Assembly (NCBI GenBank): GCA_017467085.1
Contig: JAFTSW010000059.1
Location: forward strand, 1,604-65,603
DNA length: 64,000 bases
Reading direction: 5' to 3'
Source: Clostridia bacterium
GTDB taxonomy: Bacteria; Bacillota; Clostridia; Oscillospirales; CAG-272
Numbering within the stretch: the first letter of the stretch is position 1; each line of letters begins with the position of its first letter. The notes under the pieces were generated by a model. That model had not been told where the DNA came from. It saw nothing but the letters and a program-made list of their open reading frames with translations, and did not search any database. Shown in pieces: positions 1 to 64,000 of the stretch. Both the position numbers and the translations under genes were made by a program.

Positions 1-2104
1 CCGTCACACCAAAGGTCGCCAGAAGGATACTTAAACAAATAGGCAACATCATCAAAGAGGAGGCAAGACAAAGGGCGCGCATCTTTTTCGGCGGCACGGA
101 CAGGGAATAAAGAATTTTATATTCCTCCTCACGCCTTTGCGCAATGGCGTTTTGCGCATAAACCCAAAGCAAGGGGAAAAAGAGAAATAGCAAGAGGGAA
201 AGGGTCGGTATAAACTGTGAATAGCAGTAATTTTTCTCAATTTCCGCACGGAAGGAGGCGCCGCTGATAGAAACGGTGGCGTTGCCTAAAACGGCGCAGA
301 TGCGAGAAAGCTCGTCAAATGCCAAGTCATAATTTTCGGCAGAAGAGGTATCTACCGAAACAGACACCGTTTTGGCGGTGACACTCTCGCCCGTTAAGGC
401 TTGATAGGTATCGGTGGAGAGCAAAAGCGGAACCCCATTCATGCCGCTGGGGTAGTCCTCGATGATGCCGACAATTTCCAGGGTAACAAGCTGATAGGAA
501 ATGCGCTCGTACATCTGCTGCCAAAGGCCCTCGCCCGTTTCAAGCTCGGAGGGAAGCTTGTCGCCGTTCAGCACCAGCTCGCCCTCCTCGTCATACATAG
601 GGATAGCAACCCTGACAGTATCGCCAACGGAATAGGAGAAGGTGTCCCTGTTTTGATAGGAGGAGCCGATAATCACACGGTTGGGCCCGTCTAAAAGCGC
701 ATCGGGATTGCCCTCAATCTGATACAAAGATTTGTAATATGCCAAGGTATCGTAGGCGGCGGCAATGATGCGCGCATCTCCCGTATAGGAAACGCCTGCC
801 GCCGTATCGTTGGCAAAGCCGACGTTGCTTGCAATCAAGGAATCGTCCACCAAAAGAAGGGAATGGTACTTGGTCAAGAGTGCTTCCGGGTAAACACGGT
901 GGGCGTTCTTGATTCCGTTTGCGGAAGCCAAGGATTCGTACTGAGAGTCCGAAACAGAGTTAATTCCACGGAATTGTACGGTGAAATCCGACAAAGCTTT
1001 GCTTTCCATGTCCTTGTTAGCTTGATAAACGTCACCTATCAGCGTACCAAGCACTAAAAGGGCGCATAGAAGGACGGAAACGCAAGCCGAAACAATGTGA
1101 TGCTTGCGGAAACGCCAGAAGGAGAGCGCCTCATAACCGAAGGGAAAGCCCTTTTGCACAAGCGGGGCGGATTGACGCGGTGAGCTGACAAGGTCAGAAG
1201 CGTCCGCTGCCTGCAAAAGCTCGCATACGGGCTTGCGGGACAATAGCTTGATGGGTGTGCGCACCACTAAGAGCAAAAGCGGTGCCATAACAAGAAGCAG
1301 CACCAGCCAATTTTTCAAAGAAAACCAAGAAAAATAGAAGGCAGAAGCACCCGCTGTATAAAAAGCGAAGCAAATGAGAGCGGATAGGTAATAGGCAGGC
1401 AAAAGTGTGAAAAGGGCAATCAGATAGAGCTGTGTAAAGGCGTTTTCCTGTAGTCGCTTGCTATCTGCGCCAAAGGTAGAAAAGATACCGAAGGAGAAGG
1501 TCTGGCGGCTGACGTACAGTCTATACAGCACGAAAAGCATCAGAAAGCAGATAAGAAAGACGGCCACTATTAACAGGTTTCGGGCGGTAGCAAGGGAAGC
1601 GGTGCTTTCCTCCAATAGATAGAGCGGGGAAAGGTATATGGATACGTGATCGGACGCCTCGCCTATAATATCGCCGTATTTATACAGCATCGCCTCATAA
1701 TTGGCGCGCAAGGAATCATCACGGAACAGAGAAAAAATTCCATAGTCCTTGTTACCCGTCAAAAGCTTTACCGTCATATCGTAGCTGGGGTCGCCGTTAG
1801 GGCTGGTATATTCCTTTATCGTCAAAGGAGTATAATAAAATTCGTTCAGAAAAACGGCACGGCGGTTTTCCTTCAGAATAAGCATTTCGTCCTCATAAAG
1901 CCCCGTAACAAGGATATGGTAGGAGTAGGAAGCCTCCGTTTCCTGCTTCAGGTGGGCTTCATTGCTCTGGAATGAAAGAAGGACGGTGAAGAAAATGCAT
2001 TGTACTAAAAAAATCGCCAGAAAGAAAGGGAGGAATTCCTTAAAGGAATGCTTGATTTTATGAAAAGCCGTTTGGACACTTCGCTTAATATGCTCCATCT
2101 GCAT
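1..2104 (-). CDS. FtsX-family ABC transporter permease (3' end runs off the left window edge)
   Basis: Stop-free minus-strand frame from position 1 to the ATG at 2102-2104 (MQMEHIKRSVQTAFHKIKHSFKEFLPFFLAIFLVQCIFF...). It is missing from the ORF track only because there is no stop in the window. The hand-translated stretch 1442-1561 gives VFLICFLMLFVLYRLYVSRQTFSFGIFSTFGADSKRLQEN, an FtsX-domain-like signature. No competing long ORF lies in 1-2100. Confidence 0.6.
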   Translation of the reverse strand, partial: MQMEHIKRSVQTAFHKIKHSFKEFLPFFLAIFLVQCIFFTVLLSFQSNEAHLKQETEASYSYHILVTGLYEDEMLILKENRRAVFLNEFYYTPLTIKEYTSPNGDPSYDMTVKLLTGNKDYGIFSLFRDDSLRANYEAMLYKYGDIIGEASDHVSIYLSPLYLLEESTASLATARNLLIVAVFLICFLMLFVLYRLYVSRQTFSFGIFSTFGADSKRLQENAFTQLYLIALFTLLPAYYLSALICFAFYTAGASAFYFSWFSLKNWLVLLLVMAPLLLLVVRTPIKLLSRKPVCELLQAADASDLVSSPRQSAPLVQKGFPFGYEALSFWRFRKHHIVSACVSVLLCALLVLGTLIGDVYQANKDMESKALSDFTVQFRGINSVSDSQYESLASANGIKNAHRVYPEALLTKYHSLLLVDDSLIASNVGFANDTAAGVSYTGDARIIAAAYDTLAYYKSLYQIEGNPDALLDGPNRVIIGSSYQNRDTFSYSVGDTVRVAIPMYDEEGELVLNGDKLPSELETGEGLWQQMYERISYQLVTLEIVGIIEDYPSGMNGVPLLLSTDTYQALTGESVTAKTVSVSVDTSSAENYDLAFDELSRICAVLGNATVSISGASFRAEIEKNYCYSQFIPTLSLLLFLFFPLLWVYAQNAIAQRREEEYKILYSLSVPPKKMRALCLASSLMMLPICLSILLATFGVT

Positions 2105-2265
2105 CTCCCGCAAAATACAATTTTTTCTATTGTAACAGATATATTTGAATACTGTATGAATATTTGACTTTCAAGGAAAATAAATATGGCGAAAATCTCT
2201 TGTCGACAGCGATGCTTGACTGATTGTGAATGAAATGTTAAAAATGCAATTTTGAAACAGAAATG

Positions 2266-2294
2266 TTGCAAAATCTAAAAAAGTATGGTATAAT
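2266..2294 (+). promoter_or_regulatory. sigma-A type promoter upstream of pckG (TTGCAA-17-TGgTATAAT)
   Basis: TTGCAA at 2266-2271, 17-nt spacer, extended -10 TGgTATAAT ending at 2294, about 84 nt upstream of the pckG ATG. Confidence 0.5.
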
Positions 2295-2377
2295 TCTATA
2301 AAGTGGTAAATATGGCATTTTTGCCCTTGTTATCGCTAAAAAGTTTATAAAAATTTGCATATAAAAAGGAGAAAACA

Positions 2378-4162
2378 ATGAAGGAAATTACCAAGATTCC
2401 GTACGTTGACGAATGGATTCAGGATATGGCAGCTATGACGCAGCCTGACAGAATCGTTTTAATCGACGGTACCGAAGAGCAAGCCGAGGCTCTGCGTGCT
2501 GAGGCAGTATCCACCGGAGAGCTGTTCAAGCTGAACCAGGATGTTCTGCCCGGTTGCTATTTGCACAGAACCGCCGTTAACGACGTTGCCCGCGTGGAGG
2601 GACGTACCTTCATCTGCACCACCAAGAAGGAGGATGCCGGTAACATCAATAACTGGATGGCTCCCGCAGAGTGCTACGCAAAGCTGACCAAGCTTTACAC
2701 GGGCTCTATGAAGGGAAGAACGATGTACGTGATTCCTTATTCTATGGGTCAGGTTGGCTCCGATTTCGCTAAATACGGCATTGAATTGACCGACTCTATC
2801 TACGTTGTTCTGAACATGCTGATTATGACCCGTGTTGGTCTTAACGTGTTGGAGGCAATGGGCGATGGCGAGGGCTTCATCAAGGGTCTGCACGCAAGAG
2901 CTGACATCGACGAGGAAAACCGTTATATCTGCCATTTCCCCGAGGACAACACCATCTGGTCCGTTAACTCCGGCTACGGCGGAAACGTGCTGCTGGGCAA
3001 AAAGTGCTTTGCGCTCCGTATCGCTTCTTACCTGGGTAAGAAGGAGGGCTGGATGGCAGAGCATATGCTCATCCTTGGCATTGAATATCCTGATGGCGAA
3101 ATTCGCTATATCAGCGCCGCATTCCCCTCTGCTTGCGGTAAGACCAACCTTGCAATGCTGATTCCCCCTGAAATCTATCAGAAGAAGGGCTACAAGGTTT
3201 GGTGCGTCGGTGACGATATTGCTTGGCTCCGTGTCGGCAAGGACGGGCGTCTTTGGGCTATTAACCCCGAGAACGGCTTCTTTGGCGTTGCTCCCGGAAC
3301 CAACGAGCGCTCCAACCCCAACGCGCTGCACACCACCACCAAGAACACCATTTTCACCAACGTGGCATTGGATACCGATACCAATACCGTTTGGTGGGAG
3401 GGCTTGAACGATAACCTGCCTCACCACTGCATCGACTGGAAGGGTAACGTTTGGGATTACACCAAGTTCGACAAGAAGGATAAGTCCACCTGTGCCGCAC
3501 ATCCCAACTCCCGCTTCACCGCAATGGCTGTGAACTGCCCCTGCCTGTCCTCTGAGTTTGACAATCCCGCTGGCGTTCCTATCTCCGCCATCGTATTTGG
3601 CGGAAGACGCGCTAAGACCGCTCCTCTGGTTTACCAGTCCTTCAACTGGCAGCACGGTACCTTCGTAGGCTCCATTATGGCTTCCGAGACCACCGCTGCG
3701 GCAGCAGGCGCTGTTGGCGTTGTTCGCCGTGACCCCATGGCAATGCGTCCCTTCGTTGGTTACGATATGGGCGATTACTGGGCACACTGGCTCGAAATGG
3801 GTAAGAAGATTCCCAACGCTCCCAAGATTTTCCACGTTAACTGGTTCAGAACTGACGATGAAGGACACTTCATCTGGCCCGGCTTCGGTGACAATATGCG
3901 TGTTCTGCTTTGGATTTTGGCTCGTTGCGAGGATAAGGTAGACGCCAAGACTACCGCTATCGGCTACGTTCCTAACGCAGACGATATCAACATTGAGGGC
4001 TTGGATTTGGATAAGGCAACCCTGGAGGGCCTGCTCTCTGTGGATACCGAGTCCTGGAAGGCTGACCTTGTGAACATCAAGGAGTTCTACGCCCAGGTTG
4101 GCGAGAGAGTTCCTGCTGAAATGTTCAGCGAGCTGAAGGCTCTGGAAGAGCGCCTCGGTTAA
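2378..4162 (+). CDS. pckG: phosphoenolpyruvate carboxykinase (GTP)
   Basis: 594 aa. Contains the GTP-PEPCK kinase-1a P-loop FPSACGKTN and family-typical blocks (NWMAP, YGGNVLLGKKCFALRIAS, WFR..DEGHFIWPGFGDN). RBS AAAGGAG sits before the ATG. Confidence 0.95.
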   Translation: MKEITKIPYVDEWIQDMAAMTQPDRIVLIDGTEEQAEALRAEAVSTGELFKLNQDVLPGCYLHRTAVNDVARVEGRTFICTTKKEDAGNINNWMAPAECYAKLTKLYTGSMKGRTMYVIPYSMGQVGSDFAKYGIELTDSIYVVLNMLIMTRVGLNVLEAMGDGEGFIKGLHARADIDEENRYICHFPEDNTIWSVNSGYGGNVLLGKKCFALRIASYLGKKEGWMAEHMLILGIEYPDGEIRYISAAFPSACGKTNLAMLIPPEIYQKKGYKVWCVGDDIAWLRVGKDGRLWAINPENGFFGVAPGTNERSNPNALHTTTKNTIFTNVALDTDTNTVWWEGLNDNLPHHCIDWKGNVWDYTKFDKKDKSTCAAHPNSRFTAMAVNCPCLSSEFDNPAGVPISAIVFGGRRAKTAPLVYQSFNWQHGTFVGSIMASETTAAAAGAVGVVRRDPMAMRPFVGYDMGDYWAHWLEMGKKIPNAPKIFHVNWFRTDDEGHFIWPGFGDNMRVLLWILARCEDKVDAKTTAIGYVPNADDINIEGLDLDKATLEGLLSVDTESWKADLVNIKEFYAQVGERVPAEMFSELKALEERLG

Positions 4163-4174
4163 TTTTCCTACTGT

Positions 4175-4209
4175 GCGGTCCTGTGATTTTGTCACAGGAC
4201 CGCTTTTTT
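4175..4209 (+). terminator. rho-independent terminator after pckG
   Basis: 12-bp stem GCGGTCCTGTGA / TCACAGGACCGC with a 5-nt loop, followed by TTTTTT. Confidence 0.8.
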
Positions 4210-4294
4210 CTTGCAATACAGAAAAAAGAAGATAAGAAAACGAAAAAAACAGCAAAAAATGTGAAAAAAACTGCTTATTTTTTGCTTTTTTCTC

Positions 4295-4323
4295 TTGACA
4301 AAAACAAATCTCTGTGGTATACT
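4295..4323 (+). promoter_or_regulatory. sigma-A promoter for the tRNA pair (TTGACA-17-TGgTATACT)
   Basis: Perfect -35 TTGACA at 4295-4300, 17-nt spacer, extended -10 TGgTATACT at 4315-4323, about 19 nt before the tRNA-Gly 5' end. Confidence 0.7.
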
Positions 4324-4341
4324 ATTGAGGCATTCAAGCTT

Positions 4342-4415
<74 letters not shown>

Positions 4416-4418
4416 TAG

Positions 4419-4494
4419 GCGCCCTTAGCTCAGTGGATAGAGTGCCCGGCTACGAACCGGTAGGTCGCAAGTTCGAATCTTGCAGGGCGCGCCA
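4419..4494 (+). tRNA. tRNA-Arg (anticodon ACG), CCA encoded
   Basis: 76 nt. Acceptor GCGCCCT/AGGGCGC, D-arm GCTC-AGTGGATA-GAGT, anticodon loop CTACGAA, T-arm GCAAG-TTCGAAT-CTTGC, discriminator G plus CCA. One C-T mismatch at the top of the anticodon stem. Confidence 0.88.
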
Positions 4495-4498
4495 AAGA

Positions 4499-4529
4499 AT
4501 ACCGAGAACTTTGTTCTCGGTATTTTTTT
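4499..4529 (+). terminator. rho-independent terminator after the tRNA pair
   Basis: Stem ATACCGAGAAC / GTTCTCGGTAT with a 3-nt loop, followed by a T7 run. Confidence 0.8.
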
Positions 4530-4727
4530 ATCCAGCCGCAGGCTTGGCATATCTTTGAATGTATAACTTGCCTGTGGCGGGATATACATTGCTCAGCATG
4601 GATGATATACACGCCTTCGGCGTGATTGAGATGCGAATCGGTGTAATTTTGTCCTTGTCAGGTATCTGCCCCTTTCCTTTACCGTGCCTTGCTTTTCAAG
4701 TCACGGCGTTTTTATTTTACGTTTCTA

Positions 4728-4756
4728 TTTACAAAAGCCCGGCGGTATGGTATAAT
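4728..4756 (+). promoter_or_regulatory. sigma-A promoter upstream of the YqeG-family gene (TTTACA-17-TGgTATAAT)
   Basis: TTTACA at 4728-4733, 17-nt spacer, TGgTATAAT at 4748-4756, 40 nt before the ATG at 4796. Confidence 0.5.
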
Positions 4757-4795
4757 GTCTTATATAGTAGAGAAGAACGCCGAAAGGATTGCCAT

Positions 4796-5308
4796 ATGTC
4801 ATTATTGCCCGATAGAATTTTTGGTACATACCAGGAGATTACCGTTGATTTCTTGAAAAGTGAGGGAATTGAGGCGGTTATTCTGGACGTGGACAACACG
4901 TTGATTCCTTACGAGGAGATAGAGCCCCGTCCTGCCGTTTTGGCTTGGATTAACACCTTAATCGAGGCGAATATCGCTATTTCCTTCGTAACCAACAATC
5001 ATAAGCACAGGCTGCAATACTTTAACCGCAATTTGAATTTTCCTGCCTTCCACGATAGCTGGAAGCCCTTTTCCCGCAATATGAAGCGCGCTATGCGCGC
5101 CATGGGCTCGACGCCCGAGAACACCGCCAATATCGGTGACCAGATTTTCACGGACACCTGGGCAGGGAAGCGCTTGGGTATGAAGTCTTATTTATTGCCC
5201 CCTATTCGGGACAAGCGGGACCCCTTTACCAGATTGAAGCGCCTTTTGGAAAAGCCCATCGTGCGCCGTTATTACGCGGCACAAAAAGAACAAGAACAGA
5301 AAGAGTAA
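4796..5308 (+). CDS. YqeG-family HAD-IIIA phosphatase
   Basis: Starting at the internal ATG 4796 (RBS AAAGGA), the protein begins MSLLPDRIF. It carries the HAD motif I DVDNTL and the downstream GDQIFTD motif, at typical YqeG length (about 170 aa). The ORF-track start at 4559 lies upstream of the promoter. Confidence 0.8.
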   Translation: MSLLPDRIFGTYQEITVDFLKSEGIEAVILDVDNTLIPYEEIEPRPAVLAWINTLIEANIAISFVTNNHKHRLQYFNRNLNFPAFHDSWKPFSRNMKRAMRAMGSTPENTANIGDQIFTDTWAGKRLGMKSYLLPPIRDKRDPFTRLKRLLEKPIVRRYYAAQKEQEQKE

Positions 5309-5312
5309 CCGT

Positions 5313-6176
5313 ATGAATAGCGAAAAAGCAAGAGAGCGTGCGCTGTTTGGCCCCGGTGGCAATAGCGAGAGCTTTCAAAGAGAAAAACAAAAAACACTGA
5401 ACGCCCCTATTTGGGTAAAAAACAGAGGACTTGATGCCTACGAATATGAAGCAGGGCGCGGTATTGCAACCTCGGATGAGGTTTTGAGAGCGATTGGCGC
5501 CCAAGCCAAGGCGGAGGGCATCCATATGTCCTTTCACGCCCCGTATTTTATCTCGCTTTCGGGCGTTGTGACCGAAACGCGCTTAAAGAGCATCTCCTAT
5601 ATCGCCGAAAGCCTGCACGCCGCATCTCTTTTGGGGGCAGATACCGTGGTTGTACATACGGGCTCTGCCGCTAAAATCACCCGTGAGGAGGCGATGCGCC
5701 TTGCCGCCGACACCCTGGCAAGGACACTCTCGGAGGTGGAAACAGGCGGCGTTTTCATCGGTCTTGAAACAATGGGAAAAATCAATCAGTTAGGGACGCT
5801 TGACGAGGTAATAACCCTCTGTAAGTTGGATGAGCGCCTGCGTCCTGTGGTTGACTTCGGGCATATGAACGCAAGAGAAATCGGACATTATTTCGAGGCA
5901 GAGGACAATTACCGCTTTGTTTTTGATAAAATCGCCAATACTCTCGGTGACGGGGTGGCACGAAATCTGCATTGCCATTTTTCCAAAATTGAGTGGACGA
6001 ATGCGGGAGAAAAGCGCCATCTGACCTTTGAGGATACGGTGTACGGCCCTGCCTTCGAGCCCTTAATGGAGGTGCTTTATAAGGATGGCTTAACGCCGAC
6101 TATCATTTGTGAGTCTGCGGGAACCCAGGCGGAGGATGCCTTGGCTATGAAGCAGTACTACGCCTCGTTGATTTGA
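5313..6176 (+). CDS. endonuclease IV-like / xylose-isomerase-like TIM-barrel protein (AP_endonuc_2 fold)
   Basis: 287 aa with an Nfo-like ligand pattern: FHAPYF, VVVHTGS, GLETMG, DFGH, LHCHFS. Confidence 0.6.
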   Translation: MNSEKARERALFGPGGNSESFQREKQKTLNAPIWVKNRGLDAYEYEAGRGIATSDEVLRAIGAQAKAEGIHMSFHAPYFISLSGVVTETRLKSISYIAESLHAASLLGADTVVVHTGSAAKITREEAMRLAADTLARTLSEVETGGVFIGLETMGKINQLGTLDEVITLCKLDERLRPVVDFGHMNAREIGHYFEAEDNYRFVFDKIANTLGDGVARNLHCHFSKIEWTNAGEKRHLTFEDTVYGPAFEPLMEVLYKDGLTPTIICESAGTQAEDALAMKQYYASLI

Positions 6177-6190
6177 GGGGAGGGAACGGT

Positions 6191-7255
6191 ATGAATCATT
6201 TATCCGCTTTTCAAGCACGGCTGAAAAAACGGGAGGTTGACGCGGCGCTTATCACCAACGAAACCTCGATTTTCTATATTTGCGGCTACCGCTTCAGTGA
6301 CGGCTTTTTGCTTATTACCCAGAAGGAGGGCTTTTTGGTAACGGATTTCCGTTATTATGAGGAGGCAACGGCGGCGGTCGGGGATAGCTTCACCGTCCTG
6401 ATGCCGCAGCAAAGCCGTATGGATTTTTTGCGGGATGCCGTACGGGACAACGAAATACGTACCCTCGGCTACGAAAACCGCACCCTTTCCGTTTCCGAAT
6501 TCAACCGTTATTCCGAGGCAGTTTCGGCAGAGTGGACGCCTATCGGCGATATTTTAACCGAGATGTGCGCCGTGAAGGATGAGGAGGAAATCGCCAAAAT
6601 AAAGGCGGCGCAAGCCATTACTGACAAAGCCTTTTCTCATATTTTGTCGGTTATGACGCCGCAAATGACCGAGAAGGAGGTTGCTCTTGAGCTTGAATTT
6701 TTTATGCGCAAGCAGGGAGCAGAGAACGCCAGCTTTCAGATAATTGCCGTTTCGGGCACGGCAAGCGCTTTGCCCCACGGGCTTTCACGCAACCAAAAGC
6801 TTTCACGCGGCTTTTTGACCATAGATTTTGGCTGTACGGTTGACGGGTATTGCTCCGATATGACCAGAACCGTGGCGCTTGGCAAGGCTACCGAAGAGAT
6901 GAGGCGGGTTTATAACACCGTTTTAGAGGCGCAGCTTGCCGCTCTGTCCCAAATCCGTCCGGGCAAAACGGGAGCGGAATTAGACCGTATCGCGCGTGAT
7001 ATCATTGACGGCGCAGGGTATGAAGGCGCCTTCGGGCACAGCCTTGGGCACGGTGTCGGACTTTATATCCATGAGGCGCCCTCTGTATCCAGAATGGGGC
7101 AATCTCCCTTAGTAAAGGGCAACGTTATAACCGTGGAGCCGGGCATTTACCTGATGGGGCGCTTCGGCTGCCGCATTGAGGATATGGGCGCTTTAACGGA
7201 TGACGGATTTGATAATTTCACCGCATCAAGCAAGGAACTTATAGAACTTTTCTAA
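6191..7255 (+). CDS. M24-family Xaa-Pro aminopeptidase
   Basis: Creatinase-like N-domain plus M24 metal ligands (DFGCTVDGYCSDMTRT, HSLGHGVGLYIHEAP, EPGIY, RIED). The ATG at 6191 is preceded by GAGGGGAGGG. Classic pepP-efp synteny. Confidence 0.85.
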   Translation: MNHLSAFQARLKKREVDAALITNETSIFYICGYRFSDGFLLITQKEGFLVTDFRYYEEATAAVGDSFTVLMPQQSRMDFLRDAVRDNEIRTLGYENRTLSVSEFNRYSEAVSAEWTPIGDILTEMCAVKDEEEIAKIKAAQAITDKAFSHILSVMTPQMTEKEVALELEFFMRKQGAENASFQIIAVSGTASALPHGLSRNQKLSRGFLTIDFGCTVDGYCSDMTRTVALGKATEEMRRVYNTVLEAQLAALSQIRPGKTGAELDRIARDIIDGAGYEGAFGHSLGHGVGLYIHEAPSVSRMGQSPLVKGNVITVEPGIYLMGRFGCRIEDMGALTDDGFDNFTASSKELIELF

Positions 7256-7303
7256 AAAACTGCAAGGTTTTTCAAAAAAATGCGATTTTTTCGCTAAATA
7301 CTA

Positions 7304-7332
7304 TTGCAAAAAAATAAAAAATAGTGTAGAAT
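7304..7332 (+). promoter_or_regulatory. sigma-A promoter upstream of efp (TTGCAA-17-TAGAAT)
   Basis: TTGCAA at 7304-7309, 17-nt spacer, TAGAAT at 7327-7332. Leaves a leader of about 95 nt. Confidence 0.5.
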
Positions 7333-7431
7333 ATATGAGATAGCAAAAGCCGAAGAAACCGTCGTTGCAACGGGCGAGGGAGCGATTTCTTCAACTATAT
7401 TGACTTTCCGTTGCGAAATAGGTGAATAACC

Positions 7432-7989
7432 ATGGTTACAGCAGGAGATTTTAAGAACGGCGTTACGTTTGAATTTGAGGGTGGCGTTTGGCAGGTTGTT
7501 GAGTTTCAGCACGTAAAGCCCGGCAAGGGTGCCGCATTCGTCAGAACCAAGATGAAGAACGTTATTACCGGTGCGGTGGTTGAGCGTTCCTTCAACCCCA
7601 CCGAAAAATTTGAGAATGCCATCATCGAGCGTAAGGAAATGCAGTATCTTTACAACGATGGCGATTTGTACTACTTTATGGATATGGAGTCCTATGACCA
7701 GCTGCCCCTGAACTCGGACAAGCTGGGTGACAACTTCAGATTCGTGAAGGAAAACACCATGTGCAAGATTATTTCCTACAAGGGCAACGTATTCAGCGTT
7801 GAGCCTCCTTTCTTCGTAGAGCTTGAGGTTACCGATACCGAGCCCGGCGTTCGTGGCGATACCGCTACCAACGTACAGAAGAACGCCACCCTGGAAACCG
7901 GCGCCACCATCAAGGTTCCGATTTTCATTAACACGGGCGATATCATCCGTGTTGATACGCGCGTTGGCGAGTATCTGGAAAGAGCATAA
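7432..7989 (+). CDS. efp: elongation factor P
   Basis: 185 aa. N-terminus [43 protein letters not shown], including the conserved KPGKG loop. Confidence 0.97.
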
Positions 7990-8016
7990 ATTTCTTCTTT
8001 GAAGGAGGATACGGAT

Positions 8017-8457
8017 ATGAATTTGAGTGAAAGCGCTGCTTATTTGAAGGGCCTGGCAGACGGCATGGGTCTGAACGAGAACGAGCCTAAGGACAAGCTG
8101 ATTCTGAAGCTTCTCGACCTTGTGAACGATATGGCAGAAACGGTTGAAAATCTGGAGCAGCAATGCGACGATTTGCGTGACTACGCCGATGAGCTGGATT
8201 CTGACCTTGGTGACGTAGAGGAGTACCTCTTCTGCGATGACGAGGACGATGATGACGAGGATTACGAGGAGGACTTCGATGACGAGGACCTCTACGAGGT
8301 TACCTGCCCCTCCTGCGGCGAGGTTATCTGCTTCGACGATACATGCGACGTAGAGCAGCTGGTTTGCCCCGCCTGCGGCGAGGAATTTGATTGCACCGAG
8401 GAATGCGACGGCGATTGCGCCGCTTGCGCCGAGGATTGCGACGAAAAGGGCGAATAA
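8017..8457 (+). CDS. acidic zinc-ribbon protein (resembles the clostridial 'CD1247 N-terminal domain' family)
   Basis: ATG at 8017 lies 8 nt after GAAGGAGG. Helical N-domain (AAYLKGLADGMGL...), a poly-D/E linker, then CPSCG...CPACG plus a Cys-rich acidic tail. Sits immediately after efp. Confidence 0.6.
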   Translation: MNLSESAAYLKGLADGMGLNENEPKDKLILKLLDLVNDMAETVENLEQQCDDLRDYADELDSDLGDVEEYLFCDDEDDDDEDYEEDFDDEDLYEVTCPSCGEVICFDDTCDVEQLVCPACGEEFDCTEECDGDCAACAEDCDEKGE

Positions 8458-8471
8458 TCTCATACAACGAA

Positions 8472-8507
8472 AAAGCCTTGGCTTATTGCCGGGGCTTTCT
8501 TTTTTTC
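8472..8507 (+). terminator. rho-independent terminator
   Basis: 11-bp stem AAAGCCTTGGC / GCCGGGGCTTT (two G-U pairs), loop TTATT, then CTTTTTTT. Confidence 0.7.
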
Positions 8508-8608
8508 AAAATAGCAAAAACAGGAAAGTATTTTTTCATCAGTTTATCAAAAGATAAAGACAAAAGAGAAATTTTGAATCTTTGATAACAGAAAGGGTAG
8601 GGATACCT

Positions 8609-9940
8609 ATGAAAAAGCTTTCTTTTATTCTTTTAATGGCACTTTTATGCGTTTTCCTCTTATCCTCCTGCGGCGGAATGCGGGAAGGCGTGTATTTTTT
8701 GAATTTTAAGCCCGAAAGCGCGGCGGCATATAATGAGATTGCCGCAGCCTACAAAAACGAAACAGGGCGCTCCTTGCGCGTTGTGACGGCAGCCTCGGGC
8801 ACCTATGAGCAGACCTTGAAGTCCGAAATCGGTAAAACCGACGCACCCGTCATCTTCCAGATTAACGGACCCGTCGGCTATGCCGCCTGGAAGGATTATT
8901 GCCTGGATTTGAAGGGAACAAAGCTCTATGAGCATCTCTCGGACAAAAGCATGGCTATTCGTGACGGAGAGGGTGTTTACGGCATCCCTTACGTGGTGGA
9001 GGGATACGGCATCATTTATAACAAACGGATTTTAGATGCGTATTTTGCTTTGCCCAACCGCGCTACCAATTTCCAATCGGTAGACGAGGTGAATAGCTTT
9101 ATTAAGCTCAAGGCGTTGGTAGAGGATATGACGGCGCATAAGGCAGAGCTTGGCATTGACGGCGTTTTTGCTGTCACGTCCCTGCAATCGGGCGAGGATT
9201 GGCGCTGGCAAACCCACCTGGCAAACCTGCCAATCTACTATGAATTTTTGGATAAAGAGGTAGACCTTGGCAACAAGAACGACTATAAAGAGATTGCCTT
9301 TTCCTATGCCGACAGATATAAGGCTATATTTGATTTGTACCTGAACAACTCCACAACTGACCCCAAATTACTCGGTAGCAAGCAGGTTGCCGATTCTATG
9401 GCAGAATTTGCCCTTGGAAAGTGCGCTATGGTGCAAAACGGTAACTGGGCGTATGCGCAGATAGCGGATGTGGCAGGGAACACGGTAAAGCCTGAGGAGG
9501 TTGGCTTTATGCCTATCTATATCGGCGTATCCGAGGAGGAGTCCCAGGGGCTTTGTATCGGTACTGAAAATTACTTTGCCATCAATAAAAACGCCTCTCC
9601 CGAGCAGCAGGCAGAGGGGATTGCCTTTTTGGAATGGTTGTTTACCAGCGAAACGGGCAAACGGTACGTGACCGAAAAATTAGACTTTATCGCTCCCTTT
9701 GATACCTTTGACGAAAACGAGGGCCCCACCGACCCTCTCGGCAAAGAGGTCAGCGAATGGCTGAACAGGGAAGAGAACTATAGTGTTCCCTGGGTGTTCA
9801 CGGTTTTCCCCGGGCAGGGCTTCAAAAACGATTTTGGCGCCGCTCTTTTGCAATACGCCCAAGGTAATAAGACCTGGGAGGAGGTAAAGGCAGTATTTAT
9901 CAACCGCTGGAAAGAGGAACAGGCTTCTGCCCTGCAATAA
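8609..9940 (+). CDS. carbohydrate ABC transporter substrate-binding lipoprotein
   Basis: MKKLSFILLMALLCVFLLSSCGG lipobox. Family-1 solute-binding protein length and blocks. Followed by two BPD-type permeases. Confidence 0.9.
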   Translation: MKKLSFILLMALLCVFLLSSCGGMREGVYFLNFKPESAAAYNEIAAAYKNETGRSLRVVTAASGTYEQTLKSEIGKTDAPVIFQINGPVGYAAWKDYCLDLKGTKLYEHLSDKSMAIRDGEGVYGIPYVVEGYGIIYNKRILDAYFALPNRATNFQSVDEVNSFIKLKALVEDMTAHKAELGIDGVFAVTSLQSGEDWRWQTHLANLPIYYEFLDKEVDLGNKNDYKEIAFSYADRYKAIFDLYLNNSTTDPKLLGSKQVADSMAEFALGKCAMVQNGNWAYAQIADVAGNTVKPEEVGFMPIYIGVSEEESQGLCIGTENYFAINKNASPEQQAEGIAFLEWLFTSETGKRYVTEKLDFIAPFDTFDENEGPTDPLGKEVSEWLNREENYSVPWVFTVFPGQGFKNDFGAALLQYAQGNKTWEEVKAVFINRWKEEQASALQ

Positions 9941-9952
9941 AGAGGTGTTTTT

Positions 9953-10798
9953 ATGCACAAGGCATTGAAAAAATACTTTCCCGTTTTTGTCTTTCCAACC
10001 TTGATTCCCTTTGTAATTTCCTTTCTGATACCCGTTGTGATGGGAATTTACCTGTCCTTTACCAAGTTCACAACCGTTTCCAATGCTACCTTTGTGGGAT
10101 TGGAAAACTACAAGCAGTTATTTTCGTCGGGCGATAATTTTCTCCACGCTCTGTGGTTCACCGTCCGTTTTACCGTTGTCAGCACCCTGACGGTGAACCT
10201 CTTCGCCTTCGCCCTTGCCTTACTATTGACCAAGGGCCTTCCCGGAACCAATTTCTTCCGTACCGTGTTTTTTATGCCCAACCTGATAGGCGGCATCGTG
10301 CTTGGATATATCTGGCAGCTCATTATAAACGGCCTGCTTTCGGGGCTTGGGGTGGATATCACCTATTCGGCAAGCTACGGCTTTGGGGGAATGATTCTTT
10401 TAACCAACTGGCAGCTTATCGGCTATATGATGATTATTTATATAGCGGCACTGCAAAACATTCCCAGGGAAATGAAGGAGGTTGCCGCCATTGACGGCGC
10501 AAACGCCTGGCAATCTCTGCGGCACATTACCTTGCCGCTTGTGATGCCTGCCGTTACCATTTGCTTCTTTTTGACCTTGACCAACTCCTTCAAAATGTTT
10601 GACCAGAACTACGCCTTGACAGGCGGCGCCCCCGGGCGGCAGACCTCTATGCTGGCGCTTGACATCTTCCAGACCTTTTACGGAAGTGTCGGAAGCGAGG
10701 GCGTCGGGCAAGCCAAGGCGGTGGTGTTCTTTATCTTGGTTGCCATTATGGCAGGAGTACAGCTATATTTCACAAGGCGACGGGAGGTGGATGCATGA
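9953..10798 (+). CDS. carbohydrate ABC transporter permease (MalF/UgpA-like)
   Basis: 281 aa with six hydrophobic segments and an EAA-type loop (AAIDGANAWQSLRHITLPL). Confidence 0.9.
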   Translation: MHKALKKYFPVFVFPTLIPFVISFLIPVVMGIYLSFTKFTTVSNATFVGLENYKQLFSSGDNFLHALWFTVRFTVVSTLTVNLFAFALALLLTKGLPGTNFFRTVFFMPNLIGGIVLGYIWQLIINGLLSGLGVDITYSASYGFGGMILLTNWQLIGYMMIIYIAALQNIPREMKEVAAIDGANAWQSLRHITLPLVMPAVTICFFLTLTNSFKMFDQNYALTGGAPGRQTSMLALDIFQTFYGSVGSEGVGQAKAVVFFILVAIMAGVQLYFTRRREVDA

Positions 10799-11634
10799 CA
10801 CACGTACGGGGGAAAATAACAACGGTAGCCACTATTGCTTTTTTAAGCCTTTTATGCCTTTTGTTTGTGCTGCCTATCTTTATTGTTCTGTTTAACTCCT
10901 TCAAGGGGCAGTTCTTTATTGCAAACGCCCCCTTTGCGTTGCCAAACACGGATACCTTTGTCGGGCTTTTGAACTACAAAAACGGCATTGCGAAAATCGG
11001 CTTTTTTAGTGCCTTTGGGTATTCCTTGCTGATTACGGTGCTTTCGGTTTTCGGGATTCTTCTGACCGCCTCTATGACCGCCTGGTACGTGACCAGAGTA
11101 CGTGGCAGGGGCGTTAAGGCTCTTTACTACGCCTTGGTTTTCAGTATGATTGTACCGTTCCAGATGGTGATGTTTACGATGTCCAGGGTCGCAAACCTTT
11201 TGCACCTCGAAAATCCGTTAGGCATTGTTGTTTTATATATCGGATTTGGCGCCGGGATGTCCGTTTTTATGTTCAGCGGATTCGTGCGCGGTATTCCCGT
11301 TGCCTTAGAGGAGGCGGCGGAAATTGACGGCTGTAACCCCATTAAAACCTTCTTTTACGTGGTTTTTCCGCTGTTGAAGCCTACCGCCATCATGATTGCG
11401 ATATTAAATGCAATGTGGATTTGGAACGATTATTTGCTGCCGTATCTCGTTATCGGCAGTCAGTATAGGACTATTCCCGTGGCGGTGCAATATTTGCAGG
11501 GCGGCTATGGCTCCCGCGATATGGGCGCCTTGATGGCGATGCTGATTCTTGCCATCATTCCTATTATTATCTTTTACGCATTTTCTCAAAAGAGCATTAT
11601 CAGCGGCGTTGTAGCAGGCGCCGTCAAGGGATAA
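10795..11634 (+). CDS. carbohydrate ABC transporter permease (MalG/UgpE-like)
   Basis: ATGA start/stop overlap with the upstream permease. EAA loop EAAEIDGCNPIKTFFYVVFPLLKP. Confidence 0.9.
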   Translation: MTHVRGKITTVATIAFLSLLCLLFVLPIFIVLFNSFKGQFFIANAPFALPNTDTFVGLLNYKNGIAKIGFFSAFGYSLLITVLSVFGILLTASMTAWYVTRVRGRGVKALYYALVFSMIVPFQMVMFTMSRVANLLHLENPLGIVVLYIGFGAGMSVFMFSGFVRGIPVALEEAAEIDGCNPIKTFFYVVFPLLKPTAIMIAILNAMWIWNDYLLPYLVIGSQYRTIPVAVQYLQGGYGSRDMGALMAMLILAIIPIIIFYAFSQKSIISGVVAGAVKG

Positions 11635-11637
11635 AAA

Positions 11638-11681
11638 ATACCCTTACGCAGTCGGGAAGGCCCGAGCGTAAGGGTATTTTC
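11638..11681. terminator. bidirectional terminator between convergent genes
   Basis: 12-bp stem ATACCCTTACGC / GCGTAAGGGTAT, with an A-run upstream and a T-rich run downstream. Confidence 0.75.
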
Positions 11682-11691
11682 TTGTTTGAGC

Positions 11692-12675
11692 TTAAATCGT
11701 GGTTAAAAGGCAAACGATAGGCATCGAAATGACGCACAAAATAGAGGTAACCGATACAATCAGCCCCGCATATTCGGAATCACCGTCAAATTTTTCGGAA
11801 AACATGCAGGTTGCCGTAGCGGCGGGAGCAGATACAGAAATTAGCAATACAGACATCGTCAAGGGGTCGTTATAGATACCGACAAGCGCCAAAACCTTCA
11901 AAACGCCCCAGACAACCGCAGGCAGAATGAAAAGTGAGAGTACAATCTGGATATAAAGGTATTTATCCTTCAAGGCAGAGAGTAAGCGCACATTGACCAA
12001 GCGGAAGCCAATAATAAACATTGCCAAGGGAGCCACCAGCGCCTTTAAGCCGTCAATGAGAGAGGGAATAATGCCGCCGTTTCGCACGTAGGGGATAATG
12101 ATATTATCCCTCGTTGCAGGAATAGCGGAGAGCGCCAGAATAACGATACCTACCAGGGTGGAGAGAGTTGCGGGGTTCAAAATCATCTTTTTAACGGAGA
12201 TATATTCCTTGTTGTCTGTGTAAAGGTATGCGCCTAAGGACCAAAGCAGGATATTGAAGCCCGTTACGTAAATGGCGGCATAAATGGCGATTTCGGGATG
12301 GATTTCCTCAAAAATGGCGCAGAGAAGTGGGATACCCATATAGCCTGCATTGGTAAATACGGTAGAGAAAATCAAAACACGCCGCTTTTGTATTTCCGCA
12401 TTTTTGAAAACGAGCTTGGAAACAAAGAAAAACAGCAGCTGAGAGAAAAGCCCCAGAATAAAAACAGCAAGCATGCGAAGAAGGATTTCGCCCGTCACGT
12501 CAACGGACGTAAAGCCTGCAATAATAAGGGCTGGCTGAGCGGCGTACAGAATAAGGTTGGAAATACTTTTTCCGAACTCCTCTCCCACAAGCCCGGATTT
12601 TTTCAATAAAATACCGGGGATAATCATCAAAACCAGGACGCAAACCTGCTCGAACAATATGCGAATATCTATCAT
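11692..12675 (-). CDS. AEC-family (auxin efflux carrier / malate permease-like) transporter
   Basis: 327 aa polytopic membrane protein. N-terminus MIDIRILFEQVCVLVLMIIPGILLKKSG is typical of AEC family members. Confidence 0.8.
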   Translation of the reverse strand: MIDIRILFEQVCVLVLMIIPGILLKKSGLVGEEFGKSISNLILYAAQPALIIAGFTSVDVTGEILLRMLAVFILGLFSQLLFFFVSKLVFKNAEIQKRRVLIFSTVFTNAGYMGIPLLCAIFEEIHPEIAIYAAIYVTGFNILLWSLGAYLYTDNKEYISVKKMILNPATLSTLVGIVILALSAIPATRDNIIIPYVRNGGIIPSLIDGLKALVAPLAMFIIGFRLVNVRLLSALKDKYLYIQIVLSLFILPAVVWGVLKVLALVGIYNDPLTMSVLLISVSAPAATATCMFSEKFDGDSEYAGLIVSVTSILCVISMPIVCLLTTI

Positions 12676-12710
12676 GATGGATAAGCTCCTTTCAGAATGC
12701 TTGCAGCCGC

Positions 12711-13490
12711 TTAACGGCGATTTTGCTTGGCAATTTCATATGCCAGAATGGTGGTAGCGGAGGCAGCAGAAAGGGAAGCGTGAAAATCACTTCTGCCGTA
12801 GCTTATTGCCACGATTTTGTCTGCTTTTTTCATGACCTTGGCGGAAATTCCTCGTTTTTCACCGCCTACAATCAGCAAAATCGGGTACGAAAAAGCGGTG
12901 TTTTCCAGGGTGTCGCGCGTGTCTGCATCGGCGCAAACCACCGTATAGCCCCGTTCCTTGAAGAAATCGGCAGCAATCTCCGCCTCGGCACGGTAAAAGG
13001 CAAGCATTTCCGATGCTCCTGCCGAGGAGCGCGCCACAACGCCTGCCGCGGAAAGCCAGTTTCGTTCGGGCAAAATAACGCCGTCAACCCCCAAGGCGTA
13101 AAGCGAGCGGAGGGCGTATCCGAAGTTATAAGGGTCCTCGATACCTTCTATCATCACGTAAAAGCCACAGGGGGACAGCGCACCTGCATCCTTCAAGAAG
13201 GGAATTTGCCGTTCCGTACATTCGGCGATGATACCGCCGTGAGAGCTACCGATGCTCAAGGCGTCAATCTCTGCCTCGGTGCAAGGAACAACTGAGAAGC
13301 CCTGGCGCTCGCCCTCGTGGGTTAAAAAGGCAATTTCCTTGTAAATTTTACTTTTTCTTTCGCTATTATACAAAATTCTACATATTTTACGGTTATTACA
13401 GCCGTTTTTTTGTCCCTCTAAGAGAGAACGGATGGATACCATTCCTTCTAATAGCGTAGATGGGACAAATTTATTGTCTTCTTTTTGCAT
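12711..13490 (-). CDS. TrmH/SpoU-family RNA 2'-O-methyltransferase
   Basis: Starts at the internal ATG 13490 (MQKEDNKF...). SpoU motifs: IEDPYNFGYALRSLYALGVDGVIL, LLIVGGEKRGIS, LSAASATTILAYEI. The upstream part of the ORF-track call overlaps spoIIID antisense. Confidence 0.85.
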   Translation of the reverse strand: MQKEDNKFVPSTLLEGMVSIRSLLEGQKNGCNNRKICRILYNSERKSKIYKEIAFLTHEGERQGFSVVPCTEAEIDALSIGSSHGGIIAECTERQIPFLKDAGALSPCGFYVMIEGIEDPYNFGYALRSLYALGVDGVILPERNWLSAAGVVARSSAGASEMLAFYRAEAEIAADFFKERGYTVVCADADTRDTLENTAFSYPILLIVGGEKRGISAKVMKKADKIVAISYGRSDFHASLSAASATTILAYEIAKQNRR

Positions 13491-13581
13491 GGTTATGATA
13501 AACCTTTCATATATTGGTATAAAACAGCGCATGAGCCCAAGCAAAGCGCTGATGTGGGTCGAAGAAAGAAAGGAAACGATT

Positions 13582-13848
13582 ATGAAGGCATACGCAACTA
13601 AAGAACGGTGCGAGGTTCTGGGGGAGTATCTGGTAGAAAACCGTGCCACCGTTCGCCATGTAGCGCTCCATTTTTCCATTAGCAAAAGCACCGTACATAA
13701 GGACGTCACCGAAAAGCTCGAAAAAACCAATCCCGGACTGTACGTATTGGTCAAGGAGGTTTTGGAGCAAAACAAGTCCGAGCGTCATTTGCGCGGCGGC
13801 GAAGCCACGCGCCAAAAATATTTGAGCAAGGCAAAGAAAGGTAAGTAA
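13582..13848 (+). CDS. spoIIID: sporulation transcriptional regulator SpoIIID
   Basis: 88 aa from ATG 13582. KERCEVLGEYLVENRATVRHVALHFSISKSTVHKDVTEKL....NKSERHLRGGEAT closely parallels B. subtilis SpoIIID (...VSKSTVHKDLTERL...HLRGGEAT). Confidence 0.93.
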   Translation: MKAYATKERCEVLGEYLVENRATVRHVALHFSISKSTVHKDVTEKLEKTNPGLYVLVKEVLEQNKSERHLRGGEATRQKYLSKAKKGK

Positions 13849-13970
13849 AGGTAGGCGTAAGGTGCTACAAGATTGATACCGTCTTGGACGCCTCTGCAAC
13901 CTCATAAAACTCACCATAAAACATTTTACCGCAAATTGTGACAGAATGCAAGAGAAAAAGAAAAAATTGC

Positions 13971-13999
13971 TTGACTTTGTATTATAAATATGGTATAAT
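13971..13999 (+). promoter_or_regulatory. orphan sigma-A promoter (TTGACT-17-TGgTATAAT) with no gene directly downstream
   Basis: TTGACT at 13971-13976, 17-nt spacer, TGgTATAAT at 13991-13999. The next annotated start is 272 nt away, and a hairpin plus T-run lies about 40 nt downstream. Confidence 0.55.
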
Positions 14000-14037
14000 T
14001 CAAAGCAATGGTACAGACCAAATCCTGTCAAACCTAT

Positions 14038-14063
14038 AAAAACGGCGTTTTCAGCCGTTTTTT
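14038..14063. terminator. small terminator-like hairpin (A5-CGGC / GCCG-T6)
   Basis: AAAAACGGC-gttttca-GCCGTTTTTT. Only 4 G-C pairs plus A-U extension, so weak. Confidence 0.4.
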
Positions 14064-14082
14064 GCCGTTAAACCCCTTCCCT

Positions 14083-14114
14083 CAATTATACAAAATTTGG
14101 ATTTTGTATAATTG
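14083..14114. repeat. perfect 14-bp inverted repeat with a 4-nt spacer
   Basis: CAATTATACAAAAT-ttgg-ATTTTGTATAATTG read directly from the sequence. It contains a TGTATAAT -10-like element on both strands. Confidence 0.9.
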
Positions 14115-14270
14115 GACAATATGAGAAATGGGGTGAATATCGGATGGGATGTGTGCTTCTCTGCCTGGGCTTCCTTCAGAAATTCAGTTTTTTCTTTTTG
14201 CGGAGATTGTCGGCAGCTGCGGTCGGGACTGTTCCTAAAAGTGTTTATTAAAAAGCGGAGGATTTCTAAT

Positions 14271-14687
14271 ATGAAAATGCGTTCCCTTGTTGTTAGTGGA
14301 AAAGGCAAACTGAAGGCTATTGGCGAAATGCTCGCCAAGAATGGCACCTATGCCGCCGACGTTATTCCCCCTGCCTATTCCTGCGACCGCGAAAGACTCG
14401 TGGTTATCACTGCTACTCTTAAATCCAACATGCCCGACTCCTTCAGAAGATTCTGCCAAGAGCTTTCTAAGGACAAGGCGCAGAACGTTGCTTTGATTGT
14501 TGATGGCAACGAAACGGATGCCAAGATGGTTGCCGATTGGATTAAGTCCGCAGGCGCCAACGTTATCGATGAGATTCTGTACTTCCCCGTTAAGGGTCTG
14601 TTTGCCGGCTTCTCCAAGACGCTGACCGCAGAGGAAACCACTATGGTAAACGCCTGGTACGAGAACGTTATCAAGAACCTGGCATAA
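14271..14687 (+). CDS. hypothetical protein (about 139 aa, alternating beta/alpha pattern, possibly flavodoxin-like fold)
   Basis: ATG 14271 is preceded by GCGGAGGA. No motif I recognise. Followed by a strong terminator. Confidence 0.55.
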   Translation: MKMRSLVVSGKGKLKAIGEMLAKNGTYAADVIPPAYSCDRERLVVITATLKSNMPDSFRRFCQELSKDKAQNVALIVDGNETDAKMVADWIKSAGANVIDEILYFPVKGLFAGFSKTLTAEETTMVNAWYENVIKNLA

Positions 14688-14696
14688 GTAGCTATA

Positions 14697-14727
14697 AGAG
14701 AAACGGAGCTTTCCGTTTCTCTTTTTT
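14697..14727 (+). terminator. rho-independent terminator
   Basis: AGAGAAACGGA-gctt-TCCGTTTCTCT followed by TTTTT. Confidence 0.8.
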
Positions 14728-14774
14728 ATTCTTCCCTTTTATGCATAAAGAAAATCAACGTTTATTTATATAAC

Positions 14775-14816
14775 AAAACGCCGAAAATAGCACAAAGCCT
14801 ATTTTCGGCGTTTTTT
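14775..14816. terminator. bidirectional terminator (serves the minus-strand topoisomerase gene)
   Basis: 16-bp stem AAAACGCCGAAAATAG / CTATTTTCGGCGTTTT with an 8-nt loop. Confidence 0.8.
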
Positions 14817-14822
14817 AGGGTA

Positions 14823-17054
14823 TTAAAGCACGATACCGCGCTTTTCAAGCGCTTGTACATCCTTGGGAGTTATGGCACTTCCCATGGAAGGTGTGCGCTT
14901 ATGATAATGCTCGGGCATTTCATAGAATTGTGTGGGCTCTGCCGCTATCACCTTGGATTTGGCGGGCTTTAAGGAAAACACGGTATTTCCCTGTGCGTCA
15001 CGTGCTTGGGTGAAAGAAATATCCTTAAAGGCAACGCAGAGTGCCTTTTTAGCGTCACTACGTAAGACAACCTTCTGTTTTTCGTCCTCTACGTAGAAGG
15101 CACCGATTGCCACCGCGCGCTTAGAATAGGCGCCAACCGTCTTTCTGCGGTTGCCCTTGGTGGCATACACGCCCATCGAGAAGCGCGCCGCCTTTCCGTT
15201 TTCAAAGAAAACAGCAACCTGGTGGTTGGGGTTAATATCCGTAATGGCTTTACAAAAGAGGGGTACTTCCCCTTCGTCCATACCCAAAACCGAGGGCAGA
15301 TATTCCCCAAGAGAGGATGCCTTGGATACCTCGATATCCGAAAGCTTGTAGCGATATGCCTGCGCCTTGTTGGTCAGAACGAACAAGTCCTTTACGTTGT
15401 CCGCATCCTCCTCAAAAATGACGTAGTCGCCTTCCTTCAGCTTCTGCTCGTCATTTCCGCGGAGAGATTGAGCGGTAATCTTCTTGAAATAACCGTGCTT
15501 GGTGGTGACGAGGCGCACCTTGTAGTTTTCGATAAAGTCCTCTTTTTCCAGAACACGCACCTCTTCCGCATTCATAATCTGCGTTTTGCGAGGCTTGCCG
15601 TACTTCTTCTTAATTTCCTTCAGCTGCTCAATGATAAGCTCCTTGATTTTCAGCTCATCTGCCAAAACACTCTCTAAATGCTCGATTTCCTTCTGGATGT
15701 TCTCAAGCTCCTTGATGCGGTTGGTGATGTATTCTCTGTTCAAATGGCGGAGCTTGATTTCCGCAATATGCTCTGCCTGGATTTCCGAAAGGTCAAAGCC
15801 CTTCATCAGGTTGGGCACAACGTCTGCCTCATTGGGAGTGGAGCGGATAATGGCAATTGCCTTATCAATGTCCAAAAGAATGGCAGAAAGACCAAGCAGT
15901 AGGTGCAGCTTCGCTCTCTTCTTTTCCAAGTCATACGCAAGCTCACGGCGCAAGCACCCGATACGGAAATCAATCCAGGCGTTCAGAATGTCTATAACAC
16001 CCATCTGACGGGGCGTTCCGTTTACTAAAATATTGAAGTTGCAGTCAAAATTCTTCTGCAAGTCCGTCATTACGTACAGCATATCCATAATCTTGTCCGC
16101 AGAAGCGCCTTTTTTCAAATCCAAGGACAAGCGGAAGCCGTTAAGGTCAATGGCGTCGCGGTAGTCAACAATATCCTTGATTTTGCCGTTTTTCACCAGC
16201 TCGCCAATCTTCTTCAGGATATTCTCGATGCAGGAGGAATACGGAATTTGTAAAATATCAATACAGTTCTGTACAGGGTCATATTGATATCTGGCACGCA
16301 GTGTGATACTGCCAACGCCCGTGGAATAAATTTCGCGGAGCTGTTCTCTGTTATACAGCATCGTGGCACCGCCGGGGAAATCGGGACCCTTAATATAATC
16401 CATCATTTTGTCCACGGAAAGCTTGGGATTTTTCAAAAGAGCGATGGTGCCGTCGCACACCTCTGCCAAATTAAAGGAGCAGATATTACAAGCCATACCA
16501 ACGGCAATTCCCAGGTTGGAGGAAACCAAAATGTTGGGAAAGGTGGTGGGCAAAAGGGTGGGCTCAGTGGTGGTATTATCGTAGTTTGGCACCATATCCA
16601 CCGCATCCTTGTCAATGCCCGAGAAAAGCTCAGCGCAGAAGGAGTCAAGCTTCACCTCGGTATAACGGGCGGCGGCATACGCCATATCACGGGAATATTG
16701 CTTGCCAAAGCTCCCCTTCGAGTCTATAAAGGGGTGCAAGAGCGCTTCGTTACCCCGGGTCATACGCACCAGCGTTTCGTAAATTGCGGCATCACCGTGG
16801 GGGTTCAAGCGCATGGTTTGTCCCACCACGTTGGCGCTCTTGGTACGGGGGCCGGACAAAAGCCCCATCGTGTACATTGTGTACAGCAGCTTTCTATGCG
16901 AAGGCTTGAAGCCGTCAATTTCGGGCAACGCACGGGAGATAATCACGCTCATTACGTAGGGCATATAGTTTTTTTCTATGGTGTCTGTAATCAGCTGTGG
17001 GGTCGCTTCCGCCTCCTCGTAGGTTACCACGGCGCTTTTTTTCTTTTTTGCCAT
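14823..17054 (-). CDS. type IIA topoisomerase subunit A (ParC/GyrA-like paralogue)
   Basis: 743 aa. YMPYVMSVIISRALPEIDGFKPSHRKLLYTMY, NPHGDAAIYETLVRM, active-site region AAARYTE. No B-subunit gene is adjacent. Confidence 0.9.
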   Translation of the reverse strand: MAKKKKSAVVTYEEAEATPQLITDTIEKNYMPYVMSVIISRALPEIDGFKPSHRKLLYTMYTMGLLSGPRTKSANVVGQTMRLNPHGDAAIYETLVRMTRGNEALLHPFIDSKGSFGKQYSRDMAYAAARYTEVKLDSFCAELFSGIDKDAVDMVPNYDNTTTEPTLLPTTFPNILVSSNLGIAVGMACNICSFNLAEVCDGTIALLKNPKLSVDKMMDYIKGPDFPGGATMLYNREQLREIYSTGVGSITLRARYQYDPVQNCIDILQIPYSSCIENILKKIGELVKNGKIKDIVDYRDAIDLNGFRLSLDLKKGASADKIMDMLYVMTDLQKNFDCNFNILVNGTPRQMGVIDILNAWIDFRIGCLRRELAYDLEKKRAKLHLLLGLSAILLDIDKAIAIIRSTPNEADVVPNLMKGFDLSEIQAEHIAEIKLRHLNREYITNRIKELENIQKEIEHLESVLADELKIKELIIEQLKEIKKKYGKPRKTQIMNAEEVRVLEKEDFIENYKVRLVTTKHGYFKKITAQSLRGNDEQKLKEGDYVIFEEDADNVKDLFVLTNKAQAYRYKLSDIEVSKASSLGEYLPSVLGMDEGEVPLFCKAITDINPNHQVAVFFENGKAARFSMGVYATKGNRRKTVGAYSKRAVAIGAFYVEDEKQKVVLRSDAKKALCVAFKDISFTQARDAQGNTVFSLKPAKSKVIAAEPTQFYEMPEHYHKRTPSMGSAITPKDVQALEKRGIVL

Positions 17055-17075
17055 TTTTTCTATCCTGTTCTTGAT

Positions 17076-18125
17076 TTATAGAGATATAATCTGATGGGCA
17101 GCCGCCCGAATCATACGGTTGTAGAGTGCCAAACCTAAGCCCTCCGTCTTGGGCAAGGGGGCGTATATCACGTCAAAGCCCTCTTTGTCCGTATCGCGCA
17201 AAATGCGGAAAAGCACCTGCGCCTGTGCTTGGGTATCCTGTTCCTTACCAATAAAAAGCAGCTTCACGGGAAGTGCCGAAAGCGCCTCCCCTTCTTCGTC
17301 ATAACAAAGGTAGGCAATCTTGTTGTTTTTTTGTTCTGCCAAGAATTTTATGCGGCTTTCTGCGGTTCCGTCTAACAAAATGAACTGCGCCTTGGGGGCA
17401 TAATGGCGGTATTTCATACCGGGAGAAAGCACCTTCTCGCCTTCCTTTAACTGCCCAAGAACGGCAGGCGCCACCCGAACTGTTACACCAAGCCGCGTCT
17501 CTAACGCTTCCTTGGTAACGGAGCCGGGGCGAAGCAAGAGCAAGGAGCCGTCCTCCTCAGGCTTCACGATAGTGGATTCCACGCCGCACAAGCATTCTCC
17601 CCCGTCAAGTATCATATCGACTCTTCCCCACATATCGTCCTTAGCGTGCAGCGCATTCGTGGGCGAAGGGGAGCCCGACAGGTTAGCAGAGGGCGCCGCA
17701 ATCGGCACCCCCGACGCCTCTATCAAGGCGGCGGCAACGGGGTGAGAGGGGCAACGCACCGCCACGGTGTCAAGCCCTGCCGTAACCGTACGGGGGAGAT
17801 TGTCCTTAGCGGCTAAAATCACCGTTAAGGGCCCCGGCATAAAGGCTTCTGCCAAGCGATAATATAGGGGTGTTGTGTGGGCAAAACCCTCAGCATCCTT
17901 GGGATGGGCAACGTGTACGATTAAGGGATTGTCGGCAGGGCGCCCCTTGGCGGCGTAAATTTTTGCCGCCGCATCCTCAAAAAGCGCATTGGCGCCAAGC
18001 CCGTACACCGTTTCGGTGGGAAAGATGACAAGGCCGCCCGTGCGTATAATATCTGCCGCTTCCTCAACGGCGCTCTGCGCCTGCAGAGGGTCATCGGGAA
18101 GCGCATATTGGTAGCGTGTTTCCAT
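17076..18125 (-). CDS. tsaC: L-threonylcarbamoyladenylate synthase (Sua5/YwlC long form)
   Basis: 349 aa. YrdC-domain blocks GGLVIFPTETVYGLGANA, KGRPADNPLIVHV, SANLSG, plus a Sua5 C-terminal domain. Confidence 0.9.
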   Translation of the reverse strand: METRYQYALPDDPLQAQSAVEEAADIIRTGGLVIFPTETVYGLGANALFEDAAAKIYAAKGRPADNPLIVHVAHPKDAEGFAHTTPLYYRLAEAFMPGPLTVILAAKDNLPRTVTAGLDTVAVRCPSHPVAAALIEASGVPIAAPSANLSGSPSPTNALHAKDDMWGRVDMILDGGECLCGVESTIVKPEEDGSLLLLRPGSVTKEALETRLGVTVRVAPAVLGQLKEGEKVLSPGMKYRHYAPKAQFILLDGTAESRIKFLAEQKNNKIAYLCYDEEGEALSALPVKLLFIGKEQDTQAQAQVLFRILRDTDKEGFDVIYAPLPKTEGLGLALYNRMIRAAAHQIISL

Positions 18126-18136
18126 AGAATAGTCCT

Positions 18137-19204
18137 TTAGGTATTCAGCTTATCGGCGGTTTCCTGGCGCAGAAGCGCATCAATCATCTCGTCTAAATCG
18201 CCGTTCATAAATTTTTCGATGGTGAAAAGGGAAAGCCCGATGCGATGATCCGTTACTCTTCCCTGCGGAAAGTTATAGGTACGGATTTTCTCGGACCTAT
18301 CTCCCGTTCCAACCTGGCTTTTGCGCTCGTTGGCAACGGAATCGCTCTGCTCCTTTTCCTTGATTTGATAGAGCTTAGCGCGCAAAAGCTTCATTGCCTT
18401 ATCGCGGTTCTTGAACTGGCTTCTTTCCTCCTGGCATTCCACCACAATTCCCGTGGGAATATGGGTTAAGCGGACGGCAGATTCCGTTTTATTGATGTGC
18501 TGACCGCCAGCCCCACTGGATTTGCAGGTTTCCATTACCACGTCCGCAGGGTTGATAACGATTTCAATGTCCTCTACAACGGGCAAAACTGCCACGGTAG
18601 CGGTTGAGGTCTGTATTCTTCCCTGCGACTCGGTTTCGGGAACCCGTTGCACACGGTGAACGCCGCTTTCGTATTTGAAACGGGAATACACGGAAGCGCC
18701 GGAAATCTGGACGTCAATTTCCTTATATCCGCCAAGCTCGGTTTCGTTGACGGAAATCAGCTCGCACTTGAAGCCGTGAGCGGTGGCGTACATACTGTAC
18801 ATACGGTAAAGGTCAGCCGCAAAGAGCGCCGCCTCCTCGCCACCCGCACAGCCGCGGATTTCTAAAATAATATCCTTATCGTCATTCTTGTCGGGCGGCA
18901 CCAATAGCACCAAAAGCTTGTCCCACAAGGCTTCTGCCTTCTTTTTTTGCAGAGAAATCTCTTCCTTTGCCAAAAGGCGAAACTCCTCATCCGTTTCCGA
19001 CTCGTAGAGCAAGCGGGCATCCTTCTCTGCCTTTTCGGCGTCGGTATACGCGCGGTAGCACTCTATAAGAGGGCAAAGACGGTTGTACTCCTTCATCAGC
19101 TCCCGATAGGCGTCTCCGTTGTAGTCCAGGTTGCCCGATGCCAAGAGCGCCTCTATTTCCGCGAAGCGCTCCTCGGCATTTTGCAGCTTCTCAGCAATCG
19201 CCAT
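18137..19204 (-). CDS. prfA: peptide chain release factor 1
   Basis: Starts at ATG 19204 (MAIAEKLQNAEERFAEIE). Has the GGQ motif SGAGGQHINKTESAVRLTHIPTG. The PxT tripeptide region was not checked residue by residue. Confidence 0.95.
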   Translation of the reverse strand: MAIAEKLQNAEERFAEIEALLASGNLDYNGDAYRELMKEYNRLCPLIECYRAYTDAEKAEKDARLLYESETDEEFRLLAKEEISLQKKKAEALWDKLLVLLVPPDKNDDKDIILEIRGCAGGEEAALFAADLYRMYSMYATAHGFKCELISVNETELGGYKEIDVQISGASVYSRFKYESGVHRVQRVPETESQGRIQTSTATVAVLPVVEDIEIVINPADVVMETCKSSGAGGQHINKTESAVRLTHIPTGIVVECQEERSQFKNRDKAMKLLRAKLYQIKEKEQSDSVANERKSQVGTGDRSEKIRTYNFPQGRVTDHRIGLSLFTIEKFMNGDLDEMIDALLRQETADKLNT

Positions 19205-19205
19205 A

Positions 19206-20606
19206 TCAATACCGACAGAACGCCGCAAAGGCGCGATACAAGGCATACAGGTCTGCCTTGGAAACAACCTCGTAGGGAGCGTGCATCGAAATAACGGGAA
19301 CGCCCATATCCACGGTATCAATGTTCAGATTGGCAATATATTTGGCAACGGTGCCACCGCCGCCGATATCCACCTTGCCAAGCTCGGCAGTCTGCCAAAC
19401 GATACCGTCCTTGTCAAACATACGGCGAATCTCGCCGATAAACTCGGCAGAAGCATCGTTGGTGGAGGATTTTCCACCGGAGCCCGTAAATTTGGACATA
19501 ACGGCACCGCAGGAAATGATAGCGGCATTCTTTCTCTCAAAGACCTCAGCGAAGTTGGGGTCGAATGCGGCGTTTACGTCTGCGGAGAGGCACTTGGAGG
19601 CGGCACGGACAGCGGCGCCGGAAACGCCGTCGCAGGCTGCCATATCCTCAATGATATCCAGAAGCAGGCGGCACTGCATACCCGTATTGCCCTCGCTACC
19701 CGTTTCCTCCTTGTCGGCAAGAATGGTCAGAATGGTATGAGTCTTGTCCTCGTCCTCAATGGTGGCGGTCAAGGCAGGATATGCGCAAACACGGTCATCG
19801 TGACCGTAAGCACCGATAAAGGCTCTGTCAAAGCCCACGTCACGCGCCTTGAAGGCAGGCACCACGCAAAGTTCGGCAGATTGGAAATCTCTTTCCTTAA
19901 TCTGATACTTCTCGAACAGAAGCTCTAATACGTGCTGCTTGATTTTATCGCTGACGTCCTCGCTCTTGCAAGGAATACCGCCAATTAAAATATTCAGAGA
20001 TTCGCCGCTGACGGCGCTTGCCATAGGCTTGGTTGCCTGCTCTCTCGCTAAGTGAGGCAGAAGGTCATTGATATAGAATACAGGCTCACTATCCTCCTCG
20101 CCCAGGCAGATGGAAACAACCTCGCCGCTTTCCAAAACCACAGAGCCGTGAATAGCCAAGGGAATGGCAAGCCACTGGTATTTGCGAAGGCCGCCGTAAT
20201 AATGGGTCTTGAAGAAGGCCATCTGGCTATCCTCATAGAGGGGATTTTGCTTCAAATCGATACGGGGAGAGTCAATATGGGCGGCAAGAATACGGATGCC
20301 GTCCTTATCCAAGGGGGCGGTTCCCTTTCTAATCAGGAAAAGGTTTTTGCCACGGTTGTTATAATAACGAAGAGCGCCTGCTTCCAGCTTTTCGCCAAAG
20401 GTATAGGGGGTATAGCCGGCAGCCTCTGCCATTTTCACGCCCTCACTGACGGCTTCTCTTTCGGTTTTCGCCTTGTCTAAAAATGCGGCGTAGGAGGTAG
20501 CATAGGCAAAAATTGCCTTCATCGTATCCTCGTCTGCCGTTTCATAAAAGGATTTTTTCTGATAGGTCAGCTCTTCTGCCTGGTTATTCGTTTGCTTTTC
20601 TTCCAT
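19206..20606 (-). CDS. M18-family aminopeptidase
   Basis: 466 aa. ILAAHIDSPRIDLKQNP, FKTHYYGG, DKEETGSEG, SMHAPYE blocks are typical of M18 aminopeptidases. Its stop lies 1 nt from the prfA start. Confidence 0.85.
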   Translation of the reverse strand: MEEKQTNNQAEELTYQKKSFYETADEDTMKAIFAYATSYAAFLDKAKTEREAVSEGVKMAEAAGYTPYTFGEKLEAGALRYYNNRGKNLFLIRKGTAPLDKDGIRILAAHIDSPRIDLKQNPLYEDSQMAFFKTHYYGGLRKYQWLAIPLAIHGSVVLESGEVVSICLGEEDSEPVFYINDLLPHLAREQATKPMASAVSGESLNILIGGIPCKSEDVSDKIKQHVLELLFEKYQIKERDFQSAELCVVPAFKARDVGFDRAFIGAYGHDDRVCAYPALTATIEDEDKTHTILTILADKEETGSEGNTGMQCRLLLDIIEDMAACDGVSGAAVRAASKCLSADVNAAFDPNFAEVFERKNAAIISCGAVMSKFTGSGGKSSTNDASAEFIGEIRRMFDKDGIVWQTAELGKVDIGGGGTVAKYIANLNIDTVDMGVPVISMHAPYEVVSKADLYALYRAFAAFCRY

Positions 20607-20645
20607 TTTGATTGCCTTTCGTTATTTTATAAAATTGCTTTTGCT

Positions 20646-21155
20646 TTATGAAAAACGGTTTTGATACAAGCGCATATACTCCCGATAGGCGCGGTTTACC
20701 AAAATCACGTACTGCCGTGTTTCGGTATAGGGGATAGAGTCAAGCGTCGGGTCGCTCTGGAGCCACCCTGCCACCGTCCCGGGACCTGCGTTATAGGCGG
20801 CAAAGGCTATTCGCCAATCGCCAAAGCGCTTATATAGCTTGGATAAATAATAGGTGCCCGCGCGGATGTTCACGGCAGGCGATGCCAAGCCGTCAGGAGG
20901 TAAAGACAGTTCCTCTTGGATTTCCCGATAGGTAGCAGGCAGAATTTGCATCAGCCCAACGGCACCTTTGGGAGAAACCGCATTTTTGCGAAATCCGCTT
21001 TCTGTTTTGATAACGGCGTAAATAATATAGGCGGGAACGTCAAAATCGGCAGAGGCAGATGAAACCTCCTCCCAAAACACGATAGGATGGGACCAGCAAG
21101 GAAAGATAAAAAGGATAAGCACACAGATGACCAAAAGCACAGCGAGCAGCTTCAA
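20646..21155 (-). CDS. lytic transglycosylase (SLT domain) with N-terminal membrane anchor
   Basis: ESGFRKNAVSPKGAVGLMQILPATY and AYNAGPG motifs. Confidence 0.85.
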   Translation of the reverse strand: MKLLAVLLVICVLILFIFPCWSHPIVFWEEVSSASADFDVPAYIIYAVIKTESGFRKNAVSPKGAVGLMQILPATYREIQEELSLPPDGLASPAVNIRAGTYYLSKLYKRFGDWRIAFAAYNAGPGTVAGWLQSDPTLDSIPYTETRQYVILVNRAYREYMRLYQNRFS

Positions 21156-21211
21156 GGAAAATGCAACGGTATTTTTGGCTTTTATGGTGATGCCTCCGAT
21201 TCTGCCATTGT

Positions 21212-21829
21212 TTATGGCTGGCTTTTTATAATATTTTGATGCCAGAACAGGGTTGCCTTTTCAATGAGGTCATCAAGTGAACCGTCGTTTACAATGCAAA
21301 AATCCGCTTGCGTCTGATAGAAATCGTCCGTTGGCTGTGCCGCAAGACGCGCCTCGGCGGCAGATGCGGCGAGGCCGTCCCGTTCTATAATACGGGAAAG
21401 GCGCACCGCCCTTGGTGCCAGAACGGCAAGGGTAACGTCGCACTCGGTATGAAAACGGGATTCAAATAGCAGAGGCGCATCGACCACCGCCGCTATTCTT
21501 CCCTTTTCAGCCTCCAAGCGCAAAAGACGCCTGGTTTCCGCCAATATATGGCGGTGGGTAATGTCATTCAGCGAAGCAAGCCGCACTTTTTCCTCCGCAC
21601 CGCCGCAAAAAACCTTGGCGGCCAAAAGCGGACGGCAAACGGCGCCTTTCTCGGTTAAAATATCAGCCCCGAAGCGCTCCTTTAATTCCTCTACACAGGG
21701 CGAGGGCTGGGAAATGATGGCGTGATACAATGCATCCGTATCAATGCAATAGGCGCCAAGCGCGGCAAATGCCTTGGAAACAACGCCTTTTCCGCTACCG
21801 CTTCCGCCTGTCAGACCGATTATCTGCAT
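21212..21829 (-). CDS. coaE: dephospho-CoA kinase
   Basis: MQIIGLTGGSGSGKG P-loop, length 205 aa, DAPLLFES block. Confidence 0.9.
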   Translation of the reverse strand: MQIIGLTGGSGSGKGVVSKAFAALGAYCIDTDALYHAIISQPSPCVEELKERFGADILTEKGAVCRPLLAAKVFCGGAEEKVRLASLNDITHRHILAETRRLLRLEAEKGRIAAVVDAPLLFESRFHTECDVTLAVLAPRAVRLSRIIERDGLAASAAEARLAAQPTDDFYQTQADFCIVNDGSLDDLIEKATLFWHQNIIKSQP

Positions 21830-22114
21830 CCTTTTCCCTTCTTTCTGCTATAAGAGGCTCAAAAGGGTTTCTTGCAGAAACACCTCTCTTTCTATATTGT
21901 AACATTTTTCCTTTTAATTGTCAATTCAAAATACGCTTCTTTTTCTTTTTTTATGTGTCCTTTTTCGGCAAAATACACGAAAAGAGCGAAACCAGGTCAA
22001 TGGAATTCCCTATTCTTCATTATGCGAAGAACAAAGTCGCTTTTATACCCACTTTCGTCAAAACCGCAAGAAAAAGACAGGCAGGCAACTTTTAATACCT
22101 TTCGTTCTTTTGTG

Positions 22115-22143
22115 TTGACAAAAAGATAAAACGATGGTATAAT
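22115..22143 (+). promoter_or_regulatory. near-consensus sigma-A promoter (TTGACA-17-TGgTATAAT) of the carboxyltransferase operon
   Basis: TTGACA at 22115-22120, 17-nt spacer, TGgTATAAT at 22135-22143. The predicted TSS (about 22150) lies after the ORF-track ATG at 22147. Confidence 0.7.
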
Positions 22144-22179
22144 ACTATGAGAATGAAGACTTTCGAAAGGAGAATCAGC

Positions 22180-23649
22180 TTGAAAGATTCGAATTCTGTT
22201 TTCAATACGTCTTTTCCGATGGACAATCCGTCTGTGCGTCCCCTTCCCTCCGCCGAGGAGCTGAAGGAAGCTTTGGCGGCATCCGAAAAGTCGGACACCC
22301 GTCAGGTGCTGACGGCTCTTTTTGACGAAAACACCTTTGTTGAGCTTGGTGTATATATGAAAAAGAGCTTTTCCGAATACGCATACACGGGAGAAACCAA
22401 CGATTTTGAAGGGGTTATTTGCGGCTATGGCGCCATCGACGGTCAGCTGGTGTACGCCTTTGCCCAGGATATTTCCCGTATGAACGGCGCTATGGACGAT
22501 ACCCACGCCAATAAAATCGTATCCCTTTACAAGATGGCGATGCGCAATGCCGCGCCCGTGGTCGCCGTTTTCAACAGCGCAGGGGCAGACATTTACGAGG
22601 GCGTCAGCTCTCTTGCCGCCTACGGTAAGGTAATGCGCGCCGTGGCAGAGGCCTCCGGCTTTATTCCCCAGATTGCCATTGTTTCGGGCGATTGCACGGG
22701 AATTGCTTCCCCTCTCGCCGCCTGCTTTGACTTTATCGTGGCAGTTGAGGGCGCCTCCTTCTACGTGCGTTCTCCCGAATTCAGCGGAACCAACGAAGCA
22801 AACGAAACGGTAGCCGCCTTGGTTGCCAAGGACGGTGCCGCGGCTGCTGCCGAGGTTAGAACCCTTCTCTCCTATATTCCTGCCAACGCCGAGGAGGGCG
22901 TTCGCCCCGGAAGATGCGCTGACAGCTTGAATCGCTTGCTCGGCGACCAGAACTTCGGACAGGATTTGCACAATATGCTGGCAGTCCTGGCGGATAACGG
23001 CATTTACAAGGAAATTTATCCCGAAACTGCTCCCTCCTTTATGACTGCCTTTACCTGTATTGGCGGCGTAAGATGCGCCGTTTGCGGCAATACCGTTCAG
23101 GACGGAACGGCTATGCTGAGCGGTATGGAGGCGCGTAAGGCTGCTCGCTTTGTTTCCTTCTGTGACGCATTTTCTATCCCCTTGATTACCATCGTCGATA
23201 CGGCAGGCTTTGCCTTCTGCAAAAAGAAGGAAAACACCGCTTTCGTACTTTCTCTCTCCTCCCTTGCCTTTGCTTACGCCAAGTCGCAGATGCCGAAAAT
23301 CAGCGTTATTGTAGGGCGCGCTATTGGCGGGGCCTACACCCTTCTTGGCTCTAAGGCGCTTTGCGCGGACGTTGCTTACGCCCTGGCAGATACCGAAATC
23401 GGCGCTCTTTCTGCCGATGCCGCCGTTGCGTTTGCCTGGAATGACCGTGTCACGCTGGACAGAAGTCGCGAAAGCTTGGAGGAGGAATGGAAGGCGACCC
23501 TCGCCTCTCCCGTTGCTGCCGCCTGCAAGGGTGAAATTGATGACATTATCACCGTATCCGAAATGCGTCAGCGCATTTGCTCGGCGCTTCTGATGCTCGC
23601 CGCCAAGGGCACCGTATCCAAAAAGCGGCACAGCATTTTGCCGCTGTAA
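22180..23649 (+). CDS. acyl-CoA carboxyltransferase, 12S / MmdA / PccB family (divergent)
   Basis: Carboxyl_trans blocks: GVICGYGAIDGQLVYAFAQD, NSAGADIYEG, ARKAARFVSFCDAFSIPLITIVDTAGF, GRAIGGAYTLLGS. The proposed TTG start at 22180 is 7 nt after AAGGAG. The start is uncertain (alternatives 22147 and 22219). Confidence 0.85.
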   Translation: MKDSNSVFNTSFPMDNPSVRPLPSAEELKEALAASEKSDTRQVLTALFDENTFVELGVYMKKSFSEYAYTGETNDFEGVICGYGAIDGQLVYAFAQDISRMNGAMDDTHANKIVSLYKMAMRNAAPVVAVFNSAGADIYEGVSSLAAYGKVMRAVAEASGFIPQIAIVSGDCTGIASPLAACFDFIVAVEGASFYVRSPEFSGTNEANETVAALVAKDGAAAAAEVRTLLSYIPANAEEGVRPGRCADSLNRLLGDQNFGQDLHNMLAVLADNGIYKEIYPETAPSFMTAFTCIGGVRCAVCGNTVQDGTAMLSGMEARKAARFVSFCDAFSIPLITIVDTAGFAFCKKKENTAFVLSLSSLAFAYAKSQMPKISVIVGRAIGGAYTLLGSKALCADVAYALADTEIGALSADAAVAFAWNDRVTLDRSRESLEEEWKATLASPVAAACKGEIDDIITVSEMRQRICSALLMLAAKGTVSKKRHSILPL

Positions 23650-23659
23650 GGAGGACGCT

Positions 23660-23950
23660 ATGGGGTTTATTCAAAGCAATTTACCGTGGCTCATCGTGTG
23701 CTTCATTCTGCTTGCTCTGTTCTTGACCTTCTTCATTCTGTATATGCATTCTTACTTGCAAATGCGTAGAAAAAAGAAGGCAGAAGGAGAAATCAAGCAT
23801 CTGCACATTGATTCTCATGACGAAAACGAGCTTCCGGAGGACGTGCTGGTGGCACTGCTCACCGCCGCCGTTGCCTACATTTACGGCAAGAAAAAGACGA
23901 AATTCCGTGTTGTTTCCTTCCGCCACGTTTCTTCCAAGAACGGGCAATAA
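23660..23950 (+). CDS. OadG-family (decarboxylase gamma-subunit-like) small membrane protein
   Basis: 96 aa. Single N-terminal TM segment (LPWLIVCFILLALFLTFFILY), and a C-terminal PEDVLVALLTAAVAYIYG...FRVVSFRHV typical of OadG/MmdD-type anchors. RBS AAGGAGG. Confidence 0.7.
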   Translation: MGFIQSNLPWLIVCFILLALFLTFFILYMHSYLQMRRKKKAEGEIKHLHIDSHDENELPEDVLVALLTAAVAYIYGKKKTKFRVVSFRHVSSKNGQ

Positions 23951-23985
23951 TCGCATATCTTTTGGATTAGAAAGGATGTATTCTT

Positions 23986-24342
23986 ATGAAAAAGTTTAAT
24001 ATTACGGTGCTTGGTAAGACATACGAGGTTTTGGTGGAGGATATGGGCGACGTGATTGCCGATGCTCCCTCTACCCTTCCTACCTCCGCTTATACCACGG
24101 CTGACGTTATTCCCGCAGAGCCCGAAAAGGAGCGCCAGATTGCCTCCCCTGTCAGCGGTATCATCCGTGAAATTCTGGTTGAGGTCGGCATTAAGGTAGA
24201 GCAAGGCACGCCCCTTTGCATTTTGGAGGCAATGGAAATCCAGAACACCATCCCTGCGCCCGAGGACGGCATTGTTTCTCAAATTTTCGTACAAGAAGGC
24301 TCCGCTGTGGAGGCAGGAACAGTATTGATTACCTTACATTGA
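23986..24342 (+). CDS. biotinyl/lipoyl-domain protein, 1.3S / MmdC-like, lacking the biotinyl-lysine
   Basis: MKKFNITVLGKTYEVLVED N-terminus and the C-terminal hairpin PLCILEAMEIQNTIPAPEDGIV align with 1.3S (VLVLEAMKMETEINAPTDGKV). Glu84 (GAA at 24235-24237) replaces the Lys. Confidence 0.85.
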   Translation: MKKFNITVLGKTYEVLVEDMGDVIADAPSTLPTSAYTTADVIPAEPEKERQIASPVSGIIREILVEVGIKVEQGTPLCILEAMEIQNTIPAPEDGIVSQIFVQEGSAVEAGTVLITLH

Positions 24343-24353
24343 GGTAGGTTTTT

Positions 24354-25757
24354 ATGCCAAGATTAAAAATAACCGAAACGGTTCTTCGCGGCGCGCAGGA
24401 ATCCTTAGCCAATGCCCGTATGACAACGGCTGAAATGGTGCCCATTTTGCCTATTCTGGATAAGGTGGGCTATCATTCCTTAGATGCCTGGGGCGGTGCT
24501 ACCTTTGACACCTGCCTGCGTTACCTGAACGAGGACCCCTGGAAAAGACTGCGGATTATCCGTGCCAACGTCCGAAACACCAAGCTGATGATGGTGCTTG
24601 GCGGACAGTGCCTCTTGGGATATTCCCATTATCCCGACGATATCGTGCAGTTCTTCGTGCAAAAATCCATTGCCAACGGCATTGATATTTTGCGTATGTA
24701 TGACCCTTTGAACGACGTGCGAAACCTGGAGGTTCCCATTCGTGCGGCGAAGCGGGAAAAGGCAACCGTGCAAGGCACCATTTGCTGCACGGGCGAGAAT
24801 GCCGACAATGGCAAGTATTACCTGGATTATGCCAAGAGGCTCTTGGATTTGGGGGCAGACTCTATTTGTATCCAGGATACCGCAGGGCTTTTGCGCCCGT
24901 ACAGCGCCTATCAGATTATTAAAACACTGAAGGCGTATGATCCCAATATACAAATTCAGCTTAGCACCCACTATACCTCGGGATTGGCTTCTATGACCGT
25001 TCTAAAGGCGGTGGAGGCTGGGCTTGATATCGTGGATACCGCCATCTCCCCCTTCTCTCTCGGTGCTTCTCAGCTTTCTACCGAAACGATTTTGTCCACA
25101 CTGCGTAAAACGCCCTATGAAACCGAGCTTGATACCTACGCCTTGAACCAGGCGGCTGAATACTTCACCAGCATTAAGCTCCGCTATTTGCGTACAGGAC
25201 AGATGAATGAACGCATTTTTGATACAAACGTTTCCGCCTTGGAAACGGGTGTTTCAGGTGAAATGCAGCATCACGTACAAAAACGCCTTCGCCAAGCCAA
25301 AAAGGAAAGCCGCTTTGAGGAGGTTATGGAGGAAATTCCTCGGGTTTTGGCAGACGCGGGACACGTTCCCTTGGTTTCCCCTATATACGAGATTATCGGC
25401 ACGCAAGCCATCATCAACGTGTTGACAGGTGAGCGCTACAAGGTCGTATCGACCGATTTCCGCGAGTTAATCCGCGGCAGCTACGGCACGCTTCCCTCTC
25501 CCATCAGCCGCGATTTCCAAAGGAAAATCGTGAAGGACGGGCAGATTGTCACGGAGCGCCCTGCCCTTCAGCTGGCGCCTGCCGTTGAAAAATACCGTAT
25601 ACAGGCCGCCCCTTATGCCGAGCAGGAGGAGGACCTTCTCTCCTTGGCACTTTTTGAGCAAAGCGCCACCCAGTTCTTTGAATGGCGCAAAAAGCAACGC
25701 TATAATCTGGACGGACGGGGACGGGTTTCCTCTAAATCCGCCGTTCATCCCATATAA
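24354..25757 (+). CDS. 5S / OadA-type (HMGL-like TIM barrel + PYC_OADA) carboxyltransferase homologue, metal-site degenerate
   Basis: WGGATFDTCLRYLNEDPWKRLR, LLGYSHY, EIPRVLADAGHVPLVSPIYEIIGTQAIINVLTGERYK match the family. The canonical motifs read LRGAQES, ICIQDT and LSTHYTSG instead of LRDAHQS, (A/L)KDM and LHCH. Confidence 0.85.
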   Translation: MPRLKITETVLRGAQESLANARMTTAEMVPILPILDKVGYHSLDAWGGATFDTCLRYLNEDPWKRLRIIRANVRNTKLMMVLGGQCLLGYSHYPDDIVQFFVQKSIANGIDILRMYDPLNDVRNLEVPIRAAKREKATVQGTICCTGENADNGKYYLDYAKRLLDLGADSICIQDTAGLLRPYSAYQIIKTLKAYDPNIQIQLSTHYTSGLASMTVLKAVEAGLDIVDTAISPFSLGASQLSTETILSTLRKTPYETELDTYALNQAAEYFTSIKLRYLRTGQMNERIFDTNVSALETGVSGEMQHHVQKRLRQAKKESRFEEVMEEIPRVLADAGHVPLVSPIYEIIGTQAIINVLTGERYKVVSTDFRELIRGSYGTLPSPISRDFQRKIVKDGQIVTERPALQLAPAVEKYRIQAAPYAEQEEDLLSLALFEQSATQFFEWRKKQRYNLDGRGRVSSKSAVHPI

Positions 25758-25762
25758 CAAAA

Positions 25763-25805
25763 AAGACAGAAAAACGGTTTTTTTCCGTATTTTCTGTCTT
25801 TTCTT
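25763..25805. terminator. bidirectional terminator between convergent operons
   Basis: AAGACAGAAAAACGG-ttttttt-CCGTATTTTCTGTCTT flanked by A/T runs. Confidence 0.7.
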
Positions 25806-25813
25806 TTGCCCTT

Positions 25814-27412
25814 TTAAGAGGGCTGGTTCTTTTTGATAAGCGACTCTATTTTTCGCTTAATTTTACTGTTTCCTCTTGCTACCCCGAACTCGGTAAAGCT
25901 AATACAGCCCTCAAAGGCATCGTTACTTATATACGCAACGCCCTTCCCGAAGAACACGGAACGAAGATTTTTACAGTCGGCAAAGGCCCCTTCGCCTATA
26001 ACGGTTACGTCGTTTGGAATAGTAACCTCCTTCAGCGTTTCGATTCCGTAGAACGCCTCTGCGCCTATCCGCTCAACTCCCTCAGGTATTATAAGGCTTT
26101 CAAGCAGAGCGCCGTTGACAAAAAAGCGCTTTAAGCTTCCAAAGGGAGCACTACCGAAAAAGTAGGAGGTCGTATCCATTTGAAACTCCGTTTGGGTATA
26201 GAGCGCCAAATCCTCTACGTACACCGTTTCTAACAGGGGGCACCCTGCAAAGGCGGTGGTGCTGGCTTTCTCTGCCCCACTAAAGTGAAGCTCCTTTAAC
26301 AGAGCCCAGCCAAAAAAGGCGTGCCCTCCCAAATAAGAAAGATGCCGCGGAATAGTGAGGCTTTCGCTACCCAGACAATCCTGGAAGGCGCAATCCCCGA
26401 TATAGGAGATATTAGGCGGCAAGGTGTCCATACGCAGATGCTGGCAGTTATAAAAGGCTCCTACCCCGATTTTCCGTATACATTTCGGCAGAGAAAGGCT
26501 ACCTAAGGAGATACAGCTTCTGAATGCGTTTTCGGGAATTTCCTCGATACCCTCCCCCTCCCAGCGCAGTTCTTCAAGTCCCGTTGCGCCATCAAAGCAG
26601 TAGGGACCTATCGAGCGAAGCTTCACGGGCAATGCAATGCCTCTTAACGCACCGCAGTCCGCAAAGGCTTTCTTTCCGATGCTCTCCAAGGACGCAGGAA
26701 GATTAATTTCCTCCAAAGCCCTGCAATAATGAAAGGCGCCTTCTTTAATGGTGTGTACGGTGTCGGGCAAAGCGACTCTCTTTAAGCCGATGCAGTTGGA
26801 AAACAGGTATTCCTCAATCACCGATACCCCGTTTGGAATATCAATGCTTTCTAATTTACTGCATCCTGCAAAAGCACCGTATCCAATCTCGGTCAAGGAA
26901 CCAGGCAAATGAACGCAACGCAGGCATAGCAGACTCTGAAAAGCGTTCTTGCCTATTGCCCTCACGCCCTCGCCGATATAAATTTCCTCGGCGTACGTAT
27001 ACGGTAGAACGGCGCTTTGGTCTACCTCTGTCACGCCCTCGATGCGGACAACCTTTTTCCTTTCCTCTTCTGTCTTTCTTTTCAAGGTGTACCGATGCGA
27101 ATCGTAGTCAAGCTCGTCCCCTTCGACAACGGAAAAGGTTTGCTTTTCTGCCTCGGCGAAATACAAAATGCCGCTTTTTTCTCCGCGGATAACGGAAATC
27201 CCAACCAGCTCCCCGTTTTCAATGACGTAGCTTTCCCGTTCAATCGATACACGGTAGGTGCTTTCAGAGGAGGAAGCAAGAACTCTGTACGGTTGGGGAG
27301 AGGAATGCCAGAAGCGCACGCATTGAAGGTAGTAGGCATCGGCAATACTGTCCCACGCCTGCCATTGCTCCTCGGAATATTGCTTGTTATTATCCATCGT
27401 GCCTGCTTTCAT
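25814..27412 (-). CDS. BspA-type leucine-rich-repeat (LRR_5) protein, no signal peptide
   Basis: Repeats of the form I(G/E)..AF..C..L..I.LP..(L/V)..I. The N-terminus MKAGTMDNNKQYSEEQWQAWD is hydrophilic. The start is ambiguous (27412 or 27397). Confidence 0.85.
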   Translation of the reverse strand: MKAGTMDNNKQYSEEQWQAWDSIADAYYLQCVRFWHSSPQPYRVLASSSESTYRVSIERESYVIENGELVGISVIRGEKSGILYFAEAEKQTFSVVEGDELDYDSHRYTLKRKTEEERKKVVRIEGVTEVDQSAVLPYTYAEEIYIGEGVRAIGKNAFQSLLCLRCVHLPGSLTEIGYGAFAGCSKLESIDIPNGVSVIEEYLFSNCIGLKRVALPDTVHTIKEGAFHYCRALEEINLPASLESIGKKAFADCGALRGIALPVKLRSIGPYCFDGATGLEELRWEGEGIEEIPENAFRSCISLGSLSLPKCIRKIGVGAFYNCQHLRMDTLPPNISYIGDCAFQDCLGSESLTIPRHLSYLGGHAFFGWALLKELHFSGAEKASTTAFAGCPLLETVYVEDLALYTQTEFQMDTTSYFFGSAPFGSLKRFFVNGALLESLIIPEGVERIGAEAFYGIETLKEVTIPNDVTVIGEGAFADCKNLRSVFFGKGVAYISNDAFEGCISFTEFGVARGNSKIKRKIESLIKKNQPS

Positions 27413-27442
27413 CCTTCCCAACCGACAAACTTTTAGTGTTTT

Positions 27443-29509
27443 TTAAGCTTCCTTCGGCGCCTCAGCAATAATCTTTTGGGCTACGTTCGCGGGAACCTCC
27501 TCATAGCGGACGAAGGTAAAGTCGAAGCGCGCGCGACCTTGGGTCATAGCACGCAGAGCCACCACGTAATCCGTCATTTCGGCGGTAGGTACTTCGGCGA
27601 TAACGACCTGCTGCCCTGCTTTATGGGCGGCTTCTATGCCGTTTACACGGCCACGGCGACGGTTGAGGTCACCCATAACGTCACCCACGTACGCATCGGG
27701 GGTATAGACACGCAGCTCACCCACAGGCTCAAGCAGCACGGGAGAGGCGTTGGGAATACCGTTCTTGTATGCCAAGGCGGCAGCCAGCTTAAAGGAAATC
27801 TCGTTACTGTCTACATCGTGATAAGAGCCGTCATACAGATTGGCAGCCAGGCGAACCAGGGGATATCCTGCCAAGACACCGTGTGCCATACAATCCTGCA
27901 AGCCCTTTTCAACAGCGGGGAAATAGTTCTTGGGTACGGAGCCGCCAACAACCGAGGTGGTAAAGGTGAGTCCCTCCTCCTCGCCGGGCTCGAATACGAT
28001 TTTAACGTGACCGTACTGACCGCTTCCGCCCGACTGCTTCTTATGCTTTCCTTCCGTGTCTACTCTCTTTCTGATGGTTTCACGGTACGGGATACGGGGC
28101 GTTTCCAGAACAACGGAGGTGCCAAAGCGATTCTTCAGCTTGGCAACGGCAATATCCAGATGGGTATCGCCCAAGCCGTACAGCACCAGCTGCTTGGTTT
28201 CGGCGTTGTTTTCAAAGCGCATAGTGGAGTCCTCCTCCAAAAGCCGCGCAATACCGCCCGAAATCTTATCCTCGTCGCCCTTTCCCGCAGGCACGACAGC
28301 CTTGGAGGCATATGCCTTGGGGTAAGTGATTTTTGCGTATTCGGCGTTGCTCTCGCCGTTGGTCAAGGTATCGTTGGTGCTGGTGGCAACCAGCTTGGAG
28401 GTCATACCGATGTCACCGCAGGCAAGCTCCTGCACCTCCTCCTGCTTCTTGCCGCGCACTACGTATATACGGGAAATCTTTTCCTGGGTGTCGCTGGTCA
28501 GGTTCCGCAGGGTGTCATCACGGCGCAAGGTACCGTTCATAACCTTAAAGAAGGACATTTTGCCCACAAAGGGGTCGGAATAGGTTTTGTATACGAAGAG
28601 GGAGGTTACGCTTCCCTCCTTATCAATGGCGATTTCGTCGCCGTCCTCGGAAAGCTCCACCTTCTTGGCGGTATGACGGGGATAGGAATCCGCAATGGTA
28701 TCAAGCAGGGTCTTAACGCCCCACATCTTGGTTGCGGCACCGCAGAACACGGGAACGATTTCACCCGAAATAATACCGTTATGGATAGCAAGCACCGAAT
28801 CCTCACGGGAAATGGGCTCACCCGCAAAGAACTGCTCCATTAATGCCTCGTCTGTCTGGGCGATGGACTCATACAGCATATTTCTGTACTTCTCCGCAAT
28901 TTCCATAAACTGCTCGGGAATAGGCAGAGATACGTAGTCACCTGTTGCGGAGTCAAAGATATAGCTTTCAAAGTCAAGCAAATCCAAGAAGCCCGTTACC
29001 TTATCCTCGTCAATCATAGGAATCTGCACGGGACAAACGGCAACACCAAAGCGCTCACGCAGGGCTTCAAATACCTTATAGAAGCGCGCCTCGGGGTCAT
29101 CAAAGCGGTTGATAAAGAAGGACTTGGGAATACCAAGCTCCTCTGCCATATCCCAGGCAAGCTCGGTGCCGACCTCAATACCTGCCTTACCGTCAACCAC
29201 GATTAAAGCGGCGTCTGCCACACGAATGGCTTGACGAACCTCGCCCTCAAAGTCGGGGTAACCGGGGGTATCCAGGACGTTGACCTTTATGTTCTGCCAA
29301 ACCAAAGGAGCGATAGAAGCGCTAATGGAAAATCCGCGACGGATTTCTTCTGCGTCATAGTCGCTGACCGTATTTCCGTCTGTCACCTTGCCGAGTCTGT
29401 CGGTTGCCTTTGCGATATACAGCATCGCTTCTGCCAGCGAGGTTTTTCCTGCGCCGCCGTGACCGAGCAAGCATACGTTTCGAATGTTTTTGGTTTCAAA
29501 CAATTCCAT
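27443..29509 (-). CDS. elongation factor G paralogue (EF-G2-like translational GTPase)
   Basis: 688 aa. G1 GHGGAGKTS, G3 DTPGYPDF, G4 variant NRFD, domain IV YHDVDSNE, and five-domain EF-G length. Confidence 0.9.
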   Translation of the reverse strand: MELFETKNIRNVCLLGHGGAGKTSLAEAMLYIAKATDRLGKVTDGNTVSDYDAEEIRRGFSISASIAPLVWQNIKVNVLDTPGYPDFEGEVRQAIRVADAALIVVDGKAGIEVGTELAWDMAEELGIPKSFFINRFDDPEARFYKVFEALRERFGVAVCPVQIPMIDEDKVTGFLDLLDFESYIFDSATGDYVSLPIPEQFMEIAEKYRNMLYESIAQTDEALMEQFFAGEPISREDSVLAIHNGIISGEIVPVFCGAATKMWGVKTLLDTIADSYPRHTAKKVELSEDGDEIAIDKEGSVTSLFVYKTYSDPFVGKMSFFKVMNGTLRRDDTLRNLTSDTQEKISRIYVVRGKKQEEVQELACGDIGMTSKLVATSTNDTLTNGESNAEYAKITYPKAYASKAVVPAGKGDEDKISGGIARLLEEDSTMRFENNAETKQLVLYGLGDTHLDIAVAKLKNRFGTSVVLETPRIPYRETIRKRVDTEGKHKKQSGGSGQYGHVKIVFEPGEEEGLTFTTSVVGGSVPKNYFPAVEKGLQDCMAHGVLAGYPLVRLAANLYDGSYHDVDSNEISFKLAAALAYKNGIPNASPVLLEPVGELRVYTPDAYVGDVMGDLNRRRGRVNGIEAAHKAGQQVVIAEVPTAEMTDYVVALRAMTQGRARFDFTFVRYEEVPANVAQKIIAEAPKEA

Positions 29510-29615
29510 TGGGTGTTCTCTCCTTATGTTTTCATTTACCGATGCATACCAATTATCTCAATCAGAAAGCGTGCCCACCAGTTTGCGAGCAACGCCATAT
29601 ACACCTGTTACACCC

Positions 29616-29644
29616 ATTATACATTGTTTTTTTGATAATTGCAA
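29616..29644 (-). promoter_or_regulatory. sigma-A promoter for the EF-G paralogue (TTGCAA-17-TATAAT on the minus strand)
   Basis: The reverse complement reads TTGCAAttatcaaaaaaacaatgTATAAT. The leader is about 105 nt. Confidence 0.5.
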
Positions 29645-29696
29645 TAGTTTTTTGTATTAAATTACCAAAAAAATTAAAAAAAATAATTTTTTTTGG

Positions 29697-30665
29697 TTAT
29701 TTTGCACATTTTCCCTGCCATAAATTTTTGCAAAATAACATTTTATCGATTTCATTCAGCACGGCAGTTTTCCGTTTGCTCCATAAGGGCGCCAGCAAAA
29801 GCGCCTCGGGGCCGTCGCCCGTCAGCCGTCCGATAACGGTATCCTGCGGCAACAGCGTCAGCTGCTCTACCACCGTTTCGATATACGCCTCTTCTGTCAT
29901 GGGCGTATATTCTCCCCTCTCATACAGCGCCGCCAAGGGAGTGCCGCGCAGCACGTGAAGAAGGTGAAGCTTCACCTCGTCCGGATGAATACGCGCCATT
30001 TCTCGGGCAGAGTGCAGCATATCCTCCTTATCCTCCCCGGGAAGCCCATTAATCAGATGAACAGCAATGCGGATTTTGTCGGACACCTCACGCAGACGGT
30101 AAAAGCCAACAAGGAAATCGCCATAGGTATGGCAACGGTTAATGCGAAGCGCCGTTTCATCCTTTACGCTTTGCAGCCCAAGCTCCACGGTCAAATCCGT
30201 TTTTTCGGCAACCTCCGCTAAAAGCGCCACCACCTCCTCCGAGAGGCAATCGGCACGGGTGGCAATATGAAGCGCCACGGAATCGGGCAAGGCAAGCGCC
30301 GCCCCGTAGACACGGCGCAAATCGGCAATAGGGGCGTAGGTATTGGTGTGCGCCTGTAAATACGGGATAAATTTAGCCCCCTGCCACTTTTTCTCTACCC
30401 TTTCTCTTTGTATTTCGAACTGCTCGGCAATCGAAAGAAGGGCGCTGGGAGCAAAGTCGCCGCTCCCCCTTGGGGAGCAGTAGATACAGCCGCCCCGTCC
30501 GCACCGCCCGTCAATATTCGGACAGGAAAAGCCTGCGTCCAAGGTAATTTTGGCGCACTTTACCCCGTAGGTGCTTTTCAGATAATAATCGTAGGTATAA
30601 TACCGCTTGTTGGAATCGGAATAAGGAAAAGGATTGCTTTCCCTTTGGGTATTCCTCCTAGCCAT
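29697..30665 (-). CDS. TIGR01212-family radical SAM protein
   Basis: YYTYDYYLKSTYGVKCAKITLDAGFSCPNIDGRCGRGGCIYCS is the family-typical N-terminus with a CxxxxxxxCxxC-type cluster site. Confidence 0.9.
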   Translation of the reverse strand: MARRNTQRESNPFPYSDSNKRYYTYDYYLKSTYGVKCAKITLDAGFSCPNIDGRCGRGGCIYCSPRGSGDFAPSALLSIAEQFEIQRERVEKKWQGAKFIPYLQAHTNTYAPIADLRRVYGAALALPDSVALHIATRADCLSEEVVALLAEVAEKTDLTVELGLQSVKDETALRINRCHTYGDFLVGFYRLREVSDKIRIAVHLINGLPGEDKEDMLHSAREMARIHPDEVKLHLLHVLRGTPLAALYERGEYTPMTEEAYIETVVEQLTLLPQDTVIGRLTGDGPEALLLAPLWSKRKTAVLNEIDKMLFCKNLWQGKCAK

Positions 30666-30734
30666 CGTATACCCCCCTTCCTTTCTGAACTGTTTATCTT
30701 AAAGAGAAGCCGCAAGGGCTTCCCTGCGGCGTTC

Positions 30735-32129
30735 TTATGCTTGTGAGGACGAATCGTCCTTTTTCTTCAAATAGGGCAAAATCTCGTAAATTGCCGAGAT
30801 GCCGATAATCTCCGCCTTGCCCTTCAAGGAGGAGCAGCGCTCCACACACCCCTTGGGCATCACGATTTTACGGAAGCCTAAGCGATACGCCTCCTTGGCG
30901 CGGTATTCCACGTGGGACACCGCCCGTACCTCGCCTGCCAGACCAAGCTCGCCAAAGGCAATCATATCGTCGGGAATGACGGCATCGGTAATGGCGGAAA
31001 TCAAGGAAATGCACACCGCCAAATCCGCGGCGGGCTCGTCCAAGCGCATACCGCCCGCAATATTGAGGTATACGTCATTCTGATAAAAGCGCAGACGCAA
31101 GCGGCGCTCCAATACGGCAATCAAGAGGCACATACGGTTGTAGTCAAACCCGTCGCAGGTGCGGCGAGGACTGGGGAATACCGTTTGCGCCACCAACGCC
31201 TGTATTTCGGTAATCAGAGGGCGGCTTCCCTCCATCACACAGCAAGCCATACTGCCGCTGACGCCCGCGGGGCGCCCCTGCATCATCACCTCGGAGGGGT
31301 TGGCGATTTCCTTTAAGCCCAAGTCACCCATTTCAAATACGCCGATTTCATTGGTAGAGCCATAGCGGTTCTTCATGGCACGGATAATGCGGTATGCCTG
31401 GCGTCTGTCACCCTCAAAATACAAGACGGCATCCACCATATGCTCCAAAATCTTGGGACCCGAAATACCGCCCTCCTTGTTGACGTGTCCAACCAGGAAA
31501 ACCGCCGTTCCCGTTTCCTTGGCGTAGCTGATAAAGGTCATCGCGCATTCACGCACCTGGGTCACGCTACCCGAAACGGAGGTAAATCTATCGCTATACA
31601 CGGTCTGGATAGAGTCCACAATCAGGACGCTGGGAGCGATACGCTTGCATTCGTCCATAATGGCGTCCGCATTGGTTTCGGTCAGAATGTACAGCTCGCC
31701 GCTATTGACTCCGAGCCTGTCCGCACGGAGCTTTATCTGCCCCTTGGACTCCTCGCCCGACACGTATAAAACACGGTGATTCTTGGAAAGCTCGTTTGAA
31801 ATCTGCAAAAGCAGGGTGGATTTACCGATACCGGGCTCACCCGACAAAAGCACAACGGACCCCAAAACCAGTCCGCCGCCCAACACTCTGTCAAGCTCCT
31901 GCATACCCGTTTCGCTTCTCATATACGAGGGCAGCGCCGCCTCGGTCAAAAGCTCCGCCTTGGCGCCCGATGAGGAACGGGGACGCTCGCTTCCCTTTTT
32001 ATCCGCTACGGGAGCCGCTTCCTCCTCCATCGTATTCCACGCCTCGCAGTCGGGGCATCTGCCCAACCATTTTTTACTTACGTATCCACATTCGCTACAA
32101 ACGAAGATGCTTTTTTCCTTCATTGTCAC
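30735..32129 (-). CDS. radA: DNA repair protein RadA/Sms
   Basis: Zinc finger FVCSECGYVSKKWLGRCPDCEAWNT, Walker A GEPGIGKST, KNRYG motif, Lon-like C-domain. Confidence 0.95.
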   Translation of the reverse strand: MTMKEKSIFVCSECGYVSKKWLGRCPDCEAWNTMEEEAAPVADKKGSERPRSSSGAKAELLTEAALPSYMRSETGMQELDRVLGGGLVLGSVVLLSGEPGIGKSTLLLQISNELSKNHRVLYVSGEESKGQIKLRADRLGVNSGELYILTETNADAIMDECKRIAPSVLIVDSIQTVYSDRFTSVSGSVTQVRECAMTFISYAKETGTAVFLVGHVNKEGGISGPKILEHMVDAVLYFEGDRRQAYRIIRAMKNRYGSTNEIGVFEMGDLGLKEIANPSEVMMQGRPAGVSGSMACCVMEGSRPLITEIQALVAQTVFPSPRRTCDGFDYNRMCLLIAVLERRLRLRFYQNDVYLNIAGGMRLDEPAADLAVCISLISAITDAVIPDDMIAFGELGLAGEVRAVSHVEYRAKEAYRLGFRKIVMPKGCVERCSSLKGKAEIIGISAIYEILPYLKKKDDSSSQA

Positions 32130-32147
32130 GCTTGCCTTTCCTTTTCT

Positions 32148-32858
32148 TTATTTCATAATAGCACAAAGCAGCAAAAAACACAATCTTTTTTGATAGCTTT
32201 CGTCCAATAAATTTTTTTCGTCCTCCTCATTGGAGAGAAATCCGCATTCCACCAGGACCGCAGGCGTCTTGACGCCGTCAAGCAAATAAAGCGACTCGTC
32301 CGCCGCCTTGGGCAGGCGCCCGTTATCCTGCTGCAGATGGGCTTTTACTATTCCTTGGATGCCCTCCGCCAAACGGCGGCTTTCCTGGTTTTGGGCGTAA
32401 TACACCTGCAAGCCCTTGTATTTGGCAACGGGAAAGGCGTTCATATGTATGCTGAGAAAAACCGCATCCGTATATTGCCGCATCAAATCCTTGCGATTTT
32501 TCAAATCGCACCTTTTCCGCATCCCATAAATATCCTCCCCCTCCTTCAAGACCAAGGAATCCTCGGTGCGGCTTTGGATAACCCGATAGCCAAAGAGGGA
32601 CAAAAGCTCACCTAAGCCGAGAGCATAGCGCAAATTCAAATCCTTCTCCAGCGTTCCACCCACTCCCTGGGTGCCGCCGTCCGTTCCGCCGTGTCCCGCG
32701 TCCAGAATCACCACAGGGGACGCCGAGGCAGAAACGGGCACCATAGCCTTAGGCAGAAAGGATTCCTGCGCCATATAGGAAATAACGGTAAAAATCAGCA
32801 AGCAGAGCGCGATGCTTTCCACGCCCCTTTTGCTAAGCATACGAAAAAAGCCTTGCAT
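32148..32858 (-). CDS. cwlD: N-acetylmuramoyl-L-alanine amidase, CwlD-like (Amidase_3 with N-terminal TM)
   Basis: LDAGHGGTDGG, SIHMNAF, ECGFLSN, plus the CwlD-type insertion (EGEDIYGMRKRCDLKNRKDLM, compare B. subtilis EGTKGYSRRKAEDLRQRVKLI). ATG 32858 lies 7 nt after GAAGGGGA. Confidence 0.7.
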   Translation of the reverse strand: MQGFFRMLSKRGVESIALCLLIFTVISYMAQESFLPKAMVPVSASASPVVILDAGHGGTDGGTQGVGGTLEKDLNLRYALGLGELLSLFGYRVIQSRTEDSLVLKEGEDIYGMRKRCDLKNRKDLMRQYTDAVFLSIHMNAFPVAKYKGLQVYYAQNQESRRLAEGIQGIVKAHLQQDNGRLPKAADESLYLLDGVKTPAVLVECGFLSNEEDEKNLLDESYQKRLCFLLLCAIMK

Positions 32859-32920
32859 ATAGTAATCCCCTTCATAAAACGGTATCATATTTTATGAAGG
32901 GGAGCTTTATAATATTTCTT

Positions 32921-33505
32921 TTAATTCTTTTTCTTTGCCTTGTGTTTGGGAATCAGGAAATAGACGTTGCGAAGCCCTAAGGAATACGCAAGGGCGGAAA
33001 CACCCATCATAGGCAAGGAGGAGAGGGTGTAGAAAACAACGCCGCTCAAGGCATAGACGAAGTCCGTATCGGGAAGCCACGTAACGATAAAGCTGAAAAT
33101 TCCTGCATACATTCCCTCAAAAAGCCCCACGACCAACCGCATAATAACGTAAAGCGTGCGCGCGGCGTCTGCCGAGGTGAAGAGATAGCCGAACAAGAAG
33201 CCGATAATCATCAGAAGCGCAATAAAGAAATTGGGAACGCTTGCCCAAAAGGAAAGCTTCCAAGGGTAGGCGCGGCTCTTTTCCTTTCTTCCCTGCTCAA
33301 TGCGAATGGCGTCCTTGGCTCCCTCCTCCCACATAACGGTGTAGATGAGATAGAGGTAAAACAGCGTAGCAAACACGCTGAAGCACAGCGAAAGGATTGT
33401 ATTCTTGCTGGAAGCCATCATTAGCACAATGCCGAACATCGTCATTCCCAGCTGGTTGACAAACAGTCGGCTAATTAGATGCAGGTTGGTTTTGAAAAAA
33501 TTCAT
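32921..33505 (-). CDS. hypothetical polytopic membrane protein
   Basis: Starts at ATG 33505 (RBS GGAGAG), 194 aa, about 5 hydrophobic segments. No recognisable motif. Confidence 0.55.
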   Translation of the reverse strand: MNFFKTNLHLISRLFVNQLGMTMFGIVLMMASSKNTILSLCFSVFATLFYLYLIYTVMWEEGAKDAIRIEQGRKEKSRAYPWKLSFWASVPNFFIALLMIIGFLFGYLFTSADAARTLYVIMRLVVGLFEGMYAGIFSFIVTWLPDTDFVYALSGVVFYTLSSLPMMGVSALAYSLGLRNVYFLIPKHKAKKKN

Positions 33506-33745
33506 ATTTCTCTCCGTTTTTTTGACAATTCTCCGCCTTCGTGGGGGAAAATGGGGATTTTTTGACAAAATATCAGTTTATCTTCTCTATTTTAATAGAA
33601 AGTTGTGTCTAAACTAATACGGAAAGTTAAATTATTCATTATTCACAGAATATTCACTTTTAGAGAGCTTGTTTTTTGTATAATAGAGGCGTGATAGATT
33701 TCCCCTCCGCAAGCGTGCGGTGGGGCAAGAAAGGACAGGGCAATT

Positions 33746-34801
33746 ATGGCTACCTTAACCTTAAAAAGCGAAGAAATGAAGCTCTTCCCCCCGTTGCTTC
33801 GTGAATTTGCTTCGTATAAATCCGTTATTGAGGGCTGCTCCGAAAAGACGGTTTGCGAGTATCTGCTGGATTTACGCACCTTCTTCCGCTATCTGGAGGC
33901 AGAGCGCCTTGGAATTGACTTGGAAAGCGAAGATTTTACCAAAATCGACATTCGCCATATCGGTGCCGCCGATATTTGCAAAATTACGGGCTCCGAGGTG
34001 CTGGCGTTTATGCTGTACGCAGGCGAAAACCGCAGCAACGGCTGGGCGGCAAAGTCCCGCAAGCTCTCTGCCTTAAAAACCTTTTTTAAGTATCTGAGAG
34101 TCAACAAGCATTTGATTGACACCGACCCCACCGCCGACATCGGCTCTCCCCGTAAGCGCTCTACCGTCCCGAAGGTTCTGACCTTGGAGGAAAGCATACA
34201 TCTTTTGGAGGTTATCAAAAACGATACGGAGTCTGCCACGGTTTTGCGGGATTATGCCATCGTCACCCTGTTTTTGAACTGCGGCATGCGTCTTTCCGAG
34301 CTTGTTGGCATCAATTTAACCGATTTGGACCAGCAGCTCCGCTCTTTGCGTGTTCTCGGTAAGGGTAACAAGGAGCGTATTGTGTATCTGAACGATGCCT
34401 GCCGCGCCGCCCTTGTGGACTACATCGTATTCCGCCAATCCCAGGACACCTCCCGTATCAAGACCACCGCCCTCTTTATCAGCTCCCGCTATCAGCGCAT
34501 CAGCAACAAGACGGTGCAATGGATGATATATAAATATATGGATATGGCAGGCTTTGCGGGACGGGGCTTTTCCGTTCACAAGCTCCGCCATACGGCGGCG
34601 ACCCTGATGTACCAGACGGGAAACGTGGACGTGCGTGTATTAAAGGATATACTCGGTCACGCCCAGCTGAACACCACCCAGATTTATACCCATATCAACG
34701 ATGAAAATATGGCACACGCCATTGATGCCAATCCCTTGGCGCACATTAAGGTAAAGAAGACCCCAAAGCCCGTTTCTGTCGAGGATGATGAGGAGGACTG
34801 A
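33746..34801 (+). CDS. tyrosine recombinase, XerC/XerD family
   Basis: Catalytic signature present: CGMRLSEL (Arg), HKLRHTAAT (H-x-x-R), LGHAQLNTTQIYTH (His/Tyr). No flanking phage or island genes. Confidence 0.85.
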   Translation: MATLTLKSEEMKLFPPLLREFASYKSVIEGCSEKTVCEYLLDLRTFFRYLEAERLGIDLESEDFTKIDIRHIGAADICKITGSEVLAFMLYAGENRSNGWAAKSRKLSALKTFFKYLRVNKHLIDTDPTADIGSPRKRSTVPKVLTLEESIHLLEVIKNDTESATVLRDYAIVTLFLNCGMRLSELVGINLTDLDQQLRSLRVLGKGNKERIVYLNDACRAALVDYIVFRQSQDTSRIKTTALFISSRYQRISNKTVQWMIYKYMDMAGFAGRGFSVHKLRHTAATLMYQTGNVDVRVLKDILGHAQLNTTQIYTHINDENMAHAIDANPLAHIKVKKTPKPVSVEDDEED

Positions 34802-34858
34802 CACCCTTCACGCCTTTTCCTTTTTTCTCATATTCTGAAAAAAGGAAGGGGGACCGCT

Positions 34859-35575
34859 ATGGGAAGCTTATATTACATAGGAAAACGAAAGCGCCATCGG
34901 GCGCGCCGCTTTTTCCTTTCGCTCTTCATCACGGTTTTCTTATTGATTTTGCTCTTTAATAAGCAGTTATATCCTCATATCAAGACGCTGACAGAAGCGG
35001 AAATCACCAACCGTATGACCGCCTGTTGCTCAGAAATCATAGGAAAAATTTTGGCAGAAGCCAACATCACCTACGAAGACCTGATTTCCATCCAAAAAAA
35101 CGCAGAGGGAGAAATAACCGCCCTTTCAGCAGATATGGCGCTCTTGAACACCCTGCGCTATAAGATTGCCCAAGGGCTTTTATCCGCCCTGCGCCAGGGG
35201 GATATTCTCTCGGTTTCCCTTCCTATATCCAACCTTTTCGGTATTCTCTTTTTATCGGGACAGGGGCGAAGCCTCTCTGTTAACGTACAGACGGCAAGCA
35301 GTATGGAGGCAGGCTTTCACGCCACCTTGAAGGAGGCAGGCATCAACCAAACGCTACATACCGTAAGCTTCACGATGAAGATGGATTTATACTATCTTTT
35401 ACCTATTAAAACTCAAAAAATGACCTTTACCCATTCCTTTTGCGCCGCTCAAACGGTGATTGTGGGAAGGGTGCCCGACAGTCTGACACAAATCAACCGA
35501 TTTGGCGAGGACGGCACACTGCTTGACGACGTTACCATCGACGATGCGGTAGACTTCGGGCATATCGTAAACTAA
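34859..35575 (+). CDS. yunB: sporulation protein YunB
   Basis: N-terminal TM, then blocks paralleling B. subtilis YunB (LPISNLFGILFLSGQGRSLSV, GINQTLH..., VIVGRVPDS). Confidence 0.8.
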   Translation: MGSLYYIGKRKRHRARRFFLSLFITVFLLILLFNKQLYPHIKTLTEAEITNRMTACCSEIIGKILAEANITYEDLISIQKNAEGEITALSADMALLNTLRYKIAQGLLSALRQGDILSVSLPISNLFGILFLSGQGRSLSVNVQTASSMEAGFHATLKEAGINQTLHTVSFTMKMDLYYLLPIKTQKMTFTHSFCAAQTVIVGRVPDSLTQINRFGEDGTLLDDVTIDDAVDFGHIVN

Positions 35576-35593
35576 AGGTCTGAAAGGAAGATT

Positions 35594-36442
35594 ATGACTC
35601 TCGGAAGTAAAATTTGCGCCCTTCGCAAAAAGCTGCATATGACCCAAAGCGAGCTGGCGGGGACCGAAATTACCCGTAATATGCTCAGCAGCATTGAAAA
35701 CGGCTCCGCTTTCCCTTCCCTCTCTACTCTTGGCTATCTTGCCAAGCGCTTGGAGGTGCCCGTTGGGTATCTGCTTGACGAGGACGGGGATTTTCTCACG
35801 TATAAAAAGATGGAAATTCTCCCCATTCTCAAGCGCCATTTAGAAAAAAAGAACCATAGAGAGGTTCTGCGCCTTTGGGAAAAGAGCCTGGGAGAGGTGG
35901 ACGATGAGCTTGCCCTGCTTTTAGCGGAGGCATCGGTGGAATACAGCTTTCAGCTTTTGTATGACGGCTCCCTGCAAACTCTCTCCAAAACCGTCGCCAA
36001 GGCCTTGGACTTTTGCAACAGCACCGTGTATCCCACCCAGCATATCAGAGCCAAAATCGAGCTTTTGCGCGCTGTTTCCGACAACGCCCAGGCGCCGCGC
36101 TTTGAAATAGACACGGCGCTGTATACCGCCCTTTCCAATTCCGCTATTGCCACGGATCTGTATTTTTACGTAACGGAAAACACGGCGGAGCATTCCTATG
36201 CCGATGAGGTTTTGGCGGCGCATATGCGCGCCAAGCGCCTGATGAAGGACGGCAAATACAGAGACGCCGTCAAGAGCCTTGAGGATTTGGAGGGGCAAAA
36301 AACAACCGCCAATATTGGCGCCTTCGTGCTTTTTCGCATTTACGGTGACATTGAGCACTGTCACAAGGAGCTGCGCAATTTTGAGCTTGCCTACCGTTAT
36401 TCCGGCAAGCGCTTATCTCTGCTTTCCGCCTTCCGCACATAA
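35594..36442 (+). CDS. XRE-family HTH regulator with helical-repeat (TPR-like) C-domain
   Basis: HTH KICALRKKLHMTQSELAG....LSSIENG, followed by about 210 aa of helical repeat region. Architecture resembles Rgg/RNPP regulators. Confidence 0.75.
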   Translation: MTLGSKICALRKKLHMTQSELAGTEITRNMLSSIENGSAFPSLSTLGYLAKRLEVPVGYLLDEDGDFLTYKKMEILPILKRHLEKKNHREVLRLWEKSLGEVDDELALLLAEASVEYSFQLLYDGSLQTLSKTVAKALDFCNSTVYPTQHIRAKIELLRAVSDNAQAPRFEIDTALYTALSNSAIATDLYFYVTENTAEHSYADEVLAAHMRAKRLMKDGKYRDAVKSLEDLEGQKTTANIGAFVLFRIYGDIEHCHKELRNFELAYRYSGKRLSLLSAFRT

Positions 36443-36465
36443 AAGCAAAAACAAGGAGATAAAAG

Positions 36466-37308
36466 ATGAACAGAGCTATTTACGTACACGCATCTTCCTT
36501 CGAGCGTTTTAAGGCTGAGCTTACGTTTGCCCGCGATGCCGGCTTTCGAGCAGTTGGCGTTGACGTTGGCCCATTGGGGCATAAGGAGGAGGGGCTTGAT
36601 TTAATAAAGCGCTGCCGTCTGTTGATGGATGAATACGGTATGGTTGCAACCCAGACGCACTTGGATTGCTATGACCCTCTTCTTTGCAGCACGGTAACCG
36701 ACCCTGAACGCGATGCATCTATTCGTTACGGATTAAGGCTAACGGCCGCGCTCGGCGCAAAAGCGGGGGTTTATCATCCCCGTACCGCCATCACAAAGGG
36801 ATATGATTGGCGAATTTCTTACGAACATAATCGCGAGGCGTTAAAGCCGCTTTTGGAAACGGCCGCAAAAGAGGGTGTTGCTGTTGCGGTAGAAAACATC
36901 CCGATTTTCCCCGATTGCCCGCAGCATCGCTTCTATTCCTCTGACCCCGATGACCTTTGCGAGCTTGTCGATAGCTTCAAGGATGCGCCGATAGGCATTT
37001 GCTGGGACACGGGCCACGCCAATTTAATGTCCTTCGACCAGCCCAAGGTTGTGCGTCAGCTCGGCTCTCGAATTATTTGTACCCATGTTTCCAGCAATTT
37101 CAAGGAGCAGGATTGGCACTTGCTTCCTCTTTACGGCTATTTAGATTGGCCCAAGCTGATGGCGGCCTTCCGTGATATCGGCTATAAAAGCGACTTAACG
37201 CTTGAATTGCGACAGGTGGACGTTCGCGCCGCCGCCAGCTTCAATCGACTCGCCTTTGACGCTGTAACCATTTTGGCGGATATTTTATCGGGAAAACAAG
37301 AAAAATAA
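36466..37308 (+). CDS. sugar phosphate isomerase/epimerase (xylose-isomerase-like TIM barrel)
   Basis: 280 aa. VENIP, CWDTGHANL, TLEL blocks of the AP_endonuc_2 fold. Confidence 0.8.
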   Translation: MNRAIYVHASSFERFKAELTFARDAGFRAVGVDVGPLGHKEEGLDLIKRCRLLMDEYGMVATQTHLDCYDPLLCSTVTDPERDASIRYGLRLTAALGAKAGVYHPRTAITKGYDWRISYEHNREALKPLLETAAKEGVAVAVENIPIFPDCPQHRFYSSDPDDLCELVDSFKDAPIGICWDTGHANLMSFDQPKVVRQLGSRIICTHVSSNFKEQDWHLLPLYGYLDWPKLMAAFRDIGYKSDLTLELRQVDVRAAASFNRLAFDAVTILADILSGKQEK

Positions 37309-37352
37309 GCATAAAAAACCGGCAGAAGCAAGCTTCTGCCGGTTTTTTATGC
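37309..37352. terminator. bidirectional terminator (20-bp perfect palindrome)
   Basis: GCATAAAAAACCGGCAGAAG-caag-CTTCTGCCGGTTTTTTATGC. Confidence 0.85.
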
Positions 37353-37367
37353 TACGTTTTTTGTTCT

Positions 37368-38756
37368 TTATGCTAAGATGCGACCCATCAGAACGCCCAT
37401 AACGGACGCCATCATCAAGCCACGGGTCCAGCCGCTGGAATCTCCCAGACAATGTAGACCCTCTACGCTGGTATTGAAGTTTTCGTCCATCTGGACGCGG
37501 TTGCTGTAAAACTTCAGCTCGGGGGAATACAAAAGCGTTTCGTGAGAAGCGAAGCCGGGGACAACCTGGTCGACTGCCTGGATAAAGTGAATGATGTTGG
37601 TCATCGCACGGTACGGCATTGCCGCGGTGATGTCACCTGCAACGGCATCGGGCAAGGTGGGACGGACGTTGGACTGGGAAAGCTCCTTTTGCCAGGTTCT
37701 CTTTCCATCCAGAATATCGCCGAAGCGCTGTACAAGGATATGCCCTGCCCCCAGCATATTGGTCAGCTCGCCTACCTTTTGCGCGTAGGCAATAGGCTGA
37801 TTAAAGGGGACAGAGAAATTGTGAGAGCAAAGAATGGCAAGATTGGTATTATTGCTCTTCAAATCCTTATAGGAATGGCCGTTTACCACCGCCAAATCAT
37901 TATCATAATTTTCCTGGCTGACAAAGCCGCCGGGGTTTTGGCAGAAGGTTCTGACCTTGTTCTTAAAGGGAGCGGGATAACCCACAAGCTTAGATTCGTA
38001 CAAGACCTTATTGACGGTTTCCATCACCTCGTTACGCACCTCAACACGAACGCCGATATCAACGGTACCCGGCTGATGGGCTACGTTATGCTCCGTACAA
38101 ATTCTTTCCAACCAGTCAGCGCCGCGCCGACCCGTTGCCACAACGGTATGCTCAGCGAACACGGTGAGCTTTTCACTTCCCTTTTCCGCATAAATACCCA
38201 CGCACTTATTTCCATCAAAGGCAAGGTCGGTGCAGGCGTAGCCAAAGAGGATTTCCACCCCGTGATTCAAGAGGTACTGCTCAATGGCGTAATACAAATC
38301 CTGCGCCTTTTCGGTGCCAAGGTGACGAATAGGGCAATCCACCAGCTTAAGACCTGCGCGAATGGCGCGCTTGCGGATTTCCTTGACCTCCTCGGACATA
38401 CCAATACCCTCCACGTGGGTATCGGCGCCGAATTCCAAGTAAATGCTATCAGTATAATCAATGGTTTCCTGAGCAAGCTCCGCGCCAATCAGGGTGGGAA
38501 GGTCGCCGCCTACCTCGTAGGAGAGAGAAAGCTTGCCGTCCGAAAAGGCGCCCGCACCCGAAAAGCCCGTGGTAATATGGCAATAGGGCTTGCAGTTGAC
38601 GCACTGCTTGGTCTTATGCTTGGGGCAGGTACGGTCCTCCACGGCCTTTCCTTTTTCGACAATCAAAATGCTTTTTTTAGAATTGTGTCTTATCATTTCA
38701 AGAGCCGTAAAGATGCCCGCAGGGCCTGCTCCAACGATAACAACGTCCTTTTTCAT
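37368..38756 (-). CDS. FAD-dependent oxidoreductase (COG2509-like)
   Basis: ATG 38756 (RBS GAGGAG). MKKDVVIVGAGPAGIF dinucleotide-binding motif and a Cys cluster CPKHKTKQCVNCKPYC. Confidence 0.85.
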   Translation of the reverse strand: MKKDVVIVGAGPAGIFTALEMIRHNSKKSILIVEKGKAVEDRTCPKHKTKQCVNCKPYCHITTGFSGAGAFSDGKLSLSYEVGGDLPTLIGAELAQETIDYTDSIYLEFGADTHVEGIGMSEEVKEIRKRAIRAGLKLVDCPIRHLGTEKAQDLYYAIEQYLLNHGVEILFGYACTDLAFDGNKCVGIYAEKGSEKLTVFAEHTVVATGRRGADWLERICTEHNVAHQPGTVDIGVRVEVRNEVMETVNKVLYESKLVGYPAPFKNKVRTFCQNPGGFVSQENYDNDLAVVNGHSYKDLKSNNTNLAILCSHNFSVPFNQPIAYAQKVGELTNMLGAGHILVQRFGDILDGKRTWQKELSQSNVRPTLPDAVAGDITAAMPYRAMTNIIHFIQAVDQVVPGFASHETLLYSPELKFYSNRVQMDENFNTSVEGLHCLGDSSGWTRGLMMASVMGVLMGRILA

Positions 38757-38930
38757 CGTATACTCCTCTTGTTTCAATAATAAAGCCAACCCAAAACAAG
38801 GGTTGACCATTCACCGAAATGTATTATATAACATTTTCTTCAAATTGTCAAGCCCTTACCACCTTTATTAACAGAAGCAAAAAAAAGGTCATTACATATG
38901 ATAAAAATAGAGAAAAAGGAGGTTTTTCAT

Positions 38931-40019
38931 ATGTTCTATGAAAAAGAGAGCGCTTTTTTAGAGGGGACCTATCTGATAAGCGCCAATTCGGAAAACGGAT
39001 TTTATGGGTATTTTGACAAGGTTTTTTCTCCATATACGCTTGACAAGCTACTTATCATACACGGCGGCTCAGGGACGGGAAAAAGCAGCGCTATGAGAAA
39101 GATAGCCGTCCAACTAAAAGAAGAGGGGGCATTAGTGGAGGAAATCCGCTGCTCCTCCGACCCCGACTCCTTGGACGGTGTTCTGCTACACAAAAACGAA
39201 AAAACCGTTGGAATAGTAGACGGCACACATCCTCACGCACACATTGCCCTGCTCCCGGGGCTACGGGATGAGGAATGGGATTTCAGCCGTTTCTTGGACG
39301 AGGGGGCGCTACAAAAGGAGGACACGCACATTCTCGATTTGCAAAGGCAAAAGAAAAAGGCGTACCAAAGAGCATACGCCCTCTTGGCGCCTGCCGCCGC
39401 CTGTCACAGGGAGGCTCTGCGACAAAGGGGCGAGAAATTTCATCTTGAAGCGGCGGCGCTCTCGGCGCGGCGGCTGCTCCAAAAGCTTCTGGGGGAGAAG
39501 GAGGCAAGAGGGGGCGCTTACACCCCACGGTTTATCCGCGCCTTTTCTATGAAGGGCGAAAGAGCCTTGGAGGCTTGGGCGCCCAAGGGGACACGCTTTG
39601 TGGAAATTCGGGGCGATAGGTATTCTGCCGAATGTTATCTATCAGCTTTAGCGGAAGAAGCTAAGGCGCTTTCTCTTCCCTTCGTGCCGTTTTCTTCTCC
39701 CTTATGTGCCGAGGCTTTGGACGGCTTATACTTTCCCCTTGAGCGTCTTGCCATTGTCAAGCATACCTTAGCGCCCAAGGAGAAGGTAGAGCGCACCGTC
39801 TACGCCACCCGCTTTTTATCCGAAAGACGGAAAGGCACCGTTACCCCCATACAAAGAATAGAGGAGGAATTAAAGAGAGAGGCACTTCTGGCATTAGAGG
39901 AGGCGGCAAGCCTGCACTTTGCGCTTGAGGCGCTTTATTCCTCTCATATGGATTTCGAGGGGCTTTCTCAAGAGGTGAGGGCAAAAGGGGATGCTTTAGC
40001 GCGTTTTTTGGAAAAATAA
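38931..40019 (+). CDS. P-loop NTPase of unknown function (resembles the PRK06851 family)
   Basis: ATG 38931 lies 8 nt after AAGGAGG. Walker A GGSGTGKSS, then CSSDPDSLDGVLL and VGIVDGTHPH blocks. Confidence 0.6.
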   Translation: MFYEKESAFLEGTYLISANSENGFYGYFDKVFSPYTLDKLLIIHGGSGTGKSSAMRKIAVQLKEEGALVEEIRCSSDPDSLDGVLLHKNEKTVGIVDGTHPHAHIALLPGLRDEEWDFSRFLDEGALQKEDTHILDLQRQKKKAYQRAYALLAPAAACHREALRQRGEKFHLEAAALSARRLLQKLLGEKEARGGAYTPRFIRAFSMKGERALEAWAPKGTRFVEIRGDRYSAECYLSALAEEAKALSLPFVPFSSPLCAEALDGLYFPLERLAIVKHTLAPKEKVERTVYATRFLSERRKGTVTPIQRIEEELKREALLALEEAASLHFALEALYSSHMDFEGLSQEVRAKGDALARFLEK

Positions 40020-40028
40020 CTGTCGCCA

Positions 40029-40057
40029 TTGACTTTTGACACAAGGAGTGGTATACT
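40029..40057 (+). promoter_or_regulatory. orphan sigma-A promoter (TTGACT-17-TGgTATACT) between convergent genes
   Basis: TTGACT at 40029-40034, 17-nt spacer, TGgTATACT at 40049-40057. It points into the ackA terminator and 3' end. Confidence 0.5.
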
Positions 40058-40063
40058 ATATGA

Positions 40064-40098
40064 ACAAAAAGGTGTTGCGACAACACTGTCGCAACACC
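40064..40098 (-). terminator. ackA terminator (also closes the convergent P-loop gene)
   Basis: 11-bp stem GGTGTTGCGAC / GTCGCAACACC with a 6-nt loop. On the minus strand it is followed by TTTTTG. Confidence 0.75.
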
Positions 40099-40111
40099 CT
40101 TCGTTATTTTA

Positions 40112-41323
40112 TCAAAGCGCGGACACAACCGCCTCGGTATCCTCGGCGATAATCAATTCCTCATTAGTGGGAATCAGATATACCTTTACCTTAGAGCCTG
40201 CCTTGGAAAGACAGGTGGTTTCAATGGGACGCTTCACGGCATCGTTGGCTTCGTCATCGAAGTCAATGCCCAAGAATTCCAAGCCCTTGCAGGGCATTGA
40301 GCGAATGATGTTATTGTTTTCACCGATGCCTGCGGTAAAGACAACTGCATCCAAGCCACCCATAGCGGCGGCGTAAGCGCCGATATATTTCTTGACCTGG
40401 TATGCCAGCATATGAATGGCAAGAGAGGCTCTTTCGTCCTTTCTTTCCTCCATTGCCGTGCGGCAATCACGGAAGTCGGAGGATGCGCCGTAAACACCCA
40501 AAATACCGCTCTTCTTGTTCAGAACCGTGTTAATTTCCGCGGCAGAAAGATTTTCCTTTTCCATTAAGAAGGAAACGATAGCGGGGTCAATGGCGCCCGA
40601 GCGCGTTCCCATCATCAAACCGTCAAGAGGCGTGAAGCCCATCGTGGTATCCAGAACCTTACCGCCCTTTACAGCCGCAATGGACGAGCCGTTGCCCAAA
40701 TGGCAGGTAACGATTTTGGTTTCCTCGGCAGGCTTGCCAAGAATTTTAATCATTTCACGGGACACGTAGCGATGAGAGGAGCCGTGGAAGCCGTAACGGC
40801 GGATATGGTACTTCTCGCTGTATTCCTGCGGAATAGCGAAGGTATATGCCTCCTTTGGCATCGTGGAATGGAAGGCGGTATCAAATACCAGAACCTGGGG
40901 CACGTCCTTCATAACGTCAAGGCAAGCGTGAATGCCTACCAGGCTGGGGCCGATATGCAAGGGAGCAAGCTCGCGGCAAAGCTCCACCTTTTCAAGCACC
41001 TCCTCGGTTGCCAGAACGGAGCCCGTGAAGTAGGGACCGCCGTGCACCACGCGGTGACCAACGGCGCCGATTTCGCTCATAGAGCCGATACAGCCTACCT
41101 TGCTGTCCGTCAGCGTTTCGATAACCAGCTTAATGGCGTCCTCGTGGGTTTTGAGGTCTGCCAATCTTTCATAGGGCTCCTTACCGGGAACCTTGTGAGA
41201 AATGGCGCCGCCCTCTTCGCCGATTCTTTCGCATCCGCCCTTTGCCAGAGCCGTCTTAGACTCGGTGTTAAAGAGCTGATATTTCAGGGAGCTGGAGCCT
41301 GCGTTTACGATTAAAACGTTCAT
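40112..41323 (-). CDS. ackA: acetate kinase
   Basis: MNVLIVNAGSSSLKYQLF, HRVVHGG, FDTAFH, RYGFHGSSH, TCHLGNGSS. Confidence 0.97.
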   Translation of the reverse strand: MNVLIVNAGSSSLKYQLFNTESKTALAKGGCERIGEEGGAISHKVPGKEPYERLADLKTHEDAIKLVIETLTDSKVGCIGSMSEIGAVGHRVVHGGPYFTGSVLATEEVLEKVELCRELAPLHIGPSLVGIHACLDVMKDVPQVLVFDTAFHSTMPKEAYTFAIPQEYSEKYHIRRYGFHGSSHRYVSREMIKILGKPAEETKIVTCHLGNGSSIAAVKGGKVLDTTMGFTPLDGLMMGTRSGAIDPAIVSFLMEKENLSAAEINTVLNKKSGILGVYGASSDFRDCRTAMEERKDERASLAIHMLAYQVKKYIGAYAAAMGGLDAVVFTAGIGENNNIIRSMPCKGLEFLGIDFDDEANDAVKRPIETTCLSKAGSKVKVYLIPTNEELIIAEDTEAVVSAL

Positions 41324-41439
41324 ACGATATTTCCTTTCAAAGCGTTCATTTACATTTACCTCTTTTATTATACAGTTTTTTTCAAAAAAAACAAGTCTAT
41401 TTTGATTTTTTCATTGATTTCCGCAAAGGAGGCGCAAAA

Positions 41440-42645
41440 TTGAAGACCGTTGCCGTTATATGTGAATACAATCCCTTTCATTTGGGACACGCCTTTCAGC
41501 TTGCGGAAATCCGCCGCCAATTCGGAGAGGACGCCGCCATTATCGCCATTATGAGCGGTAGCTTCACCCAGCGCGGTGAGCCCGCCATCTTCGGAAAGGA
41601 CGCAAGAGCCCGTATGGCGGTGGAGGCAGGCGCCTCGCTGGTCCTGGAGCTTCCCTTTCCTTATTCTGCCGCTGGCGCGGAATTTTTTGCCTCCGGTGCC
41701 GTTTCCATTGCCAACGCCCTGGGTATTGTAGACGTTTTATCCTTTGGAAGCGAGTCGGGCAATTTAGACGCCCTTTCTCTTTGCGCCCACCGCCTGGCTT
41801 CTCCCGAATTTGAGGCAGCGGCGCTTCAAAAAGCAAAGGAAAAAGGGAGCGCTCTCGGAACGGGCGCCCTTACCCCCTCGGTCTACGGTGCGCTATACGG
41901 CGAAGAGGAGGCTTCCCTTTTTGCCTCCCCCAATAACCTGCTTGCCTTGGCGTATTTGAAGGCGTTGCAAAAAACAGGCTCCCCTATTCTTCCCCACACC
42001 ATTTTACGCAAGGGGGATTATCACGATGATAAGGGAAGCTCCTCGGGCTACGCCTCTGCCTCCTATCTTCGCGCGCTTATTTCACGGGGAAATATAGAGG
42101 AGGCGCTCCTTCATATGCCCTCTTGCATTCATTCCGCCGTGAAGGAGGCGTGGGAAAATGGAAACGGGGCTTGGCATATGGAAGCCTTCGGCTCCCTTCT
42201 TATCGGGCATTTTCGCCTTTATCCCGACCCTTTCGCCTCCTTTGCCGAGGCAGAGGGCGGGCTTTACCGTCGCATTGCCAAGGCGGCGAGGACAGCCACG
42301 GACTACCCTTCGCTGATTGCGTTGGCGACCACCAAGAAATACCCTGCCGCCCGTGTGCGCCGCGCCGCTCTCTTTTCTCTTCTGGGCGTTTCTCCTGCCG
42401 CGCTACGCCGCCCTGTTGCTTACACCCAGGCGCTGGCGATGGACGAAAAGGGACAGGCGCTTTTAGGGCAGATTCGCAAAAGCGCCGCTATTCCCGTTTT
42501 GACAAAGCCTGCCGCATACAAGGAATACGCCGCCATCAGGGAGGCGGCAGAGCTATCACAGCGCGCAGATGCCCTTTATACGGCGTTGACTGCCACTCCG
42601 CAAGCGGCGGATTATTTTATGAAAACCGCTCCTTATCGCAAATAA
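41440..42645 (+). CDS. tmcAL: tRNA(Met) cytidine acetate ligase (YlbM/UPF0348 nucleotidyltransferase)
   Basis: TTG start at 41440, 7 nt after AAAGGAGG. Family signature EYNPFHLGH plus SGSFTQRGEPA. Confidence 0.85.
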   Translation: MKTVAVICEYNPFHLGHAFQLAEIRRQFGEDAAIIAIMSGSFTQRGEPAIFGKDARARMAVEAGASLVLELPFPYSAAGAEFFASGAVSIANALGIVDVLSFGSESGNLDALSLCAHRLASPEFEAAALQKAKEKGSALGTGALTPSVYGALYGEEEASLFASPNNLLALAYLKALQKTGSPILPHTILRKGDYHDDKGSSSGYASASYLRALISRGNIEEALLHMPSCIHSAVKEAWENGNGAWHMEAFGSLLIGHFRLYPDPFASFAEAEGGLYRRIAKAARTATDYPSLIALATTKKYPAARVRRAALFSLLGVSPAALRRPVAYTQALAMDEKGQALLGQIRKSAAIPVLTKPAAYKEYAAIREAAELSQRADALYTALTATPQAADYFMKTAPYRK

Positions 42646-42692
42646 GGTCGATTTTCCACGATAAGTTTTTATACCGTTTTCCGTTAATATGA

Positions 42693-42721
42693 TTGACAAA
42701 AGCACAAAACCGTGCTAAAAT
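42693..42721 (+). promoter_or_regulatory. sigma-A promoter (TTGACA-17-TGcTAAAAT)
   Basis: TTGACA at 42693-42698, 17-nt spacer, extended -10 at 42713-42721. Confidence 0.55.
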
Positions 42722-42772
42722 ATGGAAAACGGAAGAGTTTGTATCTACCATTTCAAAGAAAGGAGCGAAAAA

Positions 42773-43066
42773 ATGTTAACTGCAAACGGAATCCAGGGAA
42801 AATATCTTGAATATCTCGGAAAGCCGCTGGTTCGTCAAGGAAACGAGCTGTATTACGGCGATTTTTCCGAAAAATTTTATCTGTTTATTTTAATCCTCAA
42901 AGAAGAAAAGGACCCCAAGTTCGGCATCAACATCCCCACGGATGTTTTGATTCAAATTCTTCCTACGGACAACTCTATGCGCATTGAAAAGCAAAAGCAG
43001 GTCAAGAGCCTTACCGAAGCCTTTGAATTCGGCGTGGCTTGGCTGGAGCGTGCCAATCGCGCGTAA
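42773..43066 (+). CDS. hypothetical small protein (97 aa)
   Basis: ATG 42773 after GAAAGGAG. No recognisable motif. Confidence 0.5.
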   Translation: MLTANGIQGKYLEYLGKPLVRQGNELYYGDFSEKFYLFILILKEEKDPKFGINIPTDVLIQILPTDNSMRIEKQKQVKSLTEAFEFGVAWLERANRA

Positions 43067-43084
43067 AAACCAAGGAGATTCAAA

Positions 43085-44167
43085 ATGAAGTCTGCAAATA
43101 CTGTTTGGAAAAGAACAACCATCAGCTTGCTTGCCTTCTTTGTTTTGACATCTTGTTTATTCACCTCGTGCGGTGCTCCCTCCTTTATACCTGACGAGGG
43201 AGAAAACGGTGATAGCAGCAAAGACGACATTCCCGTTATTGCTGTTCCCGACGTGCCGCCGGAGCCTCTTTTCTATAATTCTTACACCGGGCTGGTATGC
43301 GACGAAGAAATCGCCACGTACCGCCCGCTTTCTATCTGTATGGGCAATTTCGACGGAAAGCAACAAAATGGGCTGTCCTTTGCGGATGTTCTGATAGAAG
43401 CACCCGTGGAAAGCGGCGAAACGCGCCTTTGGATGGTGACTACCGCCTGGCGCAGTATCCCTTCCCTGTCTTCCCTTGCCTCCGCACGAAGCTACATGAT
43501 GCCCATTGCCCACTCCCTTGGCGCTATTGCGGTTTACGCAGGGCGCGGCGACAAAACCAAAGCGCAGGACGCGCTCTATGCAGGTGATGCCATCAACACC
43601 GCCTTGCCCGGTGGCGCTGATGCCTTTTGGGTGGACGGTGAGGGCATTTTTACATCGGGTGAGCGCTTGCTTGCAAGAGCAACGGCAGACGGGTTTGCTT
43701 TAACGGGCGTCCCCACCTCCTTGCCATACGCTTTAGCGCCAACGGACAAGCCCTTTGCCCCGGGGGGCAATCCTATTACCAGCATCAAAATTGAGTACGG
43801 CGTTGGCAAGGAAGCCCTCTTCACCTATCAAAGGACTACCTCTCAGTACCTGGCACAGCGCAACGGCGCCGCCTACGGGGTGGGCGCCAACGGAGACTCC
43901 CTTACCTTCTCTAACGTGCTGATTCTCTTTCATAACGTTAACTATTATCACACAGATACCGACTCGTATTTTACCCTTGACACCCAGGCGGGCGGCAGTG
44001 GCTACTGCTATACGGGCGGCGGCGTTCTGCGGATAAGCTGGGAATACGAAGAGGGACAAGGTCTGGTTTTACGCACCGAAAGCGGCGAAAAGCTGATGCT
44101 AAACCGAGGCAGAACCTACATCAGTATGATGAAGGTTACCGATGCCCAAAAGATTATTGCAAAATAA
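43085..44167 (+). CDS. DUF3048-family lipoprotein (YerB-like)
   Basis: Lipobox LTSCLFTSCG. Blocks RPLSICMGNFDGKQQNGLSFADVLIEAPVESGETRL are typical of DUF3048. Confidence 0.75.
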   Translation: MKSANTVWKRTTISLLAFFVLTSCLFTSCGAPSFIPDEGENGDSSKDDIPVIAVPDVPPEPLFYNSYTGLVCDEEIATYRPLSICMGNFDGKQQNGLSFADVLIEAPVESGETRLWMVTTAWRSIPSLSSLASARSYMMPIAHSLGAIAVYAGRGDKTKAQDALYAGDAINTALPGGADAFWVDGEGIFTSGERLLARATADGFALTGVPTSLPYALAPTDKPFAPGGNPITSIKIEYGVGKEALFTYQRTTSQYLAQRNGAAYGVGANGDSLTFSNVLILFHNVNYYHTDTDSYFTLDTQAGGSGYCYTGGGVLRISWEYEEGQGLVLRTESGEKLMLNRGRTYISMMKVTDAQKIIAK

Positions 44168-44205
44168 AAAAAGACTGTGTCAAATGCTTGACACAGTCTT
44201 TTTTA
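44166..44205. terminator. bidirectional terminator
   Basis: AAGACTGTGTCAA-atgc-TTGACACAGTCTT flanked by A6 and T5 runs. Confidence 0.85.
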
Positions 44206-45060
44206 TCAGAATGCCAGCTTGCCAAGGCAGGCGGCGACGATGAGAATCAGAACGCCAAGGGCGATTCTGTACCAGCCAAAGACCTCGAAGCTGTGCTTCT
44301 TAACGAAGTCCATCAGGAAGCGGATGGTAAAGAAGGACACGAGGAATGCAACCAGCGTTCCCACCAGGAGAATGACCCATTCATTCATAGCGATAACGGG
44401 CGCATCGGCGAAATACTTGACACCGCGCAAGAGCGAGGCGCCTAACATCACGGGAATGGACATAAAGAAGGAAAATTCAGCCGCTGCGGTTCTGGAAACG
44501 CCAAGCAGCATACCGCCGAGAATGGTAGAGCCGGAGCGCGAGGTGCCGGGGATAAGGGACAGCACCTGGAAGCAGCCGATTAAAAGGGCGTGCTTGGGGG
44601 TCAACTCGTCCACCGTTTCTATCTTGTTTTCTCTTCCCTTGCGGCGCCGTTCAATGACAATGAAGGCAACGCCGTAGGCGATAAGGGCGATAGCAACCAC
44701 GGGGAAGCCGTAAAAATGGGTTTCAATAAAATCGTCAAAGGGAATGCCAATGATGGCGGCAGGCAAAATGCCGATAATCACGTAGAGCCACAGGCGCCAG
44801 GTGCTTTTCTTTTCTGCCGCGCTTTTCTTGGGGGAAAAGGGGTTTAGCCTTTGGAAAAACAGGACGATAACCGCCAAAATGGCGCCAAGCTGAATGGCAA
44901 CCAGGAAAAAGCTGTAAAATTCAGCGGAAACGGAATCCTTCAAGCGAAGAATCTCATCGAGCAAAATCATATGCCCCGTGCTACTGACGGGAAGCCACTC
45001 GGTGATACCCTCCACAATACCGATAATAGCGGAAAAGAGTGCGTCTAAAAATACTGTCAT
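44206..45060 (-). CDS. uppP: undecaprenyl-diphosphate phosphatase
   Basis: GIVEGITEWLPVSSTGHMIL and PGTSRSGSTI BacA motifs. Confidence 0.95.
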   Translation of the reverse strand: MTVFLDALFSAIIGIVEGITEWLPVSSTGHMILLDEILRLKDSVSAEFYSFFLVAIQLGAILAVIVLFFQRLNPFSPKKSAAEKKSTWRLWLYVIIGILPAAIIGIPFDDFIETHFYGFPVVAIALIAYGVAFIVIERRRKGRENKIETVDELTPKHALLIGCFQVLSLIPGTSRSGSTILGGMLLGVSRTAAAEFSFFMSIPVMLGASLLRGVKYFADAPVIAMNEWVILLVGTLVAFLVSFFTIRFLMDFVKKHSFEVFGWYRIALGVLILIVAACLGKLAF

Positions 45061-45099
45061 GCCGTATCTCCTTTTTCGTTTTATAGCGTTCTGACGGAG

Positions 45100-46323
45100 T
45101 TATTCGCCGCGCAGAATATCCCCTTCGCGCAGGGCAACGTCGGTTTTTATATAAAAACGCATCTGGGGATGGGGGACGCTGGGAATGGGCTCCATTGCCT
45201 CATTGTAAAGCGCCTCCACCCGACAGGGAGCGCCGATTTTTCCGGGGGAAAGCACAACGGCTCCCTCCCCCTGTGAAAATTTATTTTTTTGTACGCAAAG
45301 GGCAAGCCCCTTGGCTTCATCATATGACAAAACGTCCGCTAAATATGCCTTTTCCTTAATGTACCCACCGTTTTGACAGGTGTTGGCGTTTTCAAAGGAG
45401 GGGGTGAAATAATAGCCCGTTCCGTATTCACGGTGGCTGACGCTTTCTAATTCCTCGCGCCATCTGGGGTCATACTGATATGCCCCTGTCCGATAGGCGT
45501 CTATTGCCATACGGTAGGCGTTGGTGACAACGGCGGTATAGTAGGCACTCTTCATACGCCCCTCAATTTTGAAGCTGTTAATGCCGCTTTCCATCAGAAC
45601 AGGGATATGCTCTATCATACAGGTGTCCTTGGAGCTCATTATAAACGCCTCGCCCTTCTCCTCCTCGATGGGAATGAGAATATCGGGGCGTTTTTCCTCG
45701 GTTACCACCAAGGCGTTCACCTTATAATTCCAGCGGCAGGGCTGCTTGCAGGCGCCACGGTTTCCGTCCTGCCCTGTAAAGAAATTGGAAAGCAGGCATC
45801 TTCCGCTATAAGACACACACATAGAGCCGTGTATAAACGCCTCAAGCTCCAAGGAGTCGGGGGTGTCTGCCCGAATGGCGCGGATTTCCTCCAGGGTCAG
45901 CTCTCTTGCCAGAACCACGCGCTTGGCACCAAGGGCGGCAAAGGCACGGCAGGCGGCGGCGCTGACGGCGTTTGCCTGGGTGGAAATGTGAATTTCCATA
46001 TGGGGCAAAACCTCTTTTACCAATGCCAAAACGCCTAAGTCTGCTACTATCAGGGCATCGGGCTCCATAGCGCCCAAGAGGGAGAGATATTCCCGAAGGC
46101 GCCCGTATTCGTGCTGACGGGGCATCGTATTGACGGTGATATAAACGCGGACGCCCCGACTGTGGGCATAGGCGATTGCGTCCTTCAATTCGTCTAAGGC
46201 AAAATTATCCGCCGCAGAGCGCATACCGAAGCTATGCCCTGCTAAATACACGGCGTCTGCTCCGTAGCGAATGGCGGCATTCATTTTCTCGCGGTTACCC
46301 GCGGGAGAAAGCAATTCAATCAT
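45100..46323 (-). CDS. U32-family peptidase-like protein (RlhA/TrhP-type)
   Basis: MIELLSPAGN...AIRYGADAVYLAG and the E..IHGSMCVSYSGRCLLS signature. Confidence 0.9.
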   Translation of the reverse strand: MIELLSPAGNREKMNAAIRYGADAVYLAGHSFGMRSAADNFALDELKDAIAYAHSRGVRVYITVNTMPRQHEYGRLREYLSLLGAMEPDALIVADLGVLALVKEVLPHMEIHISTQANAVSAAACRAFAALGAKRVVLARELTLEEIRAIRADTPDSLELEAFIHGSMCVSYSGRCLLSNFFTGQDGNRGACKQPCRWNYKVNALVVTEEKRPDILIPIEEEKGEAFIMSSKDTCMIEHIPVLMESGINSFKIEGRMKSAYYTAVVTNAYRMAIDAYRTGAYQYDPRWREELESVSHREYGTGYYFTPSFENANTCQNGGYIKEKAYLADVLSYDEAKGLALCVQKNKFSQGEGAVVLSPGKIGAPCRVEALYNEAMEPIPSVPHPQMRFYIKTDVALREGDILRGE

Positions 46324-46365
46324 ATGCAGTACCTGCCCTCAAGACGAGGGCTTCCTTTTTCTGAA

Positions 46366-47475
46366 TTACTGCTTGACAGCAAGCAGATTGATTTCCCAAC
46401 CGGGAATACACTCGATTCTTCGCAGATAATAGCGATAAAGAGAGGGATATTCCTCGGCAAGAAGCAAAAGCAAGGAAAAGATATCCTGGCTCTTATGATA
46501 GGCGGATACCAGCAGATTGGGGACGGCGCGCGAAATCAGCGAGGCAGAGCCCCTAAGCGACGCCGCCTCGGCGCCCTCGGTATCGAATTTGATGAGGTCG
46601 GGGGTGTCCTCTCCCACAACCGTCGCAATCCGCACCGTTTGCACGGGCGTTGCCTTATGCTGAAAGGAAGCGGTTTCATCCGTTTTTTGCAGGGTTGCGT
46701 TGCGGTTGCCGCTTTGCATAAAGGTCGCCTCTCCGTCAACGTCATAGGCGGCGGCGTGAATGGGGCGCACCTCGAAGGGCATATCCTCGGACACCTTTAA
46801 GAGCTTGGCAAAATTCTTGGCATCGGGCTCAATGGCGTACACACGGGAGAGAGAGGGGGCTTCTGCCCTCCATTTTGTCAACGTATCGCCCCGATAGGCG
46901 CCAACGTCTACCGCTATTTTAGCGCTTGACAGCCCCAAAAGCTCTCCTTCATCCTCGGTATAGACGGCGTTTTTCAAATAAGAAAGCCTGCCGCTGAGGC
47001 GGTATAAAATCAAGGAAACGAAGATGGATTGGGAAATAGCGTCTGCCAACAGGTCATAGGCGGCGATAATGTCCGCATAATGGGCGGCATAAAAGGCGGC
47101 GTCAAAGAGGGTTTTCTCCGCCAAGGGAAGCTCGGGAACACGCAGGGTATATTCTTCGTCCAAGGCGTACACGGTGTCCAGCACCTCGCGGCGGGTGCTG
47201 CCAAAGGCAACGAGAATGATAAAATCATCGTATTTCTCCCGTATTTCCCCAAAGGAAAGCACGCGGCGCCCGTGAAAGCTCTGCCCGCGGCAAAAGCCGT
47301 CGCTGGCAAAGAAATCGGCAATTTCTCTCCCCTGCTCCGCTAAATACGCCGATAGCTTATCGGCACCGTTTCCCGTGCCGTAGACAACGATGGGGCGGGC
47401 GTCCTCCCTTATTTCCTGCCAAAGGTCGCGCACAGCGCAAGGGGACGGTAAATCCGCTTTGGTATAAAATCGCAT
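46366..47475 (-). CDS. FkbM-family methyltransferase with N-terminal Rossmann-like domain
   Basis: Starts at ATG 47475 (RBS AAAGGAG). IAVDVGAYRGDT SAM-binding motif and LIKFDTEGAE. Confidence 0.8.
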   Translation of the reverse strand: MRFYTKADLPSPCAVRDLWQEIREDARPIVVYGTGNGADKLSAYLAEQGREIADFFASDGFCRGQSFHGRRVLSFGEIREKYDDFIILVAFGSTRREVLDTVYALDEEYTLRVPELPLAEKTLFDAAFYAAHYADIIAAYDLLADAISQSIFVSLILYRLSGRLSYLKNAVYTEDEGELLGLSSAKIAVDVGAYRGDTLTKWRAEAPSLSRVYAIEPDAKNFAKLLKVSEDMPFEVRPIHAAAYDVDGEATFMQSGNRNATLQKTDETASFQHKATPVQTVRIATVVGEDTPDLIKFDTEGAEAASLRGSASLISRAVPNLLVSAYHKSQDIFSLLLLLAEEYPSLYRYYLRRIECIPGWEINLLAVKQ

Positions 47476-47510
47476 AGCGCTCCTTTCCTTTGCTTTTTTT
47501 AGCAAAGCAC

Positions 47511-47538
47511 TTGCAAAAAAGAAAAATTGTGTTACAAT
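47511..47538 (+). promoter_or_regulatory. sigma-A promoter upstream of the HIT gene (TTGCAA-16-TACAAT)
   Basis: TTGCAA at 47511-47516, 16-nt spacer, TGtTACAAT ending at 47538. Confidence 0.45.
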
Positions 47539-47572
47539 AGAAGCGAAAATAAAAAAGAAACGAGGAACCGTT

Positions 47573-47911
47573 ATGGATTGTCTGTTCTGTAAAATTATTG
47601 CCGGGGAAATCCCCTCTACCAAGGTATACGAGGACGAGAAGGCATACGCCTTCCGTGACATCAATCCCCAGGCACCGACCCACATTCTGGTTGTTCCCAA
47701 GGCGCATATTGCCTCGGTGGACGCCATTTCTGCTGAAAACGCGGACTACGTTGCCCACATCTTCACCGTTATCCCTCAAATTGCCAAGGCAGAGGGCTTG
47801 GTTGACGGCTATCGGGTAGTTTCCAACGTGGGACAGCACGGCTGCCAAAGCGTCAAGCATTTGCATTTCCACATTCTGGGCGGCGCACAGCTGAAGGACA
47901 CGATGGCATAA
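47573..47911 (+). CDS. histidine triad (HIT) nucleotide-binding protein
   Basis: MDCLFCKIIAGEIP... and the HLHFHILGG histidine triad. Confidence 0.9.
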   Translation: MDCLFCKIIAGEIPSTKVYEDEKAYAFRDINPQAPTHILVVPKAHIASVDAISAENADYVAHIFTVIPQIAKAEGLVDGYRVVSNVGQHGCQSVKHLHFHILGGAQLKDTMA

Positions 47912-47935
47912 AGAATAGAAACGAAAATAAAAAAC

Positions 47936-48024
47936 GGTCGGTGCAATCCAAGGGCTTTCCTTATTTCGATTCCGCTTGCGGAAGAAATATTCGGAATCTG
48001 CCTTTCTTGCACCGACCTTTTTTT
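47936..48024. terminator. compound bidirectional terminator with a 60-nt structured loop
   Basis: Outer 11-bp stem GGTCGGTGCAA (47936-47946) / TTGCACCGACC (48007-48017), A-run before and T7 after. The interior holds TATTTC..TTCCGC-tt-GCGGAA-GAAATA and the alternative GATTCCG/CGGAATC pairing. Confidence 0.55.
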
Positions 48025-48040
48025 GGCGCGAAAAGAAGAA

Positions 48041-48382
48041 TTAAATCTTCTCTTTTACCTTCGCACTCTTACCGACTCTGTCACGCAGGTAGTAAAGCTT
48101 TGCGCGACGAACAACGCCGCGACGCGTAACAACGACCTTGACAACGTTGGGGGAATGCAGGGGGAAGGTTTTTTCCACGCCGCAGCCGTAGCTGATGTGG
48201 CGAACCGTAAAGGTTTCGGAAATGCCGCCGCCGTGTCTGGCGATAACGGTACCCTCAAACAACTGGATTCTCTCCTTGTCGCCTTCCTTGATTCTGTTGT
48301 GAACCGTTACGGTATCACCAATAGAAAAAGAAGGGATGTCGGTTTTCAACTGCTCATTTGCAAAAGCTGTAATCTTTTCCAT
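48041..48382 (-). CDS. rplS: 50S ribosomal protein L19
   Basis: Starts at ATG 48382 (RBS AAGGAGG). [53 protein letters not shown]. Confidence 0.97.
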
Positions 48383-48477
48383 TATAGCTTCCTCCTTACA
48401 ACAGAACATTCGTGCGGAGCGACGCAGAGGACTGTTCCTTTATCGTACTTCGGGTCACCCACAAAGCACCAATGTAC

Positions 48478-48506
48478 ATTCTAACACATAATTTTCAAAA
48501 ATGCAA
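48478..48506 (-). promoter_or_regulatory. sigma-A promoter for rplS (TTGCAT-17-TAGAAT on the minus strand)
   Basis: The reverse complement reads TTGCATttttgaaaattatgtgtTAGAAT. Leaves a leader of about 95 nt. Confidence 0.5.
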
Positions 48507-48547
48507 GATGTTTTTTCAAAAAAATTGCATTTTTTTATAAAAAACTG

Positions 48548-48577
48548 TTGTAAATTTTGCCCATAATATGCTATAAT
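48548..48577 (+). promoter_or_regulatory. sigma-A promoter upstream of the ApgM-like gene (TTGTAA-18-TGcTATAAT)
   Basis: TTGTAA at 48548-48553, 18-nt spacer, TATAAT at 48572-48577. The leader is about 107 nt with small hairpins. Confidence 0.45.
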
Positions 48578-48690
48578 CTTATAATGAAGTAATATGGGTA
48601 TTCACGCAAGGATTTTTCCTTGCCCTTCATACAGCGCATAGCGCTTCAAAAAATGTTGCGCCGCCCTTTTGCGGCAGAATGGAGCTTTCT

Positions 48691-49899
48691 ATGAAATATT
48701 TAGTAATCGTTTATGACGGTATGGCTGACCGCAAGGTCAAGGAGCTTGGCTACAAAACCCCGATGGAGGTCGCCAAAAAGCCCACGATGGATATGCTTGC
48801 CAAGAAGTCCGAGTGCGGCACCGTTTCCAACGTTCCCGTTGGTATGGTCCCCGAAAGCGATACTGCCAACCTTGCCATTCTATCCTATGACCCTAAGGTT
48901 TATTCCAAGGGTCGCTCGCCCTTGGAGGCGGTTTCTATGGGCATTGAGATGAAGCCCGACGAAACGGCGTACCGCTGCAACATTGTCACCCTCAGTGATG
49001 ACGAGCCTTACGAGAAGAAGACGATGCTTGACCATAGCGCCGATGAAATCACCACCGCCGAGGCGGACGTGCTTATCCGCGCCTTGGACGAGAAGCTGGG
49101 CAACGAGATGCGCAAGCTCTATACGGGCATCAGCTATCGCCATTGCTTAATCTGGAAGAACGGAAACGATAAGTATCCCTTCTCCCGTCCTCACGATATT
49201 ATTGGCAGATGCATTGAGGAATATCTCCCCTCGGGCGAGGAGGGCGAGCCCTTCTACCGCTTTATGCGTGAAAGCTACGATATTCTCAATCATCATCCTG
49301 TTAACGAGGCAAGAAGAGCCCGCGGTCTGCGCCCTGCCAACTCTGCCTGGCTCTGGAGCCCCGGCAAGAAGCCCGCGCTTCCCTCCTTTAAGGAAAAGTG
49401 GGGCGTTGACGCCGCCGTTATTTCTGCCGTTGACCTGATTAAGGGCATCGGTCTTTGCGCCAAGATGGAATCTATTGACGTAGAGGGTGCTACGGGCAAC
49501 GTGCATACCAATTATAAGGGCAAGGCAGACGCCGCTATTGACGCCTTCCGCCGTGGCAAGGATTTGGTATACGTACACGTGGAGGGCCCCGATGAGTGCG
49601 GTCACCGCGCCGAGATTGAAAACAAGGTGCTGTCCATCGAAAAAATCGATGCGAAAATTCTCACACCCGTTCTGGCTTATCTGGAAAGCACGGGCGAGGA
49701 CTTCCATATCGCTTGCTTGCCCGACCATCCCACTCCCATTGAAATCCGTACCCACAGTATGGAGCCCGTTCCCTTTATGCTATACCGCAGCGAAAGACCC
49801 GTGGCAGGTGTTGACACGCTGAACGAGGATACGGCAGAAGCAACAGGCAACTATTTGCCCGACGGCACCGTTCTGATGGAAAAGCTGATTAAAGGATAA
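48691..49899 (+). CDS. cofactor-independent phosphoglycerate mutase family protein (ApgM type; possible alternative homoserine kinase)
   Basis: ATG 48691 lies 6 nt after GGAG. MKYLVIVYDGMAD N-terminus, HVEGPDECGH and LPDHPTP metal-binding blocks of the ApgM / alkaline-phosphatase superfamily. Confidence 0.85.
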   Translation: MKYLVIVYDGMADRKVKELGYKTPMEVAKKPTMDMLAKKSECGTVSNVPVGMVPESDTANLAILSYDPKVYSKGRSPLEAVSMGIEMKPDETAYRCNIVTLSDDEPYEKKTMLDHSADEITTAEADVLIRALDEKLGNEMRKLYTGISYRHCLIWKNGNDKYPFSRPHDIIGRCIEEYLPSGEEGEPFYRFMRESYDILNHHPVNEARRARGLRPANSAWLWSPGKKPALPSFKEKWGVDAAVISAVDLIKGIGLCAKMESIDVEGATGNVHTNYKGKADAAIDAFRRGKDLVYVHVEGPDECGHRAEIENKVLSIEKIDAKILTPVLAYLESTGEDFHIACLPDHPTPIEIRTHSMEPVPFMLYRSERPVAGVDTLNEDTAEATGNYLPDGTVLMEKLIKG

Positions 49900-49927
49900 A
49901 GTACAACGAAAGCAGGAGAGATATACG

Positions 49928-50527
49928 ATGCAGGAAAATCAATCCCCCAAGCAGGGTGAGACGGCAGAGCGCCGCAAGCTCCTTGGCGATATATATGATT
50001 TTATAGAGCTTTTCGCCATTGCCGCCACTGTTATTCTCTTGATATTTTGCTTTTTGACCCGTTTGTCCGTGGTAGAGGGAGATTCTATGCAGAACACCCT
50101 CCAGGAAAACGACAAGCTGCTTATTTCCGGTCTGTTTTATACCCCCGACAACGGGGACGTGGTGGTTATTCAATCCCCCAAGGTAAACGGCGGTCTTGCC
50201 ATTGTCAAGCGTGTTATCGCAACAGCCGGGCAAACCGTGCGGGTGGAAGCCGACGGCACCGTCTACGTGTTTGATGCCGACGGAAGCGGCGGTGTTCTTG
50301 ACGAAGCCAGCGGCGCCCTTGGCTACACGGTGTATTATACCCCCGGGCTTCCCATTAACCCCTATGAGAAAATAGAGCTTACCGTTCCCGAGGGAAAGGT
50401 ATTCGTGCTGGGGGACCACCGCAACTATTCCTACGATAGCCGCGCCTTTGGGTGTGTAGACACCGCAACCATTCTCGGCAGAGTCTATTTCCGTATTCTT
50501 CCCTTTTCCGCTATGCGCGGCTTTTAA
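49928..50527 (+). CDS. lepB: signal peptidase I
   Basis: N-terminal TM, catalytic box EGDSMQNTL, VKRVIA, GDHRNYSYDSR. Confidence 0.9.
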   Translation: MQENQSPKQGETAERRKLLGDIYDFIELFAIAATVILLIFCFLTRLSVVEGDSMQNTLQENDKLLISGLFYTPDNGDVVVIQSPKVNGGLAIVKRVIATAGQTVRVEADGTVYVFDADGSGGVLDEASGALGYTVYYTPGLPINPYEKIELTVPEGKVFVLGDHRNYSYDSRAFGCVDTATILGRVYFRILPFSAMRGF

Positions 50528-50562
50528 GACATCTTTTTGATACAGTATGAAAGGAGAGCGAA

Positions 50563-51429
50563 ATGCCTTCTCAAACAGTTCAATGGTTTCCGGGGCATAT
50601 GGCGAAAACCCGCCGTGTGATGCAGGAATGCCTTTCCCAGGTAGACATTTCTATTGAAATATTAGACGCGCGCATTCCTCTCTCCTCCAAAAACCCCGAA
50701 ATCAAGAAAATTCTTGGGCAAAAGCCCATTATATCCCTTCTTTCCAAGGCATCTATGGCGGACAAGTCTGCCACCGAGCTTTGGCTTGAGGACTGTCGCC
50801 GCCGCGGCGTTCCCTGCCTTGCGGTTGATTCGGTGACAGGCGAGGGGATTCGGGATATTATGCCCTTAGTCCAATCTCTTTTGAAGGAAAAAATAGAGCG
50901 CTATCAAAGCAAGGGTATGACGGGGCGTCATTTGCGCGCTATGGTGGTCGGCATTCCCAACGTGGGAAAGTCCACCCTTATCAACCGTCTGGCAGGTGCC
51001 AAAAAGGCAAAGGCGGAAAATCGCCCCGGTGTCACCACGGTAAAGCAATGGGTAACGACGGAGATTGGCTTGGATTTGTTAGATATGCCCGGTGTTCTGT
51101 GGCCCAAGTTCGATGATAGAAAGACGGGCGAAAACCTGGCGATTACAGGCGCCATCAAGGATGATATTCTCGATATCGAGGAAATCGCTATGGTGCTTTG
51201 TGACCGTCTGCGTAGCTATTACCCCGCCCTTTTGACCGAGCGCTATCGCATCACCGAGGAGGAGATGGAGCTATTTGACGCCTATGACCTTTTCCAACGT
51301 GTTGGCAAAAACCGCGGCTTCCTGATGTCGGGAGGCGTGGTAGATGAGCGCCGCACCGCGCGTACACTTTTAGAGGAATTCCGAAACTTAAAAATCGGCA
51401 GAATAACCTTAGAGCATTGCAACCGCTGA
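50563..51429 (+). CDS. rbgA: ribosome biogenesis GTPase A (YlqF)
   Basis: QWFPGHMAKT, circularly permuted GTPase (LSKASMAD ... GIPNVGKST ... LDMPGVL). Confidence 0.93.
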   Translation: MPSQTVQWFPGHMAKTRRVMQECLSQVDISIEILDARIPLSSKNPEIKKILGQKPIISLLSKASMADKSATELWLEDCRRRGVPCLAVDSVTGEGIRDIMPLVQSLLKEKIERYQSKGMTGRHLRAMVVGIPNVGKSTLINRLAGAKKAKAENRPGVTTVKQWVTTEIGLDLLDMPGVLWPKFDDRKTGENLAITGAIKDDILDIEEIAMVLCDRLRSYYPALLTERYRITEEEMELFDAYDLFQRVGKNRGFLMSGGVVDERRTARTLLEEFRNLKIGRITLEHCNR

Positions 51430-51468
51430 TTTTTGACATTCTAAAAAGACGAAAGATGAGGTAGCGCT

Positions 51469-52071
51469 ATGCCTACTTTTGACATAGAGGAGGCTCTCAC
51501 GCAAGAGGGCTACGCCCATATTTGCGGCGTTGACGAGGCAGGGCGAGGTCCCCTTTCTGGTCCCGTGGTTGCCGCCGCCTGCATTTTGCCCTTGGGCTGC
51601 GTGATAGAGGGCTTGGACAATTCCAAAAAGCTGACGCCCAAAAAGAGGGACGCGCTTTTTGAGGTTATCAAGGCCAATGCCCTTTCCTATTCTATCGCCT
51701 CTGCCTCGGTAGAGGAAATAGACGAAATGAATATTCTCAACGCCACCCTTTTGGCAATGCGCCGCGCCATTACGGGCTTGTCCGTGCCCGCGGACTTCGC
51801 CTTGATTGACGGCAATATTGACCGCGATTTCCCGTTACCTGCCAAGGCGGTGATTAAGGGCGATTCCCTTTCCACCTCCATTGCCGCCGCCAGCATTCTT
51901 GCCAAGGTAACAAGGGACAGGCTTTGTATGGAGGACGATAAGGCGTACCCCCAATATGAATTTGCCAAGCACAAGGGCTATGGGACGGCGCGGCATATGG
52001 CGCTTATCCGTGAATACGGTCCCTCCCCCTTGCATCGCAAAAGCTTTCTCGGCTTTTTAGACAAGAAATGA
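51469..52071 (+). CDS. rnhB: ribonuclease HII
   Basis: GVDEAGRGPL, DSKKLT, and the HRKSF C-terminal block. Confidence 0.95.
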   Translation: MPTFDIEEALTQEGYAHICGVDEAGRGPLSGPVVAAACILPLGCVIEGLDNSKKLTPKKRDALFEVIKANALSYSIASASVEEIDEMNILNATLLAMRRAITGLSVPADFALIDGNIDRDFPLPAKAVIKGDSLSTSIAAASILAKVTRDRLCMEDDKAYPQYEFAKHKGYGTARHMALIREYGPSPLHRKSFLGFLDKK

Positions 52072-52478
52072 GAAGAGCGCAAGAGAATGCCGCCGTGTTA
52101 AGCAAAACCAAGCGCATTGGTCAAATCGGCGAGGACGCCGCTACCGCCTTTCTCTCCAAGAAGGGCTTTCGCATCCTGGCACGCAACTACACGGTGGGTA
52201 AGAACGAGATTGATATTATTGCACAGGACAGGGAGCATTTTGTTTTCTGCGAGGTAAAGGCACGTATCCAGGAATACGGCGTTCCCTCCCCCTTCGGGCG
52301 TCCTGCCTCGGCGGTTACCAAGGAAAAGCAGCGCAACCTGATACAGGCGGCTCAGTCCTTTGCCCTACGCCACCGAAAGGACGGCAAGCGCTTCAGATTT
52401 GACGTAATTGAGGTTTATCTTACGGCAGAGGAAGCCGTTTCCCATATTCACCACATAGAAAACGCTTTTATGCGATAA
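52068..52478 (+). CDS. YraN-family (UPF0102) endonuclease-like protein
   Basis: GEDAATAFLSKKGFRILARNY....EIDIIAQD....FCEVKAR. ATGA overlap with rnhB. Confidence 0.85.
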   Translation: MRRAQENAAVLSKTKRIGQIGEDAATAFLSKKGFRILARNYTVGKNEIDIIAQDREHFVFCEVKARIQEYGVPSPFGRPASAVTKEKQRNLIQAAQSFALRHRKDGKRFRFDVIEVYLTAEEAVSHIHHIENAFMR

Positions 52479-52509
52479 ATAATGAACACCAAACGAAAGG
52501 ATTTCTTCC

Positions 52510-53994
52510 ATGAAGTACAAAAGCACAAGAAGCACCGATGGCATTTTGATTGATTCCGCGGAGGCCATTAAAAACGGTCTGGCAGCCGATGGCGGTCTGT
52601 ATATGCCCCAATTTATTCCTACCTTGACCGAGGAGGAGCTTGAATCCCTCATTGAATGTCCCTACGCCCAGCGCGCGGCTTACATCTTTGCAAAATATCT
52701 GACGGATTATTCCATCAACGAGGTGCTGTCCGACGCTACCGCCGCTTACAGCGAAAAGCGCTTCCCCGGCGGTGCGGCTCCCATTCGCGACATTGACGGT
52801 CGCGTCACCTCCTTGGAGCTTTGGCACGGTCCTACCTGCGCCTTCAAGGATATGGCATTGCAGATTATGCCTCGCCTTCTCTCCCGTGCCTTGGTTAAGA
52901 CCGAGGAGAAAAGAACGGCGTTCATTCTGGTTGCCACCTCGGGTGACACGGGCAAGGCCGCCTTGGAGGGCTACCGTGATATTCCCCAGATTAAGATTAA
53001 GGTGTTCTACCCCATTGACGGTGTGTCCCGTGTGCAGAAGCTGCAGATGCAGACCCAGCTGGGCAACAACGTGGACGTGGTGGGCATTTACGGCAACTTT
53101 GACGATGCCCAAAGCGGCGTGAAGCGCATTTTCGGTGATGCGGACACCGCCCGTGAGCTGGATGAAAACGGCGTTTTCCTGTCCAGCGCCAACTCCATCA
53201 ACTGGGGCCGCTTGGCGCCGCAGATTGTGTACTACGTTTCGGCGTATTGCGATATGGTGGCAGAGGGGCAAATTTCTCTCGGTGAGAAAATCGACGTTTG
53301 CGTGCCTACGGGCAACTTCGGCAACATTTTTGCGGCATATCTTGCCAAGAAAATGGGGCTTCCTATCGGAAAGCTCATTTGCGCCTCCAATCAGAACAAC
53401 GTTCTGACCGATTTCATTCAGACGGGCACCTATGACAGAAACAGAGCCTTCCACACCACCGCTTCTCCTTCTATGGATATTTTGATTTCCAGCAACTTAG
53501 AAAGACTGCTTTATCTGATTGCGGGCAGTGAAAAGACCGCCGCTTATATGGCTGAGCTTGCCAAGACGGGGCGCTACACCGTTTCTAAGGAGGAGCTGGC
53601 AGAAATTCAAGAGAGCTTTGCCGCCTTCTACGCCTCCGAGGAGGACTGCTTTGCGGCATTGAAGGACGCCTACGATACCCACGGCTATCTGATGGATACT
53701 CACACCGCCGTTGGCTATCACGCCGCCTGTACCTATGCCAAGGAGGCAGAGGAAAAGCGCCGTATTTTGCTTGCCTCTACCGCAAGCCCCTACAAGTTTG
53801 CTTCCTCCGTTTTGTTTGCGCTCACAGGCAAGAACGAGGCAGGGGAGCTTGAGGCATTAGACGCGCTCTCCGCCCTGACGGGTACCGAAATTCCCGCGCC
53901 TCTTTCCCACCTGGACGAAAAAGAGGTTCGCTTCCCTGCCGCTATTGAAGCGGAGGCTATGAAGGACTCTGTTCTGGCATTTGCCAAGGCGTAA
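52510..53994 (+). CDS. thrC: threonine synthase
   Basis: MKYKSTRS..., GGLYMP, the PLP-lysine block GPTCAFKDMALQ, and TSGDTG. Confidence 0.95.
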   Translation: MKYKSTRSTDGILIDSAEAIKNGLAADGGLYMPQFIPTLTEEELESLIECPYAQRAAYIFAKYLTDYSINEVLSDATAAYSEKRFPGGAAPIRDIDGRVTSLELWHGPTCAFKDMALQIMPRLLSRALVKTEEKRTAFILVATSGDTGKAALEGYRDIPQIKIKVFYPIDGVSRVQKLQMQTQLGNNVDVVGIYGNFDDAQSGVKRIFGDADTARELDENGVFLSSANSINWGRLAPQIVYYVSAYCDMVAEGQISLGEKIDVCVPTGNFGNIFAAYLAKKMGLPIGKLICASNQNNVLTDFIQTGTYDRNRAFHTTASPSMDILISSNLERLLYLIAGSEKTAAYMAELAKTGRYTVSKEELAEIQESFAAFYASEEDCFAALKDAYDTHGYLMDTHTAVGYHAACTYAKEAEEKRRILLASTASPYKFASSVLFALTGKNEAGELEALDALSALTGTEIPAPLSHLDEKEVRFPAAIEAEAMKDSVLAFAKA

Positions 53995-54003
53995 GGCTTA
54001 AGT

Positions 54004-54039
54004 GAAAAAAACAGCACCGCAGAATACTCTGCGGTGCTG
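54004..54039 (-). terminator. terminator of the DUF1540 gene
   Basis: CAGCACCGCAGA-atac-TCTGCGGTGCTG. The T7 run is on the minus strand only. Confidence 0.7.
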
Positions 54040-54052
54040 CCTTGCCCATCCT

Positions 54053-54235
54053 TTACTCCTCGCGAGGCTTAAAGGTGGCGCAGATGGTTTCTGCGCTGGA
54101 GTTGGCATAGCTGGGTCCAACGGCAATCTCGGGTGCGTGACAGGCGCAGCCCTCTGCGTTGTACACGCAATTCGATACGTCGCAGGTAATACCCTTCAAT
54201 GCCTTTTCGCATCCGCAAACATTTTTCTGTTCCAT
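54053..54235 (-). CDS. DUF1540-domain small cysteine-rich protein
   Basis: Starts at ATG 54235. MEQKNVCGCEKALKGITCDVSNCVYNAEGCACHAPEIAVG is a DUF1540-type C..V..C.YN...C.A..I.V pattern. Confidence 0.75.
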   Translation of the reverse strand: MEQKNVCGCEKALKGITCDVSNCVYNAEGCACHAPEIAVGPSYANSSAETICATFKPREE

Positions 54236-54322
54236 TTTAACCGTTCCTTTGCTTACAAACTTGGGCTTTGCCCTATCGTATACGATACCCCAAAACAACG
54301 ATTTTTATACGGGAGATACAGG

Positions 54323-55048
54323 ATGTCCGTTTTTGTTATTTCGGATGTACATCTTTCCTTGAATACCTCTGACAAATCCATGGAGGTATTTGGAAGCAGA
54401 TGGAAAAATTACATAACAAGGCTGGAAAGCAACTGGCGTGCCGTGGTGAAGGAAGAGGACACCGTCATTCTGCCCGGGGATATTTCCTGGGGCTTGACGA
54501 CCGATGAGGCGCTTGCCGACCTTTCCTTTCTGCATTCCCTTCCCGGAAAAAAGATAATCGGAAAGGGCAACCACGATTTTTGGTGGCAGACGATGCGGAA
54601 GCTGACCGCCTTTTGTGAAGCAAACGGGCTTTCCTCTCTTTCGTTTCTGTTTAACAACGCCTACGTGGCGGAAAACGTGATTGTCACAGGGAGCCGCGGC
54701 TGGTTCTATGACCCCGACTGCGACAACATTCCCAAGGACACCGATTTTTCCAAGATAGTGGCAAGAGAGGCAGGGCGATTAGAGCTGAGCCTTGAAGAGG
54801 GAAAAAAGCTAAAGGAGCTTTATCCCGAAAAGGAGCTTCTGGTATTTATGCACTTTCCCGTTGTGTTTGCCGACAAGGTTTCCGAGGAGATTTTAGCGGT
54901 ACTGCGACGCCACGGGATTAAGCAATGCTATTACGGACATATTCACGGGGCATACGACGCACCCGCCTCCTTCACCCACGAGGAAATCACCTTTACACTG
55001 GTGGCGGCGGATTTTCTTGATTTTGTACCGAAAATCGTACAAAAATAG
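54323..55048 (+). CDS. metallophosphoesterase
   Basis: Starts at ATG 54323. ISDVHL, PGDISW, GKGNHDFW, GHIHG motifs. Confidence 0.8.
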   Translation: MSVFVISDVHLSLNTSDKSMEVFGSRWKNYITRLESNWRAVVKEEDTVILPGDISWGLTTDEALADLSFLHSLPGKKIIGKGNHDFWWQTMRKLTAFCEANGLSSLSFLFNNAYVAENVIVTGSRGWFYDPDCDNIPKDTDFSKIVAREAGRLELSLEEGKKLKELYPEKELLVFMHFPVVFADKVSEEILAVLRRHGIKQCYYGHIHGAYDAPASFTHEEITFTLVAADFLDFVPKIVQK

Positions 55049-55089
55049 GAAAAAAATCAAAACTTTCACATAATTTTTTCAAAAGTCTA

Positions 55090-55118
55090 TTGACAGTTTT
55101 TTCTTTTTGCAATATAAT
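55090..55118 (+). promoter_or_regulatory. consensus sigma-A promoter of tig (TTGACA-17-TATAAT)
   Basis: TTGACA at 55090-55095, 17-nt spacer, TATAAT at 55113-55118. Confidence 0.6.
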
Positions 55119-55162
55119 ATATAGGATTGAATTATTAATGATTCTATGGAGGATGAAAACCA

Positions 55163-56446
55163 ATGAGTCTGACGAAAAAGACCGAAATTGAAAAGAATTG
55201 CTACGAGCTGGAATTTACCATTTCCAAGGAAGCCTTTGAAGCGGCTATGAACGATGCTTACCGCAAGAACGTGAAGAAGATGAACGTTCCCGGCTTCCGC
55301 AAGGGTAAGGCTCCCCGTTCCATCATCGAGAAGATGTATGGCAAGGGCGTTTTCTATGAGGATGCGCTGAATGCCTGCATCGGCCCTGCTTACGAGGAGG
55401 CTGCCAAGGAATCCGAGCTCGCTATCGTGGGCCGTCCCGAGTTTGACGTTGTTTCTATCGAGGACAATGCCCCTGTTATGAAGGCAAAGGTTTACGTAAA
55501 GCCTGAGGTTACCATTGAGAACTATCTTGGTATCGAGGTTACGAGAACCGAGAAGGTTGCTGACGAGGCTGCTGTAAACGCAGAGCTTGAAAGAGTTCGC
55601 GAGCGCAACGCCAGAATGCTGGACGTAACCGACAGAGCCGCCGCTATGGACGATACCGTTACCATCGACTACGTTGGCACCATTGACGGTGTTGCTTTCG
55701 AGGGTGGCAGCGCAAATGACCATTCTCTGAAGCTTGGCAGCGGTGCCTTTATCCCCGGCTTTGAGGAGCAAATCGTTGGCAAGAGCATCGGCGAAACCTT
55801 TGATGTGAACGTTTCCTTCCCCGAGGATTATCACGCAACCGATTTGGCAGGCAAGGCAGCTGTATTCTCCGTTACCCTGAAGGAAATCAAGGCAACCGAG
55901 CTTGCTCCCTTGGACGATGAGTTCGCTAAGGACGTTTCCGAGTTCGATACCCTGGACGCCTACAAGGCTGACATCCAGGCAAAGCTCCAGGAGCGCTTCA
56001 ACAAGGAGATGGAGAGCGAGGTTTCGGACAAGCTGATGGATGCTCTCTTGGAAAGAATGCAGGCTGACATTCCCGAGGTTATGTTCGAGATGGAAACCGA
56101 AAACGAGCTGCGTGATATGGACAACAACCTGAGAATGCAGGGTCTTGACCTTTCCACCTACTGCAAGTACTGCGGTATGGATTTGGATATGATTCGCGCT
56201 CAGCTCCGTCCTCGTGCTGAAAAGCAGGTTAAGGTTCGCTTGACCCTGGAAAAGATTGCCGCTCTTGAGAATCTGACCGCAAGCGCCGAGGCCATTGAGG
56301 ATGAATACAAGCGTATTTCCGAGGCATATAATGTACCTATGGACCAGGTAAAGGCTATGATTGACGAAAAGGATTTGGCCGAGGACCTGAAGGTTAAGGC
56401 CGCTATGGACCTTGTGAAAGAGAAAGCAGTTGTTACTGCCGCCTAA
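55163..56446 (+). CDS. tig: trigger factor
   Basis: 427 aa with the ribosome-binding signature GFRKGKAP and a central FKBP-type domain. Confidence 0.97.
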
Positions 56447-56456
56447 ATAACCGACT

Positions 56457-56492
56457 GCGTGCTTTCTTCTTTGGGGGAAGCACGCTGTTTTT
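56457..56492 (+). terminator. terminator/attenuator between tig and clpP
   Basis: GCGTGCTTTC-(9 nt)-GGAAGCACGC followed by TGTTTTT. Confidence 0.65.
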
Positions 56493-56520
56493 ATCAAAAA
56501 CAAAAAAGGAGATACCCATT

Positions 56521-57105
56521 ATGCCACTTGTTCCTACCGTCATTGAACAGACCAGCAGAGGCGAGCGCGCTTATGACATTTTTTCCCGCCTTTTGAACGA
56601 CCGCATCGTCATTCTTTCGGACGAGGTCAACGATGCTACCGCTTCCTTGGTGGTTGCTCAAATGCTCTTTTTAGAGGCGCAAGACCCTGACAAGGACATT
56701 TACTTCTATATCAACAGCCCCGGCGGTTCTATTTCCGCAGGTATGGCGATTTATGACACGATGAACTTCATCAAGTGCGACGTGTCCACCATCTGCATCG
56801 GTATGGCCGCAAGCATGGGCGCCTTCTTGCTTTCCGCAGGTGCTAAGGGCAAGCGCCTGGCGCTCCCCAACAGCGAAATTATGATTCATCAGCCCTTGGG
56901 CGGTATGCAGGGACAGGCAAGCGATATCAAGATTCACGCCGACCATATCCTGAGAACCCGCGAAAAGCTGAATAATCTTTTGGCAGAACAGACGGGACAG
57001 TCCTTGGAAACCATTCGCCGTGACACGGAGCGCGACAACTTTATGTCTGCGGACGAGGCTGCCGCATACGGTCTTATCGATAAGGTTATCGCACACAGAC
57101 CCTAA
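56521..57105 (+). CDS. clpP: ATP-dependent Clp protease proteolytic subunit
   Basis: [26 protein letters not shown] (catalytic Ser), IMIHQPLGG (catalytic His). Confidence 0.98.
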
Positions 57106-57143
57106 AAAAACCGCATCCAAAAAAGAAAGGTAAGGCAAATTTT

Positions 57144-58433
57144 ATGGCAAGAACCCCTAATCAGATATTAAAATGTGCCTTCTGCGGCAGGGACGAAAAC
57201 AACGTTGACTTTTTGATTCCCTCCCCCTCGGGCGTTTGCATTTGCAATGAGTGCGTGGACGCTTGTCAGCATATTATTGATGAATATATGCAGGAGGAAC
57301 GGGGCGCCGCTTCCCTATCCAACACAGAGGAGCTGACCTACGAAACGCTTCCCCGTCCTCATAAAATCAAGGAAACCCTGGATGAGTTCGTTATCGGGCA
57401 GGATGACGCAAAGCGTGTTTTGTCCGTTGCGGTGTACAACCACTACAAGCGCATCCTTTCCTTAGACAAGCGCTCTGCCAAGAAAAAGGGCGGCAAGGAC
57501 GAGGTGCCTGCCGAGCACGAGGTGGAAATCCAAAAGAGCAACGTGCTGCTTTTGGGCCCTACGGGCGTGGGAAAGACCTATCTTGCCCAGACCCTGGCAA
57601 AGGCTTTGAAGGTTCCCTTCGCTATTGCGGACGCTACGACGCTGACCGAGGCAGGATACGTAGGCGAGGACGTGGAAAACATCCTTCTTCGCTTAATTCA
57701 AGCTGCTGACTACAACGTTGAGCTTGCAGAAAAAGGCATTATTTATATTGATGAAATTGATAAAATTTCTCGCCGCGGCGAAAATCGCTCTATCACCCGT
57801 GACGTTTCGGGCGAGGGCGTACAGCAGGCGCTTTTGAAGATTTTGGAGGGCACCGTTTCCAACGTGCCTCCCCAGGGAGGCAGAAAGCATCCCAACCAGG
57901 AATTTATCCAAATCAATACCGAAAATATTCTCTTTATCTGCGGCGGTGCCTTTGACGGTCTTTCCGACATTATTGAGCAAAGACGGGGCAACCAGACCAT
58001 CGGCTTCGGTGGCGAAATCCGCAGCAAAAAAGAAAAGCTGGCAAAGGGCTGCTACGCCGATGCCAACGCACACGATATTATTAAATACGGTTTAATTCCC
58101 GAGCTTGTGGGACGCTTGCCCGTTATGGTAGCCTTGGATAACCTGGATGAGACTGCCTTGGTTCGTATTCTGAAGGAGCCTAAAAACTCTCTTTCCAAGC
58201 AGTACGCTAAGTTGTTTGACATTGACGGCGTGGAGCTTATCTTTGAGGATGAGGCACTTGCCGCCATCGCCAAGCTGGCTATGGAGCGCGAAATCGGCGC
58301 CCGTGGACTTCGCTCTATCTTGGAGGGCATTATGATGCCCTTGATGTACGAGGTTCCCTCCCGTGAGGGCGTCAAGAGCGTGACCATCACCGCTGACTAC
58401 GTCAAAGGTCTTGCGGAAGCCAAAATTGCATAA
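57144..58433 (+). CDS. clpX: ATP-dependent Clp protease ATP-binding subunit ClpX
   Basis: Zinc-binding CAFCG...CNEC, Walker [18 protein letters not shown], and the pore-loop region. Confidence 0.98.
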
Positions 58434-58470
58434 AAAAAGCGGGAGTTGCTTTCGCAACTCCCAACCTTTT
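58433..58470. terminator. bidirectional terminator shared by clpX and rpsU
   Basis: GGGAGTTGC-tttc-GCAACTCCC, with an A7 run before it and a T-rich sequence after. Confidence 0.75.
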
Positions 58471-58471
58471 A

Positions 58472-58648
58472 TTACTTATACTTGCGCTTTCTTGCGGCTT
58501 CGGACTTCTTCTTACGCTTTACGCTGGGTTTCTCGTAATGCTCTCTTTTGCGAAGTTCGGTCAATACGCCCGATTTCACGCATTGACGCTTAAAGCGACG
58601 CAGTGCGCTATCCAAAGACTCATTTTCTTTCACTCTGATTTCAGCCAT
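58472..58648 (-). CDS. rpsU: 30S ribosomal protein S21
   Basis: Starts at ATG 58648. [42 protein letters not shown]. Confidence 0.95.
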
Positions 58649-58688
58649 CTCATGTCCCTCCCCTCGCATTTCAGAATATAACATATAT

Positions 58689-58717
58689 ATTATACATAAG
58701 AAACCACTCTTTGTCAA
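58689..58717 (-). promoter_or_regulatory. consensus sigma-A promoter of rpsU (TTGACA-17-TATAAT on the minus strand)
   Basis: The reverse complement reads TTGACAaagagtggtttcttatgTATAAT. Confidence 0.6.
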
Positions 58718-58820
58718 GGCTTTTTTCGCTTTTTTCATCTCTTTTTGTGAAAAAATCAACGAAATTTCGGCTTTGCACCCCCAAAAAACAGGAAGGAGCT
58801 TTCCCACGGGAAAGAACGCC

Positions 58821-59807
58821 ATGGAAGAAGAACAAAAGAAAAAACGGCGCTTCAAGCTTTTTGACTCGCAACGCGAGGGCAAGGGCGTCACCAAGGAGGA
58901 GGCAAACCTCCCTCCCAATTTGAAAAAGTTTTTCATTCTCTATAAAAGAGATTTCAGCCGCCTGCTTTCCGTCAACATCTTAATGGTGCTGGGAAACTTC
59001 CCCTTACTCTTTTTGATTATTGCCCTCAGCGGCGTTTTCAGCTTTGATTTCGTGACCCCCGGCAAGGATATGTTTTCCGTTTTTCAAGGCCTCGTTACCC
59101 AAGAGGGCTTCTCTGCTCCTCTGCTTGCCTTAAACGGAATTTTAGGCGTACAGGCACCTGCCGCTAATTTCCAGCCCTGGGCATACGTATTTATGGGGCT
59201 TTCCCTTTTGGTGCTGTTCACCTGGGGCATCGTCAATGCGGGAACCGCCTATATTTTGCGTAATATGGTCAAGGGAGAGCCCGTCTTTCTGATGAGTGAT
59301 TTCTGGTATGCCGTCAAGCGCAATATCAAGCAGGCACTGCCCTTTGGCATTCTCGATTTGGTTTTGATTGCCCTTGTACCCGTTAATGTCTTTATTTTAA
59401 GCCAGGGCGATGGCTTCTTTAACGGTATGCTCTTCTGGGCAAACATCTTCATTGGACTGATTTATATGATTATGCGGTTTTATATTTATATCCAAATGGT
59501 CACCTTTGATCTTTCCATTCGCAAGATATTGAAAAACTCCCTTATTTTCGCCATCGTCGGCTTCAAGCGCAATATTATGGCCATTATCGGCATCGTAATT
59601 TTGCTCTTTCTGCTTCTGGTTCTGGCATACTCGGGTGTTTTCCTTGGGCTTGCCATTATTTTGCCCTTGGTATTCCTCTTCTCCAACTGCTCCTATATGA
59701 CCACCTATGCGGCATATTTCAAAATCAAGGAATTGATGATTGACCCTTATCAGGATGAGGACAAGGAAAACGAAGAGGATACGGACGAGCCCATAGCGGA
59801 GGAATAA
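58821..59807 (+). CDS. YesL/DUF624-family membrane protein
   Basis: Starts at ATG 58821. [10 protein letters not shown]....[30 protein letters not shown] is typical of the DUF624 N-region. Six hydrophobic segments and an acidic tail. Confidence 0.65.
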
Positions 59808-59818
59808 GCGCCTTTTCG

Positions 59819-60505
59819 CTATCCTTCCAGTAGCTCCGACACCGTGACAAACTGATAACCGCTTTTTAGCAGCTGGGGAATCAACTGCTCTAAGGCGGTT
59901 ATTGTTGTATTGGGCGGCACCACAAAATCGTGAAACAGCAGAATATCGCCGCCCTGTACAGCAGAAAGAACGGCGTGACAGATAACAGAGGGGGCATTAT
60001 GGGACCAATCTCTGGTATCAATGCTCCAAAGCACCGTTTTATACGCCATTTCCTCTAAAAGCGCCGTATGAACGGCGCTTTTTTTACCCTCGGGAGGACG
60101 GAAAAGCCCCGAGGAGGTGCCGCCCAGGGCGCGTATGATTTCCTCCGTTTTCTCGATTTCCTCCCTCAGCGCCTTCTCGTCAAGGGCGGACATATGGGGA
60201 TGGGTATAGGTATGGTTGCCGATTTCGTGGGGGGAGGCAATAAGCGCCTTGGCTGCCTCGGCATAAATCTCCATATTTTCTCCTACCACGAAAAAGGTTG
60301 CCTTTATCCCGTATTGCTCTAAGAGGCGCAAGATTTCGGGGGTATACCGCGGATGAGGGCCGTCATCAAAGGTCAAGGCAATTTTTTTCTCTTCCCTCTT
60401 GCCGTGGTAAAAAGGCGCACCTTGGACAGGGGAAGGTGTATTCACTAAGAAAAGACATACAAAAAGAAGCGCCATACAAAAGCAAAGATATCTTTTTCCT
60501 TTCAT
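59819..60505 (-). CDS. secreted polysaccharide deacetylase (NodB homology domain)
   Basis: Signal peptide, then ALTFDDGPH, HEIGNHTYTHP, RPPEG motifs. Confidence 0.9.
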   Translation of the reverse strand: MKGKRYLCFCMALLFVCLFLVNTPSPVQGAPFYHGKREEKKIALTFDDGPHPRYTPEILRLLEQYGIKATFFVVGENMEIYAEAAKALIASPHEIGNHTYTHPHMSALDEKALREEIEKTEEIIRALGGTSSGLFRPPEGKKSAVHTALLEEMAYKTVLWSIDTRDWSHNAPSVICHAVLSAVQGGDILLFHDFVVPPNTTITALEQLIPQLLKSGYQFVTVSELLEG

Positions 60506-60518
60506 ATAGCGCCTCCTG

Positions 60519-61313
60519 TTATCTGGTGGTTTTGGTTAATTCGTGCAGCGTGCCGAAGCGATACCCCTGGCTCTTCCAGACCTGTATCAGCTCCTCTAAA
60601 ATTTCCGCATTGACGGCGGAGGTCGGGTGCAAGAGGATAACGGCGCCGTTGTGGGTATTGGATAAAACCTTTTCCTTGGCGTAGGCCGCCGAGGGCTGGT
60701 GATGATTGTCCCAATCGGCATAAGCAAAGCTCCAGAATACCGTTTTGTATCCAAGCGCCTGTACCGTTTGCAGGGATTTTTCCGTAAAGCGCCCTTCGGG
60801 GGGTCTGTAATACCTGGCAAGAGCGTGTCCCGTCAGCGCGGTATACTCCTCCTCCAAGCCCCGAATTTCCTGCTTTAAGGTATCTTCATCTATCCTTGTG
60901 TTATCCTTATGATGAGAGGTGTGGTTGCAAACCAGATGCCCCTCATCTGCCATACGCTTGATAAGCGCCTCTTCCCGTTGAATGACGTTAGAAAGCACGA
61001 AGAAGGCGCCCGTGACCTCCTCCTTTTTTAGAATATCCAAGACCTTTGCCACGTTGCCGTTCTCATAGCCAACATCGAAGGTCAGATACAGCACCTTATC
61101 TCCCTCCCGCACGTCACTGTCTAAATAATAGGCGTCATATTTCTCAATCCAAGCCAAGCCTCCGTCAATTTTCGGCGGCTTATGCTCCTTTTCCCGTCGT
61201 ATAAACCAGCCGTAACCATCTCCCTTGGCGGCTATACAAAGAGAAAATAGAAGCGAAAAAGCCACGGAGAGCGAAAGAAAAGCCAACAATTTATTTTTTA
61301 CCGTATTCTTCAT
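60519..61313 (-). CDS. pdaA: delta-lactam-biosynthetic de-N-acetylase PdaA-like
   Basis: YLTFDVGYENGNVAKVLDILKKEEVTGAFFV, IKRMADEGHLVCNHTSHH, YRPPEG, TVFWSFAYADW closely parallel B. subtilis PdaA. The start is 61313 or 61322. Confidence 0.8.
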   Translation of the reverse strand: MKNTVKNKLLAFLSLSVAFSLLFSLCIAAKGDGYGWFIRREKEHKPPKIDGGLAWIEKYDAYYLDSDVREGDKVLYLTFDVGYENGNVAKVLDILKKEEVTGAFFVLSNVIQREEALIKRMADEGHLVCNHTSHHKDNTRIDEDTLKQEIRGLEEEYTALTGHALARYYRPPEGRFTEKSLQTVQALGYKTVFWSFAYADWDNHHQPSAAYAKEKVLSNTHNGAVILLHPTSAVNAEILEELIQVWKSQGYRFGTLHELTKTTR

Positions 61314-61428
61314 TACAAGCAAGCAGAATGCCCTTTTCCACTCTTCTGCTCTTATTATTATTTTGTATAAGGCAAGCCGTCTTACACGAGGAAAAGCTTG
61401 TGTTTTTTGTTTTTTTCATCCTGCAAAA

Positions 61429-61477
61429 GAAAAAGGCTTGCATCTCCCGTCACAAGGACAGGGCACAAGCCTTTTTA
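61429..61477 (-). terminator. terminator of the HAD-IIA gene
   Basis: AAAAGGCTTG (61431-61440) / CAAGCCTTTT (61466-61475) with a 25-nt loop. A T-rich tract follows on the minus strand. Confidence 0.55.
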
Positions 61478-61482
61478 TAAAA

Positions 61483-62268
61483 TTACAGCGTTTTTGTCAG
61501 AATATCGCCTACATCGTTTAACACGAACTTAGGCTGATAGGGATATTGCGGAAGCATCTCTCTCGTGGTACAGCCGGACAACACCAAAACGGTATCCAAC
61601 TCAGACTCAATGCCCGCAATAATATCGGTGTCCATTCTGTCGCCGATAATCACGGCATCGCGCCGATGGGCGTCTAACTTCTTCAAGCCGTGACGCATCA
61701 TCAAGGGGTTGGGCTTGCCAACAAAATATGCCTGTTTTCCCGTGGTCATCTCAATAGGAGAAATCATCGCGCGGCAGGCAGGAATAATGCCCGTTTCCGC
61801 AGGAGAGGTAAGGTCGGGGTTAGTACCAATAAGCTTGGCGCCGTTTTGCACCAGCTTGACAGCCTTTTCAATCTTCTCATAGCTCAAGCCGCGGGTTTCA
61901 CCGAATACCACGTAATCGGGGTCGCAATCGTTCATAGAGAAGCCTGCTTCATACAGCGCATTGAAAAGCCCGGGCTCGCCAATCACGTACACAGAGCCGC
62001 CGGGACACTGGCTTTTCAAAAAGGAGGCAGTTGCAAGGGCGCTGGTATAGAAATGGTCCTCGGACACCTGCAAGCCCATACGGGCAAGCTTTTGCGCCAA
62101 TTCCTTGGGAGAGCGCTCGGAGCTGTTGGTCAGGAACAGGAACTTTTTGTCCTCCTTGACGAGCCAGGACACGAACTCCTTTACGTGAGGAATGATTTGG
62201 TTACCGTGATAGATAACACCGTCCATATCGCAGATAAACGCCTGCTTGCTTGCAATTTCTTCTATCAT
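61483..62268 (-). CDS. HAD-IIA family hydrolase (NagD-like)
   Basis: FICDMDGVIYHG, FLTNSS, GKP, GDRMDTDI motifs. Confidence 0.85.
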   Translation of the reverse strand: MIEEIASKQAFICDMDGVIYHGNQIIPHVKEFVSWLVKEDKKFLFLTNSSERSPKELAQKLARMGLQVSEDHFYTSALATASFLKSQCPGGSVYVIGEPGLFNALYEAGFSMNDCDPDYVVFGETRGLSYEKIEKAVKLVQNGAKLIGTNPDLTSPAETGIIPACRAMISPIEMTTGKQAYFVGKPNPLMMRHGLKKLDAHRRDAVIIGDRMDTDIIAGIESELDTVLVLSGCTTREMLPQYPYQPKFVLNDVGDILTKTL

Positions 62269-62293
62269 AGCTGCTTCCCTTCAAACGAAGTCT

Positions 62294-63313
62294 TTAATCC
62301 TTGGGATATCCCTCGGGATTCATCTTCTGCCATCTTGCCGCATCCTCGCACATTTTTTCCATATCACGCTCGGCGCGCCAGGAAAGCATTTCATATGCCT
62401 TGGAGGGGTCGGCATAGCACTCGGCAACGTCCCCTTCTCTTCTTTCGACAATCTTATAGGGAACGGGGCCGCCCCAAGCCTTTTCAAAGGCAGAAACCAT
62501 ATCCAGAACGGAATAGCCGTTACCCGTACCGATGTTGTAATATTCAATGCCCGTGGTCTTACCCGTGCGCTCCAAGGCACACAGATGCGCCAGAGCCAGG
62601 TCAACCACGTGGATATAGTCACGCACGCCCGTGCCGTCCTTGGTGGGGTAATCGTTACCAAAGACACGCAGGTAATCCAGCTTACCGGCGGCAACCTTGG
62701 AGATATAGGGCAAAAGATTGTTGGGGATACCGCAGGGGTCCTCACCAATCAAGCCGCTCTCGTGCGCGCCGATGGGGTTGAAGTAACGCAAAACGCAGGC
62801 AGAAAGGTCGGCGTTTGCATGGCAGGCATCCTTGAGGATGCGCTCAATCATCAGCTTGGTTTCGCCGTAGGGGTTGGTGGTGGAAAGGGGGAAATCCTCC
62901 GAAATCGGCACAGACTTCGGCACACCGTATACGGTAGCAGAGGAGCTGAACACAATTCGGTTCACCCCGTGCTTCTGCATCAGAGTGAGAAGGTTAAAGG
63001 TACCGGTCAGGTTGTTATGGTAGTACCAGAGAGGCTTCTGCACAGACTCACCAACCGCCTTCAAGCCTGCAAAGTGAATGACGGACTCAATGTCCTTGTG
63101 GGCTGCAAAAACAGCATCCAAGGCATCGTAATCCAGCAAATCAACCTTGTAGAAGGTGGGTCGACGGCCCGTGATGGTTTCGACTCTGTCCAACACACAC
63201 AGCTTACTGTTGGAAAGGTTGTCAACGATGACAACATCCTTCCCCGCATTCAAAAGCTCAACACACGTATGAGAACCGATAAAGCCGGTTCCGCCCGTTA
63301 CCAAAATAGCCAT
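62294..63313 (-). CDS. galE: UDP-glucose 4-epimerase
   Basis: Starts at ATG 63313 (RBS GGAGAA). [28 protein letters not shown] (YxxxK). Confidence 0.95.
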
Positions 63314-63412
63314 TACATTCTCCATTCTGTCGCCCTGGGCGACTGCACAAAATTTCAAAGGTGAGGCGCTCATAGCCTTCGGCGATATGAGCCCTCACAC
63401 GGTTTTACTGTA

Positions 63413-64000
63413 TTAGTTCCAAAGACCGCTCTTGGGATATACGCCCTTTTCGCACATATCCTGCAAGCCAGCCACTACCTTGGGTCTATCCTCGCGATAG
63501 GTTACGCCAAGCCAATGGTCCTCGGTTACAAGCACGTGCATATCGCATTCGCCGGAGGCAAGAGATTCACTTGCAACGGTGGGAAGATAATATTCATCCT
63601 TCAAAAGGTTGGTGGCAGGGTTACGCAGGAATGCGGCAAAGCCCTTCTCGGCATACTCGAAAATCTTATCGGTGAAGCCGAAGAAATTCATAGAAGCAAT
63701 GGAGTCACCCTTCAAGGCTACCCACTTATCGTCACCCTCGGTGTACTCGGCGTCAGCACCTGCCTTGCGAATCTTGGTGCGCTCGGTGATGGACGCCAGC
63801 TTGCCCTCGCCGTCTGCCACGCAGATGCCGCGGGAAACGGTACCGTTTTCGGTCAAGGTGTTCGCAAGCTTATAGCCAACCATACAGAAATGATTGTTCG
63901 CGCCCTCATTATTCTTGGTTAAATACTCGGCAGCAAGGCGATATGCCTCGGGGCCATAATAATCGTCCGCATTGATAACCGAGAAGGGACCCTTCACATA
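63413..64000 (-). CDS. sugar-phosphate nucleotidyltransferase family protein (5' end beyond the right window edge)
   Basis: The open frame continues to the window edge. The visible part (FSVINADDYYG ... HVLVTEDHWLGVTYREDRP) resembles NTP_transferase-fold enzymes and lies adjacent to galE. Confidence 0.65.
   Translation of the reverse strand, partial: YVKGPFSVINADDYYGPEAYRLAAEYLTKNNEGANNHFCMVGYKLANTLTENGTVSRGICVADGEGKLASITERTKIRKAGADAEYTEGDDKWVALKGDSIASMNFFGFTDKIFEYAEKGFAAFLRNPATNLLKDEYYLPTVASESLASGECDMHVLVTEDHWLGVTYREDRPKVVAGLQDMCEKGVYPKSGLWN

Follow-up and report, generated by a model that had tools for sequence, protein, structure and literature searches.

The four-gene operon analysed here is best explained, with a probability of roughly one half, as a selectively maintained, biotin-free descendant of a clostridial gene cluster for a carboxyltransferase (CT), a gamma-type small protein, a biotin carrier and an OadA/5S-type subunit, in which the CT would still work while the other proteins would be structural. 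It lies in a 64-kb stretch of DNA (the window) and comprises four coupled ORFs on the + strand (22147/22180-23649, 23660-23950, 23986-24342 and 24354-25757), in the order CT (12S-like), OadG-type anchor, biotin-carrier homologue and 5S/OadA homologue, with intergenic gaps of 10, 35 and 11 nt, in agreement with the original prediction. Its features are as follows.

22115..22143, + strand: sigma-70 promoter (TTGACA 22115-22120; 17-nt spacer with TG 22135-22136 at its end; TATAAT 22138-22143)
22166..22182, + strand: RBS AAAGGAGA (22166-22173) and likely TTG start 22180 of the CT, from sequence and conservation in orthologues
22180..23649, + strand: CT subunit, 12S/MmdA-like, two crotonase-type domains, 489 aa (PF01039, E = 2e-73)
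23660..23950, + strand: OadG-type small membrane anchor, 96 aa (PF04277 matches of orthologues, hydropathy, tail alignment)
23986..24342, + strand: biotin-carrier homologue without biotinyl-lysine, 118 aa (PF00364, E = 7e-18)
24354..25757, + strand: 5S/OadA-type carboxyltransferase homologue with a gutted active site, 467 aa (PF00682 and PF02436)
25761..25807, + strand: intrinsic terminator (17-bp hairpin 25761-25802, A tract 5', U tract 3')

The carrier consists of a conserved N-terminal segment, MKKFNITVLGKTYEVLVED, a linker and a biotinyl/lipoyl barrel, and matched the 1.3S subunit with E = 9e-10. In an ungapped alignment with solved carriers, EAM-E84-I (codon 24235-24237) occupied the place of their EAM-K-M, with Glu84 at the lysine column, and a protein of this sequence could not be biotinylated at the canonical site. 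Every orthologue within the clade has E or D at this column; sister lineages have N or S, as against K in 95 of 99 representatives. The 5S-like protein scored 568 bits against the NCBIfam OadA model, and its predicted fold is intact (AF2 pLDDT 89; Foldseek TM 0.91 and rmsd 1.8 Å to 1RQH). When aligned with V. cholerae OadA, P. shermanii 5S and the two-subunit pyruvate carboxylase (2NX9, 5KS8, 1RQB), it had lost three of four metal ligands, as first proposed, through D13G, K174Q (the carbamyl-lysine) and H204S, while H206 was kept; further changes were Q16E, R83G, M176T and T342S, and the biotin loop QVPGGM had become GVSGEM. Both RDQRKMHHT and Q[VI]PGGM were otherwise invariant in a column survey of about 100 loci. 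The subunit thus lacks most of the canonical metal-ligand and substrate-binding residues, with no Lys, Asp or His aligned at the lost positions. Given a lysine-less carrier and a 5S-like partner without its metal and substrate residues, the ancestral reaction, in which carboxyl would pass from oxaloacetate via biotin to acyl-CoA, is very unlikely to take place in this complex.

The CT presents a different picture. Its score against the NCBIfam mmdA model (284 bits; cut-off 999) sets it apart as a distinct subfamily, and its best PDB matches were PCC beta and 12S (12S E = 5e-63). The whole family is atypical, biotin-type members included, with SAGADIYEG for SGGARIQEG, G-x-C-x-G-x-A for GPCAGGA, and the HGAK motif absent. 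The degeneracy of the 12S-like subunit implied by the original prediction proved wrong, since its odd motifs (SAGADIYEG, GDCTGIA) are common to biotin-type relatives and the protein retains 90 of the 103 positions with a conservation of 95% or more among them (control groups, 86-93 of about 100). Measured against its own family, the CT therefore appears intact, with disablement limited to the carrier and the 5S-like subunit; constraints of fold and oligomer, instead of catalysis, may account for such retention. The OadG-type anchor has a single N-terminal transmembrane helix by hydropathy (residues 11-29), a basic stretch and a conserved tail, LTAAVA...KFRVVSFR, assigned to the cytoplasm. The 96-aa protein itself gave no PF04277 (OAD_gamma) match in the profile search, and its assignment held up through 8 of 13 positional orthologues that did match (best E = 6.7e-16), the one helix and the FRVVSF tail, which is invariant across the alignment, this protein included.

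The promoter matches the consensus at 12 of 12 positions plus the TG extension and is the sole 12/12 site in the 6-kb region scanned. Because the total count of promoter-like sites in that region was not above that of shuffled sequences, its support comes from hexamer conservation: the hexamers are kept in five orthologous loci with diverged spacers (identical in L001, L002, L009 and L010), and TTGACA with a TG-type -10 element also occurs in L004-6, L117, L008 and L007. An ATG at 22147 was rejected as the CT start: lying only 3 nt past the -10 hexamer, it cannot serve as start codon for that transcript. The TTG at 22180, behind AAAGGAGA, is the likely start; it gives a CT of 489 aa, the same length as gene-caller CTs in orthologues, and all orthologous loci keep GAAAGGAGA with a TTG start behind it. 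The terminator hairpin folds at -28.7 kcal/mol (z = -5.5; 0 of 200 shuffles folded as well) and probably also serves, in the other direction, a convergent gene ending at 25814. A near-perfect promoter and a clean terminator had both been predicted, and both were confirmed.

The same operon with the same losses was found in about nine assemblies (L001-L006 and L009-L011), all operon members coming from metagenome-assembled genomes. The locus is syntenic with the biotin-type operon of a relative (L008), which makes it a positional orthologue and not a paralogue. For all four genes dN/dS was 0.04-0.13 (CT, 0.06; anchor, 0.08-0.12; 5S-like gene, 0.04-0.08), values to be read as upper-bound-like since dS was saturated (0.85 to over 2). 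Between-species identities of CT, carrier and 5S-like protein were 88/91/87% and 81/78/81%; among window neighbours, identified through orthologues, RF1, RadA, Xer and PepM18 showed similar identity, and CoaE and Sua5 lower. At equal genome distance, degenerate pairs (70/51/63%) were not more diverged than biotin-type pairs (61/50/61%). The lysine-less lineages were monophyletic in neighbour-joining trees, the only trees built, with bootstrap values of 92% (CT), 92% (5S) and 100% (concatenated), which places a single loss of the biotinyl-lysine in the common ancestor of one group of uncultured Clostridia from the gut. The 5S pocket then eroded stepwise: L117 keeps all ligands, L118 has Q16E, R83C, M176T and T342Y, L004-6 add K174Q, and the clade of the window adds D13G and H204S, under purifying selection on all four proteins that matched that on biotin-type relatives. 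In L089 the lysine was lost independently of this clade. The proposal of a repurposed complex, biotin-independent or catalytically disabled, and its argument against simple decay are thus supported by substitutions that orthologues share and by selection that is purifying and not relaxed. Four intact genes kept under such selection imply a role for the complex other than its ancestral reaction.

That the genes are dying pseudogenes of recent origin, or the substitutions errors of sequencing or assembly, can practically be dismissed: loss of catalytic residues is the usual first step of decay and relatives show a trend of loss (five genes with beta, then four genes, then no lysine), but the same substitutions recur across different studies, in about nine independent assemblies, the genes contain neither frameshifts nor stops, promoter and RBS are kept, and the dN/dS values at such dS, together with conservation equal to that of housekeeping neighbours and biotin-type operons, rule out strain-specific decay.

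The original prediction had found no match to a described system, which is no longer tenable, as the operon matches a C. thermocellum cluster (Clo1313_1523-1526 / Cthe_0699-0701) that carries the annotation oxaloacetate decarboxylase or putative transcarboxylase and has the same four genes in the same order, including a sodium-pump-decarboxylase gamma-type small protein, and no beta (PMC5887222, PMC3561251, PMC5414155). This link is drawn from the gene order and annotation given in those papers and from the biotin-type loci retrieved here. The CT of that cluster was located in the membrane fraction (PMC3039559). Closest to the window operon are L007, L008 and L014, biotin-type members of the same architecture; unlike it, biotin-type clusters of this kind retain EAMKM together with complete RDQRKMHHT and QVPGGM sets. 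In relatives further removed (L012, L013, L091, L095-L100), a gene for a beta pump lies between those for carrier and OadA. Homologues of the 12S, 5S and 1.3S subunits of P. shermanii methylmalonyl-CoA:pyruvate transcarboxylase are all present, whereas the operon lacks the biotinyl-lysine, the residues that bind pyruvate/oxaloacetate and three of four metal ligands, has the OadG-type anchor in addition and encodes a CT of a divergent subfamily. With the Na+-translocating decarboxylases (OadGAB; Veillonella MmdABCDE; GcdABCD) the operon shares the OadG-type anchor, MmdA-like and OadA-like subunits and a separate carrier with an N-terminal association segment. It differs from them in lacking biotin and a beta subunit: as predicted, tblastn found no OadB homologue in the window, and no biotin carboxylase or biotin ligase (birA) domain occurs among window ORFs. 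Without beta and biotin, Na+ pumping driven by decarboxylation is impossible, and so is the formation of carboxybiotin.

We propose that the operon was inherited vertically, would be strongly transcribed and is maintained by selection. The CT, judging from the lack of erosion of its family-conserved residues, is probably still the working part, with an activity independent of the operon's own carrier. This activity would most likely be acyl-CoA binding and a decarboxylation of malonyl- or methylmalonyl-CoA that needs no biotin. The other three products (lysine-less carrier, anchor and dead 5S-like protein) would probably be non-catalytic subunits that assemble the CT and tether it to the membrane. 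Precedent for such a CT-centred reading is MdcD-MdcE of malonate decarboxylase, a pair of CT-fold subunits needing no biotin to decarboxylate a malonyl thioester (PMC5534430); the present CT, in contrast, is a fused two-domain 12S-type protein that scored weakly against the MdcD and MdcE models (55 and 30 bits, far under cut-offs), and the acyl-carrier protein with special prosthetic group and the MdcA of that system are not present here. The tight retention of a 467-aa dead 5S-like protein, equal to that of the CT, is a point against pure scaffolding.

Less probable, at perhaps one chance in five by our reckoning, is a complex that is wholly non-catalytic, CT included, and is kept for structural, regulatory or moonlighting purposes, for instance as acyl-CoA sensor or membrane-associated scaffold, a role which may predate enzyme loss and already exist in biotin-type relatives. 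The about equal constraint on the four genes fits selection on assembly rather than on one active site, and the independent lysine loss in L089 suggests that carboxyl transfer is dispensable in the beta-less subfamily. For C. thermocellum, catalysis by the parent complex was never demonstrated: oxaloacetate decarboxylase activity was not detected, and that the complex acts as a transcarboxylase in forming malonyl-CoA is only assumed for modelling (PMC5414155, PMC8303734). However, the 5S pocket erodes while the CT motifs do not, which is easier to understand if the CT site is still used, and no known precedent or partner is evident.

Slightly less probable again is service in trans, where the CT would take carboxybiotin from a carrier encoded elsewhere (an AccB/AccC-type pair, or PycB/OadA with a fused carrier), with the operon's carrier and dead 5S-like protein as assembly or regulatory subunits, as plant BADCs are for acetyl-CoA carboxylase. 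Full retention of the family-conserved CT residues would be expected if a biotin-dependent CT half-reaction persists, and BADCs, conserved carrier-fold proteins without the biotinylated lysine that are thought to sit within the complex, do join and modulate a carboxylase (bioRxiv 10.1101/634550; PMC12706156). BADCs, however, occur alongside functional BCCP paralogues and modulate an enzyme that is active, whereas the lysine-less protein here is the sole carrier of its operon, orthologous to a functional one, and its carboxyl-donor partner is dead too. Against this explanation also stand the positional orthology noted above, the N-terminal segment, whose conservation suggests that the protein still occupies the carrier position, and the finding of no second carrier, biotin carboxylase or ligase within the 64-kb window or any fetched locus.

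We consider it improbable that the 5S-like barrel has acquired new chemistry, its pocket (G13, E16, G83, Q174, T176, S204) forming a metal- and biotin-independent active or ligand site. G83, Q174 and Q15 are fixed throughout the clade, D44, I188, F289, R311 and S437 occur in all six proteins compared, and the TIM barrel is predicted to be intact; yet 11 of 16 former catalytic or biotin-loop positions (including 12, 13, 16, 176, 204 and 342) vary within the clade, against 50% of all sites, which points to relaxation rather than a new pocket, and the different, partial states of the sisters L117 and L118 look like relaxation in steps, not like the emergence of a new site by convergence.

Collectively, a small group of uncultured gut Clostridia keeps all four genes of this operon under strong selection despite the lost biotin site.

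The four genes of the operon lie on the + strand of the window with intergenic gaps of 10, 35 and 11 nt, a layout that the ORF coordinates reproduced as originally predicted, and the near-consensus promoter and clean terminator described with it correspond to a perfect sigma-70 match and a 17-bp hairpin:

22115-22143, + strand: predicted sigma-70 promoter, TTGACA, 17 nt, TG-n-TATAAT, the sole perfect match in the region scanned
22180, + strand: TTG start of the 12S-like carboxyltransferase (CT) gene, in frame and suitably spaced behind AAAGGAGA
directly after the last stop codon, + strand: terminator hairpin, 17 bp, with flanking A and U tracts, -28.7 kcal/mol, z = -5.5

The ORF-list start of the CT gene, ATG 22147, is only 3 nt past the -10 hexamer and would therefore be absent from the transcript; the ribosome-binding site AAAGGAGA and the TTG start are present in every orthologous locus, where gene callers give a CT of 489 aa. 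Each downstream gene is preceded by its own Shine-Dalgarno sequence, and five loci with diverged spacers have the same promoter hexamers. A leader or riboswitch was considered and rejected, as the only Rfam matches in the window are two tRNAs and the predicted 5' UTR is ~30 nt. Horizontal acquisition was likewise rejected, the GC content (~0.50) being uniform with the neighbours and the locus syntenic in relatives. A 544-aa ORF antisense to the CT gene (21997-23631, - strand) was taken as a coding-strand shadow, like other long antisense ORFs, and a 137-aa ORF antisense to the anchor and carrier genes (23881-24294) was treated as a non-coding shadow.

The swinging biotinyl-lysine is the defining feature of biotin enzymes. 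In an ungapped alignment, the carrier, a 118-aa biotinyl/lipoyl-domain protein, reads LEAM-E-IQN where solved carriers (2D5D and 1DCZ) read LEAM-K-MEN, so that E84 occupies the lysine column and the biotinyl-lysine of the (A/V)MKM hairpin found in transcarboxylases is missing. Across orthologues of the window operon this column holds E, or D in locus L006, and the absence of the lysine, as first noticed in the window carrier, is thus common to all of them. Selection for an acidic tip was rejected as an explanation: E or D occurs in the window clade and in L004-L006, but N is found in the lysine-less loci L117 and L090 and S in L118, and the tip is not conserved across the lysine-less clade as a whole. 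The anchor, a 96-aa protein with one transmembrane helix, has no PF04277 match at E ≤ 1, whereas 8 of its 13 positional orthologues match this profile (best E = 6.7e-16); the helix and a FRVVSF tail are common to all of these proteins, and the window protein is a putative member of the OadG type by orthology and not by its own profile score.

The 5S-like subunit (467 aa) is homologous to OadA, to PycB and to the 5S subunit. Its whole length could be aligned with OadA of V. cholerae, with a two-subunit pyruvate carboxylase and with the 5S subunit of P. shermanii, and its predicted fold is normal (pLDDT 89, pTM 0.88), superposing on the pyruvate-bound 5S structure with a TM-score of 0.91 and an rmsd of 1.8 Å. 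Of the metal ligands, normally an Asp, a carbamylated Lys and a pair of His, only H206 is left: LRG-AQESL stands for LRD-AHQSL of the references (Asp ligand lost as G13, Gln replaced by Glu), VLGGQC for LLRGQN (Arg lost), IQDT for (L/I)KDM (carbamyl-Lys ligand lost as Q174) and LSTH for LHCH/LHTH (first His lost as S204, second retained). Among the substrate and biotin residues R12 is kept, but Q16E, R83G and T342S are substituted and the biotin loop is changed to GVSGEM. From homology and established literature we take T342 to be the catalytic Thr of pyruvate carboxylase; the roles of the other individual residues are presumed on the same basis, which goes beyond what the PDB alignments show. 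The original prediction, which had reported the loss of three of four metal residues, stood in all particulars and fell short in extent, the damage to the 5S site being greater than stated.

Outside the lysine-less group, the residue set R-D-Q-R-K-M-H-H-T, the loop Q[VI]PGGM and the carrier motif EAMK are essentially invariant among ~100 fetched bacterial and archaeal loci. Raw retention (129/193 conserved positions) was rejected as proof of a gutted 5S-like subunit, because this figure reflects lineage divergence, the nearest biotin-type subgroup (relatives with the EAMKM carrier lysine) scoring about the same (150/249 versus 140/249); by this comparison, only the identity of the lost residues, invariant in ~100 loci, is informative for the loss. 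A His15-to-Gln change was also rejected as an early marker of inactivation, as Asn, Gly and Gln all occur there in loci with beta pumps and EAMK carriers. Judged from alignment, fold and selection, the 5S-like subunit and the carrier can be classed as pseudoenzymes, with homologous folds, missing catalytic residues and purifying selection.

The CT is a two-domain acyl-CoA carboxyltransferase subunit of the kind found in transcarboxylase, with both halves covered by PF01039 (E = 2e-73) and with PCC beta and 12S matched in the PDB at E = 1e-63 to 1e-67; its closest solved relatives are PCC beta, MmdA-like proteins and 12S, and the subfamily is divergent (284 bits for NCBIfam mmdA against a cut-off of 999). 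Its motifs are atypical (SAGADIYEG for SGGARIQEG, GDCTGIA for GPCAGGA, and no HGAK motif), and since biotin-type members have them too, they are family traits. The counterpart of the PGxxQE loop of standard carboxyltransferases, residues 347-352 (CKKKEN, window 23218-23235), carries a Lys-Lys pair, present in all nine lysine-less CTs examined (L001-L006, L117 and L118 included; variants KKKEN, KKREQ, QKKED and DKKDD) and in none of ~50 biotin-type relatives with the loop listed. The net charge of the loop is +2 in the clade with an E/D tip, 0 in L117 and -1 in L118, compared with -4 to +1 among 115 biotin-type relatives (YDDANQ, CDENEN, EEDE-E). Charge co-variation between carrier tip and loop was not accepted as evidence, only the Lys-Lys pair being common in view of the L117 and L118 values, and the loop pattern could be co-variation with the tip or merely shared ancestry.

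In a search of 5.8 billion proteins, the 5S substitutions were common to only five other clusters (P0002-P0006, 87-60% identity), and all clusters from P0007 onward were canonical. This four-gene arrangement recurs unchanged in the contigs of L001-L006 and in three species-representative metagenome-assembled genomes (MAGs), L009-L011, from faeces and water-deer rectum; the JGI metagenome collection yielded no further member closer than 57%, and among species-representative genomes the fully degenerate form was found in only three species. Housekeeping genes flank the operon: CoaE, peptidase M18, RF1 and Sua5 on one side, and on the other genes for an EF-G-like GTPase, a radical SAM protein, RadA, an amidase, Xer and YunB. 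Since L008 has its biotin-type operon in the same neighbourhood (EF-G-like, radical SAM, RadA, amidase, Xer, YunB), the window operon is by position the orthologue of a normal operon and no extra copy. The EF-G-like GTPase (688 aa, 27443-29509, - strand) shows the highest conservation in this neighbourhood (94/91/82% to L001, L002 and L004) and is a stable synteny marker beside biotin-type and biotin-less operons alike. The convergent neighbour of the operon, a 535-aa LRR_5-repeat protein (25814-27421, - strand), is fast-evolving, with 79%/53% identity to its L001/L002 orthologues against 81-94% for neighbours, and a melibiase gene takes its place in L004, L006 and L118.

The relatives can be arranged in a series: the more distant ones carry a fifth gene, which encodes an OadB-type beta pump and lies between carrier and OadA (L012, L013, L091, L095-L100 and others), and others have four genes, no beta, EAMKM and an intact 5S site (L007, L008, L014 and L093). 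The beta gene lies at 4732-5949 in L012 and at 4804-5979 in L013, and is also present in L107 and L110; the five-gene cluster joins an MmdA-like CT, an OadA-like CT, gamma, carrier and beta in one, a dual-substrate architecture that may itself be undescribed. Searches with the carrier as query recovered further lysine-less carriers of this family. The carrier motif is EAM-N-M in L117 (GCA_054288325.1) and the related L090, and the 5S of L117 keeps all ligand and substrate residues but has M176A and the biotin loop RIPLQM; L118 and L119 have EAN-S-A, and their 5S has Q16E, R83C, M176T and T342Y, D13, K174 and both His being kept; L004-L006 additionally have K174Q and R83G, and the window clade additionally D13G and H204S. 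The lysine-less lineages form one clade in neighbour-joining trees (bootstrap 92% for CT, 92% for 5S and 100% concatenated), sister to the biotin-type loci L008 and L014, a grouping with 100% support in the CT and 5S trees; long-branch effects are possible with this method, although the CT, which is not accelerated, yields the same clade. Most simply, these trees suggest that the biotinyl-lysine was lost once, long ago, and that the 5S pocket, by then useless, eroded step by step along the individual lineages. A separate K-to-N carrier (EAL-N-MQS) in L089 (120-1886), where all 5S ligands are intact and the loop reads QFPVGT, looks like an independent loss. In the 5S tree this locus groups with L014, a biotin-type locus that likewise has a changed loop (QVPTGI).

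The operon, which the original prediction could not match to a described system, agrees in gene order (CT, gamma, carrier, OadA-like, on one strand, no beta) and orthology with a clostridial four-gene cluster, annotated in C. thermocellum with Clo1313_1523 as OadA-like, Clo1313_1525 as a sodium-pump-decarboxylase gamma subunit and Cthe_0699 as a carboxyltransferase (PMC5887222, PMC3561251). It belongs within this cluster type as a biotin-less variant, the C. thermocellum link being made by gene order, annotation and the fetched biotin-type loci. The C. thermocellum cluster is named oxaloacetate decarboxylase, but that activity was not detected, and a genome-scale model treats it as a putative transcarboxylase making malonyl-CoA in an organism without a standard acetyl-CoA carboxylase (PMC5414155, PMC8303734). 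Recovery of the cluster's CT subunit in the membrane fraction (PMC3039559) fits an OadG-type anchor. Transcarboxylase and the Na+-pumping decarboxylases are related to the window operon, which differs in having no biotinyl-lysine, 5S metal site or beta subunit. A tblastn of the L012 beta against the window returned nothing below E = 0.5, the L001-L011 loci contain no beta gene, and the window holds no biotin carboxylase or biotin ligase, in agreement with the first reading of the sequence. To our knowledge, no bacterial complex has been described in which a lysine-less carrier or a dead carboxyltransferase subunit is a conserved component, and full-text searches yielded nothing linking pseudoenzyme to these enzyme names.

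CTs of the degenerate clade retain 90 of the 103 positions that are ≥95% conserved in biotin-type CTs, compared with 86-93 of ~100 such positions in biotin-type control groups; the few substitutions seen are conservative. By these measures the 5S-like subunit eroded after the loss of biotin and the CT did not, a contrast that is the main basis of our mechanistic reading and suggests that the CT site is still used, independently of the operon's own carrier. We assign a probability of about 0.5 to the CT being the working part, with biotin-independent acyl-CoA activity, and the 5S-like protein, carrier and anchor being assembly and tethering subunits. The CT would act on acyl-CoA without biotin, with decarboxylation of malonyl- or methylmalonyl-CoA as the obvious candidate reaction, since CT-fold proteins decarboxylate without biotin in malonate decarboxylase (PMC5534430), and the other three proteins would persist for assembly and tethering. 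Operation of the ancestral carboxyl shuttle in this complex is very unlikely. That the whole complex is non-catalytic is a minority possibility, against which stands the retention of conserved CT positions while the 5S pocket eroded. It is also rather unlikely that a biotinylated carrier from another locus serves the CT in trans while the operon's carrier behaves like the plant BADC proteins; these are likewise lysine-less carriers, which coexist with a functional biotinylated paralogue and modulate an active carboxylase, but the carrier of the window operon has no functional paralogue beside it, and the missing biotin carboxylase and biotin ligase in the window speak against such service. A new pocket in the 5S barrel is improbable, as variation within the degenerate clade affects 11 of the 16 catalytic or biotin-loop positions that used to be invariant, versus 50% of all sites, which argues for relaxation and not for a new active site.

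Pairwise Nei-Gojobori dN/dS between the window and L001 or L002 was 0.04-0.13 for all four genes; as dS was saturated (0.85 to >2), two dS-independent controls were added. CT, carrier and 5S identities (88/91/87% to L001 and 81/78/81% to L002) match those of RF1 (84/79), RadA (90/84), Xer (91/87) and peptidase M18 (89/87) in the same genome pairs, CoaE being far lower (66/56). At a matched genome distance (EF-G-like ~80%, RadA ~79%), the degenerate pair, window and L004, had CT/carrier/5S identities of 70/51/63%, compared with 61/50/61% for the biotin-type pair L008 and L014. On these figures the constraint on the biotin-less complex is no weaker than that on a live biotin-type one. The earlier argument against simple decay gained from this, from orthologues with the same substitutions and from the conserved promoter. 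All operon members are metagenome-assembled; decay or artefact is all but excluded by the identity controls, dN/dS and promoter hexamers conserved across five loci. The comparisons point to four proteins that are presumably expressed from a strong, conserved predicted promoter and that are kept by selection.

Elsewhere, the window encodes acetate kinase and a GTP-dependent PEP carboxykinase (PF00821 and PF17297; 2378-4162, + strand), so oxaloacetate is probably made in this organism. Behind the latter gene lie tRNA-Gly(TCC) and then tRNA-Arg(ACG) (4342-4494, + strand), and a 598-aa ORF overlapping the carboxykinase gene in antisense (2459-4255) probably represents a shadow of the coding strand. 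At E ≤ 1e-5, Pfam gave no match for five long ORFs of 344-704 aa:

2-2113, - strand: ORF without Pfam match, running off the window end
7294-8463, - strand: ORF without Pfam match
38898-40019, + strand: ORF without Pfam match
55079-56503, - strand: ORF without Pfam match
58773-59807, + strand: ORF without Pfam match

Collectively, two parts of a three-enzyme machine, its carboxyl-donor half and its carrier, appear dead, yet are conserved like core housekeeping genes. Of most interest is that a whole complex and not a single subunit has turned pseudoenzyme with its intermediates preserved, and the series L117, L118, L004-L006 and window clade offers a natural experiment in the passage from complex to pseudo-complex. 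Beyond the reading in which the CT works without biotin, we tentatively consider that a whole biotin enzyme was converted into a long-kept biotin-free machine, in which the CT would be a biotin-independent acyl-CoA enzyme and the carrier and 5S-like protein obligatory non-catalytic partners, the carrier hairpin possibly being permanently docked on the CT Lys-Lys loop; if true, this would be a new functional class in the transcarboxylase/decarboxylase superfamily. Biotin-type parent clusters are widespread among cellulolytic and gut Clostridia; that the complex outlives biotin loss at least twice suggests a second, biotin-independent role. Automatic annotation calls the operon genes 'pyruvate carboxylase subunit B' and 'biotin/lipoyl-binding protein', so metabolic reconstructions of these gut MAGs would be wrong at the PEP-pyruvate-oxaloacetate node.

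Follow-up and report, generated by a model that had tools for sequence, protein, structure and literature searches.

A glutamate in place of the biotinyl-lysine in an operon-encoded biotin carrier homologue of Clostridia accompanies loss of the active site in its 5S-type partner

A homologue of the MmdC/1.3S-type biotin carriers, in which glutamate occupies the position of the biotin-accepting lysine, is encoded in the 64,000 nucleotide stretch of Clostridia bacterium DNA analysed here (the window) as the third gene of a four-gene operon of transcarboxylase type. The original prediction, made from this DNA alone, had been confined to the carrier. Comparative analysis adds that the lysine loss is specific to a clade, that the 5S-type partner has lost its active site, that the 12S-type partner is intact and that a second, canonical carrier is encoded elsewhere in the genome. 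We suggest, with a probability of about 55%, that the disabled carrier and the disabled 5S homologue are assembly or scaffold subunits, possibly regulatory, and that the working 12S subunit uses the canonical carrier.

The carrier gene (23986..24342, + strand) is translated into a 118 amino acid protein followed by a stop codon. Residues 57-117 match the Biotin_lipoyl domain (PF00364; E = 6.9e-18; 64.7 bits against a curated cut-off of 22.1), placing the protein among the biotinyl/lipoyl domain proteins. A phmmer comparison against solved structures furthermore aligned residues 49-117 without gaps to the P. horikoshii carrier 2d5d (E = 4.7e-14), with LEAMEIQNTIP of the query opposite LEAMKMENEIP, so that E84 falls in the biotinyl-lysine column. 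The DNA at 24232-24240 reads ATG GAA ATC (M83, E84, I85), and the GAA codon for Glu84 lies at 24235..24237 (+ strand). Where functional biotin carriers have the motif (A/V)-M-K-(M/L), this protein thus has A-M-E-I. In an AlphaFold2 model built with 45 homologues as input, the N-terminal strands (residues 2-8 and 11-17) are followed by a low-confidence linker and a C-terminal domain of eight strands, with pLDDT of at least 95 for residues 50-118. Predicted strands at 76-82 and 85-90 place M83-E84 (residues 83-84) at the tip of the hairpin. The N-terminus MKKFNITVLGKTYEVLVED is conserved across the family, and together with the linker, the C-terminal biotinyl domain and the adjoining carboxyltransferase genes it gives the protein the MmdC/1.3S-type architecture. 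The original prediction had proposed just such an N-terminus and biotinyl hairpin, a Glu84 encoded by GAA in place of the biotinyl-lysine, and lysines at K2, K3, K11, K48 and K70 with none in the hairpin. The PF00364 match, the alignment to 2d5d, the translation and the DNA itself bear this out; the five lysines are the only ones in the translated protein, and its hairpin holds no second lysine that might stand in for the missing one. The full-length protein also matches the NCBIfam models for MmdC, the OadA C-terminus and BCCP, all under their equivalog cut-offs; for MmdC (NF047903, MmDecMmdC) it scores 63.1 bits against a cut-off of 200, under which the canonical carrier of the same genome (121.5 bits) also falls. 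Since biotin protein ligases require a lysine at the hairpin tip, we infer that the protein cannot be biotinylated and hence would not shuttle CO2.

The Glu is a fixed property of the clade to which the window belongs. The 90%-identity clusters around the carrier comprise 11 distinct proteins, drawn from NCBI, ENA and Logan assemblies (at least 44 contigs), and Glu84 is present in 11/11; the stretch TPLCILEAMEIQNTIPAPEDGI is invariant, as is E93 (a lysine in the Lys-type relatives), and the linker varies. The original prediction had allowed for a base error at 24235, and an AAA or AAG codon misread or misassembled at this position would require as little as one base of difference (GAA for AAA). 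This has a negligible probability and is excluded by the Glu in all 11 distinct clade sequences and at least 44 contigs; Glu is furthermore retained in a clade relative only 78% identical, A-M-E-I recurs in a relative of 56% identity, and the neighbouring 5S gene carries many correlated changes.

Outside the clade lysine prevails, as became apparent from the survey of homologues that the original prediction had also proposed. An exhaustive search of 1.84 billion cluster representatives yielded 97 single-domain relatives from 50%-identity clusters, 94 of which have lysine in the biotinyl column, the exceptions being P0057 (Glu), P0088 (Ser) and P0186 (Gln). Among the 45 close members that share the unusual N-terminus MKK(L/F)(K/N)ITVLGKTYEVLVEDMG, lysine is found in 40, Glu in three (the window clade) and Asn in two. 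Within the carrier only one of 13 invariant sites is changed, namely the lysine itself. P0057 and P0088 share the N-terminus of the family and P0186 is an N-terminally truncated fragment of 88 amino acids; the hairpin of P0088 is degenerate. All three adjoin a 5S-type gene, and P0057 and P0088 are encoded in complete four-gene operons. Three further searches were less informative: 200 same-family genomes queried with the carrier returned canonical carriers only, which do not bear on Glu versus Lys, no Lys-type four-gene carrier was found among 400 same-order genomes, and a scan of all GTDB species genomes gave mostly generic EAMKMQN matches and one useful locus, L150. The two Asn variants belong to the Lys-type clade (L168:120-476, EALNMQS; L169:631-978, EAMNMQN). 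Their 5S partners are intact (for L169, in the first 67 residues available), and these K-to-N variants (P0007 and P0029) were consequently rejected as part of the pattern described below; they look like very recent losses or errors or assembly variants.

The carrier gene is flanked by co-directional genes separated by gaps of 10, 35 and 11 nt, in the order 12S-like carboxyltransferase, OadG-like anchor, carrier and 5S/OadA-like carboxyltransferase. A sigma-70-type promoter (22115..22143, + strand; TTGACA, 17-nt spacer, TATAAT, with an extended -10 TG) matches the two hexamers at 12/12 positions. Its -10 element ends at 22143, overlapping the first ATG of the 12S reading frame (22147), while a ribosome-binding site, GAAAGGAG, precedes a TTG at 22180 that coincides with the start of the orthologous 12S gene at locus L003. 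The true 12S start is therefore probably TTG 22180, and the annotated start 11 codons too early. The 12S-like (PccB/MmdA-type) carboxyltransferase accordingly spans 22180..23649 (+ strand; PF01039, 2.3e-73; the mechanical reading frame begins at ATG 22147). It is followed by a small membrane anchor of 96 amino acids (23660..23950, + strand) with an N-terminal transmembrane segment and a C-terminal FRVVSFR. The anchor has no Pfam or NCBIfam match at cut-off and was recognized by profile-profile comparison with the OadG proteins of pump operons of the family (hhalign; probability: 98.5%; E = 2.1e-15). The 5S/OadA-type homologue (24354..25757, + strand), identified by alignment to 2nx9, lacks a fused biotin domain, and a terminator-like hairpin with a T-rich tail follows the last gene (25808..25833, + strand; detected by pattern scan). 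With its strong promoter and intact ribosome-binding sites the operon looks to be expressed. The 12S, 5S and 1.3S subunit types of a transcarboxylase (EC 2.1.3.1) are thus encoded together, and the carrier among them is predicted to be without the biotin of such an enzyme (K84E).

The 5S-type partner has likewise been stripped of residues on which catalysis depends. The protein aligns with V. cholerae OadA (2nx9; 371 bits) and the transcarboxylase 5S subunit (1rqb; 343 bits), and carries the changes D13G, Q16E, R83G, K174Q, M176T, H204S and T342S, with H206 kept. The motif LRDxxQS has become LRGAQES (Asp13 to Gly), RGQN is GGQC (Arg83 to Gly), IKDMAG is IQDTAG (Lys174 to Gln), HTH is STH (His204 to Ser) and VTPxxQ is VSPIYE (Thr342 to Ser). 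In structures of 5S, OadA and the pyruvate carboxylase CT domain, the residues at these positions bind the metal (Asp, carbamylated Lys and His), bind pyruvate (Arg) or act in catalysis (Thr). The set that marks a transcarboxylase 5S subunit (Asp, carbamyl-Lys and two His as metal ligands, together with Arg and Thr) is therefore incomplete in the window protein. By comparison, the catalytic motifs (LRDGQQS, RGQ, IKDMAG and HTH) are intact in the Lys-type loci L006, L007 and L150, and also beside the Asn variant at L168. Seventeen other 5S/OadA sequences have 120 invariant sites in common; the window and L003 proteins both differ at 20 of them, which cluster on the catalytic residues; in an equally long-branched clade of canonical OadA proteins used as a control, 18 of 113 invariant sites are changed, none of them catalytic. 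The window 5S is nonetheless predicted to be a well-folded barrel (AlphaFold2; pLDDT: 87.8; pTM: 0.88), and the only segment with pLDDT below 50 is the former metal loop (residues 14-19), which varies between close relatives (LRGAQES in the window, LCGAQSA in L003).

The same pairing of defects recurs in the more distant lysine-less lineages, whose 5S proteins are 42-63% identical to that of the window and have intact reading frames. The 5S partners of P0057 (Glu), P0088 (Ser) and P0186 (Gln) lack R83, M176, Q299 and T342, and mostly lack D13 and K174. Locus by locus, D13A, R83G, K174Q, M176T and T342Y accompany the Glu carrier of L180; R83C, M176T and T342Y accompany the Ser carrier of L182, where D13, K174 and both His are kept; and D13E, R83S, K174I, M176N and T342A accompany the Gln carrier of L185. 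Judged from these alignments, loss of the carrier lysine goes hand in hand with erosion of the 5S active site across lineages. In the 5S tree the window, L003 and L180 form a firm clade (support 99), and a branch with SH-aLRT 92 can separate the lysine-less sequences from the others. A single ancient loss of lysine followed by stepwise erosion of the 5S protein is possible on this evidence, as are several independent losses of the lysine.

In the 12S-like subunit no corresponding erosion is evident. Its closest solved relatives are the PCC beta subunit and transcarboxylase 12S (about 1e-63 to 1e-67). A set of 30 12S-like family proteins has 52 invariant sites, and nearly all of these are retained in the four lysine-less lineages with an available 12S sequence (window 51/52, L003 50/52, L180 51/52, L182 52/52). 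The family departs from the classical PccB/MmdA motifs in all relatives, and its odd glycine motifs (NSAGADIYEG and GDCTGIA) are common to the Lys-type and five-gene relatives and hence form no part of the loss; a degenerate 12S subunit was rejected on these grounds.

All four operon genes are under purifying selection, and neutral evolution is excluded. In comparison with L003, whose carrier is 78% identical, they show pN of 0.12-0.16 and pS of 0.59-0.70. They are conserved to a degree similar to RF1 (pN 0.13, pS 0.68) and better than CoaE (0.30, 0.80) or SLT (0.27, 0.77) from the same pair of loci. For the carrier, comparison with L003 gives a dN/dS ratio of 0.125 and comparison with L170 (carrier 95% identical) a ratio of 0.025; in the latter comparison 5S gives 0.031, 12S 0.045 and the anchor 0.064. 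These values are approximate as synonymous sites are near saturation (dS > 1), with the contrast between pN and pS still clear. The stem branch of the window clade in the 5S tree is long (0.62) and within-clade rates of 5S and 12S are equally slow (0.25 and 0.24 substitutions per site), a pattern which, as read from the tree, is one of a burst of change and then renewed constraint. It is thus highly improbable that the operon is a decaying remnant, a transcarboxylase inactivated not long ago and now turning into a set of pseudogenes. Such decay would account for the disappearance of catalytic residues from two subunits and for the seemingly stepwise erosion of 5S, least in L182, further in L180 and furthest in the window. 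However, the four reading frames are intact in every lineage examined, including those in which 5S identity to the window has fallen to 42-63%, nonsynonymous change (pN) is much rarer than synonymous change (pS), the 5S protein evolves no faster than 12S within the clade, and the promoter and ribosome-binding sites are intact. The low pN relative to pS and the intact reading frames across lineages led us to reject pseudogene decay.

Two biotinyl domains were found in the genome (assembly G000; 1.94 Mb; 94% complete, such that one more carrier gene may have escaped assembly), namely that of the window carrier and that of a canonical carrier (LEAMKMENEI, with AMKM) on contig C7. The latter is encoded in a four-gene Na+-pump locus, OadG-BCCP-OadB-OadA (L001, L011), which has no adjoining 12S gene and in which OadA retains all catalytic motifs; the N-terminal peptide of its carrier differs from that of the four-gene type. 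A single BirA ligase scores above its cut-off. Neither a biotin carboxylase (PF02785) nor a PF01039 carboxyltransferase other than the window 12S was found in the 94% complete genome, and acetyl-CoA carboxylase consequently seems to be missing. BioY (PF02632) was not found either, from which nothing is concluded at this completeness. In the OadA tree, a long branch (0.63-0.69) sets the C7 protein and its counterpart in G776 apart from the same-genus clade, and the C7 locus may have been acquired or be fast-evolving. Two contig ends, C3:1-519 and C15:1-420 (L166 and L167), each carry part of a second OadB-type pump gene, and a stand-alone second OadB, without an adjoining carrier gene, also occurs in G027 and G776.

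Of 401 genomes sampled from the same family, 250 encode a 12S-like homologue. At the loci inspected (L074-L077 and L050-L073, same genus and family) this is the first gene of a five-gene operon, 12S-OadG-BCCP-OadB-OadA, which includes only one carrier. Since the 12S-type and 5S/OadA-type transferases here share one carrier, OadG and OadB, one pump complex may decarboxylate two substrates. The four-gene type without OadB was seen only in the window, L003, L006, L007, L150, L180 and L182-184, and in partial form on the short contigs L168-L170 and L185. The 12S proteins of five complete four-gene operons (window, L003, L006, L007 and L150) form a clade sister to the 12S of the same-genus five-gene operons (support 100/100). 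The Lys-type genome G776, which holds L150, also has a separate OadG-BCCP-OadB-OadA locus, and the arrangement in two loci is therefore older than the lysine loss.

On the scaffold reading that we favor, the sister-lineage operon, with its lysine and intact 5S, would encode everything needed for a membrane-tethered transcarboxylase. In the window lineage the carboxyl relay would be broken at two points, the carrier and 5S, with 12S preserved. The carrier would then be a pseudo-carrier, a predicted folded and selectively maintained MmdC/1.3S homologue that accepts no biotin because Glu replaces the hairpin lysine, and together with the disabled 5S it would provide non-catalytic assembly or scaffold subunits, possibly regulatory, of a complex around 12S. 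The biotin that accepts the carboxyl group at 12S may in turn be supplied in trans by the canonical carrier encoded at the C7 locus (OadG-BCCP-OadB-OadA), an arrangement for which the five-gene operon of the family, where one carrier serves both transferases, offers a precedent. We infer both the non-catalytic role of the carrier and 5S and the use of another carrier by 12S from these comparisons; the difference between the N-terminal peptides of the two carriers counts against the latter. The clade-invariant hairpin around E84 furthermore hints at a specific docking function, inhibitory or catalytic, that a pure scaffold would not obviously need.

That hairpin could instead belong to a regulator or decoy resembling the BADC proteins. 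In that case the lysine-less carrier, together with the disabled 5S, would tune the activity of the complex by occupying docking sites, on either 12S or the Na+-pump complex, at the expense of the biotinylated canonical carrier. A canonical carrier and a lysine-less paralogue do coexist in one genome, the invariance of the hairpin in the clade suggests continued docking, the N-terminal assembly peptide is conserved, the operon has a strong promoter of its own, and plant BADC proteins act in this way. However, a protein encoded stoichiometrically in one operon with the only 12S gene resembles a constitutive subunit more than a regulator, and the differences at the hairpin tip between lineages (Glu, Ser and Gln), together with the degenerate hairpin of P0088, argue against a conserved docking mimic, leaving a regulator or decoy function distinctly unlikely.

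The preservation of 12S beside lost biotin and metal sites also invites an explanation in biotin-independent chemistry, in which 12S would act as an acyl-CoA decarboxylase, as MdcD/MdcE do, or the remodelled 5S barrel would have acquired a new activity, the remaining subunits staying on as required partners. We regard this as unlikely. Strong purifying selection on all four proteins despite the loss of both sites, the intact 12S, the invariance of E84 and E93 in the clade and the weak matches of 12S to NCBIfam models of malonate decarboxylase beta/gamma subunits would all fit with it; those matches, however, fall far short of their cut-offs (55 bits, with 228 required), the loop of 5S that once held the metal is variable and predicted to be disordered, as for a lost site rather than a new one, and the residue that replaces lysine differs between the lysine-less lineages. 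The presence of Glu, Ser and Gln at this position argues against a universal catalytic role for Glu. More speculative, and rather improbable in our estimation, is the idea of a transcarboxylase turned into a biotin-free machine in which 12S decarboxylates its acyl-CoA substrate, or transfers from it, without protein-bound biotin and the clade-invariant Glu hairpin fills the old biotin site; the carrier and the metal-less 5S barrel would then, with the same low probability, be obligatory non-catalytic partners. If true, this would be a natural case of a biotin enzyme evolving away from its cofactor.

By analogy, the closest known counterparts of the lysine-less carrier are the BADC proteins of plants and algae. 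These are BCCP paralogues without the acceptor lysine that serve as non-catalytic subunits of heteromeric acetyl-CoA carboxylase, and, to our knowledge, that enzyme is the only one in which a role of lysine-less carrier paralogues has been established. Both retain the biotinyl fold, have lost the lysine, are conserved and coexist with a functional biotinylated carrier; in the present genome a carrier with the lysine accompanies the lysine-less paralogue, on which purifying selection acts (approximate dN/dS: 0.025-0.125). They differ in that BADC is of AccB type and partners biotin carboxylase in acetyl-CoA carboxylase, whereas the window carrier is of MmdC/1.3S type and belongs to a transcarboxylase/decarboxylase-type operon in a genome (94% complete) in which no biotin carboxylase was found, and in that its loss of lysine is coupled to inactivation of 5S.

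In architecture the window carrier is the same as the 1.3S subunit of Propionibacterium transcarboxylase (1dcz, 1o78) and the MmdC/GcdC carriers of the Na+-translocating decarboxylases. Its C-terminal domain aligns without gaps to 1dcz (E = 9e-10) and its operon partners are likewise of 12S and 5S type, but Glu stands for Lys in A-M-K-M and the partner 5S lacks the metal site. The five-gene operon of the family encodes homologues of all four window proteins (12S, OadG-like, carrier and 5S/OadA), while the window operon lacks OadB and has a catalytically disabled carrier and 5S, the pump, canonical carrier and intact OadA of the genome being located on the separate contig C7. With MdcD/MdcE the window 12S shares the carboxyltransferase fold and weak NCBIfam matches, and those proteins function without protein-bound biotin; the window operon, however, contains no ACP, MdcA or MdcC-type genes, such that the resemblance is one of analogy only.

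In a search of the literature, neither a lysine-less carrier of 1.3S/MmdC type nor a pseudo-5S subunit was found. The loss of lysine is here extended to transcarboxylase/Na+-decarboxylase carriers, with matched inactivation of 5S and the third subunit intact, and the arrangement persists through deep divergence (5S 42-63% identical) under strong purifying selection. It may therefore serve as a natural system for the function of pseudo-subunits in multi-enzyme complexes and for the rewiring of carboxyl shuttles in genomes with two carriers. It also calls for caution in annotation, given that proteins labelled "acetyl-CoA carboxylase biotin carboxyl carrier protein" or "oxaloacetate decarboxylase alpha" in gut/rumen-type Clostridia may be non-catalytic.

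Additional genes flank the operon in the window. The opposite strand at 25814-29509 (- strand) encodes a BspA-type LRR protein (535 amino acids) located after an EF-G-like paralogue (688 amino acids). The EF-G paralogue and a downstream radical-SAM gene are syntenic with the operon in L006, L007 and L150, and the EF-G paralogue is also retained in L180, past an inserted melibiase gene.
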